A stretch of DNA of 63,532 nucleotides, filler included, from Basidiobolus ranarum (Eukaryota), in NCBI GenBank assembly GCA_040143965.1. It is 26 parts of 26 records of this genome, joined end to end, with 100 filler letters (N's around TTAATTAATTAA, not from the genome) between each part and the next. Parts side by side here need not be neighbours in the genome. Positions count along the whole stretch, not along the records: positions 46,553 to 48,894 come from JASJQH010010326.1; 25 more parts are not named here. One strand, given 5' to 3'. The notes below the pieces were generated by a model. It was not told the origin of the DNA. It worked only from the letters and a program-made list of their open reading frames with translations, and did not search any database. The stretch's first letter is position 1. The number at the start of each line of letters is the position of its first letter. Position numbers and translations under genes: made by a program. This document shows positions 1-63,532 of this stretch, one piece after another.

Positions 1-825
1 GAGACTGAAAAAATTGATTAAAATCAAATCTAACTTGATGATTTTATGACGGTGAGTAAGCGGTCAATCCCAAATGGATTAAAATTGTGATGGTTTTCCT
101 ACAATAACAATCCTCAAATTTCTGCTAGGGGATTCTTTTCTCCTGAAGCTAAATGACTCCCATTTTGATTAGTGATGGTGCATCCTGACTTACCAAATTG
201 AATTTTAGCTCTTCTCAGGTAACCTTGTATACAGATATCAAATTCTTGCAATATCTGGAACATGTAGTATATCCTTAAAAGCATACACTTTGTCTTCAGA
301 AGCTTCAGTTAAATTGACTCTAATTGTTGCCATTCCAATACCTTCCAATGTGCAGTCATCTCCCATGAAAACCTTTACAATTGGTATTTCTTCATAATTC
401 ACCAACCAATGTTTTTCATCTATGAAATATTGGGAAGCTTGAGAGTCAAAGTACAATATCTGAGTATTCTTGTTGGTAGTCATAAATAGAGCAGATATGA
501 ACAAGTTATCTTCTGCTGTAACCACATTTCCAGATTTAGTATTTTTTTCTTCTTTGACAATTCTTTTAAGCAATCTTTGCTTATATGGCCAGTTTTTTAC
601 AGTAAGCACGTAATTTGTTACTTTTCTTCTTTAAGGGCTTTTGATCTTGATAGGAAGGTTTCCCACAGCCTATTAAAATATTTTTCTTCATTCTTTTGGT
701 TGGATCCCAATTAGCATAAATCTTCATCCAGAAGTCTGCTAAATACATAATTCAAGGTCAATTTTTCAGTTCTTTTTTGCTAGAGCCATTACTAGGCTCT
801 GAAACTTGTGTGGCAGGCTATTCAA

Positions 826-1106
826 TATTGAAATTATTAGGGAGGAATATTGATCTGGCCAGGATTTGAACCTGGGACCTCCTTCACTCTAGCAAGGTGC
901 TCTAACCACTGAGCTACTAGTTCTTGTATGCTATGCCTATATTGCTAGGGAACCTTGACCTAGTCTGTCAATGTATGATACTTTGGCATTTCAGCTATAC
1001 ACACAACTGATTGGCCTTAGACTTTGTGTTCAGATGCAGTCACCATACTCCATATTTTTGTCTTTGAGAATTACTGCTTGTACCACATGTCACCAGACTT
1101 TCAACA
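826..1106 (-). mobile_element. 281-bp solo LTR containing a tRNA-like sequence, inserted into Copia gag
   Basis: Termini T(A)TTGAAA...TTTCAACA; 5-bp TSD TTCAA at 821-825 and 1107-1111; removing it restores the gag frame VTVLN|SLPHKFQSLVMAL. Confidence 0.9.
851..923 (-). pseudogene. tRNA-like cloverleaf inside an LTR (AGA anticodon, short variable loop)
   Basis: GAACTAG TA GCTC AGTGGTTA GAGC A CCTTG CTAGAGT GAAGG AGGTC CCAGG TTCAAAT CCTGG CCAGATC A; perfect D and T stems, Pol III A and B boxes, acceptor stem 5/7 paired. Confidence 0.85.
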
Positions 1107-1950
1107 TTCAAGACTGTAACTTTGATATATTTATCAGTAGAAGGCACTCCAATACATTCAATTTCATCCACTAATATAGTGACTCTATCAATAAGTGATT
1201 TAACATGTTCTACTAGCTCCATCTTTAAGTTAAAGAATTGTCTTCTTAAATACATCTTTTTGGCTGCACAACTTGTTTGGTAAGTGTCTTCCAAGGCTTT
1301 CCATACCTTCTTGGCAGTTTTAGCTTGTGAATATAGAAATAGCAATTTGTCTTTAATAATAAGACATATTGTGTTAAAGGCACTTTGTTCCTTTTTTACC
1401 TGGAGTAAAACTTTGGTTTCAGATAGCTTTGCATTGATTTCTTCTCCTACAATAGTGGCCCAGAGTTTTTTTTTCTTGCAGCAGCATTTTGATTATAATT
1501 CTCCAGACTTGATGTTGATTCCATCCAATTTTTCAGAATAGGGAAAAGTTCCATAAATTTGAGAAGTAGACATTACAGAGAGTGCAAGCTTGGGCTCATA
1601 ACCTGTTAAAGTATTTGGGAGCCTGTTGGAATTGGCTAGGAGAATTAGAGGAATTGGTGGTTTTCACTTATTGATTTATTGAGTAGAAAGTTGACATTTA
1701 CAGTTTTGTCTGGATGTAGGCAAACTAACATGTAGAATGTGTTAAGGAAGGTCCCAGGAGCATGTATGCAAAGCTTGGGGCTTCTAACACAAGTCTGAAA
1801 AATTTATATATCTGAGAACTTCTAAGTTGGTAAGTATGTTCTAAGTAATTCTGATTTAGAATGATGGATAATATCTTAGTGAAATATATGATAACTAAGT
1901 ATTAAGCTATATATGACTATATAGGTGTTTAGACAATATTAATTTTGACA

Positions 1951-2357
1951 GTGTCTATGCTGTTGGAGACAAATCATAACTTGACCAAAAATGGTGCAAA
2001 TCAGATGTTCTTGGATGCAAACAAAAGCCAGAAACTTCTTTATCAATCTATGGTTTGTTGTTTGATATATATAATGGTTGGAAGATGGCCAGACATTGCA
2101 CATTTGTGAGAGTTATGTGCCAGTATCTTCAAAATTATGGATCTGATCAAATCATAACAGTTAAGCAAATTTTCAAATATTTGAAAGGCAATGTGGATCT
2201 GTGCTTAAAATACACATATTCTGGATCAAACTTTGATCTGATGGGATATTCAGATGCAAATTGGGGAAGAGATATTGAAGACAGGAGATCTACAACAGGA
2301 TACTTATTTCTTTGCTGTAATGAAGCTATTTTTTGGAATTCAAAGAAACAACCTACC
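1951..2357 (+). mobile_element. Copia RT/RNase H fragment
   Basis: LMGYSDANWGRDIEDRRSTTGYLF...IFWNSKKQPT, the Copia RNase H motif. Confidence 0.9.
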
Positions 2358-2457
2358 NNNNNNNNNNNNNNNNNNNNNNNNNNNNNNNNNNNNNNNNNNN
2401 NTTAATTAATTAANNNNNNNNNNNNNNNNNNNNNNNNNNNNNNNNNNNNNNNNNNNN
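2358..2457. other. Artificial contig spacer (first of 25): N-run with TTAATTAATTAA
   Basis: Identical 100-nt spacers recur about every 2.45 kb; contig lengths fall steadily from 2357 to 2338 bp. Confidence 0.99.
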
Positions 2458-2659
2458 GTTGATCCATAGTTCTCTGAGATTTTAGCCAATCATTTGCAAC
2501 TATTTTGCAAGATCTTGAAATTTCACTCCTGAAACTGAAAAATTGATTAAAATCAAATCTAACTTGATAATTTTATGACAGTAAGACAATGGTCAATCCC
2601 AAATGGATTAAAATTGTGATGGTTTTCCTACAATAACAATCCGCAAATTTCTGTTAGGG

Positions 2660-4123
2660 AAGGGGATCAGCTGGAGCCAGAGCTTCCCATTAGGCACTAT
2701 GCACTTACTATTCAACAACATTCCAATACTACTTATTCAGCTATATAGTGGAAAATTCAATATGAATGAGCCATTTGAGATAAGATTGAAGTTTGAATGC
2801 ATTGGGAAAATGCTTGAAAACATCAAGATACCCTCATATTTTACCAGGACTCCCATCAATATCCACTCATCTAGGCATTTATTCAAATGCAAAGACTGGA
2901 AGTATTGGATTTGTGGACTTGTTCCATTGTGCCAGGATTTATTTGACCTTGGATCAATATATTAGAGTAAATGTGATTGACTTTGATCATGCCAGAGGGT
3001 GATGGATAGTGCCAAATTGTGCCACATAAATTTCAGATTACTTTATCCAATATGATATATATGGCACAATCTGGCACTATCACAGAGAACAAGTCCTGTA
3101 TATACACAAGTGGAATGCTGCCTGGTAAGTATTAGCAACATTGGGAGTTGTTTGTGGATTTTGTTAATATATTCCTATGGCATCAACTCACGTTGGCAGA
3201 TCTCAGGCAGATACAGTAACTGTGCAAAGATTTTGTAATTGGATATGAAAAACTTTATTATAGGTTTAAAGAAGATAGACAGAATATATGCCAGTATTCA
3301 ATACACTCCCTGCTGCATCTTTCAGAGTGCTTAGAGATTATAGGCCCTTGCTATACATTCTGGGAGTTCCCAATGGGTGCACCTGTGGTGAAATGATGCT
3401 CAGTGCAAAATTGTCAGTATTACTGTATGCTAATCTGATTAACAATGTATCAGCAAAATCAGTCATGGATGTAATGCAATGGGTTAAGGAGACTCCAGAG
3501 TATATGAACCATCCAACAAAGGGCTCTTTTCAATGTGCTCACAGGTTTTTGCATTGTTTGAGCACAATAACAGCAACAAAGCCTAATCCATGGACACAGA
3601 GTAAGTACCTTTATAATTTGGACTAATTTGGTTGTGTGTTAGTCTGACAGTACTTCTAGAAAGCTGCAAGACAGACTTCTTGGTGAGATAGATCAAGATA
3701 CACAGTATTATTGTTTTAGCCATAGGTAATCAATTCAAGCAATGACATATCTACTTGTGGCAGGACATTTGTTGACTGCAAGTTGGGGATATTTTGGCTG
3801 AATTCTTCATAGAAATTTGCAAAAATCCAGGAGCTTATTCTCATTGTGAATGGTAACAAGATTCAGCCATTTGCCATGTGTCAGTGCCATTCAAAATTTC
3901 AGATGTTCAGCAATTTTTCCACTGTTAGTTTGCTGGTATAGCATATTGATGTTGTTGAGTTATGTCTGATCAGTTAAGTATATGCATATGTAGAGACTAA
4001 ACACAACAAGATTCTTGTATTTTTTGATTCTCATTGTGGCTGGAATACAAAGCCTAAAATATCTAAATAAAGGCATGCATAGTAATTCAAATTCCTACAG
4101 TAGTAAATTTATTTTTGTTAGGG
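2660..4123 (+). mobile_element. CACTA/CMC-like transposase pseudogene (C-terminal part) plus terminus A; a terminus B copy (2458-2659) abuts it
   Basis: IPSYFTRTP..FKCKDWKYWI and the LYY..SIHSLLHL..FWEFPM motifs resemble Tnp2/DUF4218 transposases; ends in TTTTTGTTAGGG. Confidence 0.75.
2915..3096 (+). mobile_element. 182-bp MITE
   Basis: 10-bp TIR GGACTTGTTC/GAACAAGTCC, 3-bp TSD TGT; absent from the homologous transposase copy near 14150-14170; second copy at 62653-62834. Confidence 0.85.
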
Positions 4124-4363
4124 TTCCTATAACAGATTCATGTCCACTTGCATTTATATGATACAATGATTTTGCACAGAGTATGTTACATTAGTGTATT
4201 TTTGTTGCTTGAGCTTCTTTGGCTTATTTTGCAGCAGGAACAAAAGTCCCATGTCTTCCAGTGCAGTGATGTAGCCTGTCTTTGTTTGTTGCTTGTGGGC
4301 TTTGGATTAATCTCAAATATGCAAGGTGCTGTAGTTGTTTTAGGTTGTAAGCAGCAACTATAA

Positions 4364-4813
4364 CTGTTTAAGTATTTGGGAGCCTGTTGGAAGTGGTTTG
4401 GAGAATTAGAGGAATTGGTGGCTTTCACTTATTGATTTATTTAGTAGAAAGTTGACATTTATAGTTTTGTCAAGATGTAAACAAACTAACATGTAGAATA
4501 TGTTAAGGAAAGTCCCAGGAACATGTGTGCAAAGTTTGGGGCTACTACCACAAGTTTGAAAAATCTATATATCTGAGAACCTCTAAGTTGGTAAAAGTAT
4601 TCTAAGTAAATTCCAATTGAGAATAATTGATAATATCTTAGTGAATTATAAGATAGCTAAGTACTAAGCTATATATGACTATATAGGTGCTTAGGCAATG
4701 CTAGTTTCAACACTCTCCCTCAACTAAATAGTCATATAAACTAATCCTAATAAAGGTCTAAATTTCTCAAATTTCTGTCTAGCTAATGGTTTGGTTAATA
4801 TATCAGCAATCAT
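4364..4813 (-). mobile_element. Copia family A 3' LTR with PPT and end of RNase H
   Basis: LTR matches 1604-1950; purine tract GTTGAGGGAGAG; MIADILTKPL on the minus strand. Confidence 0.85.
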
Positions 4814-4913
4814 NNNNNNNNNNNNNNNNNNNNNNNNNNNNNNNNNNNNNNNNNNNNTTAATTAATTAANNNNNNNNNNNNNNNNNNNNNNNNNNNNNNN
4901 NNNNNNNNNNNNN

Positions 4914-5361
4914 CTTCCCAGACATGTTTCCCTTCAAGCACAAGTTGTATCTTGAATTTCCATACATGGAGAACTTCCCCATTGAATGTTGGAATATTAG
5001 TAATCTCCTTTGGGAAGAAGACTCTAATTCACTGACAGCTACCTTGTTGGAGGAACTTGACATAATGGGGGTAGACTTTGTATATTAGAAGCAACTTATG
5101 ATAGTGTTTTTTAGTTACTTTATACTTATGAGTATAGGGTGACTAATATAGTAAAAAAGTAAATCAATAGTTTGAGATATTTAGGAGTTTTTGTAATAAG
5201 ATATAATAGCTAAGTGGGGGTAATAACACATACTTGTTATATATATATAGAGATATTTGTATTTAGAATATAGGGGCTATAGATATGTTGCCTTCTGCTT
5301 CTGATATATGTATCATAACTAAAGTTAACCAAGATGTTGAATAAAGATTAATTATCCAACA
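4914..5361. repeat. Dispersed LTR-like repeat (family D)
   Basis: Homologous to ~9905-10030 and ~39740-40150; all copies end ...TTAATTATCCAACA. Confidence 0.65.
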
Positions 5362-6813
5362 AATTCTCTTAGTATTAGAATTTGACATCATATCTGCTAT
5401 GCTATCCTTTCTTAGCAATCTTGTACTTATTTATCCAGGTTTCCTTATATGGAAGTTGTGTTCTTTAGAATGTTTCATGAAACTCAACCAGTCAGATAAG
5501 GAGTTTTCAAGCTATGCTATAAGCCCTGAACTTGGTACAAATGCTCCTGGCACCTCCCTAGCACACTCTCTACATTTGGTTGCTTACATCATGATAAAAC
5601 TGTAAGGTCAAATTTCTACTCAATTAGCAATCAGTGAAAGCCACCAATGCTTTTGGTTCTTCAAACCATTTCCAACACACTCTAAAAATACTTTGAAATT
5701 TAAAGCACTGAACAGAATATATTTGCTGCCTATACCACAATAGTAAAGCATTCAATGAGAGAATATCAAGAACTACTGCTTAAGCTCTACTTAAGTACAA
5801 TGTCAGATATCCAGCTAAAAAATGAAGTGAATTTAGTGTTGTTGCTAAATCCAAGTGGCTTAAAAGATGTGGGTTAGTTATGTGTCCCAGTTAATTTCAA
5901 TTCAAAACCTTAATGAGTGAATAATCAATATACAGCAACTATTTGCTTGCTCAACTAGTATGTGATTTCCTACCCTAATCATAATCATTCTTTTAGATAT
6001 TTGGTGACCCATTTGCTTGGCTCTTTCTGATTAATATTTCAATAGTTTGTAGTAGCAAAGCTCACTTCAACTTTGACTTGCGCTGTGTTTCAATGAATGC
6101 TGGTTTCTCATCTACTATCTGGTATGTTTCAATGAGAACTATTATTTTTTCTCATAAGCAACACATCCCAGTTAAAACTAATCATTCATTTACTATTTAG
6201 GATATTTCAACAAAATCTTGTTGCTCAACCAATGCCTATTGTGTCTTAATAGGTAACACAGCTTTATTTCAGTTTTCTGCAATCTGTACACCACAAAGTC
6301 TAGCTGTCTTGAAGACAATATCACTGTTGTAGCATGGCAAAAATTTCCTATTTTGAAGCCAAATATTTGCACAAATTTAATATGTTTATGTAATGTTCTA
6401 GCCTTTAATTGTTGTATGTTAGATAATTTTGGGATGTTGCATCAATTATGAAAGAGTTCTCTACCAATTGCTCCAATAATCTTGGTTTCAATACCTGTCT
6501 TACATTATTACTCCTCGGCTGTTAGCCTTGCATTATATATCACTGTTTCCTGCCCCACCACTGGCTTGCAACTACCCTTAGTATTCATCACTGTGACTTT
6601 ACATGCAAATCATAAGCCAAAATATAAATCAAAATATCTTCTAGTAGATAAGTCAATGACTAAAGAAAGGAGTATGAAATTAGTAATGATCATCAGAGAA
6701 ACTTAAACCAAACATGATGGATAAGGATTTTTTTATAAAAGAATGAACATATTTAGGTTTTCTCCACGGTATATTTGTTAAAAAAGCATATGTGTGTAGA
6801 TGTGGAAGTACAA

Positions 6814-7268
6814 TTATTGCCCAAACAATCTTTTGTATAATTCAGCTGCCTTCCCTTCTCCACTGTGATCAGAGGTATCATAGCTAGCTCCTCCAGTGCC
6901 ACCTCCATTGTCACCTGAACCGCCACCCTGGCTGAATGCACCACCGCCATTAACGCCAGATCCATCACCATTGCCTCCAGCCCCACTGTCAGGGCCATAT
7001 ACTCCAGCTCCTCTGCCGTTACCACCAGATCCACCACCGTTTCCACCATTTCCTCCTGATCCGCTGCCAGAGCCTCCACCATTTCCTCCTGATCCACTTC
7101 CAGCGTCATAGACTCCCCCGCCTCCACCATTACCACCACCATTTCCTCCTGCCCCACTGCCAGGGCCATATGCTCCTCCACCATTAGCATCGGTCCCTCC
7201 TCCGTTGCCGCCACCCCCACCCCCATTTCCGCCGGAACCTCTGCAAGACACATAGGCGCCAGCTCCGA
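6814..7268 (-). CDS. Glycine-rich repeat protein, C-terminal part (5' end cut by contig edge)
   Basis: Open frame with repeats of (Y/F)xxxxG(S/A)GGNGG, ending KAAELYKRLFGQ*; CpGs retained, unlike the TE DNA. Confidence 0.65.
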
Positions 7269-7367
7269 NNNNNNNNNNNNNNNNNNNNNNNNNNNNNNNN
7301 NNNNNNNNNNNNTTAATTAATTAANNNNNNNNNNNNNNNNNNNNNNNNNNNNNNNNNNNNNNNNNNN

Positions 7368-7716
7368 NTTCCTAAAGAGATATAGCATTGTAACAGGAAA
7401 GTATAGAGGAAAATCATTTTGTGGGCCTCAATCAAAGTTAGGCAAAGTAGTCAAAATCTTGATTAATTCTCAATACATCAATACTCAAAGATATCCATTT
7501 AGAGCTCTAGACTTAAGACACTATGAATAAAGCTTTCATTATCTTTTGAATGTGCAATAATGTCTAAAAGTACTTTTCTTAAACACACCACATAAGTAAA
7601 ATAAACTGTTTCCAAAATGGTAAATAACATTGTGCAGGATAGTGCCCAATCATGCCAATTTGTGCTGGCACACTTTCTAGCTGGCCTGATCTGGCTCAAT
7701 AAAATGGAACAAGTCT
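7368..7716 (+). mobile_element. PIF/Harbinger-group element: transposase 3' end and right terminus
   Basis: FLKRYSIVTGKYRG; homology with other copies stops at ...AATGGAACAAGTCT|AAT; the same end occurs at 26232 and 58420. Confidence 0.7.
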
Positions 7717-7934
7717 AATATGTTAAGAAAGGTCCCAGGAACATGTGTGCAAAGTTTGGGGCTTCTAGCACAAGTTTGAAAAATATATATATATGAGAAC
7801 TTCTAAGTTGGTAAAAATTTCCTAAGTAAATTCCAATTGAGAATAATTGATGATATCTTAGTGAATTATAAGATAACTAAGTACTAAGCTATATAAATGA
7901 CTATATAGGTATTTAGGCAATGCTAATTTCAACA

Positions 7935-9125
7935 CTTAGGCATCTGTTTTTGATATTAACTGCAGTCAAGACAGATTCAGCCTCAATTTGGTAAACTGAC
8001 TACTGATTATGTAACATTGATCATGACATCTCCTCTATGGTCATATTAACATGTTCTGCAACTCCATTTTGATCTGAAGTATAAGGTATAGTAGTTTATT
8101 GCTTAATTCCATGTTAAGAACAAAAATTAGCAAATCCTTTGGAGCAGTATTCTCCACAATAATCACTCAATGCTATTGTTAATTTTTGTGCGGATTCTTT
8201 CTCTACCATTGCTTTGCAGTGCTTGAATGTATTTCAGGCTTCAGATTATGATTTGAGAAATAATACCCAAGTATAACTTGTTTTGTTAACAATGGATATC
8301 ATAAAATACCTTTTGCCACCTTGTGAGATTTTTTTCATGGGCCTACATATGTCAAATTAAATTGGGGCAAAATTTGGAGTAGATTTGGGCTCCCCACAGC
8401 TTGAAAATAGCAGTGTGTGATGTTGTCCTATATGCAACCTTCACACAGATCTAGTTTGTTGATATTTGCAAATTCCAAGCCTGAAACAAGCTGATTTAGG
8501 AACATTTGGGGCAGTTTCTGTTCCCCTATGTGGCCAAATATTTTTTGCCATGTTTAACAGCTAATTTTGCTTTTTTTGGCCAAGTTTGCATGCTCAGAAT
8601 GCAATTTGCTTCTTCCAGCTTGTAAACATTTTGAATTTTGACCCCAGCTAATTTGGTAGTATCCTGATCTGGGATAGTGAATCCAGCTTTAGGGAACTGA
8701 AAATTTTGTCCTTGAGCTATTGTTTGGTGTACTGGGAATAGATTCTTGACCATACTTGGCATATGGATTACATCATTTGATTTTGCAGATGATGTAGCTG
8801 AATTTTGGTCTAACTTGAGCCTAACTGTGTGCTTACTAAATGCGTCTAGTGCATAGTCATCACTTAAATAGACTTTCCTGGTTTGGCTGCATTTTAGGCT
8901 GGAAAAAAACCTTTCTTTTTTGACATATGCTGGTGAGCTCCTGAATCAATGTACCACAGTTCTGAGTCTACCTTAATGGTTACTGCTAAGGTGGACACAA
9001 ATATATGATCCCCATTAGTGCTTAATTGATATTCTTATTCCAGTTTTAGCTTTTTGGCAAAAATACTTTTTCTGCAATCTTTGCTTTAATAGCCTTGTTT
9101 CTTGCAATACTTGCATATGTTTGAT
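7935..9125 (-). mobile_element. Copia protease-integrase pseudogene
   Basis: WYIDSGA protease motif, GAG-pre-integrase region and integrase core remnants (DICGP-like, GEYCS). Confidence 0.8.
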
Positions 9126-9133
9126 TTTAATTA

Positions 9134-9723
9134 GGGGCACAATTATTGGAGCCTGTTGGATGCTTTACAGCTATGAAGAATGCCAATCTGCATTATTTTG
9201 CTAATAATTAGGTCTCCCTAATTCCTGATTCAAAAGTCCAGGACCAACATATTCCATAGTTCATGGCTCTGATCCTGACTCTAGGGCTGTTTTGAGGTCC
9301 CTAAACATGTCTGGCAGGCTCGCAAGTAGTGTCTTGACTAAGTAGTGTTCATTTAAAGATGCTTGAATGGTTGAGAGCTGATCTGTCATAGTCTTTATCT
9401 ATTATATCCAATTGACCTTAGATTCATCCAAATTCAAGTGAATCGTCCAAATTTTGATCAAAGATTTAGCCTAGTAGCCAGACATTTGGTCTCATATACT
9501 TCAAAAAATATTTTCCAATCAGATTTAAGTGCCTATTAATGGTAGCAAAATTGGGAGAAGCTTCCATACCAGGCTTCAAGTAAGTAATAATTATCTGGCT
9601 TCAGTTATGAATGATGTCAAAGGTGCCTGGGACAAAAGATTTAGAGACTGTAATTTCCTTCCATTTCCTGGAGTATTTCCCAATAGAGTTCATATCAGAA
9701 GTACTCTTGACACATTTCCAGTC
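9134..9723 (+). mobile_element. PIF/Harbinger-group transposase, N-terminal part
   Basis: ..AWDKRFRDCNFLPFPGVFPNRVHIRSTLDTFPV overlaps the copy at 25388-25540, which continues into the DDE core. Confidence 0.65.
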
Positions 9724-10029
9724 NNNNNNNNNNNNNNNNNNNNNNNNNNNNNNNNNNNNNNNNNNNNTTAATTAATTAANNNNNNNNNNNNNNNNNNNNN
9801 NNNNNNNNNNNNNNNNNNNNNNNACACTCACTCCCCCCCCATCCCCCACACGCGCCACCACAACCCCACCCTCCCCCCGCCGGGGGCGCTCACTAGACAC
9901 ACTAGTTATATAGATCTAGAGATATTCCTATTTAGAATATAGGGGCTGTATATATGTTGCTTTCTGTTGCTGATGTATGTATCATAACTAAAGTTAACTA
10001 TGATGTTTAATAATGATTAATTATCCAAC

Positions 10030-11076
10030 ATGCCTATTCATAAAACATCTCAAAAATATACACAATTATCAACTTGGAAAAGAAAGAAAAGAAGCTAAAG
10101 AAGTACTCAAGGAGCAGAAGTTAGTAAACCCAAGGGAAAAGGAAAGGAGCCAGTGAGTGTAGATTCAACTGTCCTACTTACCAAATTCTTAACACCATTA
10201 CAAATATCTGCATTTCCAGAGTCAGTTATACTGGCTAAAAAGCTTAATTGCACCAAGGAACCAGGTTAACCAGTTGGAAGAGTGCTAAATTTGGAAGTTT
10301 TTCCTACACCTGGCACCTATCAACAAGCCAAAACACCAGCAAATAAAACTCAAGGCTCTCCAACCTCAACTGGTATTTTTCAAAGTGCTGAAATTAGCCC
10401 CAAAGTTAAAGGCAGGCAAAAGGCCACACAAAAACCACAAATCATCCTCAGTAGTGTTACACTACAGGATGTATAAAAATAGTCAAAGTGCTTGAGGAGT
10501 ATTTTCAAAGTATGAATGTAAAAATGCAGCGCAAGTATGCCAAAAGTGGCTTCACAAGAAGAACATTCAACTTGACATTCAGTCTGGTGTTGACCATGGA
10601 GATATTGGGGAAGAACCTGATGCATAGTGGCACAATATTCCAGGATATCCACCAGATAGCTGGAAGAATGTTGATACAGCAATGTTAATACAATGGTGGG
10701 CTTTGACAGAGTTATTGATACAAACTCATGTTGGGTATGAGCTAAACCTTGGGTATGAAGAAGTATATAAAAATATTCAGAAGAATATATTAAAGAAACT
10801 ATGGATTTCAAAGGTGACAAATTGGCATTCAAGTGGTAAATATGCAAAATTTGAGTTGCATTTTTTGCACTTGTGTTGTTCCATAGTTCTCTGAGAATGT
10901 ATTCAATCATGTGCAACTACTTTGCAAGATCTTGAAATGTCACTCCTGAAACTGAAAAAATTGATTAAAATCAAATCTTACTTAAAAATTTTATGGCCTT
11001 AGGCAAATGGTCAATCCAAAATGGATTAAAATTGTGATGGTTTTCTACAACAACAATCATCAAATTTCTGTTAGGG
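10030..11076 (+). mobile_element. CACTA-like accessory ORF2 (3' part) and terminus B
   Basis: Homologous to 27880-28931; ends in AAATTTCTGTTAGGG. Confidence 0.75.
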
Positions 11077-11487
11077 TACCCAATCTTTGGATATAGAGTA
11101 AGTATCTCTATAATTCAGACTGATTTGTTTGTGTTCTAATCCAAAGGTATTTCAAGGAAAGCTTCAAGATAGACTTCTTTATGAGATAGATCAAGATATG
11201 GAGTATTATCATTTTGGCCATGGGTTAATATATTCAAGCAATGACACATCTACTTGTGGCAGGACATTTAGTGACTTCAAGTTGGGTATATCTTGGCTGA
11301 ATTTTTTATGGAAATTTGGCAAAATCCAAGAGCTTATTCTCATTGTAAATGGTAACAAGAGTCAGCTATTTACCAAGTGTAGGTGCTATTCAAAATTTTG
11401 GATGTTTAGCAATTTTTCCACCATGAGTTTGCTGGTAAAGCATATTGATGTTGTTGAGTTATATCTGACTAAACACATTGTGATTCT

Positions 11488-12177
11488 TATTGGGAAAATA
11501 TGGGCTGTTTGGAGGAACTTTTGAAAAGTGGATTGGTGAATAGCTTTGTGAGAAAATTATTTGTTGTCCTGAAATGAAGCATTTATACATTTTTGTGGAA
11601 ATACAGAAAAACTAACACTGGGGTTGTATTCAGAACATCTGTGGGAGCACAATGAGCTATCTTTGGGGCAATTTGAACAAGTTTGAAATTTCCAATATGG
11701 ATTTGCTAATTATCACATTATTCACATAAGTATATAAAATATGTTCTGATTTTCATCTAAGTGAAATTTGACTAAGTAAACTTAACTTCCTTATATGTGA
11801 TCTATGAAATAGTTGGGTGTATAAAGATGGAGATAACAAATGTGATAAAGAAAATAAACTTCAACATGGCCACTCAACTAAATAATCATATATCTTAATC
11901 CTAACTTAAATCTTAATTCTTCAAATTTTGGCTTGGTTAATAGTTTGGTAAGGATGTCAGCAATCATGTCCTCAGTTGGACAGTACTCTAATTGGACATG
12001 CTTATTCTCAATAGCTTCCCTAACAAAGTGATGTTGAACATCAATGTGCTTACTTCTGGCATGAAATTTAGTATTTTTAGCTAAAGAAATACAACTTTGA
12101 CTATCCTTGAAAATTATGATGCATGAACTTTGAAAAATACCCAAGTCTTTCCTTAACCACATAGCTACTTTTGTTGT
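11488..12177 (-). mobile_element. Copia family B RNase H, PPT and 3' LTR (11488-11865)
   Basis: FHARSKHIDVQHHFVRE..CPTEDMIADILTK; LTR shared with ~41400-41855, 48995-49225 and 62361-62923. Confidence 0.88.
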
Positions 12178-12567
12178 NNNNNNNNNNNNNNNNNNNNNNN
12201 NNNNNNNNNNNNNNNNNNNNNTTAATTAATTAANNNNNNNNNNNNNNNNNNNNNNNNNNNNNNNNNNNNNNNNNNNNTTCCACTTGTACCAGGTTTGTGG
12301 CAAGCAACAGTTGCCAATCAACTGTGATAAAAGTATAAGAAAACCAATAAACACCTGGTTGCTAAGATTGGATTGAACTCTCCACTCCCCAACAATCAAA
12401 GCTACTTCCTTTATTGTGAGTGTAATTGTTGAAGATTATTGTCTTTATCATTTTTGCTACATCTATCTTTATATACCTAGCTATTTCATAAATCACATAT
12501 AAGTCAGTTACAATTACTTAGTCAAATATCCCTCAGTTGTGTATTGGAACACATATTTTATATATAT

Positions 12568-14630
12568 CCCTAACAAAGATAAAATTGATTTGATCTGGAT
12601 TAGATCCACCCTTCAAAAGTGCAAAACTGTCAGAGAACTGTCACAATATTGGTGGCTTGCATTCTGCCAGGGATTATCATGGTGTGACAGTAGTTTCTAA
12701 GCAGTTTTTCACAGTATTCATAAATGTTAAGAAATTGATCCACATATTAGGCATGCATTATTAATTTACAGCAACTTTGGCAAAAATATAGTTTTCAGAT
12801 GGCAAATTACTGGGCTTATTGCTGCAGGAATTCAAATCAATATGCATGCCTTTATTTAGATATTTTTGGCTTTGAATTCTAGACATAATGAGTATCAATA
12901 AATACAAGAATCTTGTAGTGTTTAGTATCTACATTTGCACATATTTGACTGATTGGACTCAACTCAACAATAAGAATATGCTTTACCAGCAAACCTACAG
13001 TGGAAACATTGCTAAACATCTTAAAAATTGAATAGCACTGGCACTTGTCAAATAGCTGACTCTTGTTACCATTCTAAATGAGAATAGCTCTTGGATTTTT
13101 GCAAATTTCTACAAAGAATTCAGCCAATATATCCCCAACTTGTAGTCAACAAATGTCCTGCCACAAGTAGATGTGTCATTGTTTGAATAGATAGCCCCAT
13201 GGCTAAAACATTAATACTGCATATCTTGATCTACCTCACCAAGAAGTCTGTCTTGCATCTTTCCTAGAAATACTGTCAGATAATCACGCAAACAAATTAG
13301 TCCAAACTATAGAGGTACTTACTCTGTGTCCATGGATTAAGCTTTGTTGTTGTTATTGTGCTCAAACAATGCAAAAACCTGTGAGCACATTGAAAAGAGC
13401 TCTTTGTTGGAAGGTTAACATACTCTGAAGTCTCCTTAACCCATTGCATTACATCTATCATGGATTTTTCTGATATATTGTTAAATAGATTGGCATATGG
13501 TAATACTGACAATTTCACACAGAGCATTATTACACCACAGGTGTCTTGATCTATCTCAGCAAGTAATCTGTCTTGCAGCTTTCCTAGAAATGCCATCAGA
13601 TTATTATACAAACAAATTAGTCCAAATTTTAGAGATACATGCTTTGTGTATATAGAATGGGCTTGGTTGCTGTTATTGTGCTCAAACTAAGCAAAAACCT
13701 GTGAGCACATTGAAAAGAGCCCTTTATTGGAAGGTTAGTAAAATCTGGAGGCTCCTTAACCTATTCCATTACAACCATTACTGGTTTTGCTGATACATTG
13801 TGATTCAGATTAGCATAATGGTAATAACAAAAATTACACCTGCAGCATCATATCACCACAGGTGTGCTCTATGGAAACTCCCAGAATGTTTAGCAGGAGC
13901 CTATAATCTCTAAGCATTGTGAAAGATGCAGGAGGGAATGTATTGAATACCAGCATAGATTCAGTCTATCTTCTTTTAACCTGTAATAAAGTTTATCATA
14001 TCCAATTACAAAATTTTTGCACAGTTGCTGTATCTTCCTGAGATCTGCCAATGTCAGTTGATGCTTTAGGAATATATTAACAATATCCACAAAAACCTCC
14101 AATGGTGCTAATACTTATCTGGCAGAAATCTTTTCAAGGTTCCACTTGAATATATACAAATCCAGTACTTCCCAATGTTGCATTTGAATATATGCCTAGA
14201 TGAGTGGATATTAATGCGAGTCCTGGTACAATATGATCATATCTTGATGTTTTCAAGCAGCTTCCCAATTGATTCACACTTTAATCCTATCTCAAATGGT
14301 TAACTCACATTGATTTTTCCACTATATAGCTGAGTAAGTAGTATTGGAATGTTGTTGAATAGCAAGTGTATGGTGCCAAATGGGAAGCTCTTGCTCCAGC
14401 TGTTCCCCTTTAGTAATACAATCCTGGACTTACAGCTAATATCAAGTTTGATCTTAGAATAACTATTTGGTGAATTGATATCAGTATTCATGTTAAAATC
14501 TGACTATCTATAAGCATTGGTGATTTAGGTCCAGGTATGATGGATAGTATCAAAATATAATGACTCTTTACCATTCAGAAGAAGGGGGATTCAAGTGAAT
14601 TAAAATTATTGGCCAGCAAGCCTTTCCAAT
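12568..14630 (-). mobile_element. CACTA/CMC-like transposase pseudogene and terminus A, with an internal ~320-bp tandem duplication
   Basis: WEVFVDIVNIFL..CKNFVIGYDKLYY..SIHSLLHLSQCLEIIG; starts CCCTAACAAAGAT. Confidence 0.8.
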
Positions 14631-15594
14631 NNNNNNNNNNNNNNNNNNNNNNNNNNNNNNNNNNNNNNNNNNNNTTAATTAATTAANNNNNNNNNNNNNN
14701 NNNNNNNNNNNNNNNNNNNNNNNNNNNNNNTTGGTTTAATTTAGGGTTAGCACAAGTATCTGTTGCTCTTGTTGTTTCTCTAAGATTTTAGTTCGTTTGG
14801 GAATATGTGGGAAACATTTCCAAAAGAAGTTGATAAATGATGGATTGGAGATTCTAGGCCAAACTTGTGATTTGTAATGGACGCAGTATGTTGCAAATAT
14901 CTCTGTCAGTCTCCATATCTTAATTAGATCAACATATCTATCTCAACCCTCTTCAACTTTCCCTCAACTCTCCCCGGTTTCTCTATTCATACAACCTAAC
15001 CGCAATCATTCTTCTCTTATCTGATTCCAATTTTGAAATTCAAGCTACAATTGTAGGATCATCATGATCACTCCAGTCATTTGATATGGATGCCGATGGC
15101 TGCTTTTTTAAACCGGTTGGGTGTGGAAAGCCACTGACGATATGCTGTGGATTTTATTGATATCACTGTTGAATGAGGTGAAGAACAGGATGGTTTCTGG
15201 GGGATTACTTTAATATTATAGGTATCTCTTACCTACCTCGACAAATCCCCCTATCAGTTATCTATTTTGTAATCATTATCTATCTTCCCCCCAGATATCT
15301 CTAAAATTCCTCATTTCTACTGACACTTTCACAATTAGGAGTTCTGTCTGGTATCCACAACATATATTTTATTAATAAGATATTTCATATTAACTACCTA
15401 TTCACTAGTGTTTCTCGTAGCCTAAGTAATAAGAACCATGCCACCATGTTCTAAAGCAGCCAGTCCTAGGTGGCGATAAATATGAAAATGAAAGATATAT
15501 TGTATAGCTTGATATGCATAACACTAATATGAACGTGACTATATAACATGACTGATGACAGTCCCAACCACCAGTGTGAAACCCCACGAACAAC

Positions 15595-16737
15595 TCAAAT
15601 GAGTGACACCTTGGTTCTAGCAAGTCCACCACGGAAGTTCTTGATAGGTTGCGGTGTTCTCTGTAACCTTCTAAAGGCCTCATGGATATGCTGAGATTGC
15701 AGTGGAGTTTGCTCAGAGGGTGGAGGTGAAAATAGGAATCCCTCTTGTTCTCGTGGGAGGTGTTCCTTCTTACCATCCATCTTATCCTTTAAATCGTTAT
15801 CATGTTTGATATACAATGCCGTCTCGGTTAACGTATTCACCATTTCAAAGGTTAAAAACCCAAGAATATCGATAATATCATCATTGGGCTTGATATCAAT
15901 ATATGACGCCATATTTGCCCATTCACGAAATCTTTTGGCTTTACGATATGTGAAAGATGCTTGTCGGCATTCCGAATAGTGAACATATTCATCTCTTGTC
16001 ATAGCACGAGTGATCTCATCCGCATCCTATTTTATGAGTTAGTGAAGAGTTATTTGAGAGGAGAGTTTAGGTAGAGTGGTTTACTTTTAAACGTTGTAAA
16101 GTATCAGCGTAAGCCTCGCGTTCATCTTCGTCGTTTTCATCGTCGTCATCATTTAAAGCATCCAAGAAAGAGGTAGCAAGTTCCCAACTCAACTTTACAT
16201 TCATACGTTTAGCTTTAGGTTTATCAGCTGTATCACCAGTATTTGGGTCCTCTAACATTTCTTCTGCAGCATCGTTACCCCCAGAATCTTTAACATTTTT
16301 ACGAATATCTTTCCAACTTAAATATGTACGTAATCTATTAACTTTGGCTCTATCTCGTCTAATTAAAAAGATCAAATCTTCTGCATTCATATTTTTGGAG
16401 CCTCTCTTTTGTGCCTGAGCTGCAGCCAGAATGATCTATTCAAATTATTAGACAAGGGTACTAGTAAAAGTGGTATAAACATGTATAAACAGTCCAGATT
16501 ATTGAACTTACAATTTCGATCACTTGTGAACGAACGATATCTTCCACCAACATAGTGGTTTCTGGTAAAGGATCAGCAACTTCCCCAAACACGAACATCA
16601 TTTGTTGAATTTCCGAGGTGTATTTATACCTAGATTGCTAGAAGTGAGTTAATACATAACTCTAACTGATATGTTGAGGGGGAAATTGGTCTCTTTTTTA
16701 CTTGCTTTTCCTTTTCTTTACTCTTAGGATCCACCAT
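15595..16737 (-). CDS. SPT3: SAGA complex subunit Spt3 (4 exons)
   Basis: MVDPKSKEKEKQ|QSRYKYTSEIQQMMFVFGE..., EDLIFLIRRDRAKVNRLRTYLSWKD, MTRDEYVHYSECRQASFTYRKAKRFREW, DIIDILGFLTFE; GT-AG introns. Confidence 0.96.
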
Positions 16738-17182
16738 TTTGAAAGTAAAATATCTGTTAGGAAAAGGAGATTTACTAGCTTGGAGTTTAATTGGGAATAT
16801 ATTTATTGATTGGTACTGGAATTTTTAATCGAATTTCTAGTCAAACTAAATGATTACCGGATTCCAGGAGATGTTTGCAGGTTAGATGATGGATGTAAGG
16901 AGTTAACAATCCCAATGATGAGAATTAAAACTATGGTAGATATCATTACTTTGAACACATACACTGTTTCAACAGCAGTCAGTGCAAACTGTAAAAGTCT
17001 AGACACTCATTTCTATTTCCAAATGGAAAAGAGGGAGGAATTTGATCGAAATTTGAAGGATTTAGATGATGACCTAGTGAACNNNNNNNNNNNNNNNNNN
17101 NNNNNNNNNNNNNNNNNNNNNNNNNNTTAATTAATTAANNNNNNNNNNNNNNNNNNNNNNNNNNNNNNNNNNNNNNNNNNNN

Positions 17183-17950
17183 AAGTATTGGCAACATTGG
17201 GAGTTGTTTGTGGATATTGTTAATATATTCTTACAGCATCAACTCACATTGGCAGATCTCAGGCAGATACAGCGACTATGTCAAGATTTTGTGACATATG
17301 CAGCAAAATTGTTTTAGCCGTGGGGTAATCTATTCAAGCAATGAAACATCTACTTGCAGCAGGACATTTGTTGACTGCAAGTTGAGGATATTTTGGCTCA
17401 GTTCTTTATAGAATTTGCCAAAATTGAAGAGCTTATTCTCATTGTGAATGGTTACTTGAGTCAGCTATTTGCAAAGTGTCAGTGCTATTAAAAATTTCAG
17501 ATGTTCAGCAATTTTCCACCATCAGTTTGCTGGTAAAGCATATTGATGTTGTTGAGTAATGTCTCATTAGTCAAGTATGTGCAAATGTAGAGACTAAACA
17601 CAACAAGATTTTTGTAATTTTTGTGTCTCATTATGGCTGGAATACAAAGCCTAAAATATCTAAATAAAGGCATGCATATTAATTTGAATTCCACTGTAGT
17701 AAACCCAGTAATTTGCCATTTAAAAATTAGACTTTTGCAAGAATTTCAGGAAATTGAGTAATGCTTGCCAAATATGAGGATAAATATTTTAACAAGTATG
17801 AATACTGTCAAAATACCGTCAAGAAACTGCTGTGACACCATCAAAATCCCTGGCAGAATGCAAGCCACTGATATTGTAATGGCTCTCTGATGGTATTGCT
17901 ATTCAGAAAGGTGGATCCAATCTGGATCAAATGATTTATTTTTGTTAGGG
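17183..17950 (+). mobile_element. CACTA-like transposase 3' remnant and terminus A
   Basis: Homologous to 3130-4120; ends GGATCCAATCTGGATC...TTTTTGTTAGGG. Confidence 0.75.
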
Positions 17951-19533
17951 GCGGTTGTTGATCTCCTGTCTTCAATATCTCTTCTCCACTTTGCATCTGA
18001 ATAACCCATCTGATAAAAGTTTGATCCAGACTATGTGCACTTTAAGCACAGATCTACAGTACCTTTAAAACATTTGAAAATCCATGTAACTGCTATGATT
18101 TGATCTGATCCATAATTTTGAACAAATTGGGACATAACTCACACAAAATATGCATATCTGGCCATGTTCCAACCATGATATACATCAAACTACCAATTAT
18201 ATATTGATAAGAAAATTTCTGGCTCTCATTTGAATCCAAAAACATCTGTTTTGAGCCATTTTTGGTCAAGTTAAGATTTGTCACCATTAGAGTTGATACT
18301 GGATTACATTCTACCATTTTAAACTTCTTTAGTATATCCAGGATATACTTGAATTGGTTCCAAGTTATTGTTTTGGTAGTTCTATCTATCTTACTTTGGA
18401 TTACTAGATAGTATGTCAGTTCACCAAGATCAGTCACTTTAAATTTGGCAGATAAGTTGGATTTAGTTTTCTCCAAAGTCTTCAAGTCCTTCGTTGCCAT
18501 AACAAGGTCATATACATATAAGGCTGATAAAGGTTGGTTTGTCTTATCTGGCCTGAAGTAGATACTGTAGGCAGCATTACTCTTTTGGAAGTTGAGTGTT
18601 TCTAAAAAAGCATCTATCTTACTATTCCAAGCTCTTGGTGATTGTTTTAAGTCATGGAGTGTTTTCCAGAGTCTGCAAACTTTTTTAAGGTTTTCTGGGT
18701 CTACAAATCCAACTGGCTGGCCCATATAGCTCCCCTAAGCAAGCTCACCATTCAAAAAAGCAGCTTTAACATTGATTTGATTTATAATATATTGAAATTT
18801 AGCTGAAATTGCTAAAATCAATCTAATATATTTTAAACTTTGCTACAGAAGCAAACAATTCTGTATAATCTATTCCTGGTGTTTAGGAATAGCCTCTGGC
18901 TATTAGTCCAGCCTTGTAGCTTTCTATATTGCCATCAGAGTTGTATTTAACTTTAAATACCCATTGGCAGTGAATTGATTTTCTATCATCAGGGAAGTTG
19001 GACAAAATCAAAGTTTGATTATCAATCAAAGCCTGGTACTAATAAGCCATTGAAGATCTCCAAAACTTTGTGTGAGGGCCATTCAGGGCCTCTTTTACAG
19101 TCTGGGGCTCATGTATTTGAGCTGTGCAGGCATAGGCCCAATTTTGGGACTCATTGATATAGTAATCAGGGCTATTTCTGATCCAATTTGATCTCCTGGT
19201 TTGGGATAAAGGTACTACAACTTCTGGCATTGTATTGGGCACTTCAGTAGGCAAAATTTTGGTTGAAGGGTCCACAGGAATGCTATTTTCTTCATTGTTT
19301 TGGTTTGAATCAATTTGAATGATTGGATCAGGAGAAAATTGATTTTCATCATCATCTGAGGTCATTTTGGGTGAAATTTTTCATTTTCATTAAACAAAAC
19401 ATCCCTGGACTTGATTAACTTGGAAATTTTGGTATCATAGAGTCTGTAGGCCTTAGTTTGAGTACAATAACCCAGAAATATGCATTTCTTACTTTTTGGA
19501 TCAAATTTAGACCAATTTTTGGTCATAATTTTG
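17951..19533 (-). mobile_element. Copia integrase C-terminus and reverse transcriptase pseudogene
   Basis: KCIFLGY, EPQTVKEAL, QPVGFVDP..VCRLWKTLHDLKQSPRAWN, LYVYDL (decayed YVDD). Confidence 0.92.
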
Positions 19534-19633
19534 NNNNNNNNNNNNNNNNNNNNNNNNNNNNNNNNNNNNNNNNNNNNTTAATTAATTAANNNNNNNNNNN
19601 NNNNNNNNNNNNNNNNNNNNNNNNNNNNNNNNN

Positions 19634-20488
19634 ATATTAACCTTCCAACAAATGGCTCTTTTCAATGTGCTTATGGGTTTTTGCATTGTTTGAGCCCAAT
19701 AACAGCAACAAAACCCAATCTATGGACATAGAGTAAGTACCTCTATAGTTTGGACTAATTTGTTTGTGTGATAACCTGAGAGTATTTCTAGGAAAGCTGC
19801 AAGACAGAATTCTTGGTGAGATTGATTGAGATATGCATTATTATTGTTTTAGCCATGCAGTAATCTAATCAAGCAATGACACACCTACTTGTGGAAGGAC
19901 ACTTGTTGACTGCAAGTTGGGATATTTTGGCTGAATTCTTTACGGACATTTGCCAAAATCCAAGAGCTTATTCTCATTATGAGTGGTAACAAGAGTCAGT
20001 TACTTGTCAAGTGTCAGTGCTATTCAAAATTGCAGATGTTTAGCAATTGTTCCACCATAGGTTTGCTAGTAAAGCATATTGCTGCTGTTGAGTTATGTCT
20101 GCTCAGTCAAGTATGTGCATATGTAGATACTAAACACAACAAGTTTCTTGGATTGGTGATTCTCATTATGGCTGGAATACAGAGCCTGAAGTATCTAAAT
20201 ACAGGTACACATAACAATTCAAATTCCTACAGCAGTAATCCCAGTAATTTGCCATTTAAAAATTAGATGTTTGCAAAAATTGCCAGAAATTAAATAAAAC
20301 ATGCCAAATATGAGGATCAGTATTTCAACATAAATGAATACAGTCAAAATACCATCAAGAAGCCACTATCTTACTATCAAAATCCATGGCAGAATGTAAG
20401 CCACTAATATTTTGATGCTTCTCTGACAGTTTTTCAATCTAGAAGGGCAGATCCAATCTGGATCAAATCAATTTCATTTTTGTTAGGG
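19634..20488 (+). mobile_element. CACTA-like transposase 3' remnant and terminus A
   Basis: Homologous to other copies; ends TTTTTGTTAGGG. Confidence 0.75.
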
Positions 20489-20584
20489 GATAGAATATTA
20501 CTATAGATAGAACTATTTATTTTAAAGGGGGGGGGATGCCCTGTATATACTGAATTTCTTTGATGCAAAGAGTAGATGACCCAT

Positions 20585-21984
20585 CATGTTAGATTTGGTT
20601 TTAATCAAGTTTCTCAGTTTCAAGAGTGAAACTTCAAGATCTTGCAAAATAGTTGCACATGAAAGGTTACAATCTCCGAGAACTATGGATCAACACATGT
20701 GCAAAAACCATAACTCAAATTTTACACAATTACCACTTGAACACTAATTTGTCACCTTCAAAATCCCTAGTCTCTTTGGTATATTCTCCTGAATATTTTT
20801 ATAGAGTTCTTCATACCCAATGTTTAGCTCATACCCAACATGAGTTTGTGTGAATATCTCCATCAAAGCCCACCATTGTATTAACGTTGCTGAATCAACA
20901 TTCTTCCAGATATCTGGCAGATACCCTGCAATATTGTGCCACTCTGTATCAAGTTCTTCCCAGATATCTACAAGATCAAAACCAGACTGAATGTCAAGTT
21001 GAATGTTCTTCTTCTGAAGCCACTTTCTGCATACTTGCACTGTGTTTTTCCCTTTGTACTTTTGAAAATACTCCTCAAGCACTCTGACTATTTTTGTCCG
21101 TCCTTATAGTGTGACACTACTGAGGTTGCTTTGTGGTGTTTGTGCAGCTTTTTGCTTGCCTTTACCTTTGAGACTAATTTCAACACTTTGAAAAGTACCA
21201 GTTGGGGTTGGAGAGCCATGAGTTTTATTTGCTGGAGCTTTTGCTTGTTGAGAGGTGCCAGGTGTTGGATAAACTTCCAAATTTAGCCTAAACTCACTGG
21301 TTCATTTGCTTTTCACTTGGGTTTACTGACTTCCTGCACCTTCAGTACTTCTTTAGCTGCTTTTCTTTCTTATTCAAGTCAATAATTGCATATATTTTTT
21401 GAGATGTTTCATAAATAGGCCTATATTAGCCCACTTGCCATTTGCTTGCAAAAACCCAGGATAGGACACAGGAAACAAGTCAAGAACCTTCAGAGTAACA
21501 CCTGGTTTTCGGTTTTTCCACAATTGAAACAAATCCAGGTGATTTTGGCCAAGATTCTGCACGGTTTCCAACATGTTGAACCACTCATCATCAGAGCAAG
21601 TGATGGTAGCTCTGACAATCAGAGTCTTTTAGTTTGCTGGTTTTCCTATGATATTTCTACTTTTGTGTGCCTATGCAATTTTGGGCCATTGTGTAGGCTT
21701 AATGGTCTGACACATATTCTGCTCTGCTAGATTGTCATGGTGATGTTCATATGTATGGTGTGGGATTGATTGAAATCTTGTATGAGAATGGATGGAGGGA
21801 GCAGCATGTTGCTGTAGCTCAAGTACAGCATTCTGAAGTTCTTGTATCATTGTTGAGTGACTCTCTAACTGTTGACTAGTTGCTTCCAAATGCTGCATTA
21901 ATTGCAATATTGCGGCATTATTGCTCGTCATGGCCTATATAGCAACTTCATATTTTTTACTTATGATTGCATACAAATTATTAT
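20585..21984 (-). mobile_element. CACTA-like accessory ORF2 pseudogene
   Basis: MTSNNAAILQLMQHLE.., LFPVSYPGFLQANGKWA, KWLQKKNIQLDIQSG; same as 27055-28679. Confidence 0.75.
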
Positions 21985-22084
21985 NNNNNNNNNNNNNNNN
22001 NNNNNNNNNNNNNNNNNNNNNNNNNNNNTTAATTAATTAANNNNNNNNNNNNNNNNNNNNNNNNNNNNNNNNNNNNNNNNNNNN

Positions 22085-24435
22085 CTCAGCCTCGGATGGC
22101 TCAGACACGACTACAAAGGCAAGAGAATGCAAGAGTGAGCGGAAGAGCTCGATCGCTTCAGGGAATTTGCCAGCCGAGGTAGCTTTGTATGCATCACGCA
22201 ATAGAGTGAGAAGATAATCCATATTGTAGATAACGACTGGGTGGACTTTGGAAAGCTGCGTCTCTTCTCCATTGCGACGAACAGGAACAGAAACGGATGG
22301 CACAGATGGGTTGCACGAGAGAACAGTGCGACTAGCTTGATAAATAGTCAAGAACTGTGATTTCAGTGGGGCAAAGTTGATGGCTCCGATTTGGGTGTGC
22401 AACAATTGCATTGCACTATCAAAAGATCCAGCAGCAATATGATCTGCTACCATTGGAGAGTTTTTACACCATAGTTCAAATTCACTAACTCCCGAAGATG
22501 GCATTACAAATTCAGCTGGGACACCTCCATTTAATAAATCAGCCCCCAAGTCAGCATCAAGTTTCAAATCGGCATCAAGATCCCAGCCAGATACTTCAAT
22601 AGTCTCATCATATTCCCCAATATGCAAATGCTCAGATGGTCCTGCCCCGTCAATATCTCCCCAACCTGCGTCAGTCTCATTGGCTTGAACGTCAGCGTCC
22701 ATGTTATCTGCATTGGCGATGTTTGCGAATGCATTTTCGAATGGACTCTTAGAGATACCGAGAACAGGCCAGTTGGATTCGTTTCTCTTGGAAACTGGTG
22801 CGGCAGGTTGAAGCAGGTTGCCTGGAGGGAGTGTTTCGGTGATATCTTCAGGAGATAATCCAGCACTGGTAAGGATATTATAAGCCTGCTCCTCAAGACC
22901 GTGGGATTTGGCAGTGAGATACGCGAGAGGGTCTATATTGAAAGTAGTTTATGCGACTGAAAGAAACCGATTGTTGTATGATTTGAACTTACATTGGTCA
23001 ACTTCTACGAGCATTTGGATTCTCTCCTGGACATCTCCAAGGTATAACGCGTTATGGAAACGAGACATCTGATCGTTACGATGCTCGGCAATCTTCATCA
23101 TTTTCGCCAATTTCTCAGTATTACCCGTAGCCAAATAAAGGAACGATAGACGATCGTAGTTCTTAACGCGCTGATAAGCCATCTCTACTACCTGTGATGC
23201 CCTCACGAGTCAGTATTTCCAATATTCTAAAGATAAAGAAACTAAGCAAAAGCAATTACCTGTTGATTACCATGTTTTAATGCTTCAGAGCTCAATCTAT
23301 TCCAACACTCTTCTTTATCTATGACCCTCGCCGTTTCAAGGGCAACATCAAGATTACCGCATTCTAGAGCCAATTCGAAGCGTGTACGTTCATCTTTGAC
23401 GAAGTGCAGGGCAATCTATAAAAAAATTTGCATTCAGAAGCAGTCGGGAATAACGATGAGAAGAGCACATCTAACCTCAGGATAACCAATTTTTTGAAGA
23501 TAAGCGATAACCGACTGTCCGACTAGATTGGAATGTTTGATTACATGAAGAACTTCGTCATAGTTCTTGTTGATGAGGGCGAGTTTAAATCGATATTCCG
23601 TAGGATCAATGGTGGTAACACGAGCTTTAGCATCACGATCCAAGGAGTAAATGTTTTTTCCTTTAGCCTTTGTTAAGTACAAAGGATGTTCAATGCTTCG
23701 AACAATTCCATTATCACTATGTAAGGTAAGTGGGTAAGGCTAAATGGTCGGTGTAAAGCTTCAAAAAGAATTCTAAGCTTACCCTTGTGGCAATAAATAT
23801 TTGATATGGTTCAAAGTGGTGTAAAGGAAGACACCTGTATCATCGAAGACACCACTCTTGATACGGATTGTCTCATGAATTTGGCATTTTTGGGCTAAAT
23901 CCTTATTGGCCAAGGTAATGGCTAATTGAGAAAGGTATTAGAGCCGAAAATAAGGATAGACAATGAATGATAAAGGTCTTACTATGTTTGTTCAATAAAG
24001 CAACAGTAGTCATATCGTTGGACCAGAACACATATTTCACAGCTTCGACATTGAGCTCAGCAATTGTCTGGCGTTGTTGAACGTCATAGAGAATTATGCT
24101 GGTTGGAGTGGACAATAGAATATTGCCACCAGGTGCATGGAAAATATCGACCACGGTAGTAGGAGGGGTGATGGTTTTAGTGGTGGCGTTTGAAAGATCT
24201 CTAATAGTTATTGTCTTTAAACATGTTAATGATGGTAGCATATTATGTGTCGATTACAAACGATGTAACTCTTACCTGTGTTGATTTGTCTAGGACGGCA
24301 AATCGGTTACGAGCAATAAAAATGGCTGATGATCCATTACCACGCTTGGGCTCGACCTTCATAGGCTCTCCCCCCGTACTATCTCTTGGTAGGCTAAACA
24401 ATTCATAGACGCTGTTGTCATTGTTGAGCGTTCGC
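22085..24435 (-). CDS. COP1: Coatomer subunit alpha (COPI), internal multi-exon fragment
   Basis: [106 protein letters not shown] introns. Confidence 0.96.
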
Positions 24436-24535
24436 NNNNNNNNNNNNNNNNNNNNNNNNNNNNNNNNNNNNNNNNNNNNTTAATTAATTAANNNNNNNNN
24501 NNNNNNNNNNNNNNNNNNNNNNNNNNNNNNNNNNN

Positions 24536-25387
24536 TATACTGGCAAAAAAGCTTAATTTCACCATGGAACCGGGTACACCAGTTGGAAGAGTGCTAAATT
24601 CGGAAGTTTATCGAACACCTGGCACCTCTCAACAAGCCAAAATATCAGCAAATGAAATTCATGGCTCTCCAACCTCAACTGGTACTTTTCAAAGTGTTGA
24701 AATTAGTCCCAAAGGTCAAGGCAAGCAAAAAGCTGCACAAACTCTACAAAGCACACTTAGTAGTGTCACACCTCAAGGATATATAAAAACAGTCAAAGTG
24801 CTTGAGGAATATTTTCAAAGTATAAAGAGAAAAATGCATTGCAAATACACAGAAAGTGGCTTCAGAAGAAGAACATTCAACTTGACATTCAGTCTGGTGT
24901 TGACTAAGCAGCTATCTGTGAAGAACGTTATACAGAGTGGTACAATATAGCAGGGTATCTGCCAGATAGCTGGATAAATGTTGATTCAGCAACATTAATA
25001 CAATGGTGGGCTTTGAGAGAGATATTGATACAAGCCCATGTTAGTTATGAGCTAAACCTGGGGTATGAAGAACTCTATAAAAATATTCAGGAAAATATAT
25101 CAAAGAAACTTTGGATTTCAAAAGTGAAAATTGGTGTTCAAGTGGTATATGTGTAAAATTTGAGTTATGTTTTTTGCACACAAGTTGATCCTTAGTTCTC
25201 TGAGATTGTAGCCAATCATGTGCAACTATTTTGTGAGATCTTGAAATTTCACCCCTGAAATTGAAAAAATTGATTAAAATCAAATCTTACTGGGCAATTT
25301 TATGATAGTATTAAAACCGTGAATCCCATATGGATTAAAATTGTGATGGTTTTCCTACAACAACAATCCTGAAATTAATGTCAGCGG
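24536..25387 (+). mobile_element. CACTA-like ORF2 3' part and degenerate terminus B, inserted into a Harbinger-group element
   Basis: Homologous to 10230-11076; junction runs straight into Harbinger-like sequence also seen at ~9569. Confidence 0.72.
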
Positions 25388-26232
25388 CAGGCTTCAAGTG
25401 AGTGAGAATAATCTAGCTTCATTGATGAATGATGTTGAAGATACCTAGGACAAAAGATTCAGAGACTCTACTTTCCTTCCCTTTTCTGAAGTATTTTGCA
25501 ATAGAGTTCATATTCAAAGTATTCTTGACCAATTTCCTGTGAGAATTAACAGGCCCAAAAGCAATCAAAAGCTATTGTATTCAGGCAAGTACAAAGCTCT
25601 CTGTGTAAAGTTCCAGGCTTTAACAGATCTGGAAGGAAGCATCATTTGGTTTAGTGGGCCACACACAGAGGGAAACCTTGACAAAAGGCTTTTGGTAGAG
25701 AGGCATGCACCATTTGTAAGGTATGAAAAGACTATGTCTGATTCGGCATATGTTGGGGAAGAATGCAGAAGGCTGGTATATTTCACAACTAACAAGAGGC
25801 CCAGAGGAGGGATACCTGCAGATAGGCAAAAGCTTTATAATGCATATTTTCCTATTTTAGAGCAAGAGTAGAACATAACTTTGGTTTCCTAGAGAGATAT
25901 AGCATTGTAGCAGCAAAGTATAGAGGAAAATCATTTTGTGGGCCTCAATCAAAGTTGGGCAAAGTAGTCAAAATCTTGATTAATTCTCAATACATTCATA
26001 CTCAAAGATATCCACTAATAGCTCTAGACTTAAGACACTATGAATAAAGCTTTCATTATCTTTTGACTGTGCAATATTGTCTAAGAGTACTTTTCCTAGA
26101 TATACTCCAATAGTAAAACTGCTGTTTCTGAAATGGTAAATAATGATAGGCCAGATAGTGACCAATCATGCAAATTTGGGCTGGCAAAATTTTTAGCTGG
26201 CCTGATCTTGCTCAATTAAATGGGGCAAGTCT
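25388..26232 (+). mobile_element. PIF/Harbinger-group (DDE_Tnp_4-like) transposase pseudogene and right terminus
   Basis: LDQFPVRINRP..YSGKYKALCVKFQALTDLEGSIIWFSGP..D..SDSAYVG..YN..FRARVEHNFGFL, the DDE pattern of IS5/Harbinger nucleases. Confidence 0.85.
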
Positions 26233-26985
26233 ATTGTTGCTTATAAGATCCTATTGAGAGTTATAGAACCTAGGAATGGTTACTTACAGATTACACTGGA
26301 TTCTCTGGTATCAGGATGGATTAGGCAGCACAATTTGACTAGGTCTGACAGAACAAATCTGCTAAATAATAGTGTCACTATTTAGTGGATCATTTGGAAT
26401 GCATTGGAGTACCTACTGCTGATCATGTTATTGGAGTTACAGTCCTAATTAGACAGTGACAGAGGTTTCAGAGCCTGGTAATGGCCTTAGAATCACAAAC
26501 CATCAATTGGACCTAAAATCATGTATTTGGAAGACTTCTAGTTGAAAACTTACACAAATTGGTTTCCAACAAAAAGAGTTAAGATAATACTTTAATAGGC
26601 TATGGGTACCTTTGTATATAGAGCAACAGTGCATTAAGAAGAAAAGTAATACATTCTTTTATTACTACTAAAGAAGTGGCTATTCAGCTAGGATGGTTTC
26701 AGGAGAATTGGAAAAGAAGAAAAATGCACTAAATCTCTCAATGGAGTTAAAATAGAAAATTCCTTGTTCATATCTGCCTTATATATGACTACTAACTGCA
26801 ATTCTTGGATATGGTATATTGATGCTGGAGCCATGCAATATTTCACAAATGTAAAGTAATGATAAGTCAGGATGCACCATCACTGNNNNNNNNNNNNNNN
26901 NNNNNNNNNNNNNNNNNNNNNNNNNNNNNTTAATTAATTAANNNNNNNNNNNNNNNNNNNNNNNNNNNNNNNNNNNNNNNNNNNN

Positions 26986-28931
26986 ACAAAAGGAAAAAAA
27001 CCAGCAAGAACAGAGGACTTAATTGATGAGCAGTCTAGCAATCCACTATCTACTTTGGAAGGCATTAACATGCCAGAAACTAACTCAAGTAATGATGAAG
27101 CATTAATTAATTTGCCAGATGTGTTCCTTTCCAGCAATAGTGCAAGTGAAGAGATTGTAATCCCTCAATTACATAGTAAATCAATAGTTGAGCAAAGTTC
27201 AACCAAAGTACCGTCAAGACCATCAACTTCTAAAATGGCAACTTTGCCCACTATTGAACAACACACCGTAGAAAATTTGGTAAAAATTATTACAACAAGG
27301 GAATTGCAGGAAGAACACCAGAATGATTTGTATGCAATCATAAGTGAAAACTATAAAGTTGCTATACAGGCCATGACAAGCAATAATGCCACAATATTGC
27401 AATTAATACAGCATTTGGAAGTAACTAGTCAACAGTTAGAGAGTCACTCAACAATGATAGAAGACCTTCAGAATGCTGTACTTGAGCTACAGAAACATGC
27501 TGCTCCCTCTGTCCATTCTCGTATGGTATTTCAATCAATCCCACACCACACATATGAACATCACCATGACAATCTAGCAGAGCAGAATATGTGTCCGACT
27601 ATTAAGCCTACACAATGACCCAAATTTGCCTAGGCACATGAAGTGGAAATCTCATAGGAAAACCTGCAAACCAAAAGACTCTGAAAGCAAGAGCTGCCAT
27701 CAGTTGCTCTGATGATGAGTGGTGTAACATCTTGAAACTGTGCAGAATCTTGCCCAAAATCACCTGTATTTGAGCCAATCATGAAAAAACCAAAAACATG
27801 GCATTACTCCGAAGATTCCTGCCTTATTTATATATGGCTTATCCTGGGTTTATGCAAGCAAATGGCAATTGAGCTAGTACAGGCCTATTCATGAAGTATC
27901 TCATAAATGTATGCAATTATTGACTTGGAAAAGAAAGAAAAGCAGCTAAAGAAGTTCTGAAGCAGCAGAAAGTTAGTAAACCAAAGGGAGAAGCAAGGAA
28001 GCCAGTGAGTATAGGCTCTACTGTCCCACTTATCAAATTCTTCACATAATTAGAAAGATCTGCAATTCCGGAGTCTGAAATACTGGCAAAAAAGCCTAAT
28101 TTCACCATGGAACTGGGTACACCAGTTGGAACAGTGCTAAATTTGGAAGTTTATCCAACACCTGGCACCTCTTAACAAGCCAAAACACCAGCAAATAAAA
28201 CTCACAGCTCTCCAACCTCAACTGGTACTTTTCAAAGTGTTGAAATTAGCCCCAGAGTTAAAGGCAAGCAAAAAGCCACACAAACACTGCAAAGCACCCT
28301 CAGTAGTGTCACATTACAAGGACATACAAAAATAGTCAAAGTGCTTGAGTAGTTTTTTCAAAAGCATGAAGGGAAAAACACAGTGAAAGTATGCAGAAAG
28401 TGGCTTCAGAAAAAGAACATTCAACTTGACATTCAGTCTGGTGTTAACTATGCAGATATCTGGGAAGAACTTAATACAGAGTGGCACAATATTGCAGGGT
28501 ATCCACCAGATAGCTGGAAGAATGTTAATTCAGCAACATTAATACAATGGTGGGCTTTCAGGGAGATAATGATACAAACTTGTGTTGGGTATGAGCTAAA
28601 CCTTGGGTATAGAGAACTCTATAAAAATATTCTGGAGAATATATCAAAGAGACTGGGGATTTTGAAGGTGACAAATTAGCATTCAAGTGGTTATTATGTA
28701 AAATTTGAGTTACATTTCTCACAAATGTGTTGATCCATAGCTCTCTGAGATTGTAGCCAATCATGTGCAACTATTTTGTGAGATCTTGAGATTTCACTCC
28801 TGAAACTGAAAAAATTGATTAAAATCAAATCTGACTTGATGATATCATGATGGTAAGTAAACAGTAAATCCCAAATGGATTAAAATTGTAATGGTTTTCC
28901 CACAATAACATTTGTCAAATTTCTGTTAGGG
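26986..28931 (+). mobile_element. CACTA-like accessory ORF2 (most complete copy, decayed) and terminus B
   Basis: Long frame with a Ser/Thr/Pro-rich region, coiled coil, YPGFMQANGN(W)A motif and Trp-rich C-terminal domain; ends TTTCTGTTAGGG. Confidence 0.78.
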
Positions 28932-28991
28932 TAATTACTCAATCTACTTGCTTTAATTTTAGCTTTTTATCAAAAATCCTTTGCCTTTCAT

Positions 28992-29335
28992 CCCTAACAA
29001 AAATACAATTGATTGGATCAAGATTGGATCCACCATTCTAAATTGCTAAACTGTCAGAGAACCATCACAATATTGGTGGCTTGCATTCTGCCAGGGATTT
29101 TGATAGTGTGATGGTGGTTTCTTGATGGTATTTTGATGGTATTCAAACATGTAAAAATATTGATCCTCAAATTTGGCATGTGTTATTCAATATCCAGCAA
29201 TTTTTGCAAAAATATAATTTTTGGATGGCAAATTACTGGGTTTACTGCTGTAGGAATTTGAATTAATATGCATGCCTTTATTTAGATATTTTAGGCTTTG
29301 TATTCCAGCCATAATGAGAATCAAAAAATACAAGA
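28992..29335 (-). mobile_element. CACTA-like terminus A
   Basis: CCCTAACAAAAATAC..GGATTGGATCC-like start, homologous to 12568 onward. Confidence 0.8.
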
Positions 29336-29435
29336 NNNNNNNNNNNNNNNNNNNNNNNNNNNNNNNNNNNNNNNNNNNNTTAATTAATTAANNNNNNNNN
29401 NNNNNNNNNNNNNNNNNNNNNNNNNNNNNNNNNNN

Positions 29436-31385
29436 AAGGAAAGTCTACGAAGTCGAAAGACTGTTGACAAGTGACAAAGGGTATGGTGATAACAAACAGC
29501 GGGTATGTGAAAGACTGATAGAGAGTTTACGAAGTGCTAATGACCCCTAACAAATGATGAAGAGTAGGGTGCCAAAAACGACGGGTATGGGAAACACTAA
29601 AAGGAGAGGCTTCAGAGTGGTAAAGACTGCCTGGAAACGATGAAAGTTATGATAAAGACATGGTGCCAAGGAATGAGCAGTATGTGAAACACTGAAAAGA
29701 AATTTATGAAGTGCTAATGGCCACTGACAAATGATGACGAGTATAGTGCCACAAACGATGGTAATGGGAAACACTTAAAGGAAAGCAAATAAAGTGGTAA
29801 AGAAGTGCTAAAGAGTACTGAAAACGATGAAGGGTATGGTGATAACAAACAACTGGTATGGAAAACACTTAAAAGAGAGTCTAGGCAGTGCTGAAGGCTA
29901 CTGACAAGCGATGAAGGGTATGGTGTCAAGAAATGACAAGTATGGATAACACTTAAAGCCGAGTCTACGAGCAGCTAAAGACCACTGATAATTGCCAAAG
30001 AGAATGGTGCCAAGAAACATCAGGTATGTAGATAAAGACTACTGACAGATGACAAAGCATATGTTACCAAGAAACCACTGGTATGGGAAACACTTAAACA
30101 AAAGTTTATACAGTGCTAACGACCACTGACAAATGATGAAGGGTATGGTGAAGAGGAATGAGCGGGATGTGAAACATCTGAAGAACAGTCTACGAAGAGC
30201 TAAAGACCACTGACAAATGACAAAAGGTTTGTTGACAATAAACAATGAGTATGAAAAACACTTAAAAATGACTTTATGTAATGCTAAAAACCACCGATAA
30301 GTGACAAAGAGTATGGTGACAACAAACGAAGGGTATGGGAAACACTTAAAGAAGATTCTACGAAGTGTAAAGACTGCTGACAAGTGACAAAGGGTATGGT
30401 GAAAACCAACGGCAGGTGATGGAAACGCTTGTGAAAGAGTTTACGAGCCTTAAGGACTGCTGACAAATGACAAAGCGTACGGTTATGACAAACGACGGGT
30501 ATGAGCAATACTTTAAGAAAAGTCTACAAAGAGCTAAATTATAATGACAAATGATGAAGGGTATGGTGATAGCAAATATCGGGTACAGGAAACACTGATA
30601 GCGAAGTCTACTAAGACCTAAAGCCTGCTGACAAAAGACAAAGGGTATGGTGGTAACAAACGCCCGGTATGGGAAAGGCTTAAAGGAGAGCTTATAAAGT
30701 GCTAGAGACTATGGGAAACACTGATAGCAAAGTCTACGAAAAGGTATACACTGCTGATATGTGACAAACTGTATGGTCATACAAAACGTTGGGTTTGGGA
30801 GGACACTAAAAGGATAATGAGTTTACGAAGTGGTATAGAATCGCTAAAGACTACTGACAAATGACAAAGGGTACGGTGATGACCAACCACCGGTGTGGGA
30901 AAAACTTAAAGGAGAGTGAACAAAGTGCAAAAAACTACTGACAAGTGATAATGAGCATAGAGCCAGGAATAACGGGTATGGGAACACTTAAAGGAGAGTT
31001 AACCTAATGCCGGAGGCTACGGGAAAATATAACGAGCAGTATGGGAAACACTTACAAGAGAGTTTGCGAAGTGCGAAAGACTACTGAGACATGACGAAAG
31101 GTATGGTCATAACAAACAAGCGGTATGGGAAACATTTACAGCACAGTCAAGGCAGTGCTAAATACTATGACAATCGATGGAGGGTATGGTACCAAGAAAT
31201 GACGGGTATGGAGAACATTTAAAGCACATTTTATTAAGTGCTAAATACAACTGACATGTGGCAAAGGGTACGGTGTCAAGAAACAGCAGGTATAGGAAAC
31301 AATTAAAGTAGAGTTAGTTTATTGAGTGTAAATGACGAAGAATATAGTGATGGGAAACACTCAAGGGATAGTCTACAAAGCGCTA
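29436..31385. repeat. Diverged 84-bp tandem satellite (over 20 units; another partial unit near 31710-31783)
   Basis: Approximate consensus GACAAATGACAAAGGGTATGGTGATAACAAACGACGGGTATGGGAAACACTTAAAGGAGAGTCTACGAAGTGCTAAAGACCACT; unit starts at 30044, 30128, 30212, 30296. Confidence 0.92.
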
Positions 31386-31883
31386 TGGATTCTTGTTCAT
31401 TTTTATTCAAAACAAAGTTATTGGCGCTTCATCTTAATTTTTATTAAAATCAATAGTTGAACTCTTTATGAATGTCTCATCCAAACAAACAAAGAGTAAA
31501 AAACCTTGTTAATTCCCACATGATTGGCTACAAACTTGATTACATTAAAACTGCTCATCAAATAGTATTTTTAGTTAGGTTAGGGTTCAAAACAAGTCAC
31601 TTGGTCCTTGACTGTACATAAACAAGTTGACAAGGAACTCAGGTTTGAATGCATTAATGTCAGTATTAACATGTGGGAAAGGGTTAGGCGTAACTATAAT
31701 ACTTCAAGTAAAGTCTACAAAGTGCGTAACATAACTAACCAATGCTGAAAGGTACGGTGCCCTAAACGACGGGCATGGAAATANNNNNNNNNNNNNNNNN
31801 NNNNNNNNNNNNNNNNNNNNNNNNNNNTTAATTAATTAANNNNNNNNNNNNNNNNNNNNNNNNNNNNNNNNNNNNNNNNNNNN

Positions 31884-32369
31884 GAAGTGGATTCCACTGA
31901 GTAAGAGTCGTCAGCTATATAAAGTCGAGGTTAATCAATTGATAACTCCTTTCCCAAAGTATAACACTTGGTGCAGACTCGGTTAATATGCTGGAGGATA
32001 TTCATCGTGAATATATCTTTATGAGATGGAAAGGTGCGTTAAGGACGGAGCAGTGCGATACAACACCATCCAATACTAACCTACTTACCTTGGCTAGAGA
32101 GGTTTTTTGTGAATGTTTCTGCGCAAGACAGTGGATTAACAATCGCTGGGTTTTACTATGTATGTCTACGTAGGTCCGATGGCTTGATCGAAGGTTGGTA
32201 GTAATATGGGATATTCTTGATATGTATACGATATTGTTCTACGTTTTAACGGTTTTTATTTCCATTAGGATTTTATTTCGATCCTAGTTCTACTCCGTAT
32301 CAGCGCCTCTTACTGAGACCAAAGTTGGATGGTTGTGGAGTTTCTTTCAGCAGCTATGCCTTTGCTTAA
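31884..32369 (+). CDS. GID4: GID4/Vid24-family substrate receptor of the GID/CTLH ligase, 3' exons
   Basis: Spliced translation EYIFMRWKE|RFFVNVSAQDSGLTIAGFYYVCLRRSDGLIEG|FYFDPSSTPYQRLLL...AFA*, matching the family motifs FMRWKE and AGFYY. Confidence 0.85.
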
Positions 32370-33059
32370 AATCACGAGGATCGTTTTTCAATATTACTGT
32401 TTGCTCTTTACTTCAGCCATACGGCTTTCTTTACTCATCTTTAAATCACCTTGTCTGCACATCTCTACCATCAACAATCCCTTTACCCGACTTCACCCGA
32501 TCGGTAATATCCTCGTCACGTATGACAAAGGTAGTAATTCTTCGATATGGGAGATTCGGTCGTTCAAAAAAAAGACTGTGTTCACCGGGACTTCAAATAC
32601 TTGCACGTCCTATTATGCTCATTACAGTTAATTCTCTTAAAGATTTGTGTATTTCTAGTGAACTTCAATGGACCAAAACCACCTTATTATTTTATTTTCA
32701 CGTCATAAGAGAATCCATCTTTAAATTTCGATACTTTTCTTTTAATGATCCATCACGTAACATCGACTCATTGCCCTTTACTTTTGTATGAGTGAGCGTG
32801 TGTTAGCAAAACAGCTCTACTGAATATTTTTCTTTTGTAAATTAATCTATTCTTTTACATTTATCTCCTGTCTTTTACAATATTGACCTTCGATTCCCGC
32901 ACCCTCTTCACCCTTCAACTCCAATCACCTTACTCTATCGTATGTTTGGAACTTTTCTTTTCACCCTCACTCGTATGTCTTCATCCCCCCCAAAAAAAAC
33001 CACTCTACGCAACGTCTAGTGTAATCACTTTAGGAAGCGAAAACAATCATCCTGATTTA

Positions 33060-34231
33060 GACTAATAAAATGGTCGGAAGGCGTTTTCTCTTTTGGTAAT
33101 TGCTAGTTTAATAAATATCCGTTAGCCTGTGATAGATTGTACATGGATTATTTGCTGTAACAGGGTAAGAGATCAATTTAGATATACTAGGCATCGATTT
33201 GCAATAGTGGTCCTCCAAATACGCTGATGGATGATGATCCCAACATTACTCAAGGAGAGTTTGAACCTTTTGAGTCAGTAGTTGATTTAGATAGGTTGTA
33301 CAATCATTCATTACTGAATGGGTTCCAGAAAGGATTTGAGCCGTAGAGGGTAAATAAAACATAATTGGATTACACTGTGAAGTCAACCTGGATTTTGTTA
33401 AAAGTGCTTCACAAGATTCAATCAGAATTTCCATCTCCTACCTATAGGTTGCGAATTCCCAGCTGGTTGTAAAGTTTGTATTCACTGAAAAATGGTCTTC
33501 ATGTACTAAAGGGGATAGTGATTTCCGTAAGTCGAACGTATCGATTATCTTCTTATCGTACGATTTGATCTTTCGACCAGAAGAGTTGTTTTTAGTATAG
33601 GATTGTTTGCTCAATCAATAAAGTAGAAGACAACCTTTATGAGAGCATCTAGAAGCTCAAATATAACTACTGCATCCGTTTGGTTGGAAAGTTCTCTTAT
33701 CAGTAGATTTAATAAAATGTCCATTGTTTCTGAATTAAGAAACAGTGGAAGCCAGGTAGGAGTCTGTTCCACGAACTTCAAAAAGAGGTTCAGAATATAG
33801 TACTGAATTCGATAAAGTGTTTCAGAAAAATTTACTTACAAAGCTGATGATTCTTAAGAATCCTCGAAGACTAGGCCTATACATTGAATCTTTATAAACA
33901 TGGGTTGTCTTAGTTTTTGTTGGTTGAGCTTCAATTTGGTATTATTAAGGGTGTACTTACTTGCTGTTCCTATTTGAAATTGAAAAAGAGATCGACATGA
34001 TTTTAGGTGTCTATAATTCCATCGTTGATTTACCAGGAACCGGGCTATATTATTACCGTTAATAAATGTTAACAAAAATGGAGTTATTTCTCAACCTTTG
34101 GGATTTGATATATATTTGACGAAGACTTGAAAAGTTTTTGAGATTTCATCAAATATAAAGGCGTATTTCACTTCCAACTGTAGCGTTTAAATATTTATCT
34201 CAATGAATATTACAAATCAATTAGTTTACTC
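33060..34231 (-). CDS. Unidentified multi-exon gene, 3' part (helical protein); boundaries uncertain
   Basis: CpG-retaining sequence with GT-AG-bounded open segments such as KFVEQTPTWLPLFLNSETMDILLNLLIRELSNQTDAVVIFELLDALIK; exon chain not fully resolved. Confidence 0.4.
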
Positions 34232-35572
34232 NNNNNNNNNNNNNNNNNNNNNNNNNNNNNNNNNNNNNNNNNNNNTTAATTAATTAANNNNNNNNNNNNN
34301 NNNNNNNNNNNNNNNNNNNNNNNNNNNNNNNGGTTCCAAAATGCTGGATAATAATACAATAGTATCATCTTGATACCTTGCAGTATAAAGAATATTCAGG
34401 TTAACTCATACTATTGGTCTGCACACCTTTCCAAAGGTATATATGCTTACTAAGAAACCACTCAAAGCCAATGAAAATGTATGAGCATGGATATTATTGC
34501 TGATATAATACATTTCAGAATATAATCAAGTATGAGTAGAGGTAATTGTTTCATGACAAGCCATTTGGTACTCAACCACTTGTGGACTCTTCACAGTTTT
34601 ATTGGTAATATGAAAAGTGCAATGAATGATTTGCATGCCAAGTAAAAAAAATATCTCCTAAAACCACAGATGCCAATTTTTTTCCATTAGTCTGTGACTT
34701 TTGGCTTATTTGCTGACTGTTGGAGCCCAACCACCACTTGAGTATAAATGACCTTTGAATACAGAGATATTATGAGTCAAGAAATCTACTATACTTCTAT
34801 ATTGGCCCATATTTTGTGGCAGAAGAAAGTTAACAATCCAGTATTTTATGAATGTCACAAAATTAATATATGCCTTGAAAATTACCCTGGACTACCCACT
34901 GCACTCCTCCATAAAAAACAATTCTTTCTTGATCCTGAGAGTAGATTAATATTTCTTGATAATAAGAATTTAAGAATACAACTATTATTTTCATCCTGTT
35001 CACAGGTACTTGACTAAAAGCTGGGATAGCTAGATACCTCTGCTCAAAGTAGAATATTTTACAAAATTGTTAGATAAGCAGAAGCTCTACTTGTAGCTCC
35101 TAACCCTATGAAGTTGCTTGCATTTGCAATAGAAATATTTGCCATAGTTATAGCAGAGTTTTGTTCAGCATATATAGCTTAATAGAAGAGGTAATTTCTA
35201 CTAGAGAAGGGTTTTACTTACATAAAGTTGATATACTAACTATTTTTCATCAGAGAATTGTGCTGATAGAAAGACAAATATATAATTGAGTAATCAAGGA
35301 ATTTAAAAAGTGGCTGTGATGATTATTTGTGACTTTGGTTTGTACAGTATCTTCAAGTTATTTACCTACCATTAACATGATTGAAAGAACTCAGAATAAA
35401 TGGCCACAGATAATCCATTATTGGTACAAATTGTTATTGGAGCAATATATCCAGCTTATTAACAATATTCCACTTCCCCCATTTTTCCATCTGAATTGTT
35501 CACTTTGCAAATTTTAGTTTGCATTTAGCTAACCCATGTCTGAAAATTATAGGCATATGAATTACACTTACC

Positions 35573-35856
35573 CCCTAACAAAAATAAAATTGCTTTAATC
35601 CGGATTGGATCCACCCATCTGGATCACAAAACCATCAAAGAACCATCACAATATTGGTGTCTTGCATTCTGCCAGGGATTTTGATGGTGAAACAGTGGCT
35701 TCTTGACAGTATTTTGATAGTATTCATACATGTAAAATATTAATCCTCATATTTGGCATGTGTTATTTAATTTCCTACCATTTTTGCACAAAACTAATTT
35801 TGAATGGCAAATTACTGTGTTTACTGCTCTATGTGTTCAAATTAATATGCATGCCT
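35573..35856 (-). mobile_element. CACTA-like terminus A interrupted by a Copia LTR
   Basis: CCCTAACAAAAATAAAATTG..CCGGATTGGATCC. Confidence 0.8.
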
Positions 35857-36560
35857 TGTTGAAATTAGCATTGCCTAAGCACCTATATAGTAATATATAA
35901 GTCATATAGAGCTTAGTACTGAGCTATCTTATAATTCACTAAGATATTATCCATTATTCTCAATTAGAATCTACTTAGAATATCTTTACCAACTTAGAAG
36001 TTCTCAGATATATAGATTTTTCAAACCTGTGCTATAAGCCCCAATCTTTGCACACATGTTCCTGGGACCTTACTTACACATTCCACATGTTAGTTTGCTT
36101 ACATCTTGAAAAAACTATAAATGTAAATTTTCTATTCAATATATCAATAAGTGAAAATCACCAATTCCTGTAATTCTCAAACCACCTCCAACAGGCTCCC
36201 AGATACTTTAACAGGCTATGAGCCCTGAGCTTGCACTCTCTGTAATGTCTACTTCTCAAATTGATGGAACTTTTCCCTCTTCTGAAAAATTGGATGGAAA
36301 CATTTATGAAGTTTAGAAAATTAAAATGAAAATGCTGCTGCAAGGAAAAGGACTTTGGGACACTGTTGTAGGAGAATAGAACAATTGAAAACAATCTGAA
36401 ACCAAAGTTTTACTCTGAGTTAAGTAAGAATAAAGTGCCTTTAACACAATATGTCTTAATGTTACAGACAACTTGCTAATTTAATGTTTGAGAGCTAAAA
36501 CTGCCAAGAAGGTATGGAAAGCCTGAGAAGACACCTACCAAACAAGTTCTGCTGCCAACT
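35857..36560 (+). mobile_element. Copia family A 5' LTR (35857-36213), PBS and gag start
   Basis: TGTTGAAA...TTTAACA then GGCTATGAGCCC; MSTSQIDGTFPSSEKLDG. Confidence 0.9.
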
Positions 36561-37264
36561 TAGGGGGGAGACAGTCACCAACAGGTGAAATCTTTATTTC
36601 AAACAAAACAAAGAAGCCATAACTGCTTTTGTAGTTGCTTAACTAATGTCTGGAGATCAGGAGTATTGGTACAAATGNNNNNNNNNNNNNNNNNNNNNNN
36701 NNNNNNNNNNNNNNNNNNNNNTTAATTAATTAANNNNNNNNNNNNNNNNNNNNNNNNNNNNNNNNNNNNNNNNNNNNCACAACTCACCACTAGAATTGAG
36801 GTAACACCTCCAACAAGGGCAAGAGCCCAACAAGTTGGTTCATCAGCTAGTAGTACACATCAACAGCAATGCCAGCTTGGAAGAGTCCATGATGTTTCTG
36901 CCATTTTTGATGAGAGCAAGCAGTCAATGAAGAACCAGATGGAGGATGGCCCGCATTCTCACACATTGTAGCACACAATTTACCTGATTCAACCAAACCA
37001 ACCAGTGAGCTTTTTATATCTAGAGTAGAGTCAGCTCCAATGAGCATGCTACCAGAAAGACATACCGGTTTAATGCGTACTACAGCGCAACAGCAACAAG
37101 GCCAACCTCAAGAATTATTGAACCTTCCACTTTGTTGGATGAAGATCTGACACCTGAGAGCAATCTACTAAGATAGCAATTGGTTATAATTTGTATCCCC
37201 ACAAGACCAAGACAATGGGTGTTTGAGAGAGATAGTGAAGTTCTTACTGAGCTTCAAGAAGCCA

Positions 37265-37900
37265 CAACAGCTGAACACAAACCTCAAGGTAGACAGTATG
37301 CTCCATTGCGTTCCACCATGCAACAGAGGTCATGGCAGCCAGTCAAATGAGATGAAGCTTTTACCATGGTTGAAGAGGCAAGAACAACCAAATGCAAACC
37401 TCAAGGTATATGACTTGCTCCAACATATACTGGAATGTGACCATGGCAATGGCCAGTCAAAAGAGATGAAGCTTCTACCATGGTTGAAGAGGCAATAACC
37501 ACCAAACACAAACCACAAGGTATATGGTTCACTCCAACATGTACTGCCATGCCACTGCAGCTATGGCCAGTCAAAAAAGATGAAGCATCTACCTTGGTTG
37601 TAGAGGCAAGAACTGCCAAACACAAACCACAAGGTAGATGACTTGCTCCAACATGTACTGCCATGCAACCACAGTCATGGCCAGTCAAAAGAGATGAAGA
37701 TTCCACCGTGGTTGAAGAAGCAATAACTGTCAAGCACAAACCTCAAGGTAGACAACTTGCTCCAACATGTTCCACCATGCAACAGAGGTCATGGCAGCCA
37801 GTCAAAAGAGATGAAGTCTCTACTGTAGTCAAAGAAACAATAACTGTCAAGCACAAACCTCAAGTGAGACAATCTAGGCCAACAGGTAGAGCTGCACACC
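37265..37900 (+). repeat. Frame-preserving 114/117-bp tandem repeat (5-6 units) in a decayed ORF (~36778-38016)
   Basis: ACC(T/A)CAAG motif at 37281, 37398, 37512, 37626, 37740, 37857; peptide unit ~PVKRDEASTVVEEAITVKHKPQGRQLAPTCTAMQPQSW; in-frame TGA where other units have Arg or Gln. Confidence 0.85.
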
Positions 37901-38532
37901 AGCAGCAATGGCTGGTTGACCAATTAAGTGAAGGCTCCACATCTGAAGAAGAGACTGTAGATACAAACAAATCTCAAACTAGACCAGATGAGCCAACTCA
38001 TACCACGGTGCATTGACCTCAAGCCACAACTCATGCTGGCCAAGGTAGAGGAGCTTCAGCAGGACCGAACCAACCAATTCAGCACAGAGGTTCAAGCAAA
38101 GTTCCTTCTGTGGAAATATCAAGGAGACAACAAAAGTAACAGAAGCAAATCAGCATATACTACTTCAAACCTAGGCAACTGCTGAATACTTTTGTTAATA
38201 CTTACAATATCCTATCTTGACTGAATAGCACATCATGCAAAATTGATATGGATCGCAGTTAAATATAGCATAAATTGCTTTAGTTAGATCACAATTGCTT
38301 ATGTATTTATGAAACACTGATAGCGTGAAATTGTCATATATCAAAAAAACAAAGATAGCCTATTAATACAAGCAATTTCACTATAATGAAATGAAAAATG
38401 TCTGTCAATAAAAAGCTTGCGCAGCCATATTGGCTTGATATGGCTCAATCCATTCACCTTTTCACTCAACTAGAAGCTACATAATTGAATGAACAATTTG
38501 CTGATCTAAAATGATGAATCAAGCAATCCTGT

Positions 38533-39122
38533 GTTGAAATTAGGTATGTAGCAACTCATTATTTAGTAGTTTGTGTATTCATATTCTGATTATTTAGTAC
38601 TCAATTCTGACATTCAAAATCGTGTGTTTATTGCTCTAATTGATAGAAGTATCAATTAGATCACTTTTACCAATTTTCACTATTTTCTCAAAACTTCTCC
38701 AAATCATCTCAAATTTTCACCCATGCTTGAAAGGCATGTTTGTTATGATCCAAGCACATTCAATAGTCTTATTTCATAGTAAACTTTAAATTGGACATAT
38801 TTAATTCAATAAAACTCAAGTGTCTAATTCACAAATCCAAATCTAGTTCAAAACACTTCCAAATCCTCTAAACACTTTTGTCAGGTCATGAGCCCCAAGC
38901 TAGCTATTAAAATAATGTCAACTAGTACTATTACCAACATTTTTGCATCCACAGAGAAGTTTGATGGTGAAGACTTTCACCTTTGGAAGTTCAAGATGCA
39001 AATGGTGCTACAAGACAAGGACCTTTGGGGATTTGTTACAGGAGAAGAAATAGAGTCAAAGGGGCCACCAGAAGCTATCCTTGCCTTTCACAAGAAGCAG
39101 AGGAAAGCACTCTCTACACTTT
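38533..39122 (+). mobile_element. Copia family C 5' LTR, PBS (38884-38895) and gag start
   Basis: TGTTGAAAT...TTTTGTCA then GGTCATGAGCCC; EKFDGEDFHLWKFKMQMVLQDKDLWGFVTG. Confidence 0.9.
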
Positions 39123-39222
39123 NNNNNNNNNNNNNNNNNNNNNNNNNNNNNNNNNNNNNNNNNNNNTTAATTAATTAANNNNNNNNNNNNNNNNNNNNNN
39201 NNNNNNNNNNNNNNNNNNNNNN

Positions 39223-39725
39223 CCTACAACAGTGTCCCAAAGTCCTTTTCCATGCAGCAGCATTTTCATTTTACCTTTTCCAAACTTGATAACTAGTTCC
39301 ATCCAATTTTTCAGAAGAGGGAAAAGTTCCATATATTTGAGAAGTAGACATTACAGAGAGTGCAAGCTCAGGCTCATAACCTGTTAGAGTATTTGGGAGC
39401 CTGTTGGAAGTGGCTTGGAGAATTAGATGAATTGGTGGTTTTCACTTATTGATTTATTGAGTAGAAAGTTGACAATTATAGTTTGTGAGATGTAAACAAA
39501 CTAACATGTAGAATGTGTTAAGGAAGGTCCCAGCAATGTGTGTGCAAAGTTTGGAGCTTCTAGCACAGGTTTGAAGAACTATATATCTGTGAGCTCCAGG
39601 TTGGTAAAAATATTCTAAGTAATTTCCAATTGAGAATAATGGATAATATCTTGGTAAATCATGAGATAACTAACTACTAAGCTATATATGACTATATAGC
39701 TGTTTAGGCAAAGCTAATTTCAACA
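39223..39725 (-). mobile_element. Copia family A LTR, PBS and gag start
   Basis: Same organisation as 1450-1950. Confidence 0.88.
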
Positions 39726-40149
39726 GGTGCAAGTTGCGTCTTGAATTTCCATTCATGGAAATCTTCCCCATTGAATGTTGGAATATTAGTCATCTCCTTT
39801 TGGAAAGAAGACTCTATTTCACTTGCTGCTACCACACTGGAGGATCATGACATAATGGGGGTAGACTTTGGGTATCAGAAGCAACTTATGATAGTGTGCT
39901 TTAGTAACTTTATTCTTAAGAGTATGTAGTGACTTCTCCATTAGAGAAGTTAACATTTGTTTGAGATATCAAGGTGTTTGTGTAATACAATATAATAGAT
40001 AAGTGCAGGTAGTAATACATACTTGTTATAAAGATATAGAGATATTCCTATTTAGAATGTGGAGGCTATAGATATATTACTATCTGTTTTGGATATATGT
40101 TTCATAGCTAAAGTTAACTGTGATGTTGAATAAAGATTAATTATCCAAC

Positions 40150-41395
40150 AAGTTATATTCCTGATGGCTCTCTGAGCATCTCAATTTTGCTGGGGTGGAT
40201 GGGGGCAGTAGTTTCTTGCTTAATTTCATGCACCTTGAAGAAGTGCTTGAATAGCATTGAAGTAAATTCTCCACCATCATAAGCAGGTATATTCTTGATT
40301 TTTGTTCTAGTTTCAGTTTGCACATGTTTTTAAATCTCTAAAGATGGAGAGTGCTTCTTGTTTTCTTTACGTAAAGTACACCCCAGTGTATCTTGTATAA
40401 TCATCAATCAATGTGATTGAACATCTTTTTACACCTATAAATAAATTTTGTGTTGGTCCACACAGATCTGAATGAATTAGATCCAAATTTTTGCCAGATT
40501 GGATTAAACCAGAGCTCTTGAACAGTTGCCTGGCTTGTTTTCCTTATATATAACCCTTACAAATTTCCATTTTGATTGGGGGGTTGATTTGAATTTCAGA
40601 AATTAGGCAATTTCTGAGCATTTTGCTCAAATAATCAAATCCAACATGGTCAAATCTCTTATGCAATCATTGAATAGTTTCTTGATTGAAATAACTTACA
40701 TTTACACATAAACCTCTTGTCTTATATGTAAGTTTGTATAAGTTCTGATCTTTTTCTCCCAAAAACTACATAAAGCCCATTGTGATTGGTGATGGTGTAT
40801 CCAGACTTATCAAAACTGAATTTTAGCCCTGCTGAGGTGGTCCTGCATATAGATATTAAATTCTTGGTAATATCTGGAGCATGTAGTACATCCTAAAAGT
40901 ATAAACTTTCTCTTCAGAAGCTCCAGTTAAATTGAGTTGAATTGTTCCTGTTACAAAGTGCATACATCTCCCACAAAAACCTTGTAATTGGGATTTCTTT
41001 ATAATCCACAAACCAATATTTTTCATTTATGAAATGTTAGGAGGCTCCAGAATCAATATACCACATATGAGAGTCCCTGTTGGTAGATACTGACAGAGCA
41101 GATATGAACAAGTGATCTTCTGTTGTAATCACATTTTCTGATTTAGTAAATTTTTCTTCTTTTGCAATTTGTTTAAAGCAATTTTTGCTTGAATGGCTAG
41201 TCCTTTTACAGTAATCACAGAATGAATTACCTTTCTTTTTAAAGTGGTTTTGATGTTGATAGCAAGGTTTTCCATAGCCTAATAAAGTATTTTCTTCTTT
41301 CTTTTGGTTGGATACTAATTTGCTTAAATCTTTATCCAGATGCCTGCCAAGTATGTAATTTAAGGTCATATTATCAGTTGTTGATTATAGGGCTA
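40150..41395 (-). mobile_element. Copia gag zinc knuckle, protease and integrase pseudogene
   Basis: CDYCKRTSHSSKNC, WYIDSGAS, LDLIHSDLCGP. Confidence 0.9.
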
Positions 41396-41869
41396 TTACT
41401 ATTGAAGTTTATTGTCTTTGTCATATTTGTTATCTCTATATTTATGCACCCAACTGTTTCATATATCAATGATAAGTTAGTTAACATTACTTATTCAAAT
41501 ATCCCTTAACTGCAAATTGTAACATATATCATATATATGTGTGAATAATGTGAGATTTAGCAATTCNNNNNNNNNNNNNNNNNNNNNNNNNNNNNNNNNN
41601 NNNNNNNNNNTTAATTAATTAANNNNNNNNNNNNNNNNNNNNNNNNNNNNNNNNNNNNNNNNNNNNTTGCCCCAAAGATAGCTCATTTTACTCCCACAGA
41701 TGCTCTGAACACAACCCCAGTGTTAGTTTTCTGTATTTCCATCAAAATGTATAAATGCTTTATTTCTGGACAATAAACGATTATCTCACAAAGTTTTTCA
41801 CAACTCCACTTTTCTTAAGTTCCTCCAAACAGCCCATATTTTCCCAATAAGAGGGACAGTTGAGCCTGA

Positions 41870-42961
41870 ATTCACTGGCTCCTTTGCTTTTCCCTTGGGT
41901 TCACTAACTTTCTGTTGCTTGAATACTTCTTTAGCTGCTTTTCTTACTTTTCCAAGTCAACAATTGCATACATTTTTGCAATGTTTCATGAGTAGGCCTA
42001 TACCAGCCCTATTCCCTTTTGCTTATGGAGACCCAGGATAAGCCACATGAAATAAATACAGAATCTTCAGAGTAATGTCTGGTTTTTGATTTTTCCACAA
42101 TTGGCTCAAATCAAGGAGATTTTGGGCAAGATTCCACACAGTTTCTAAGTTGTTAAACCACTCATCTTCAGAACAAGAGATGGCAGCTCTGACATTCAGA
42201 GTCTTTTGGTGTGCTGGTTTTCCTATGAGATTTCTACTTTCATGTGCCCAAGCAATTTTGGGTTGTTGTGTAGGCTTACTGGTCTGGCACATATGCTACT
42301 ATGCTAGATTGTCAATGTGAGATTCATATGTATAGTGTGGGATTGATTAAAAACCCATATGAGAATGGATGGAGAGAGCAGCACATCGCTGTAGCTCAAG
42401 TATCATATTCTGAAGGTTTTGTATCTTTTGCTGAGTGACTCTCTAACTGTTGACTAGTTGCTTCCAAATGCTGCATTGGTTGCAATGTGGCAACATTACT
42501 GCTTGTCAAGGCCTGTAAAGCAACTTTGTAGTTTTTACTTATGATTGATACAAATCATTATGGTGTTCTGCCTGCAATTCCCTTGTTGTAATATTTCTGT
42601 CCAAATTTTCTATGGAGGGCTGTTCAATAGTTGCTAAAGTAGCCATTTTGGAAGTTGATGGTCTTGATGGTATTTCTGTTGAGCATGGTTCAACTATTGA
42701 TTTACTTCATAATTAAGGGATTACAATCTCTTCACTTGCACAATTGCTGGAAAGGAGCACATCTGGTAAGTGGATTCATGCTTCATCATTTTGTGAGTTA
42801 GTTCCCAGCATGTTCATGCCTATCAAAGTGGATAGTGGATTGCTTGACTGCTCATCAATTAAGTCCTCTGTTCTTGCTGGTTTTTTTCCTTTTATGCCAG
42901 CAGGACTTTGCTTGGAAGCCAATTTTGATTTAGATTTTGAATGCTTTTTGAATGGCATTGG
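41870..42961 (-). mobile_element. CACTA-like accessory ORF2, 5' part
   Basis: MPFKKHSKSKSKLASKQSPAGIKGKKPARTEDLIDEQ, overlapping the copy that begins at 26986. Confidence 0.75.
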
Positions 42962-43303
42962 AACTTTAAGATGGTAAACTTGGTGTAACAAAATTGATTA
43001 GAAACAGATTACAATAAACCAAATTTGCCACCCATTACTGGAAATAACTTGTAAATCCTCTGATGACTCATCTATGACAACATCTCAGCAACAGCTTATG
43101 ATATTGATGGGCTATACCTAAGATACCACCCTTAAATAAGCAGTGTTCTTTTTTCTACAACATCCTTCTCATGCTGCAACACAAACATTTAAAGAAGCCC
43201 TGCTATTATTTGTAAAAATCTTGTACTATGAAAGCCAGAGGCTTCATAGAAAAAAAAATCACCACATGGTCACTGTAAAAAGCCACCAGCTGCACAAGGC
43301 CTG

Positions 43304-43915
43304 GTGAATATTAACAATAATAAATGCACAAGATTGACTTTAGTTTTACTCACTAAGTCCACTGGGTGTGCTTTGCATCAAAGTTTTGGTAACACTGCCA
43401 AAAATCAAGATACTCTGGAGTTACCACAGTTATATGACTCAAAAGCTGTAGTTAGAAATGCAACTTTGCTCAAACCAGTACATCCAGACAACTTTGAGTA
43501 CATGCTGCTAGATGTTGACCTTGGTTATTCCAGTACTGATGGTGGATTATCAAAGATTGAAGAAGAAGACAATGCTTTTATTATAGAATCTTTGTTTTTG
43601 GCAGACATTAGTCCCCACATAATACTTACAGTAAAGGAAGCAGCTTTGATTATGGAGGAGTGGAGAGTTCAATACAATCTTAGCAACCTGGTGTTTGTTG
43701 GTTTTCTTACACTTTTATCACAATAGATTGGCAACTGTTGCTTGCCACACACTGGGTACAAGTGGCAAAACTTATCAATTGTATGACTTATAATCCTTCA
43801 GTAATCAAACTATCTTTGTGTCCAAATGGTTGTTTGGCTCTCACCAGTGATCTGAAAAACCCAAAGTCATTTACTGTTTGCACACAATTGGAAATCACTG
43901 AATCAGGTATATATT
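43304..43915 (+). mobile_element. CACTA-like transposase N-terminal remnant, divergent from ORF2
   Basis: EEWRVQYNLS..FLTLL and CPNGCLAL...(C)TVC resemble the N-terminal Cys motif of En/Spm Tnp2 transposases; another copy at 12278-12430. Confidence 0.6.
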
Positions 43916-44263
43916 GTTCATATTTGGCTTTGTTGAACTTTATTGTCTTTATCATAATTATTATCTCTATCTTTATACACCTAACTATTTCATATATCAC
44001 ATATTAGTTNNNNNNNNNNNNNNNNNNNNNNNNNNNNNNNNNNNNNNNNNNNNTTAATTAATTAANNNNNNNNNNNNNNNNNNNNNNNNNNNNNNNNNNN
44101 NNNNNNNNNCCGAAATCACTTGTTAACAGTCCATCAGCCTACAAGTAAGGTCACTTGACATGATTATCTCGGTGATAAATCTAATATTGAACATCTTTTG
44201 GCTATTTAACTTTAACATCAGGTAAAGGCTCTCTAATCAAATTTTCTTCGACTTTCACTTAAG

Positions 44264-45744
44264 ATGCTTTCCCTCGACCAAGAGAACACCCTATTTGACC
44301 GCCCTGGAAACTTAGACACAAACGAGGACTATGTTGATTTCACTATTGGTGCTCCCGGCTCAGACTTGCTTCGGAATGTCACCAAGCTTGCACTTGAGGC
44401 CTCTCAATCAGCATTGTCCGCACCGGACGCTTATAACTTGCTTCAGTACGGTGCAGCGAAGGGTTTGGGTACCTTTAGAAAAGGCTTAGCTAATTGGCTG
44501 GAGCATGAATATCATGATACTTCTATCGACCCGTAAGTTCTTTATTGAGTGCTTAACTCTATACTTTATCGTAACCTTTTTGAAGTTCTCGCTTAACAGT
44601 AACCTCAGGCGCTACTCAGTCTTTCACTAATATAGTCACCTTGTTTACGTGCCCTGATACTGTGTTTCTTATCGAGGACCCCACATATTTTCTGGCGTTA
44701 GACCTTGTACGTGAGCAACGGGCAGACTCTAAAATCTTACCTGTACCCACGGATGAGTCAGGTATTATGACTAAAAATTTAGAGGCATTACTTGAGAAAT
44801 ATACAACCAAGGATAAAAACATATGGCCGAATCGTTTCTCCTTCATGCTCTATCTCGTGCCTACCCATAACAATCCTACTGGTCGCTCCTTATCACACGA
44901 AAGACGTATTGAGCTGGTTAAACTCGCAGCGAAATATGATATGTTGGTTGTGTGCGATGATGTATATGATATACTAAGATATGAGGACCATGCCAATACT
45001 CCAAAACGATTGGTGGCTTACGATTACGAGTTCAATAAGGAGGCTTCAGGTTTTGTGATTTCTAATGGAACTTTTTCAAAGTTGTTTGGTCCCGGGGTAA
45101 ATGGTTTTTATTACGAGATCCAATAGGATATCAATAGTTCGTTAACTTCCTATCTAGATTCGATTAGGTTGGGTAGAAGCAAAAGAAAGCTTAATCAATA
45201 CACTAAGTCAAAGGTAATCTTCCAAGAAACATTCTTTTGAGTAGAACAAGACTTCTAAATCTGTCTACTAGTGGGCTAAACAACAGCGGCGGAAGCCCAA
45301 ATCAGCTCGCTTCAGGTATGTCCTACCATTCGTATCCATATTCCCTCTGAATGCTAGTTAACTTTTATTTCAGGTATCATGACGGATTTGCTTGTCAGCG
45401 GGAAACTTTCGAAGTTTGTTGACGATCTTCGAACCACTTACGCAAACCGTATGCACGCTTTGATGAAAGTCCTTAAGAGCCAGCTACCTCCAACTTGTGA
45501 AGTTCTACATCCCAAGGGTGGCTATTTCGTATGGATCATTCTTCCAGAACACATCAACACTCGTGATCTCTTGGAACGTTGTCGTAAGGAGACCCATGTC
45601 AATTTCTCACCTGGAGATCGATTTTCTCTAGCTGGTAATACCAATCATTGTTTACGATTATGCTTTGCTTATAACAGTGAAGACAATATTGTTAGTGGCG
45701 CTGAAAGGTTGTGCCGATTCTTGACGACCTATTTATCCAGCTAA
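44264..45744 (+). CDS. PLP-dependent class I/II aminotransferase (2-aminoadipate/aromatic transaminase, YER152C-like), ~5 exons
   Basis: LQYG, SGATQS, EDPTYFLA, YLVPTHNNPTG, DDVYD, GTFSKLFGPG|IRLGW (PLP lysine), GGYFVWI, LRLCFA. Confidence 0.92.
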
Positions 45745-46220
45745 TTTAGCCTCAATGTATGGTCATTCCTGTGTTGTCAATATCATAATCCATTTGGTTG
45801 TGCCTTGTAACATTGTACTACTATTTTCCTCAACATCATTACGAAAATACATTGTCTCATTTCTCTTCTATTCGATATTTTAATCGTATCACTTGAAGTA
45901 TTACAATGAGAGTCGTAATAAAACTTCTCAAGAGCTGATCTTGTTACACTTCATGTGATACTTTTTCTTTTGTAATTAATTCGACCATTATTGAAGTGTT
46001 CATATTGCCACTTATTTAGGTGGCTGTGTAAAAATGATGTATTGCTTATTGTTCTCGCAAGTAGTGAGTATGATTGACAGAATTTTTGAGTGATGGAAAG
46101 AGTTTCAATGGACTCTAATATGACTCATAAGATCACTTTGTATTGTAGCTGGAAATACAGAATGAAGCAGGAAGACTATGCTCACAATATCTATGAGGAA
46201 GGAGTAACATGGCTTGGAGA

Positions 46221-46440
46221 TTGTTAAAGTATTTGGGAGCCTGTTGGAAGTGGTTTGGAGAATTGGAGAAGTAGGTGGTATTCACCTATTGATTTATTGA
46301 GTTAAAAGTTGACATTTATAGTTTTGTCAAGAAGTAAACAAACAAAAATGTAGAATGTGTTAAGGAAGGTCCCAGGAACATGTGTGCCAAGTTTGGGACT
46401 TCTAGTGCAAGTGTGAAAAAATCTATATACCAGAGAAGTG
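46221..46440 (-). mobile_element. Copia family A LTR fragment
   Basis: TGTTAAAGTATTTGGGAGCC..., matching 1604 onward. Confidence 0.85.
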
Positions 46441-46552
46441 TTAATGTTTTTTNNNNNNNNNNNNNNNNNNNNNNNNNNNNNNNNNNNNNNNNNNNNTTAA
46501 TTAATTAANNNNNNNNNNNNNNNNNNNNNNNNNNNNNNNNNNNNNNNNNNNN

Positions 46553-46853
46553 GCTTCGACAGATGGAGGCCAATATCAGTGCACGTGAAGCTGCCACCAT
46601 TAAGCGTGAAGCTGAACTCAAAGAACGTGAGCAGCATATTGAGCAAAGAGAAATGGAGCTCAAAGCCATCCGTGCCAAGCTTCTGAGCACTCCTAAAAAA
46701 GAATATGACTTTATGGAAATTTCGAATTTAAGTGTTCCCGGGCGTAATAATCATGCTCCTACCATAAACGAAAATCAACGACTAACGAATATGATGGATG
46801 AGGATGATGATATTCCTTCTCCATTCCTCAAACGTCGCCCTACTATCGCTTAA
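46553..46853 (+). CDS. C-terminus of a coiled-coil protein (possibly a NIMA/Nek2-type kinase tail)
   Basis: Open frame from the contig edge, E/R-rich coiled coil, terminal DDIPSPFLKRR; family assignment tentative. Confidence 0.55.
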
Positions 46854-47357
46854 TTTAAATCATTAATATTAGATTTTGAAATTTTACGATGTTGTATCTT
46901 CAGAGTTTCTACACATCTCCATCTGCGCAAATCTTCTTGCCTCAACAAATATTTGTAAGTGAACATTCCTCACCACTTTCTCTTTTCACAGCGCAATCTT
47001 TTGACGTTATCTTTTTGTGAACAGGGATGCACATTTGTTGCAATCAATTTTTTCTTGTTTTGTATGATATTACCGTCCCCTTTCGAAGTAAATTCGATTT
47101 TTTATTATTAACTCGGAAAATAAATAGGTTATCTAAAGAATTATCCGTCTAGATTGATAGTCACCAAGTTGGGGTGAAAGTATATTTTATTTCAGGTACA
47201 CAAATAGAGGCCGTCACCCTTCAAAGCAGAAGAGTTGGAGTAAATTACTAACAATGAAGGGCTACACGACCTCTCAACCAAATAGTTCGGTGTACGGATA
47301 TGTCATGGATGAAATGTGATTGATATCGTGAAAAATAGTATGTCCATTATTGATGAA

Positions 47358-47981
47358 TTATTGCTTCAAAGAAGCAGCTTCTTCGACAAATTGATCAATG
47401 AACTTTTGGTCACGCATTCCCACGAACTTGCTGACCACCTCCCCTTTGAATATAGTGGCGACGGTAGGAAGTGAGGCAATCTGAATTAAGAAATGTTATG
47501 TGGCTGTTATATGGAATGTAATAGGAGTGAAGTGTACTTCATATTTAGCTGCGACGGTGTTTGCTTCATCCACGTCGAGTTTGACTAAATTAACTTTGCC
47601 ATTCTTTTCAACAGACTTTTTGAGAATAGGCGCCAACATACGACAAGGCCCACACCAACTATTCAGGGTTAATTGAACTTAATACTAGTCTCTTACTTAC
47701 CATATTAATCAGATTTACCTTGCGTAAAAATCAACAACTACGGGTATTTCACTGTTTTCGACCAATTCTTGGAAAGTCTCTTGGGTGGCTTCAAGAATCT
47801 TTCCATCGCGTACCAGAGAAGAGCTATGGAAACCAGCAATGGAGATACCACGAGGAACGGAAACGCCTAGATTTCGTTGAGGTTATGTCATATAAGTTAT
47901 CCGGGTCTGAAATACAATATATGGCTAATGCAAAAACCGCTTACGTGTTAATGAGCGAGTGGCGACACTAAGGAAAGACAT
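47358..47981 (-). CDS. Mitochondrial thioredoxin (4 exons)
   Basis: Spliced MSFLSVATRSLTR|VSVPRGISIAGFHSSSLVR..PVVVDFYAS|WCGPCRMLAPIL..KLDVDE..KYE|IASLPTV..KFVG; Arg/Ser-rich presequence; not in the ORF track. Confidence 0.93.
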
Positions 47982-48098
47982 TTTGTTAATAGGTACTTAT
48001 TCGAACTAACTAAAGATATATCCCCAAAGACAAATCCTTTTTAAAAGAATAAAATTATTATTAAATACCCCAAATATCAAATGGGATTTATAAACATA

Positions 48099-48894
48099 CA
48101 GCGTTTTAATCTAAAATGAGACGAATTAAAAAATCAATTAGACATTTCAAAATGGACGAAAACACATGATTGTTCAAAGACTTACTCTGTATCAAAAGTT
48201 TAGTGTTGCGATAACTACACAGGATTGTTGGCTTTTTTCGATGGTCAACTGCTGCTAGCTGACGAGATACCTCTTCTTTTATAGCCGGTGGAGAGCGGTT
48301 CCTTCAATCTATAGAAACGTTCTGGTCTTTCACCATTTTCACGCAAGTTGAAAAGAATATGTCTAAAGTTCAAAGTAGCAGCCATGTCACGATTCCAAAG
48401 ACGATGGAGAGAAACTTCAGTAGTTGCCTCAGTAGTATTGGTCACGACCTTTAAACACTGTTAGTCTTTGTACCTGAGCAGAAATTAAGTTTTAATTTTC
48501 AATATTTTACTTATAAAAAGCGTTTACTTTAAAAGGCCGTGACGATATACAATATGATACTTTTCTCATTTGTATAGTTTAGGATTTTGTACTTTTTTAA
48601 ACTTTTCCAGTTCACCGTTCTGGCAAGTAGAGCACAGACTTGAAGTTTTAAACTCGCCAAGGAGGAATAGCCGGAAGCTTTCTTTGGCTAGCATTTTTCT
48701 CGTTCCGACGCCTCTATTGGGCTCAGGATACTTTGCATTTCCAGCCGACCAGTTACCAAGTATTAATATAGTACCATTCCCGAACTTCTCTCGAAGATTC
48801 TTGGCAAGCCGTTTGTCTGATTGTAGTTGATTATTGAAACTTGAGAGCTTCATTTTTCTAAAAGGTAACAAACCGCTGGTACGCTGGTCTTCTC
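48099..48894 (-). mobile_element. Right part of a Fanzor-carrying, probably Tc1/mariner-type transposon
   Basis: Candidate terminus TA|CAGCGTTTTAATCTAAAATGAGACGAA at 48097-48125, subterminal direct repeat AAAATG(A)GACGAA, Fanzor 3' end immediately inside. Confidence 0.6.
48245..48894 (-). pseudogene. Fanzor1 (eukaryotic TnpB-like RuvC nuclease), C-terminal half with a 54-bp intron and two premature stops
   Basis: LPFRKMKL..LILGNWS..EP.RG.G.RKML..GEFKTSSLCSTC..HGLLK|..QC..RLWNRDMAATLNFRHIL..GERPERF; intron 48474-48527; stops at 48566-48568 and 48461-48463. Confidence 0.9.
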
Positions 48895-49834
48895 NNNNNN
48901 NNNNNNNNNNNNNNNNNNNNNNNNNNNNNNNNNNNNNNTTAATTAATTAANNNNNNNNNNNNNNNNNNNNNNNNNNNNNNNNNNNNNNNNNNNNCATCTG
49001 TGGGAGTAAAATGAGCTATCTTTGGGGCAATTTGGATGAGTTTGAAATTTCCAATATGTAATTGCTAATTCTCACATAATTCACATATATATATAATATA
49101 TGTTCTGTTTTTCAGCTAAGTGATATTTGACTAATTAATGTTGACTAACTAATATGTGATATATGAAATAGTTAGGTGTATAAAGATAGGGATAACATAT
49201 ATGATAAAGACAATAAACTTCAACATCTTAGAACTGTTGAAGCAGGTATATCAGCAGAGCAGATCTAACTAATATATGTCTTGGGAGTAGCAGTAGGTTA
49301 CTATGTTACAGTAGAGAGTAGGTTTGCTAGGCAGCTAGGCTTGGTGTTCTGTAGGTGCTAGGGGATTCTAGGCTTGGATCGAAATGAGAGGGAAATATTG
49401 AATTTGTTGAGAAACACTGAGAAGTGTTGAGATCCTATATTTGTTGAGACACCCACTAAACCAAAAGGTTCAGTTAGCTTTACCTATACTTTTTGATAGC
49501 AAAGTGAATTAATCATCACCAAGATATTAGATGACTAATTCTGATATAAGAAAATGTGATTGGATAGATAGATAAGTGAGTCATGCATCAGCTGAAGTGT
49601 TGGCAGTGAAAGATCATCGGTTATGAATCTAGCGACTGATATTGACTTGTGTCTAGGCAGATGACTCAGGGTTTAATATGGATTGGATAATGATCATGTG
49701 ATTGGTCATATGATCTGATAGGAGGGATAAGCAAATAGATAATTAGTCAGGTCATAGGTCACATGATAAAGTCACTGGATGAGTTCAAGTGACTAGTTAG
49801 TGATATTGATAAACTAAACAGATATTCAAACAAG

Positions 49835-51335
49835 TTGTATAGATGTGGCATAAGTTTAAACAGCTTTGTATATTGGTGCACAACACCAGCACCCACAAAT
49901 GGCTGTTTGTGTTGCCAACCATATAGGCAACCTTCACATAGGTCCAGATCTGGCGGAGTTACAAAGTTTAGTCCAAAAAATCTTGTTTTTGAATAAATTC
50001 CTCATTTATTGAGTTCCTAGATGACCCAATCTCCTATGCCAGATTTTCCAATCTATCTCTCCAGATGTGGCACTAGTGACTTGTTCATACATTGGCATAA
50101 TATCATGAAGCTTATACAAGTTATTTTACTTAACTCCAGAAGCTATGTAATTCTCTTTTTGAACCCTGCTTGTACAACCATTTGGATCAAAATTGAAGCT
50201 GTATCCCTCAGATGTAGCTTTAGACAGTAATAACAGCTTTTTTGCTATCCTAAGCACATATAGCACATTTTCAGTATCAAATACATGTCCCCAGAGATGC
50301 CCCCAAGATCCACTTAAACTTCTCCTACTCACAGAGCTTCTAGTGGCTGGTCATCTCCCTTATAAACCTTCTTATTTATGTTGGTTTTGAGGATCTTGAA
50401 CCTGTTTTTCTGATTAGATAAATGTTGAGAGGCTTCAGAATCAATATATCACAGCCTGCATTCTGGTTCAGAGGTCACTGATAGGGCAGAGATGAATAAA
50501 ACTTCCTCTTTGGTTATAACCTGATGTGCTTGTTCTGACTTCTCATTTTTGTTGTAATTTCTTGATTTGCAATCTTTCAACTGGGGTCCTGGTTTGTTAC
50601 AAACATGGCATAAACCTGGTTTCCTTCTTCTGTGACCTTTGTATCTGCAAAAGCTCCACATCCTCAGATTCTTTTTCCAAATTCTTACTTTTGAGGTGTT
50701 GGTCCATTAGTCTTCCCACCACAAACTCCAAAGATAACTTGTCACATCTTGCTTCCAATGCTGTGACCAAGTTTGAATACTGTTCTGGTAGACTACTTAG
50801 AAGAGTCATAATGACATCTTCTTACCATAAAGTTGCATCAATATTTTCCAGTTGTTTTGCCAAAGATTTCAAACTTGCAATATCAGTAACCATTCTTTCA
50901 GACTATTCTATCTTTGTATTGATGAACTTTTGTCTGAGAGAGAGTCTATAAGCAAGACTCTCTGCTTCATAACACTCTTGCAATATAGTCCAAGCTTGAT
51001 GGGAAGTCTTGGCATATAGAATATTCACAAGTTGTGAATCCTTCAAACTTTGACAAATGATATTAAAGGCCCTCTGGTCTCTTTTCTTATAAGCTTCCAA
51101 TAAAGAAGGGTCAGAAGGTTCCTTCACATCTCCAAAGTCTACATTCCAAAGTTCCCTGTCTTCCAGCATGATTTGCATTGTAAACTTCCCGCAATTGTAA
51201 TTTTCTCCATCAAGCTTTTCAACACTTGAGTTACCAAAAGTGGTTGTAGTGGTTTCTGTCATGATGTAAAGGTTAGAACACAGGGCTCATAACCTATTGG
51301 GAAAATATGGGCTGTTTGGAGGAACTATAGAAAAG
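49835..51335 (-). mobile_element. Copia family B: LTR end, PBS (51283-51294), gag-protease pseudogene
   Basis: EKLDGENY..MLEDRELW, LLSSLPEQYSNLVTALE, CHVCNKPGPQLKDC, YIDSEASQH. Confidence 0.9.
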
Positions 51336-51435
51336 NNNNNNNNNNNNNNNNNNNNNNNNNNNNNNNNNNNNNNNNNNNNTTAATTAATTAANNNNNNNNN
51401 NNNNNNNNNNNNNNNNNNNNNNNNNNNNNNNNNNN

Positions 51436-51571
51436 TGGTGGTCGTTTCGGTCGTAAGGGTGTTGCTATCAACTTCGTCACCAACGATGATGTTGTTATGC
51501 TTCGTGATATCGAGAAGTTCTACAATACTCAAATCGATGAGATGCCAATGAACGTTGCCGATTTGATCTAA
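51436..51571 (+). CDS. TIF1: Translation initiation factor eIF4A, C-terminal end
   Basis: [44 protein letters not shown]; strongly biased codons. Confidence 0.93.
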
Positions 51572-51960
51572 GTAGACTTTAATTGTAGGCTGTGTGTTTA
51601 CACAACCATCTAGAACTCTCAACACTATTTAGATCTCATCGTAAAAGCTGGTTTCATGATATTTAATGCTACAAACATTTACAATAAAAAGATTTTTCAA
51701 GCATAAAATGGCTGAGTTAAATGATCTCCAGCGTGTTTAAGTTAAGATAATCGTGGTGATGAGTTAGAGACATGCGATATGTATGTCAAAAGGTACGGTA
51801 TAGTATATTTTATTATATTGATTTGTATAATATGATAGGAAGAGTATGGTATAGAGTCACTTGTATATTATATACTGTATATATTATTGAGGTTGTAAAG
51901 CGTAAAGCCCGCAAAGAGTAGTCTAATTTATGGTTTTCTAATGTTACTTAATGAAAATTA

Positions 51961-53776
51961 CTAAAATAAATCGGAAGGTTTGATGGGAATGAGGGAGTGT
52001 GCACAGAGGGGACCAACAATAATGATTACAAAGAGGATGAAAATACAGAAAAGGAGGATGCCGTAAAGAATGGAACGAATCTTGCGTTGCTTCAATTCCT
52101 TGGGACTATAAATTGGTGGACGAATGTGGTCATGATTACGATACCAGAATAGCATAGTGGAGTGAATCTTATCAGAGTATGGGACCAGACAGAAGATTGC
52201 CAAGACGAATAGAATGCAATGACAGATAATGAAATCCGTTGCAAATAGTGACATCTCGGTGATTTTACAGAAGAATTCTCGCATTGGTTGTGTGAATGCC
52301 ATATAGCCAAGTCCTGCACTATACCACTTTCCAGTCCACCATGCGATGTTAGCTTCATCTTGTCCATATTCACGACTGCATGCTAGCAGAATTATGGAGA
52401 ATATGGCACGTTGAATGTAACTAGCGGCAATCATAGCCAAAGTAGCATTGGCCAGATTCCAATCTTCAATGAACCAAGCCACAATAAAGAAGATGATCAA
52501 ATTAATCACAGCCCAGCCATGTGCAATACCCGCAATGACGGTACCAAATCCTTTGCAGCATGCACCAAACATTGGACCCAAGAACAACGATACGAAGAAG
52601 AAGGCCATCAAGAAACCAGCATTTAAAGCTATGGGCCCACAGGCAATGATCGCGATATGAATGGCGTTATCAACCAGTCCTTTCGTGTGTATACTGTTGA
52701 AGGCAAAGATGCATATCATAACGGCTGCCATGATAACGGGTATTACCACTTCAGAGATCAAGAGACCGATGGTAGACGCACGAGGAACATAGCTGGATAG
52801 CTTGCTTTTAGACTCTTCAAGTCCCTTACGTTTAGAACCAGTGATCTTCACACGAGTAATACGGCGGAAATTGATCCATGACTTCTCCTCTGAGGTGGTG
52901 TTACCAATAGAGAGCCAACGAAGAAATTCCCGATAATCCAGAAGAAAGTCACGAAGTTTAAACTGATGTGGATTAAACAAGAATGGTGATATAGTTAGAG
53001 CCAGAGCCGTGAAGTAGAAGTAGATATAATCTGAGAGATATGCATTAATGCAAACGTAAATAAGCATAAGGAGAATACGACTTCCAAGATAAATGCTGGA
53101 GCTGGCAAAACGCGAATAAAGTTCAGGGAATGAAACTCGGTTGATAGCGAAACCACGACCTGTAGCAATATAACGAGCGCCACCAAAACTCATATTCTGA
53201 ATTAGACTGTTGGCATAGATCTGAGTGAGAAACACTTCGAACAACGGAGACATTGAAAGAAGCTGCTTTGCAAGACGTGTGAAACTGCGGCTAATTCCCT
53301 GTTCCGTCAGTATCTGAAGGAATAGGGGTATGAACGCAATACCAAACACAATCAGAATAGAGAGAACGGTACGGTGGATCCAAGAATTAACGGGCCAAAC
53401 GTCGTAGCATCCTTCGGGGAGAAGAGGTGCATTCGGAGCTGGATGTGCAACATAATGACACACAGTTAGGACTTTTGTAAGAGAAGCCACACAGATGGCA
53501 GTAATCATGAATAACTGAACAGAAAGCATAATCATAATGTTGTTAATGTGAAAGCCGGGGTGAGCATAGAAGAAGGTAAGGACGCGATCCAAAGGAAGCT
53601 GGGTTCCAATGTAGTATTGTTCTCTTGACAGCATCTGTTCACCCATACCAGTACCAATTTTGGTAACAAAGTTGAGAACACTACAGAAACCAAGATCACG
53701 ACCCTTGCCACATTGGAAATATTCGGTATGCTTAATACGACCACCACGCTCGAATGCATTCATACCAGCGTAAATA
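51961..53776 (-). CDS. FKS1: 1,3-beta-glucan synthase catalytic subunit (GT48), C-terminal ~600 aa
   Basis: IYAGMNA..RGGRIKHTEYFQCGKGRDLGF..KIGTGMGEQMLSREQY, FFYAHPGFHINN, GGARYIATGRGF, PFLFNPHQF, many TM helices. Confidence 0.97.
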
Positions 53777-53876
53777 NNNNNNNNNNNNNNNNNNNNNNNN
53801 NNNNNNNNNNNNNNNNNNNNTTAATTAATTAANNNNNNNNNNNNNNNNNNNNNNNNNNNNNNNNNNNNNNNNNNNN

Positions 53877-54895
53877 GTTGTTTCATGTATACAATGGTTG
53901 GAACACATCTGGACATTGCTGTGGCAGTGGGTACTGTCAGCCAATATCTCAAAAATCCTGGATCTGAGCACAAAACTGCAGTAAAACAAATATTCAGGTA
54001 TCTGAGAGGAACTGTAGATCTAGTTCTGGAATACTCTGCCACTCATCATGCACAAAATATTTAAGGCTACAGTGATGCAGACTGGGGAAGAAACCTTGAT
54101 GATAGAAGATCAACAACTGGATACACTTTTCTCTATGGTAATGGAGCCATAACTTGGAATAGTATGAAGCAACCAACCATGGAACTTTCCACTACAGAAG
54201 CAGAGTATATGGCTGCCTCTGCTACAACACAAGAAGCTATGTGGTTAAGGAAGTTATTTAAATACTGAGGATACATGTAAAAACGTGCTATTATATATTT
54301 GAAGGTAATCCAAGTTGTATTTCATTAGCTAAAAACCCTACATTTCATGCTAGAACAAAACATATAGATATTAGGCATCATTTTGTTAGAGAAGCAATAG
54401 AGAATGATATAATTGAAGTTGTCTATTGCCCTACTGAAGAAGTGATAGCTGATATCTTAACCAAACCTTTAGCTTAAGCACAATTTGAATTATTAAGATA
54501 TAAGTTAGGTTTAAGAGAGATACAAAATAATCAGTTGAGTGGGAATGTTGAAATGGGGTAAATAGCAACTCATTATTTGGTAGTTAGTTTATTCATATTC
54601 TGATTATTTAGTACTCAATTCTGTCATTCAAAAACGTGTGTTTATTGCTCTAATTGATAGAAATATCAATTAGATCACTTTCACCAATTTTCACTATTTT
54701 CTCAAAATTTCTCCAAATCGCCTCAAATTTTCACCCATGCCTAACAGGCATGTTTGTTATGATCTAAGCAGGTCTAATAGTCCTATTTTGTAGCAAACTA
54801 TAAATAGGACATATTCAATTCAATAAAACTTAAGTGTCTAACTCACAAATCCAAATCTTGTCCAAAATACTTCCAAATCCCTTAAACACTTTTAT
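53877..54895 (+). mobile_element. Copia family C: RT end, RNase H, PPT and 3' LTR (~54547-54895)
   Basis: GYSDADW, STTEAEY, FHARTKHIDIRHHFVRE, ADILTKPL; PPT GTTGAGTGGGAA followed by TGTTGAAAT. Confidence 0.92.
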
Positions 54896-55139
54896 TAGTT
54901 CCCCTCTCTCAATAGTGTACAGTCATAATACTTTGATACTGTCCAACATATCTAGACCTAACTCATCTATGCTTGGACATAGCTCTCTGGCACCATTAGT
55001 TGATGTGGAGGTTTTTGCAGGCACAATGTTCTATCTTGCTTTAAATTCTGTGAGATCAATGCTGTTTACTCTCCCAAGCATATGCATTACAACTATACAA
55101 ATCCAACACTGAACTACATGATTTTATCATCAATAGCCT

Positions 55140-55800
55140 GGTTAGATTTCAACTTGCTCATCAAAATCAATTGACCAAATAGTCAGTCTAACATCAAATT
55201 TGGGATTAGCTATAAGCCTAAGATTATATTGATACAAGGGATTGGCTGGAGCCAGAACTTCCCATTAGGCACTATGTATTTACTACTCAACAACATACCA
55301 ATACTACCTAGCTAGTTGTATAGTGGAAAATTCACTTTGAATGACCCATAGGTTTGATTCATTTAGGAACATGTTTGAAAATGACTAGAAACCATGATGC
55401 TGTACCAAGACTCCCATCAAGAGACTGGACCTATACCAGTTTTCAATGAATTCCCTGCTGTATCTGTCTTAATAATTTGAGATCATAGGCCCTTACTATA
55501 TATTCTGTGAGTTCCCCAATGGAGCATGCTAATAGTGAAATGATGTTCTGTGTGAAATCATTGGTTTTACCATGAGTAATACAAGTAACAATGTTTCAGC
55601 TAAATTAATGATGGGTTGAGGAGATTCCAGACTGTACTAACCATCCAACACTGGGCCCACTTCAATGTGCTCATGGGTATTTATATTGCTTGAGTATAAT
55701 AGCAGCAACAAAACCCAATCAATGAGTACAGAGAAAGTACCTCTATAATTTGGACTTTTTTAATGGGATAATCAGTGTGGGCAATGACATTTCTGCTTAT
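55140..55800 (+). mobile_element. Highly diverged CACTA-like transposase remnant
   Basis: Patchy similarity to 2660-3620 with deletions. Confidence 0.6.
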
Positions 55801-56114
55801 TGCATGATAGTAAGAGTGGAATGTTAACATTTGTAGTTTTATCAAGATGTGAACAACCTAACATGAAGAATATGCTAAAAAAGGTCCTTGGAACATATAT
55901 GCAAAGTTTGAGGCTTCTTGTCATAATTCCAATCTTGGCATACTCATCCACTGCAAATAGAACTCTTCTATTATTAGATTATGACATCAATTCTGCTCTG
56001 CCATCCCTTCTTGGCAATCTTGTATGAGTTCATCCAGGTAACCTTATATGGAAGTCAAGTTCTTTGGCACATTCCATGAAACCTAACCAATTATGTCATC
56101 CCATACACTAACCG

Positions 56115-56216
56115 GGGCTCATAACCTGTTGAAATTATTTAGGGAGAAATATTGGTCTGGCCAGGATTTGAACCTGGGGCCTCCTTCACTCTAGCAAGGT
56201 GCTCTAACCACTGAGC
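56115..56216 (-). mobile_element. Second tRNA-bearing LTR (3' end) followed by a half-tRNA-iMet PBS
   Basis: Near-identical to 826-914; LTR end TTTCAACA at 56127, PBS GGTTATGAGCCC at 56115-56126, tRNA-like part 56153-56216 cut by the contig edge. Confidence 0.88.
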
Positions 56217-56316
56217 NNNNNNNNNNNNNNNNNNNNNNNNNNNNNNNNNNNNNNNNNNNNTTAATTAATTAANNNNNNNNNNNNNNNNNNNNNNNNNNNN
56301 NNNNNNNNNNNNNNNN

Positions 56317-58415
56317 ACTATTGGTTGTGCTTAGATCATAACAAACATGCTTGTCAAGCATGGGTGAAGATTTGAGGTGATTTGGAGAAGTTTTGAGAAA
56401 ATAGTGAAAAGTGGTAAAAGTGATCTAATTGATATTTCTATCAATCAGAGCATTAAACACACATTTTTTAATGACAGAATTGAGTGCTAAATAATCAGAA
56501 TGTGAATAAGCCAAATACTAAATAATGAGTTGCTATTTATCAAATTTCAACAGTTTTGTGCTCAGATCCTGGGTTTTTGAGAGACAGGCTTACAGTTCCC
56601 ACTGCCACAGCAAAGTCGGGACTTGTTTCAACCATTGTTTACATTAAACTACCCACCATGGATTGATCAGGGAACTCCTGTCTTTGATTTCAGTCATTTT
56701 GAGTCAAATTGGATGGAATTTTGTTTAATTTCACATTGGGAACCATCAGCTTTGATACAGGCTTGCTATTCTTCATATTGAAGTATTTTAGGATGTCTAG
56801 GATGTATCTAGAATGAACCAGCATAATTTTCTATTTGGGTTTATCTCTCTGGATTAGGATTCCAAGATAACCCATACCAGTCATCTGAAACTTGTTTGAT
56901 AAGCTACTTTTTTCTCATTAAGTGCTTCTAGGTCATTTGTGGCTATAATCAAGTCATCCACATTTAGTGCCAAGATAAAGATTGTATTACTGGTTGTTTT
57001 GACATAAATACTGTGATCTGCTATGCACTTTTAGAATACTACTAATTCCAAATGGGAATCTATCTTGTTGTTTCATGCCCTGTGTGATTGCTTGAGTTCA
57101 TATAGCATTTTTTGCAGTTCACAGACCTTATTAGGTTGTTTTGGGTCAACAAATCCATCTGGTTGTTCCATATAGATCTCTTCTTCTAGATTTCCAGGAA
57201 GAAAGGCTGTTTTTACATCCATTTGATGTAAATCCAGGTTATGGGTGACTGAGAGTGCCAGGATTGACCTAATGGAGCTAAGTGTAGATACTGCAGTAAA
57301 AGCTTCATTATAATCAACTCCTGGTGTCTGGAAATAACCTTTTATAACTAAACTTGCTTTGTACCTTTCTGTGGTTCCATCAGCTTGGCTCTTGACTTTG
57401 TAGACCCATGTGCAACCTACTGGCTTTCTCCCTGATGGTAGTGGACTTAAAATCTATGTTTTATGTTCCTGGAGTGAAGAAAACTCCTCAGACATTGATT
57501 TTCCTGTAATTTTGATTTTGGACATTTTAGAGCTTGATCTAGAGTGTGTGGCCTGTAATGGAATGCTGCATAAGCATATATATCTTCATTGGCAGTGTTC
57601 CACCAGTTTCCTGGCTTATTTCTCCTTCTGGATGATCTTTAGTCCTGAATCAGCCTCTGATTTAGTTCACATGGGCCCACATAGATCAGAATAAATCAAA
57701 ATTTGGAGTGGCTCTAATCTCTCCGAAGTTTAAGAACAGCTGTCTGTGATGATGTCCATACGCAACCTTCATACAGATCCAATTTGGTGATATTTGCAAT
57801 TTCTAAGCCTGAAACCTGCTGATTTTGGATCATTTGGGTTATTTTTTGCTCCCCATTGTAGCCTAATCTTCTATGCCACTTTGGACAGCTTATTTCACTG
57901 GCTTTGGCCAAGTGTGCATGCTCAGAATGCAATTTGCTAATTTCCAGCTTGTTTAAATTTTCAGTCTTGATCCAAGTAGTTAATTTGGTATTTTTCTGAT
58001 CTGTGATAGTGCATCCAGCCTTGCTGAACATTAAATTTAGGCCTCAAGTTATTGATTTGCTAACTGAGAGTAGATTTATGGCTATATTTGGTACAAAGAG
58101 TACATCATCCACTTTTGCAGATGGTGGAGCTAAATTTTGGCCTAAATTAAGCACAACTGTGCCCTTACAAACTGCATCTAGTGCATAGTCATCACCTGAG
58201 TAAACTTTCCTTGTTTGGATTGGTTTTAAGCTGGAAAACCAACCTTTCTTGCTTGACATCTGTTAGGATGCTCCTGGATCAATTTACCATGTTTGTGAGT
58301 CTTCTATAGTAGTTACTGATGGGGCAGACACAAATAGAGGATCCCTATCAGTGCTATTTTGATTTTCTTGTTACAATTTTTGCTTTGGGGCAAAAATCCT
58401 TTTTCTATAATCATT
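56317..58415 (-). mobile_element. Copia family C LTR fragment (56317-56551) plus protease/pre-integrase/RT pseudogene with internal deletion
   Basis: KWHRRLGY, YSDLCGPM, WVYKVK..YKASLV, LHQMDVKTAFL, ALNVDDL. Confidence 0.88.
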
Positions 58416-58419
58416 GATT

Positions 58420-58656
58420 AGACTTGTTCCATTTTATTGAGCCAGATCAGGCCAGCTAAAAAGTTTGCCAGCACAAATTGGCATGATAGGGCACTATCCG
58501 GCACAATGTTATTTACCATTTTTGAAACAGTTTATTTTACTTATTTGGTATGTTTAAGAAAAGTACTTTTAGACATTATTGCACATTCAAAAGATAATGA
58601 AAGCTTTATTCATAGTGTCTTAAGTCTAGAGCTCTCAATGGATATCTTGGAGTATG
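58420..58656 (-). mobile_element. PIF/Harbinger-group right terminus
   Basis: ATT|AGACTTGTTCCATT..., the reverse complement of 7480-7716. Confidence 0.75.
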
Positions 58657-58756
58657 NNNNNNNNNNNNNNNNNNNNNNNNNNNNNNNNNNNNNNNNNNNN
58701 TTAATTAATTAANNNNNNNNNNNNNNNNNNNNNNNNNNNNNNNNNNNNNNNNNNNN

Positions 58757-61094
58757 TTTCAGAAGAGGGAAAAGTTTCATAAATATGAGAAGTAGACATT
58801 ACAGACAGTGCAAGCTCAGGGCTCATAACCTGTTAGAGTATTTGGGAGCTTGTTGGAAGTGGTTTGGAGAATTAGAGGAATTGGTGGTTTTCACTTATTG
58901 ATTTATTGAGTATTCAGTTGACATATGTACTTTTGTCAAGATGTAAACAAACAAACATGTAAATTGTGTCAAGGAAGGTCCTAGGAGCATATGTGCAAAG
59001 TTTGGGGCTTCTAGCACAAGCTTGAAAATTTTATATATCTGAGAACTTTGAAGTTGGTAAAAATATTCTAAGTAAATTCCAATTAAGAATAATAGATAAT
59101 ATCTTAGTGAGATATAAGATAACTAAGTACTAAGCTATATATGACTACATAGGTGTTTAGGCAAAGCTAATTTCTACAAAAAAGTGAATGGGAGAAGTAA
59201 TGCTTCTGTAAATTAAGATACTGCCAAGGAATATCAATGAAATATTTTGTATTCCAAGAAATAGCTCAATTGCACCAAAGAAATAAGTATCCTGTTGTAG
59301 ATCTCCTGTCTTCAATACCTCTTCCCAAATTGGAATCTGAATATTCCTTCAGATCAAAATTTGGTCCTAAATATGTGTATTTAAAGCACAGATGCATAAT
59401 ACCTTTCAAAGATCTGAAAATCTGCTTAACTGCTATGCTTTGAGCAGATCCTTAATTTTGAAGATATTGGCACAGAACTTCCACAGAATATAAAATATCT
59501 GGCAATTTTCCAGCCATGATATTTGTCAAACTACCTGCTAAAGTATCTGTGAGCCTGTTGGAAGTGGTTTGGAGAATCAGAGGAATTGGTAGTTTTCACC
59601 TATTGATATATTGAGTAGAAAGTTGATGTTTATAGTTTTGTCAGGATGTAAGCAAACTAATATGTAGAATATGTTAAGAAAGGTCCCAGGAATATTTTTG
59701 CACAGTTTAGGGCTTCTAGCACATGTTTGAAAATTCTATATATCTGAGAACTTCTAAGTTGATAAAAATACTCCAAGTAAATTTCGATGGAGAATAATAG
59801 ATATTATCTCAGTGAGATATAAGATAAATAAGTACTAAGCTATATAAGACTATATAGGTGCTTAAGCATTCCTAGTTCCAACACTCTCCCTCAACCAAAT
59901 AGTGATATAAACTGATCCTAATAAAGGTCTAAATTTCTCAAATATCTGTCTAGCTAATGGTTTGGTTTATAAATCAGCAATCATGTCTACTGTAGAACAA
60001 TAAGTGAAGTCAATAAATGTATTCTCTGTAGTCTTTCCAACAAAGTTATGCATAATATCTATATGTTTGCTTCTATTATGAGATGTGGGATTTTAGCTAA
60101 TTTTATACAACTTTGATTATCTTGAAATACTGTAGTTGGTGAATTTTGAAAATAACCTAAATCTGTTGAGAGTTTTCTTCACCATACTGCTTCTATTGTT
60201 GTTTCATAGGCAGCCATGTGTCCAGCTTCTGTTGTTGAAAGATCAATAATGGGTTGTTTCTTTAAATTTCAAGAAATAGCTCCATTGCAGCAAAGAAATA
60301 AGTATCCTGTTGTAGGTCTCCTGTCTTCAATATCACTTCCCCAATTTGCATTGGAATATCCCATCAGATCACAGCTTGATCCAGAATATGTTTATTTTAA
60401 GCACAGATCCACAGAACCATTCAAATATCTGAAAATCCACTTACTGCTATGATTTTATCAGATCCATAAGTTTGAAGATATTGGCACATAACTCCCACAG
60501 AATATGCAATATCTGGCCATGTTCCATCCTTGATACTCATCAAACTACCAACCATATATTGATAAGGAAATCAGTGGCTTTCATATGAATCCAAAAATGT
60601 CTGATTTGAGCTATTTTTGGTCAAGTTAAGATTTGTCTCCATTGGGGTATATACTGGATTACATTCTTCCATTTTAAACTTCTTTAGTATATTTAGGATA
60701 TACTTAGACCGGTTTAAAGTTGTTGTCTTGGTAGTTCAGTCTATATTAATTTGGATTCCAGGATAGTATGTCAGTTCACCAAGATCAGTCATTTTGAATT
60801 TGGCAGACAAGCTGGATTTGGTTTTCTCCAAAGTCTTCATGTCATTGGTTACTACAATAAGGTCATATAGATATAAGGCTGATAGAACTAGGTTTGTCTT
60901 ATCTGGCCTGAAGTAGATACTATAGTCAGCAATACTCTTTTGGAATTTGAGTGTTTCCAAAAAAGCATCTATCTTGCTATTTCAAGCTCTCCAGGATTGT
61001 TTTAAGTCATAGAGTGTTTTCTGGAGTCTGCAAGCTTTTTTAGGGTTTTCTGGTATTGGGAAAATATGGGCTGTTTGGAGGAACTTTAGAAAAG
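58757..61094 (-). mobile_element. Nested Copia family A pieces: PBS plus LTR (58819-59178), RT/RNase H fragments, 3' LTR (~59530-59883)
   Basis: LTR identity to other family A copies; LYLYDL..KFKMTDLGEL; GYSNANW; ADL.TKPL. Confidence 0.88.
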
Positions 61095-61194
61095 NNNNNN
61101 NNNNNNNNNNNNNNNNNNNNNNNNNNNNNNNNNNNNNNTTAATTAATTAANNNNNNNNNNNNNNNNNNNNNNNNNNNNNNNNNNNNNNNNNNNN

Positions 61195-62923
61195 TTTTGC
61201 TCAGATCCTGAAGCTATATAATTCCCTCTATAATCCATGATTGTACAGACATTTTGATCAAAATTAAAGCTATATCCCACAGATGTTGCTTTACTCACTG
61301 ATAACAAATATTTTGCTATCCCATGCACAAATAGCACATTTTTTAGTGTCAAATACATGTCCCCAAAGATGCCCCCAAGATGCACTTCAACTTCTCCCCC
61401 TCCTAGAGCTTCTAGTGACTGGCCTCTTCCATATAAACCTTCTTGTTTATGTCAGTTTTGAGTATCTTAAACCAGTTGTTTGATTAGAGAAGTGTTGAGA
61501 GGCTCCAGAATCAATATACCACATCCTACAGTCTTGTTCAGAGGTCACTGATAGAGCAGAAATGAAAAAAACTTTCTCTTTGGCTGAAACCTGATTTGCT
61601 TGTTCTGACTTCTCATTTCTGTTGTAATATCTTGATTTGCAATCTTTTAACTGGTGTCCTGGTTTCCTTCTTCTGTAACCTTTGTACTTGCCAAAGCTAC
61701 ATTTTCCAGCTCCTAAAAGAGCCACTTCCTCAGATTCTTTTTCCAAATTCTTACTTCTGAGGAGCTAATCCATTAGCCTTGCCACCTCAAACTCCATAGA
61801 CAAATTGTCAGATCTTGCTTCCAAAGCTGTGACTAAGTTTGAACACTCTTCTGGTAGACTGCTTAGAACAGTCATAATGACTTCTTTTTACTGTAAAGTT
61901 GCACCAATATTTTCCAGTTGTTTTGCCAAAGATCTCACATTTACAATATGAGTAGCCATGCTTTCGGACTTTTCCATCTTTATATTGAAGAATTCTTGTC
62001 AGAGAAAGAGTCTATTACCAAGACTCTTTGCTTCATAATACTCTTCCCATATAGTCCAAGCTTGATGGGAAGTCTTTACATATTGAGTATTCACAAGTTG
62101 TGAATCCTTTAAACTTTGACAAATGACATCAAAGGCCTTCTTGTCTCTTTTCTTATAAGTTTCCAACAAAGATGCCTCAGAAGGTTCCTTTTCATCTCCA
62201 GAGACTACACCCAAAAGCTCCTTGTCTTCCTGCATGATCTTCACATTGAACCTCCACAAATTGTAATTTTCTCCATTGAGCTTTTTGACACTTGAGTTAA
62301 TCAAAGTGGTAGTAGTGGTTTCTGTCATGCTGTAAAGGTTAGAACATGGGGCTCATAAGCTATTGGCAAAATATGGGCTGTTTGGAAGAACTTTAGAAAA
62401 GTGGAGTTGTGAATAGCTTTGTGAGATAATTATTTATTTTCCAGAAATAAAGCATTTATACATTTTGGTGGAAATACAGAATACTAATGCTGGGGTTGTG
62501 TTCAGAACATCTGCAGGAGTAAAATGGGCTATTTTTGGGGCAAATTGGAAGAGTTTGAAATTTCCAATATGGAATTGCTAATTCTCACATCATTCGTATA
62601 TATATATAATTTATGTTTGAATTTGCAGTTAAGTGATATTTGACTAAGTATTGGACTTGTTCACTGTGATAGTGCTGGATTTTGCTAAATATATCATATT
62701 GGATAAAGTATTCTAAAATTCATGCAGCACAATTTGGCACTATTGAGCACCTTCTGGCATGATCAATTTCAATCACACTTACTTTAATATATTGATCCAA
62801 GGTCCAATAAATCCTGGCACAATGGTACATGTCCAACATTAACTAACCTATACGTGATATATCAAATAGTTAGGTGTATAAAGATGGAGATGACAAATAG
62901 GATAAATCCAATAAACTTTAACA
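61195..62923 (-). mobile_element. Copia family B: 5' LTR (with MITE 62653-62834), PBS, gag-protease pseudogene
   Basis: KLNGENYNLWRFNVKIMQEDKEL, KPGHQLKDC, MWYIDSGASQHF; PBS GCTTATGAGCCC. Confidence 0.9.
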
Positions 62924-63299
62924 CATTGTTAGAGAAAATCATTTGTTTTCATCAAACAAACCATCCCTAGACTACATTAACTTTGAAATTTTAGTATCCA
63001 TTGGTCTGTGGGCCATTGTAATGTTGCATTTTATGCAAACACTTTATTGCAAAATTTATCCATAAATCAGCCTTTATTAGCTAAAGAAGGAAACTTGCAG
63101 AAAAAGAGCAAAGCAGAAGAAACCAAAATTTCAATCATCAACAGCAGTGTTGATACTATCCAAACATGCACAAAACCACAAGATTCAAGCTCAGCTAAGC
63201 CACAGCTTTCCAATGAATCAAGAATCACTCTGATTGGACCATTATTGGGCAAGTTAGAGTCAAGTCTAGAACAAGCAATATCTCTGACCTAAGCATGAA

Positions 63300-63502
63300 G
63301 AAAAAACAGCTAAGCCACTTTTTTTAAGCAAAATTGTTATTTAGCAGCTTAAATCGGCGATATCTCGGGATCTAGCCAATGAGAAGCACTGAAAATTTGC
63401 ACATGCATCAATCATCATACTCTGCTGATGTGTACCAAATATCTAAGCCACAGCTGATGTAATTGCGATTTTATCACTGATTCTTTATTTTCTAAGCCAC
63501 CT
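63300..63502. mobile_element. Probable DNA-transposon terminus flanked by TTAA (Kolobok-like)
   Basis: ...CTAAGCCACCT|TTAA with CTAAGCCAC repeated four times between ~63195 and 63500. Confidence 0.35.
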
Positions 63503-63532
63503 TTAACTAGTTAACATAGTCTATTTGCTGGA

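Follow-up and report, generated by a model that had tools for sequence, protein, structure and literature searches.

What is the 281 bp unit that interrupts a Copia gag in the fungus Basidiobolus ranarum (GCA_040143965.1), and why does it carry a tRNA? The unit lies at 826-1106 on contig 1 (JASJQH010010307.1, positions 1-2,357) of the window, by which we mean the whole 63,532 nt stretch of DNA analysed here. The window consists of 26 parts from 26 records, i.e., separate contigs that were chained together and are not implied to be neighbours. From the sequence features described below, the unit is probably the solo LTR of a Helenus-type, non-autonomous and Copia-dependent element, with a tRNA-derived module in the LTR that contains a putative internal Pol III promoter (TRIMp3). 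This tRNA-LTR occurs twice in the window. One of the two copies is just 90 nt long, and the size and non-autonomy of the element are estimated from one rearranged copy. The solo LTR and its surroundings on contig 1 are as follows.

826-1106, minus strand (sense): solo LTR of 281 bp, from sequence read; orientation taken from copy 2, whose matching end abuts a primer binding site (PBS)
821-825, no strand: left target-site duplication (TSD), TTCAA, from sequence read; the length of the paralogous empty site agrees
1107-1111, no strand: right TSD, TTCAA, from sequence read
1-820, minus strand: C-terminal part of gag and the protease region of Copia family A; degenerate, each of the three frames interrupted by stops (translations)
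238-630, minus strand: Pol_BBD (Pfam) of Copia A, E 1.2e-10
1112-1573, minus strand: Copia family A gag N-terminal part, ATG at 1573, one in-frame stop (translation)
1112-1492, minus strand: Retrotran_gag_2 (Pfam) of Copia A, E 6.6e-20
1592-1603, minus strand: Copia A PBS, GGTTATGAGCCC, identical to the PBS beside copy 2 (PBS search)
1604-1950, minus strand: Copia A 5′ LTR, without a tRNA-like part (no Rfam tRNA match at E up to 10)

The initial annotation described a 281 bp element with a 5 bp TTCAA duplication inside a Copia gag, and direct reading together with the Pfam matches of the flanks bears this out. On the plus strand the unit begins with TATTGAAA and finishes with TTTCAACA. Its sense (minus) strand therefore runs from 5′ TGTTGAAA to TTTCAATA 3′, with the terminal CA mutated to TA. 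The ends are thus of the TG(A)...CA type and are flanked by a perfect duplication of TTCAA. The insertion target is a degenerate Copia gag. A diverged paralogous gag at 26370-26520 (reverse strand) has exactly 20 bases at the corresponding place, the same number that remains on contig 1 after subtraction of the LTR and one TTCAA. A 5 bp TSD is the class expected of Copia integrases, and that of the tRNA-LTR matches it.

The tRNA-like part of the LTR comprises the following features.

851-923, minus strand: tRNA-like module, nt 184-256 of the 281 nt LTR, anticodon AGA, 5 nt variable loop (ARAGORN; Rfam tRNA; stem counts)
906-916, minus strand: box A-like motif TAGCTCAGTGG, tRNA positions 8-18 (sequence read; fits the Helenus TRGCY...YGG pattern)
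862-872, minus strand: box B-like motif GGTTCAAATCC (motif search)

ARAGORN found a single tRNA over the whole window, namely 851-923 on the minus strand with anticodon AGA. A model-based check of this interval, suggested by the initial annotation, gave the same answer: the Rfam tRNA model (RF00005) scores 52.1 bits (gathering score 29; E 2.6e-8) and is matched over model positions 1-71 of 71. The module is 73 nt long and lies in sense within the LTR, with 25 nt between the tRNA 3′ end and the LTR end. Its D and T stems are fully paired (4/4 and 5/5), the acceptor stem is paired at 5/7 positions and the anticodon stem at 4/5, and the variable loop (AGGTC) is 5 nt. Both TAGCT...TGG (box A) and GGTTC (box B) are present. 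The cloverleaf with perfect D and T stems and A and B boxes is therefore confirmed, as is the earlier remark that an AGA anticodon with so short a variable loop is unlike real tRNA-Ser. A molecule with an AGA anticodon and no long variable arm cannot be a serine tRNA. We infer that the module would act as a promoter and not as a decoder. The cloverleaf has an energy of -13.5 kcal/mol, 6.4 above the minimum-energy fold at -19.9 kcal/mol, and its shuffle z-score is -0.40. The box B motif GGTTCNANNCC was found in the window search only in the solo LTR and copy 2, a count that is not significant in itself (2 vs. 0.81 expected, with at least 2 in 21 of 100 shuffles). No Rfam match to 5S rRNA occurs in the window, whether the cut-off is the gathering score or E up to 10.

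A T4+ run is absent from the whole sense strand of the LTR, including the 25 nt between the tRNA 3′ end and the LTR end. The initial annotation had pointed to this last stretch, and its reading was correct. The absence is commonplace, since TTTT is likewise lacking in 321 of 2154 random 281 nt windows of the same sequence and in 2029 of 5000 shuffles. We therefore dropped the missing T4+ run as evidence for Pol III read-through.

Whether the unit is an LTR at all is best addressed with its second copy, for which the features are as follows.

56127-56216, minus strand: copy 2 of the tRNA-LTR, 3′ 90 nt, truncated within the D arm where the contig ends (95.5% by blastn over 88 nt)
56152-56216, minus strand: tRNA-like part of copy 2 (Rfam tRNA, 35.1 bits, E 0.0012)
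56115-56126, minus strand: PBS GGTTATGAGCCC directly after the copy 2 LTR end TTTCAACA (sequence read)
54897-56114, minus strand: about 1.2 kb beyond the copy 2 PBS, a non-coding mosaic of other repeats
55961-56089: repeat X, within this mosaic
55814-55918: central fragment of a Copia A LTR, within this mosaic

The junction in copy 2 reads TTTCAACA/GGTTATGAGCCCCGG. Because the end of copy 2 directly abuts a PBS, the element is an LTR, with the tRNA module in sense. Allowing at most one mismatch, the PBS GGTTATGAGCCC has eight sites in the window, against 0.18 expected, and none of 100 shuffles reaches eight. The remaining seven are Copia LTR/gag junctions belonging to three families, and the copy 2 PBS is identical to that of Copia families A and C. 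The complement of the PBS, GGGCTCATAACC, holds a 7 nt loop with CAT, which suggests tRNA-iMet as the putative primer; no tRNA-iMet gene lies in the window. The Copia-type half-tRNA PBS of the initial annotation thus exists, though as part of the second copy (56115-56126, minus strand) and not of the solo copy.

This junction also bears on the reading in which there is no LTR, the unit being either a MITE with 8 bp inverted ends and a 5 bp TSD or a real tRNA gene beside a transposon end. A lone 281 bp unit with a TSD does resemble a MITE, and TGTTGAAA and TTTCAACA form a perfect 8 bp inverted repeat in copy 2's version. However, a Copia-type PBS begins exactly where copy 2 ends, and the autonomous families have this very junction too. 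As for a tRNA gene, the tRNA part moves with the element into two unrelated contexts, and the AGA anticodon in a class I structure and three mismatched stem pairs argue against a working tRNA. We consider either version of this reading barely credible.

A second alternative is that an ordinary tRNA-derived SINE was recently nested in one LTR lineage, so that the tRNA part is not a feature of the family. SINEs have the tRNA head at the 5′ end and a LINE-type or A-rich 3′ tail, and are mobilised by a LINE. The tRNA-LTR resembles tRNA-derived SINEs (SINE2) in having a tRNA part with boxes A and B as the actual or presumed Pol III promoter of a non-coding retroelement. It differs from them in that the tRNA part occupies nt 184-256 of a 281 bp unit, which has TG...CA ends, a 5 bp TSD, an adjoining PBS (copy 2) and no tail. 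The 6-mer TCCCTA is found 22-27 nt upstream of the tRNA part and again 7-12 nt downstream of it, and could be taken as the TSD of a nested SINE. We found it unconvincing, as a 6-mer common to a 40 nt and a 25 nt stretch is expected about 0.17 times by chance. The tRNA part is present in 2/2 copies at a like distance from the LTR end (25 and 26 nt), no A-rich or simple-repeat tail follows it, and neither the Rfam scan nor the box B motif search found a free-standing copy of it elsewhere in the window. A majority of LTR copies without the tRNA part, or a tRNA part with its own TSD and tail, were named in the initial annotation as the signs of such a SINE; the two copies show neither, as the tRNA part lacks a tail and any convincing duplication of its own. 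The origin proposed for such elements in the part of Kojima (2024; PMC10886601) consulted here is a SINE that inserted into an LTR. A recent nested SINE nevertheless appears highly improbable for the Basidiobolus unit.

The DNA downstream of the copy 2 PBS is non-coding over about 1.2 kb. The sense strand of these 1.2 kb contains no stop-free frame longer than 68 aa. It also gave no gag similarity (best tblastn E 0.59), while the same queries reach other gag copies at E 1e-11 to 1e-23. In the 1.2 kb that lie downstream of copy 2, no PPT followed by a second tRNA-LTR was found. The first T6 is located 245 nt beyond the LTR end with no tRNA-LTR before it, and thus copy 2 could not yield a transcript with terminal repeats. 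The stretch 56317-56552 was rejected as a continuation of copy 2; it is a family B LTR on another contig.

Three families of Copia are resident in the window. Besides the family A features on contig 1, the following are relevant.

38532-38883 and 54546-54896: Copia family B LTRs
51283 and 62349: Copia family C PBS sites

Families A, B and C share with the tRNA-LTR the PBS type (GGTTATGAGCCC or a one-base variant) and a T-rich ...CA 3′ end, and families A and B also share the 5′ LTR octamer TGTTGAAA. The octamer is the exact LTR 5′ end in 4/7 family A copies (two more have one mismatch, and A1 has two) and in 3/3 family B copies. The resident families differ from the tRNA-LTR in that their LTRs lack a tRNA-like part, gag begins soon after the PBS (in families A and B, about 20 nt at most separate the PBS from the gag ATG) and the LTR bodies are not detectably similar. 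A local alignment of the last 62 nt was inconsistent between copies: of 2000 shuffles, 9 (A1), 554 (A2), 588 (B1) and 110 (B2) reached the real score. We accordingly dropped a clear LTR-tail homology between the tRNA-LTR and families A/B, and what they share is the terminal octamer and the PBS only. The idea that the family A/B U5 is a decayed tRNA T arm was dropped on the same shuffle tests and a negative nhmmer search.

These comparisons bear on a third alternative, in which the unit would be an LTR from an ordinary Copia family driven by Pol II (autonomous or large non-autonomous). Its R-U5 would happen to derive from a tRNA or SINE, and the tRNA part would be a leader structure or a passenger instead of the promoter. 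The autonomous families A, B and C have the same PBS and terminal octamer. In the LTR, the tRNA start is preceded by a TATA-like AATATAGG located 13-20 nt upstream. Its position, 110-117 nt from the LTR end, resembles that of the TATAAAT box of families B and C (about 90-105 nt), so the geometry fits a Pol II LTR. A full-length copy of the form LTR, PBS, short interior, PPT and LTR is also absent from the window, as this alternative would have it. On the other hand, boxes A and B and their stems are intact and the other stems have decayed, the pattern expected if a promoter was kept. The LTR body gave no match to nhmmer profiles of the family A and B LTRs (six A and three B copies) at E up to 100. 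Finally, gag-pol directly downstream of the PBS is a feature of autonomous Ty1/Copia elements, and no gag lies behind the PBS in the sole PBS-bearing copy (n = 1, rearranged). We regard the Pol II-driven Copia as unlikely.

A Helenus-type solo LTR thus remains our preferred explanation, and the initial annotation's structural assignment holds up: copy 2 ends on a PBS and the module scores as a tRNA. Under this explanation, a full element would have inserted into the Copia gag with a 5 bp duplication, and LTR-LTR recombination would later have left the solo LTR. Pol III, recruited via TFIIIC/TFIIIB, would begin transcription at nt 184 of the 5′ LTR, where the tRNA has its 5′ end, or close to it, and R-U5 would then be about 98 nt. 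The transcript would extend into the 3′ LTR after crossing the PBS, a short interior and the PPT. The gag, RT and integrase of Copia may act in trans, with the RNA packaged and reverse transcription primed by a fragment of initiator tRNA-Met, after which the Copia machinery would integrate the DNA with 5 bp duplications. Since the PBS and terminal octamer are common to the resident Copia families, mobilisation by Copia machinery, as the initial annotation proposed, is a natural inference. The co-resident Copia elements with these termini and PBS in common are a concrete candidate partner for mobilisation.

The closest described elements are the Helenus families of fungi, which we compared by their described features in the available portion of Kojima (2024; PMC10886601). 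Helenus elements are TRIMs with two LTRs, a short non-coding interior, a PBS and a PPT; they are 311-1263 bp in size, and the Helenus screen in that study kept elements below 1000 bp. According to the same source, fungal Helenus (e.g., LTR-1_PTrit and Helenus-9_PSt) have an LTR-borne tRNA-like module that includes box A (TRGCY...YGG) and box B (GGTTC), 5 bp TSDs, including solo LTRs that keep their TSDs, and a dominant PBS whose sequence complements the tRNA-iMet anticodon loop and is common to Copia. The tRNA-like part is usually no functional tRNA, as isotype and anticodon disagree, and many of the fungal pseudo-tRNAs are called Ser-AGA and are unable to be real serine tRNAs. The Basidiobolus unit is alike in its tRNA-like LTR module, 5 bp TSD, CAT-loop PBS common to Copia and Ser-AGA pseudo-tRNA, and its 281 bp LTR falls within the range described there for fungi (up to 323 bp). 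It is unlike them in its host, Basidiobolus belonging to the Zoopagomycota, and in having an octamer common to resident Copia LTRs; for LTR-1_PTrit and Copia-9_PGr, by contrast, the LTRs are reported as dissimilar (Kojima, 2024). In the portion of the paper available, the fungi of Table 1 are Pucciniales and Agaricomycetes only, and Basidiobolus is found neither in the table nor in the text. The same portion states that Pol III transcription of Helenus is unvalidated, and that Cassandra lacks evidence on the mobilising partner, which for most Helenus families is indirect.

Further likenesses are seen in Cassandra, a plant TRIM with 5S rRNA in its LTRs, and Ajax of nemerteans. In both, the LTR of a non-autonomous element houses a module taken from a small-RNA gene, together with its internal Pol III promoter, but the module is 5S-derived there and tRNA-derived here. 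The 5S part of Cassandra moreover contains a conserved terminator, which results in an R region of 18 bp, as far as its description in Kojima (2024; PMC10886601) goes, whereas there is no T-run terminator in the Basidiobolus LTR.

The initial annotation took the Copia-type half-tRNA PBS as the mark of a possible new lineage. This argument fails because fungal Helenus with a PBS that matches the iMet anticodon loop and is common to Copia is already described in the sections of PMC10886601 drawn on here. This type of element was thus already described in 2024, and what is new here is probably the fungal group alone. We tentatively suggest, as a possibility that falls well short of our preferred explanation, that the unit represents a Helenus/TRIMp3 lineage which would be the first in any early-diverging fungus (here Basidiobolus, Zoopagomycota). 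This lineage may have arisen independently of the rust families when the R-U5 of a Copia-type LTR resident in the genome was replaced by a tRNA-derived module, with a Pol III start where the autonomous relatives start Pol II, and with the integrase-recognised termini and the initiator-tRNA half-primer site kept. If true, Pol III-driven LTR parasites of Copia would arise repeatedly wherever anticodon-loop-primed Copia abound. Genome-wide confirmation would extend the range of Helenus from Basidiomycota to a zygomycete lineage, and would inform the question of an ancient versus a repeatedly evolved design in fungi. Searches of metagenome contigs from JGI for exact patterns gave zero matches, both for the anticodon-arm stretch of the tRNA module and for its LTR-specific 3′ end together with the tail.

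LTRs of this kind inflate tRNA gene predictions. The interval 851-923 is called tRNA-Ser(AGA) by standard tools, and such sequences should be masked in Basidiobolus annotation.

The pentamer TTCAA stands at both 821-825 and 1107-1111 and encloses 281 bases (826-1106), here called the tRNA-LTR, which start with TATTGAAA and end with TTTCAACA. The flanks of this insert are a single Copia gag on the minus strand. The same conserved gag blocks are separated by 20 bases in a diverged paralogue (26370-26520, reverse strand), and also by 20 bases in contig 1 when the insert is taken out together with one TTCAA. The insertion into gag with a perfect TSD, as described in the initial annotation, is thus borne out. 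The tRNA-LTR lies in the first piece of the window (1-2357), and all of the DNA evidence comes from 61 kb of the window. The features bearing on the element are as follows.

238-630, minus strand: Pol beta-barrel domain match, gag flank of the insert
1112-1492, minus strand: Retrotran_gag_2 match (E 6.6e-20)
1592-1603: PBS of the host Copia element, one of seven Copia LTR/gag-junction sites of GGTTATGAGCCCCGG
51283-51294 and 62349-62360, minus strand: PBS of Copia family C, of the same initiator-tRNA anticodon-loop type
56127-56216, minus strand: second copy of the tRNA-LTR (copy 2), 95.5% identity over 88 nt, the contig end cutting the D arm

The only tRNA called by ARAGORN in the whole window is at 851-923 (minus strand), with anticodon AGA. 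The Rfam tRNA model matches the same interval and strand over its full length (52.1 bits, E 2.6e-8). The D stem (4/4) and T stem (5/5) are perfectly paired, the acceptor stem is paired at 5/7 and the anticodon stem at 4/5, and the variable loop is 5 nt; the perfect D and T stems and the short variable loop agree with the cloverleaf first proposed. The promoter-bearing D and T arms of the tRNA-derived module are intact and the other stems have decayed. Between the module and the end of the element lie 25 nt with no T4+ run, as had been read from the sequence, and no such run occurs anywhere in the sense strand of the tRNA-LTR. TTTT is also missing from 321/2154 random 281-nt windows of the same sequence; its absence is compatible with Pol III read-through, yet is no evidence for it. 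At 850-923 on the plus strand there is a weak Rfam match to the Plastid-ycf2 5′UTR, whose 27.5 bits (E 0.18) stay below the gathering score of 65.7; the tRNA-like fold is almost certainly what it echoes.

The second copy identifies the 281-bp unit as an LTR, the status it had been given initially. On the minus strand, copy 2 ends in TTTCAACA and is followed directly by GGTTATGAGCCCCGG. With up to one mismatch, this 12-mer occurs at eight sites in the window against 0.18 expected, and 0/100 shuffles reach eight. The remaining seven sites are LTR/gag junctions of Copia elements from three families. The 12-mer is therefore a PBS, the unit is an LTR, and its sense strand is the minus strand. Read in sense, the tRNA-LTR runs from 5′ TGTTGAAA to TTTCAA(C>T)A 3′, with the tRNA-like part at nt 184-256. 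The complement of the PBS, GGGCTCATAACC, includes a loop of seven bases in which CAT is the anticodon. Half-tRNA initiator-Met priming is known for Drosophila copia and Ty5 (section 3.6 of Kojima, 2024, PMC10886601, and sources therein), and the copy 2 PBS is, judged by its sequence, of this type. The initial annotation had reasoned that a lack of the tRNA part in most copies of this LTR, or a tRNA part with its own TSD and tail, would point to a SINE inserted into one LTR lineage. A recently nested SINE is unlikely, since the module sits at one position in both available copies (n=2) and lacks a tail, and its sole flanking repeat is a 6-mer explicable by chance.

The window also holds resident Copia families (A, B and C) that have features in common with the tRNA-LTR. 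Families A and C have the very PBS of copy 2, and that of family B has one base changed. The octamer TGTTGAAA is the exact 5′ start of 4/7 family A LTR copies, with one mismatch in two copies and two mismatches in A1, the host element interrupted by the tRNA-LTR; it also starts 3/3 family B LTR copies. The body of the tRNA-LTR had no match to nhmmer profiles of the family A and B LTRs, and shuffle tests of its last 62 nt against Copia LTR copies gave results inconsistent between copies. Beyond the PBS and octamer, the bodies are not detectably related. We found a tRNA-like part in no other LTR of the window at E up to 10. The gag ATG falls within ~20 nt after the PBS in families A and B. As family C has the same primer type, at least three autonomous Copia families of this type coexist here. 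The family C LTR ends in CCAATA and has a TATAAAT box ~105 nt upstream of its end. By eye, a stretch midway along the family A LTR (1766-1790, minus strand; GAAGCCCCAAGCTTTGCA) resembles the element's own PBS and leader at 1581-1603 (minus strand; GAGCCCAAGCTTGCA), and it looks as if part of this LTR arose by copying of the PBS region.

In the tRNA-LTR, the 13-20 nt upstream of the point where the tRNA part starts hold a TATA-like sequence, AATATAGG; the TATAAAT box of families B and C is similarly far from the end of the LTR. An LTR driven by Pol II, with the tRNA-derived sequence as its leader, thus stays the main rival explanation, at a low probability. We favor a Helenus-type, Copia-dependent LTR, present as a solo copy and carrying a putative tRNA promoter module; membership in Helenus is likely.

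Helenus, the class named in the initial annotation, is a published group of TRIMs with tRNA-derived sequence in the LTR (Kojima, 2024, PMC10886601). As that paper's text describes them, fungal Helenus are 311-1263 bp long in total, with LTRs of up to 323 bp; they have 5-bp TSDs, which their solo LTRs retain, and the TRGCY/YGG and GGTTC motifs are conserved. Their pseudo-tRNAs are predicted as Thr-AGT, Ser-AGA, Ala-AGC and others and are mostly non-functional, and the PBS of most families is one complementary to the tRNA-iMet anticodon loop and found in Copia elements as well. The tRNA-LTR agrees with this description on each feature testable in the window. The kind of element originally proposed, a Helenus-type LTR dependent on Copia, therefore matches, but the argument for its novelty fails: a Copia-type half-tRNA PBS is what fungal Helenus typically have, and so is no mark of a new lineage. 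Fungal hosts in Table 1 of that paper are only Pucciniales and three Agaricomycetes. Its main text makes no mention of Basidiobolus, Zoopagomycota or Mucoromycota, so the present host differs from those reported there. Further hosts are absent from the consulted passages of the literature citing it (Table S1 or Repbase might add some), and titles and abstracts on Basidiobolus retrotransposons hold nothing on tRNA-carrying LTR elements. The host of the tRNA-LTR is probably a new phylum for Helenus.

In the mechanism we propose, a complete element would have integrated into gag, and the solo LTR would be the product of LTR-LTR recombination. Boxes A and B of active copies would be bound by TFIIIC, with Pol III starting near nt 184 of the 5′ LTR, giving an R-U5 of ~98 nt and a transcript that reads on as far as the 3′ LTR. 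Copia proteins would then act in trans, with reverse transcription from an initiator-tRNA fragment followed by integration. We infer mobilization in trans by the resident Copia elements because the common termini and PBS are the parts seen by integrase and reverse transcriptase.

Behind the copy 2 PBS, 1.2 kb of sense strand contains no stop-free frame >68 aa, no gag similarity (best E 0.59; the same queries match five gag copies elsewhere in the window) and no second tRNA-LTR. The interior consists of a 129-nt repeat, then a mid-LTR fragment of family A, then other repeats. Copy 2 is non-coding and also rearranged or nested, and so does not display a compact two-LTR TRIM structure. The 129-nt repeat occurs at 55961-56089 and 5362-5490 (77.5% identity). 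It adjoins a family A-like mid-LTR fragment in two contigs, in opposite relative orientation. At the end of the repeat is a purine-rich run and then TGATGTCA, possibly where the PPT of another family meets its LTR.

The window has 50 runs of 44 N, paired round one 12-base linker (44 N, TTAATTAATTAA, 44 N), and thus 26 pieces of ~2.35 kb each, whose lengths drop by ~1 base per piece. As these are separate contigs sorted by size, adjoining pieces are not neighbors in the genome. Apparent continuity across a linker, e.g., from 56216 to 56317, is not contiguity in the genome. The window is AT-rich (36% G+C) and dense in Copia elements. Fragments of host genes, listed here with two tandem arrays, place the host in Basidiobolus, a zygomycete of Zoopagomycota.

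22037-22948, minus strand: coatomer alpha C-terminus, gene fragment
29800-31320 and 37338-37793: two arrays of tandem repeats
44584-45126, plus strand: class I/II aminotransferase fragment, 180 aa, 96% identity to a Basidiobolus ranarum protein
51961-53820, minus strand: 1,3-beta-glucan synthase paralogue fragment (Pfam E 8.7e-157)

The glucan synthase fragment shares 78% identity with a protein of Basidiobolus meristosporus, and the next non-paralogous fungi reach ≤58%. The piece with the aminotransferase fragment (44110-46452) also bears a family A LTR. One array consists of at least ~13 copies of an 84-bp unit at 60-75% identity, and the second of 3-4 copies of a 114-bp unit at 80-83%.

Follow-up and report, generated by a model that had tools for sequence, protein, structure and literature searches.

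The window, by which we mean the whole 63,532-nt stretch of DNA that was analysed, has a G+C content of 36% and contains 50 runs of 44 N. These occur as 25 pairs around the same insert (N44-TTAATTAATTAA-N44) and divide the window into 26 pieces of about 2.4 kb each, with sizes that fall slowly along its length. Neighbouring pieces are unrelated, and any feature spanning a spacer would therefore be an artefact. The locus described here is on a 2,342-nt contig, the piece at positions 46553-48894, and all of the features given for this contig are on the minus strand. One is a host thioredoxin gene with introns (47358-47981), which matched Pfam PF00085 (E = 1.1e-12 at 47496-47678) and encodes a WCGPC motif. 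The other is a fragment, at 48245-48894, that codes for the last 200 or so residues of a Fanzor1 nuclease and is carried near the end of a transposable element. The putative ATG of the thioredoxin gene, at 47979-47981, is 117 nt past the end of that element and on the same strand; the element thus sits in the thioredoxin promoter region. An initial annotation of this DNA had placed the RuvC-I region of the nuclease beyond the contig edge, and the edge was correctly located, as the next spacer begins at 48895 and the sequence past 48894 is not of the same contig. A second Fanzor copy was not found in the other 25 pieces of the window by self-BLAST or by tblastn with the relatives, and Rfam gave four sub-threshold chance matches only on the contig.

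The minus-strand frame from 48895 to 48245 was translated by reading through the stops, with X at each of them, and this translation was used as the query. Against solved protein chains, it matched 9cf0_P, the Fanzor1 of Parasitella parasitica (PpFz1), with E = 1.5e-37 in two stretches flanking an intron, and 8gkh_P, the Fanzor1 of Spizellomyces punctatus (SpuFz1), with E = 2.6e-14. A third match was noise (E = 0.82), and none other was listed. Of 802 longer candidate proteins, 47 matched at E <= 0.001, almost all of them from Mucorales and Kickxellales, and the best full-coverage match was a hypothetical protein of Rhizopus delemar (66% identical, with 99% of the query aligned). Proteins of similar length gave 51 matches from 174 candidates, again chiefly from Mucorales, with the top identity being 75% over half the query for a protein of Rhizopus stolonifer. 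The matches to PpFz1 and SpuFz1 bear out the Fanzor1 identity that the initial annotation had assigned. The comparison with profiles that it had proposed would have failed: the Pfam and NCBIfam models (TnpB models included) gave no match on the fragment. Pfam also reported no family for four full-length relatives, the local library apparently being without PF26935.1, a family that is listed by the protein database for most of the longer relatives. NCBIfam found nothing on the Parasitella protein and one meaningless sub-threshold match on the Fanzor ORF of L001, a related locus described below. The fragment is therefore without a profile match because a suitable model is lacking, not because homology is.

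The query was aligned with 12 of the 47 longer proteins. The upstream exon fragment, which is cut by the contig edge (48528-48894), holds GNWS, the alternative RuvC-II Glu and the first CxxC of the zinc ribbon, and residues 9-124 of the read-through translation align to residues 1093-1207 of the PpFz1 chain. The RuvC-II catalytic Glu, in its alternative position six residues ahead of the first CxxC, is intact at 48653-48655; in the alignment it falls opposite chain residue 935 of 8gkh_P, equivalent to E541 of SpuFz1. Likewise, the RuvC-III catalytic Asp of the WNRD motif is intact at 48386-48388 and pairs with chain residue 1000, which is SpuFz1 D606. A single offset of 394 between chain and SpuFz1 numbering fits the Glu and the Asp alike. 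The catalytic triad of SpuFz1 is D383, E541 and D606 (PMC11423790), and both residues that the initial annotation had read as intact are equated by the alignment with members of it. An alternative RuvC-II Glu combined with a RuvC-I DPG motif has been described as a fingerprint of Fanzor proteins (PMC10711439). The DPG motif was found in L001 and in the aligned relatives; RuvC-I of the fragment itself falls past the contig edge.

A metagenome scan yielded 15 loci, of which L001 (4,815 nt) and L002 (1,211 nt) span the whole fragment and approximately 500 nt downstream of it. In the window, the frame from 48895 to 48245 is broken only by TGA at 48566-48568, TAA at 48461-48463, TGA at 48245-48247, and two stops within a spliceosomal intron. 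This GT..AG intron (48474-48527, with GT at 48527-48526 and AG at 48475-48474) is 54 nt long, which is why one frame is kept across the entire region, and it appears in the translation as an 18-residue insert relative to 12 relatives. The residues around it are HGLL(K)YKDxQC here and HGLLRCKNQQC in Rhizopus. At the corresponding site, L001 and L002 each carry GTAAGT...CAG, with an intron of 59 nt (4038-4096 in L001), and the L001 intron must be spliced because its two exons open in different frames. Annotated Rhizopus proteins continue without a gap over the junction. The intron is therefore real, and the frames, the first two stops and the splice sites are all where they had been placed initially. 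The last exon (48215-48473) holds the WNRD RuvC-III motif and ends with the ancestral stop, TAG at 48215-48217. The open reading frame had been thought to end at 48245; however, the TGA at 48245-48247 is itself premature, as the relatives extend 10 codons further and the window frame past this TGA still parallels their C-termini down to the TAG.

L001 harbours a complete element, which shows in full the kind of carrier that had been postulated, one with terminal inverted repeats (TIRs) flanked by TA. Its inverted arms, at 1721-1855 and 4446-4580, are 135 nt long and 89% complementary, and there is a TA at either end (1721-1722 and 4579-4580). The only long ORFs within the element are those of Fanzor, and the gene is open except where a T-run near 2425 seems to shift the frame by 1 nt, possibly through an error of assembly. 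The run, within 2415-2435, has 7 T, and 6 would leave the N-terminal Fanzor exon in frame; P0003 and other annotated Rhizopus proteins have their starting Met downstream of the corresponding position. The left flank of L001 (1-906) codes for a protein resembling tyrosine recombinases, with a Phage_integrase match that falls below the cut-off (E = 6.4e-4); a Crypton- or DIRS-like neighbour may be its source.

We compared four ends from three loci, namely the right ends of the window copy, L001 and L002, and the left end of L001 after reverse complementation. The last 30 nt or so are common to all four, and nothing is alike beyond the position equivalent to 48099/48098. The junctions are CGCTG/TA in the window, CACTA/TA at the right end of L001, TACTG/TT at the right end of L002, and CACTA/TA at the left end of L001, such that TA follows three of the four ends, with L002 (TT) as the exception. 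The TA at 48097-48098 is the corresponding target-site duplication in the window. The terminus had been predicted at 48099 next to this TA, and that is exactly where the four ends lose similarity. The predicted TA was the right one of 23 such dinucleotides that occur over 218 nt, from 48000 to the ancestral stop; a reading of the sequence alone had placed the transposon end to the base. A search for the tip motif gave one match in the whole window, the site at 48099 itself, with none in the other 25 pieces, and 0 matches in viral contigs.

Between the ancestral stop and the tip is a non-coding right end (48099-48214) made up of a shortened TIR and a candidate omegaRNA scaffold, with the best conserved part at 48099-48143. 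The distance from stop to tip is 116 nt in the window versus 217 nt in L001, and about 100 nt of the internal repeat units of the L001 region are missing from the window. In L001, a unit of the GTCT(A/C)A type recurs about five times in direct orientation within the 135-nt repeat at 4446-4580, and two or three of these units are retained in the window; they are reminiscent of the multiple transposase sites found in Tc1-type elements with long TIRs. Identity between the window and L001 is 89% in the terminal block (40 of 45 positions) and 38 of 49 in the post-stop block of approximately 48 nt, whereas the exons are 82% and 77% identical, which is lower than the terminal block. The predicted fold of the window right end was no better than that of shuffled sequences (z = +0.40; 131 of 200 shuffles equalled it), and that of L001 was marginal (z = -1.83; 10 of 200 shuffles). 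The sole consensus helix at the right end has 6 bp and is invariant.

A candidate closing helix was also noted. An 8-nt block at 48184-48191 is complementary, in 7 of 8 pairs, to the tip plus TA (48097-48104), and in L001 the counterpart block at 4385-4392 is complementary to 4573-4580. Over the window, L001 and L002, 22 of 24 cells in this helix are paired and one pair varies on both sides (U-A in L001, C-G in the window and U-G in L002); with these three sequences the covariation is not significant, as 337 of 500 shuffles were as good. The exact 8-nt complement of L001 was reached in 67 of 2000 shuffles. In the window, the helix has one mismatch and a longest exact match of 5 nt, a length that was reached in 1712 of 2000 shuffles.

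For Fanzor1, it has been predicted that the RNA scaffold includes both TIR and target-site duplication, and that the transcript runs approximately 15 nt past the duplication (PMC10711439). The candidate helix is in agreement with these predictions. By analogy, the omegaRNA scaffold would be contained in 48099-48214 and would extend no further than about 48191. The initial annotation had assigned 48099-48244 to the scaffold, of which 48215-48244 was formerly coding sequence. It had also started the guide at 48098; judged by the same analogy, a start after the TA, at 48096, is more likely, and the 15 to 20 nt of flank within 48077-48096 would then act as the guide (PMC10711439, PMC10432273). We also considered a model in which the helix pairing the tip and the duplicated TA with the block near the stop closes the guide RNA, and in which the dead right end may serve live paralogues. 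This model is tentative, and we consider it to be less probable than not. If it were true, the sequence required by the transposase and the fold required by the nuclease would be tied together. The helix provides a testable model of where the guide RNA starts and ends in this Fanzor1 family.

The proposal that the right end, though attached to a dead nuclease gene, still works as a guide-RNA module and serves intact paralogues in trans appears unlikely. The higher identity of the terminal 45 nt to L001 than of the coding sequence is what it would predict, although binding of a transposase to the TIR predicts the same conservation. The block complementary to the tip retains most of its pairs and has one compensatory change, and 'ghost' loci that are devoid of an ORF have been described in Spizellomyces (PMC10432273). 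Set against these points are the loss of repeat units from the right end, the one broken pair in the helix and a fold that does not surpass shuffled sequence.

In a distant, G+C-rich Fanzor1 family represented by L010 and L011 (L010 1052-1314), the two copies are identical for 727 nt and then diverge. These have a 10-nt perfect complement between the tip and a block approximately 25 nt before the stop codon, which was reached in 0 of 2000 shuffles. L005, a diverged member of the same family, ends in tandem repeats.

The class of the carrier requires separate consideration. A transposase was not seen, and the superfamily assignment therefore rests on the TIRs and TA of one complete relative. 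These fit the Fanzor-only Mariner-type class and not the MuDR class given for the Rhizopus oryzae family ROr-4 (PMC3627910). A carrier of the MuDR/Mutator type, as published for ROr-4, instead of a TA-inserting one of the Tc1/mariner type, is improbable on present evidence. In its favour is the length of the TIRs, about 135 nt, as long TIRs are common in Mutator elements too. However, the 9-nt flanks of the L001 repeats are dissimilar and have only the TA in common, so that there is no 9-bp target-site duplication. Moreover, the tips, read inward, are CAGCG, TAGTG and CAGTA, with the majority sequence being CAGTG, which we take to resemble Tc1 ends. A TA-inserting element of the Tc1/mariner type is the more probable carrier.

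The coding part of the window copy has decayed. All three stops are one transition away from the sense codon of the relatives: TGA 48566-48568 is in an Arg column, TAA 48461-48463 in a Gln column, and TGA 48245-48247, 10 codons short of the ancestral stop, in a Thr/Ser column. The C4 zinc ribbon is incomplete, with 3 of 4 Cys left and the third, in the LLRC column, replaced by Tyr (48470-48472); relative P0006 also has Tyr here. We attribute the loss of this zinc ligand to decay of the copy; it does not speak against Fanzor1 descent. The Asp preceding the catalytic Glu, which is kept in 12 of 12 aligned relatives, is Gly at 48656-48658, and the splice donor is weakened to AA/GTAAAC compared to AG/GTAAGT in L001 and L002. 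The window DNA is 82-83% identical to L001, L002 and L003, which are 90-94% identical to one another, and it has 40 substitutions of its own in 363 aligned nt. A RIP-like mutation bias was considered and rejected, as the 40 private changes include 12 of the C>T/G>A kind and 11 of the T>C/A>G kind. L003 (JXWR01016102.1, 78-1351) matches window residues 2-130 and has 90% DNA identity to the L001 family; its similarity stops after the first 25 nt or so of the intron and the sequence beyond is unrelated, so that this copy was truncated or interrupted there.

It is very hard to believe that the gene is alive, with its stops read through or introduced by faulty assembly or sequencing: each stop is a single transition from sense and the contig is short and possibly of low coverage, but three stops in 200 codons are accompanied by the lost zinc ligand, the Asp-to-Gly change, the weak donor, the shortened right end and the 40 private substitutions, while the contig's thioredoxin gene shows none of these defects in its Pfam-matching exons. 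The copy is dead, as the initial annotation, which had noted two of the three stops, had proposed, and its front is missing at the contig edge. With three premature stops, a zinc ligand lost and part of the repeat region gone, it cannot make the protein.

Taken together, these data indicate, with a probability that we put at about 0.88, that the fragment represents the 3' third of a Fanzor1 gene that has decayed, and that its carrier, of which it occupies the right end, is a non-autonomous cut-and-paste transposon with long TIRs and insertion at TA. A live copy would give a transcript that is spliced, with removal of at least the intron seen here, and translated into a TnpB-like RuvC nuclease. 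Transcription through the right inverted repeat and on into flanking DNA would yield an omegaRNA that is loaded into this nuclease. The last 50-100 nt or so of the element would form the scaffold of this RNA together with the TA, followed by a guide of some 15-20 nt of flank. Cleavage of the empty target site by the nuclease would then favour copying of the element back into it. We infer this homing role, together with the omegaRNA and the guide, from comparison with Fanzor systems that have been characterised, for which such an architecture and RNA have been described (PMC10432273, PMC10711439, PMC11423790).

The initial annotation had suggested that the family may be uncharacterised. The family is already known in Mucorales, and this copy is one more decayed Fanzor1 member. 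Four Fanzor1 families, ROr-1 to ROr-4, were reported from Rhizopus oryzae in 2013 (Bao & Jurka 2013, PMC3627910 Table 1), and Fanzor1 activity, RNA and structures have been published, including those of a Mucorales member shown to cut DNA (PMC11423790). That member, PpFz1 (PDB 9CF0-9CF3; Xu et al. 2024, PMC11423790), is the closest solved relative of the window copy and has the same motifs at the Glu, the zinc ribbon and WNRD. It uses the TAM 5'-ATN and a 75-nt omegaRNA (PMC11423790), and this TAM and small RNA fit a TA-inserting element with a guide after the TA. Unlike the window and its Rhizopus-type relatives, PpFz1 has an insertion of approximately 90 residues right before LLPFRKMK (alignment columns 597-692), presumably the FRI domain named in PMC11423790.

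Hypothetical proteins of R. delemar, R. arrhizus, R. microsporus and R. stolonifer, which are Rhizopus Fanzor1 proteins, are 50-75% identical to the window copy. Among L001 to L003, the copies that cover the intron site and the right-end tip resemble the window in both, and the window is diverged and shortened by comparison. ROr-4, the sole ROr family in the main text of PMC3627910, is MuDR-like, whereas L001 is not. L001 is more like the Fanzor-only Mariner elements of the PUl-4 type described there, which have Fanzor1 alone, TIRs and TA flanks (PMC3627910). Those elements are from oomycetes, however, and have TIRs that match confirmed Mariner elements, whereas L001 is assigned to the class by its TIRs and TA. 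The SpuFz1 locus has 30-nt repeats compared to 135 nt in L001, and its RNA has been proven, whereas that of the window is a candidate by analogy (Saito et al. 2023, PMC10432273). Bacterial TnpB (IS200/IS605, IS607), the ancestor of the family, is likewise a RuvC nuclease guided by a right-end RNA (PMC10711439); unlike the fragment, it has the Glu at the canonical position, is intronless and travels with other transposases. The copy points to paralogues in the source genome, and these should be Rhizopus-type Fanzor1 genes without the FRI domain, in a TA-inserting carrier with long repeats.

On the next piece of the window, ORFs at 49759-51286 on the minus strand have a zinc knuckle and gag/pre-integrase-like motifs, which suggests a fragment of a copia-type retrotransposon.
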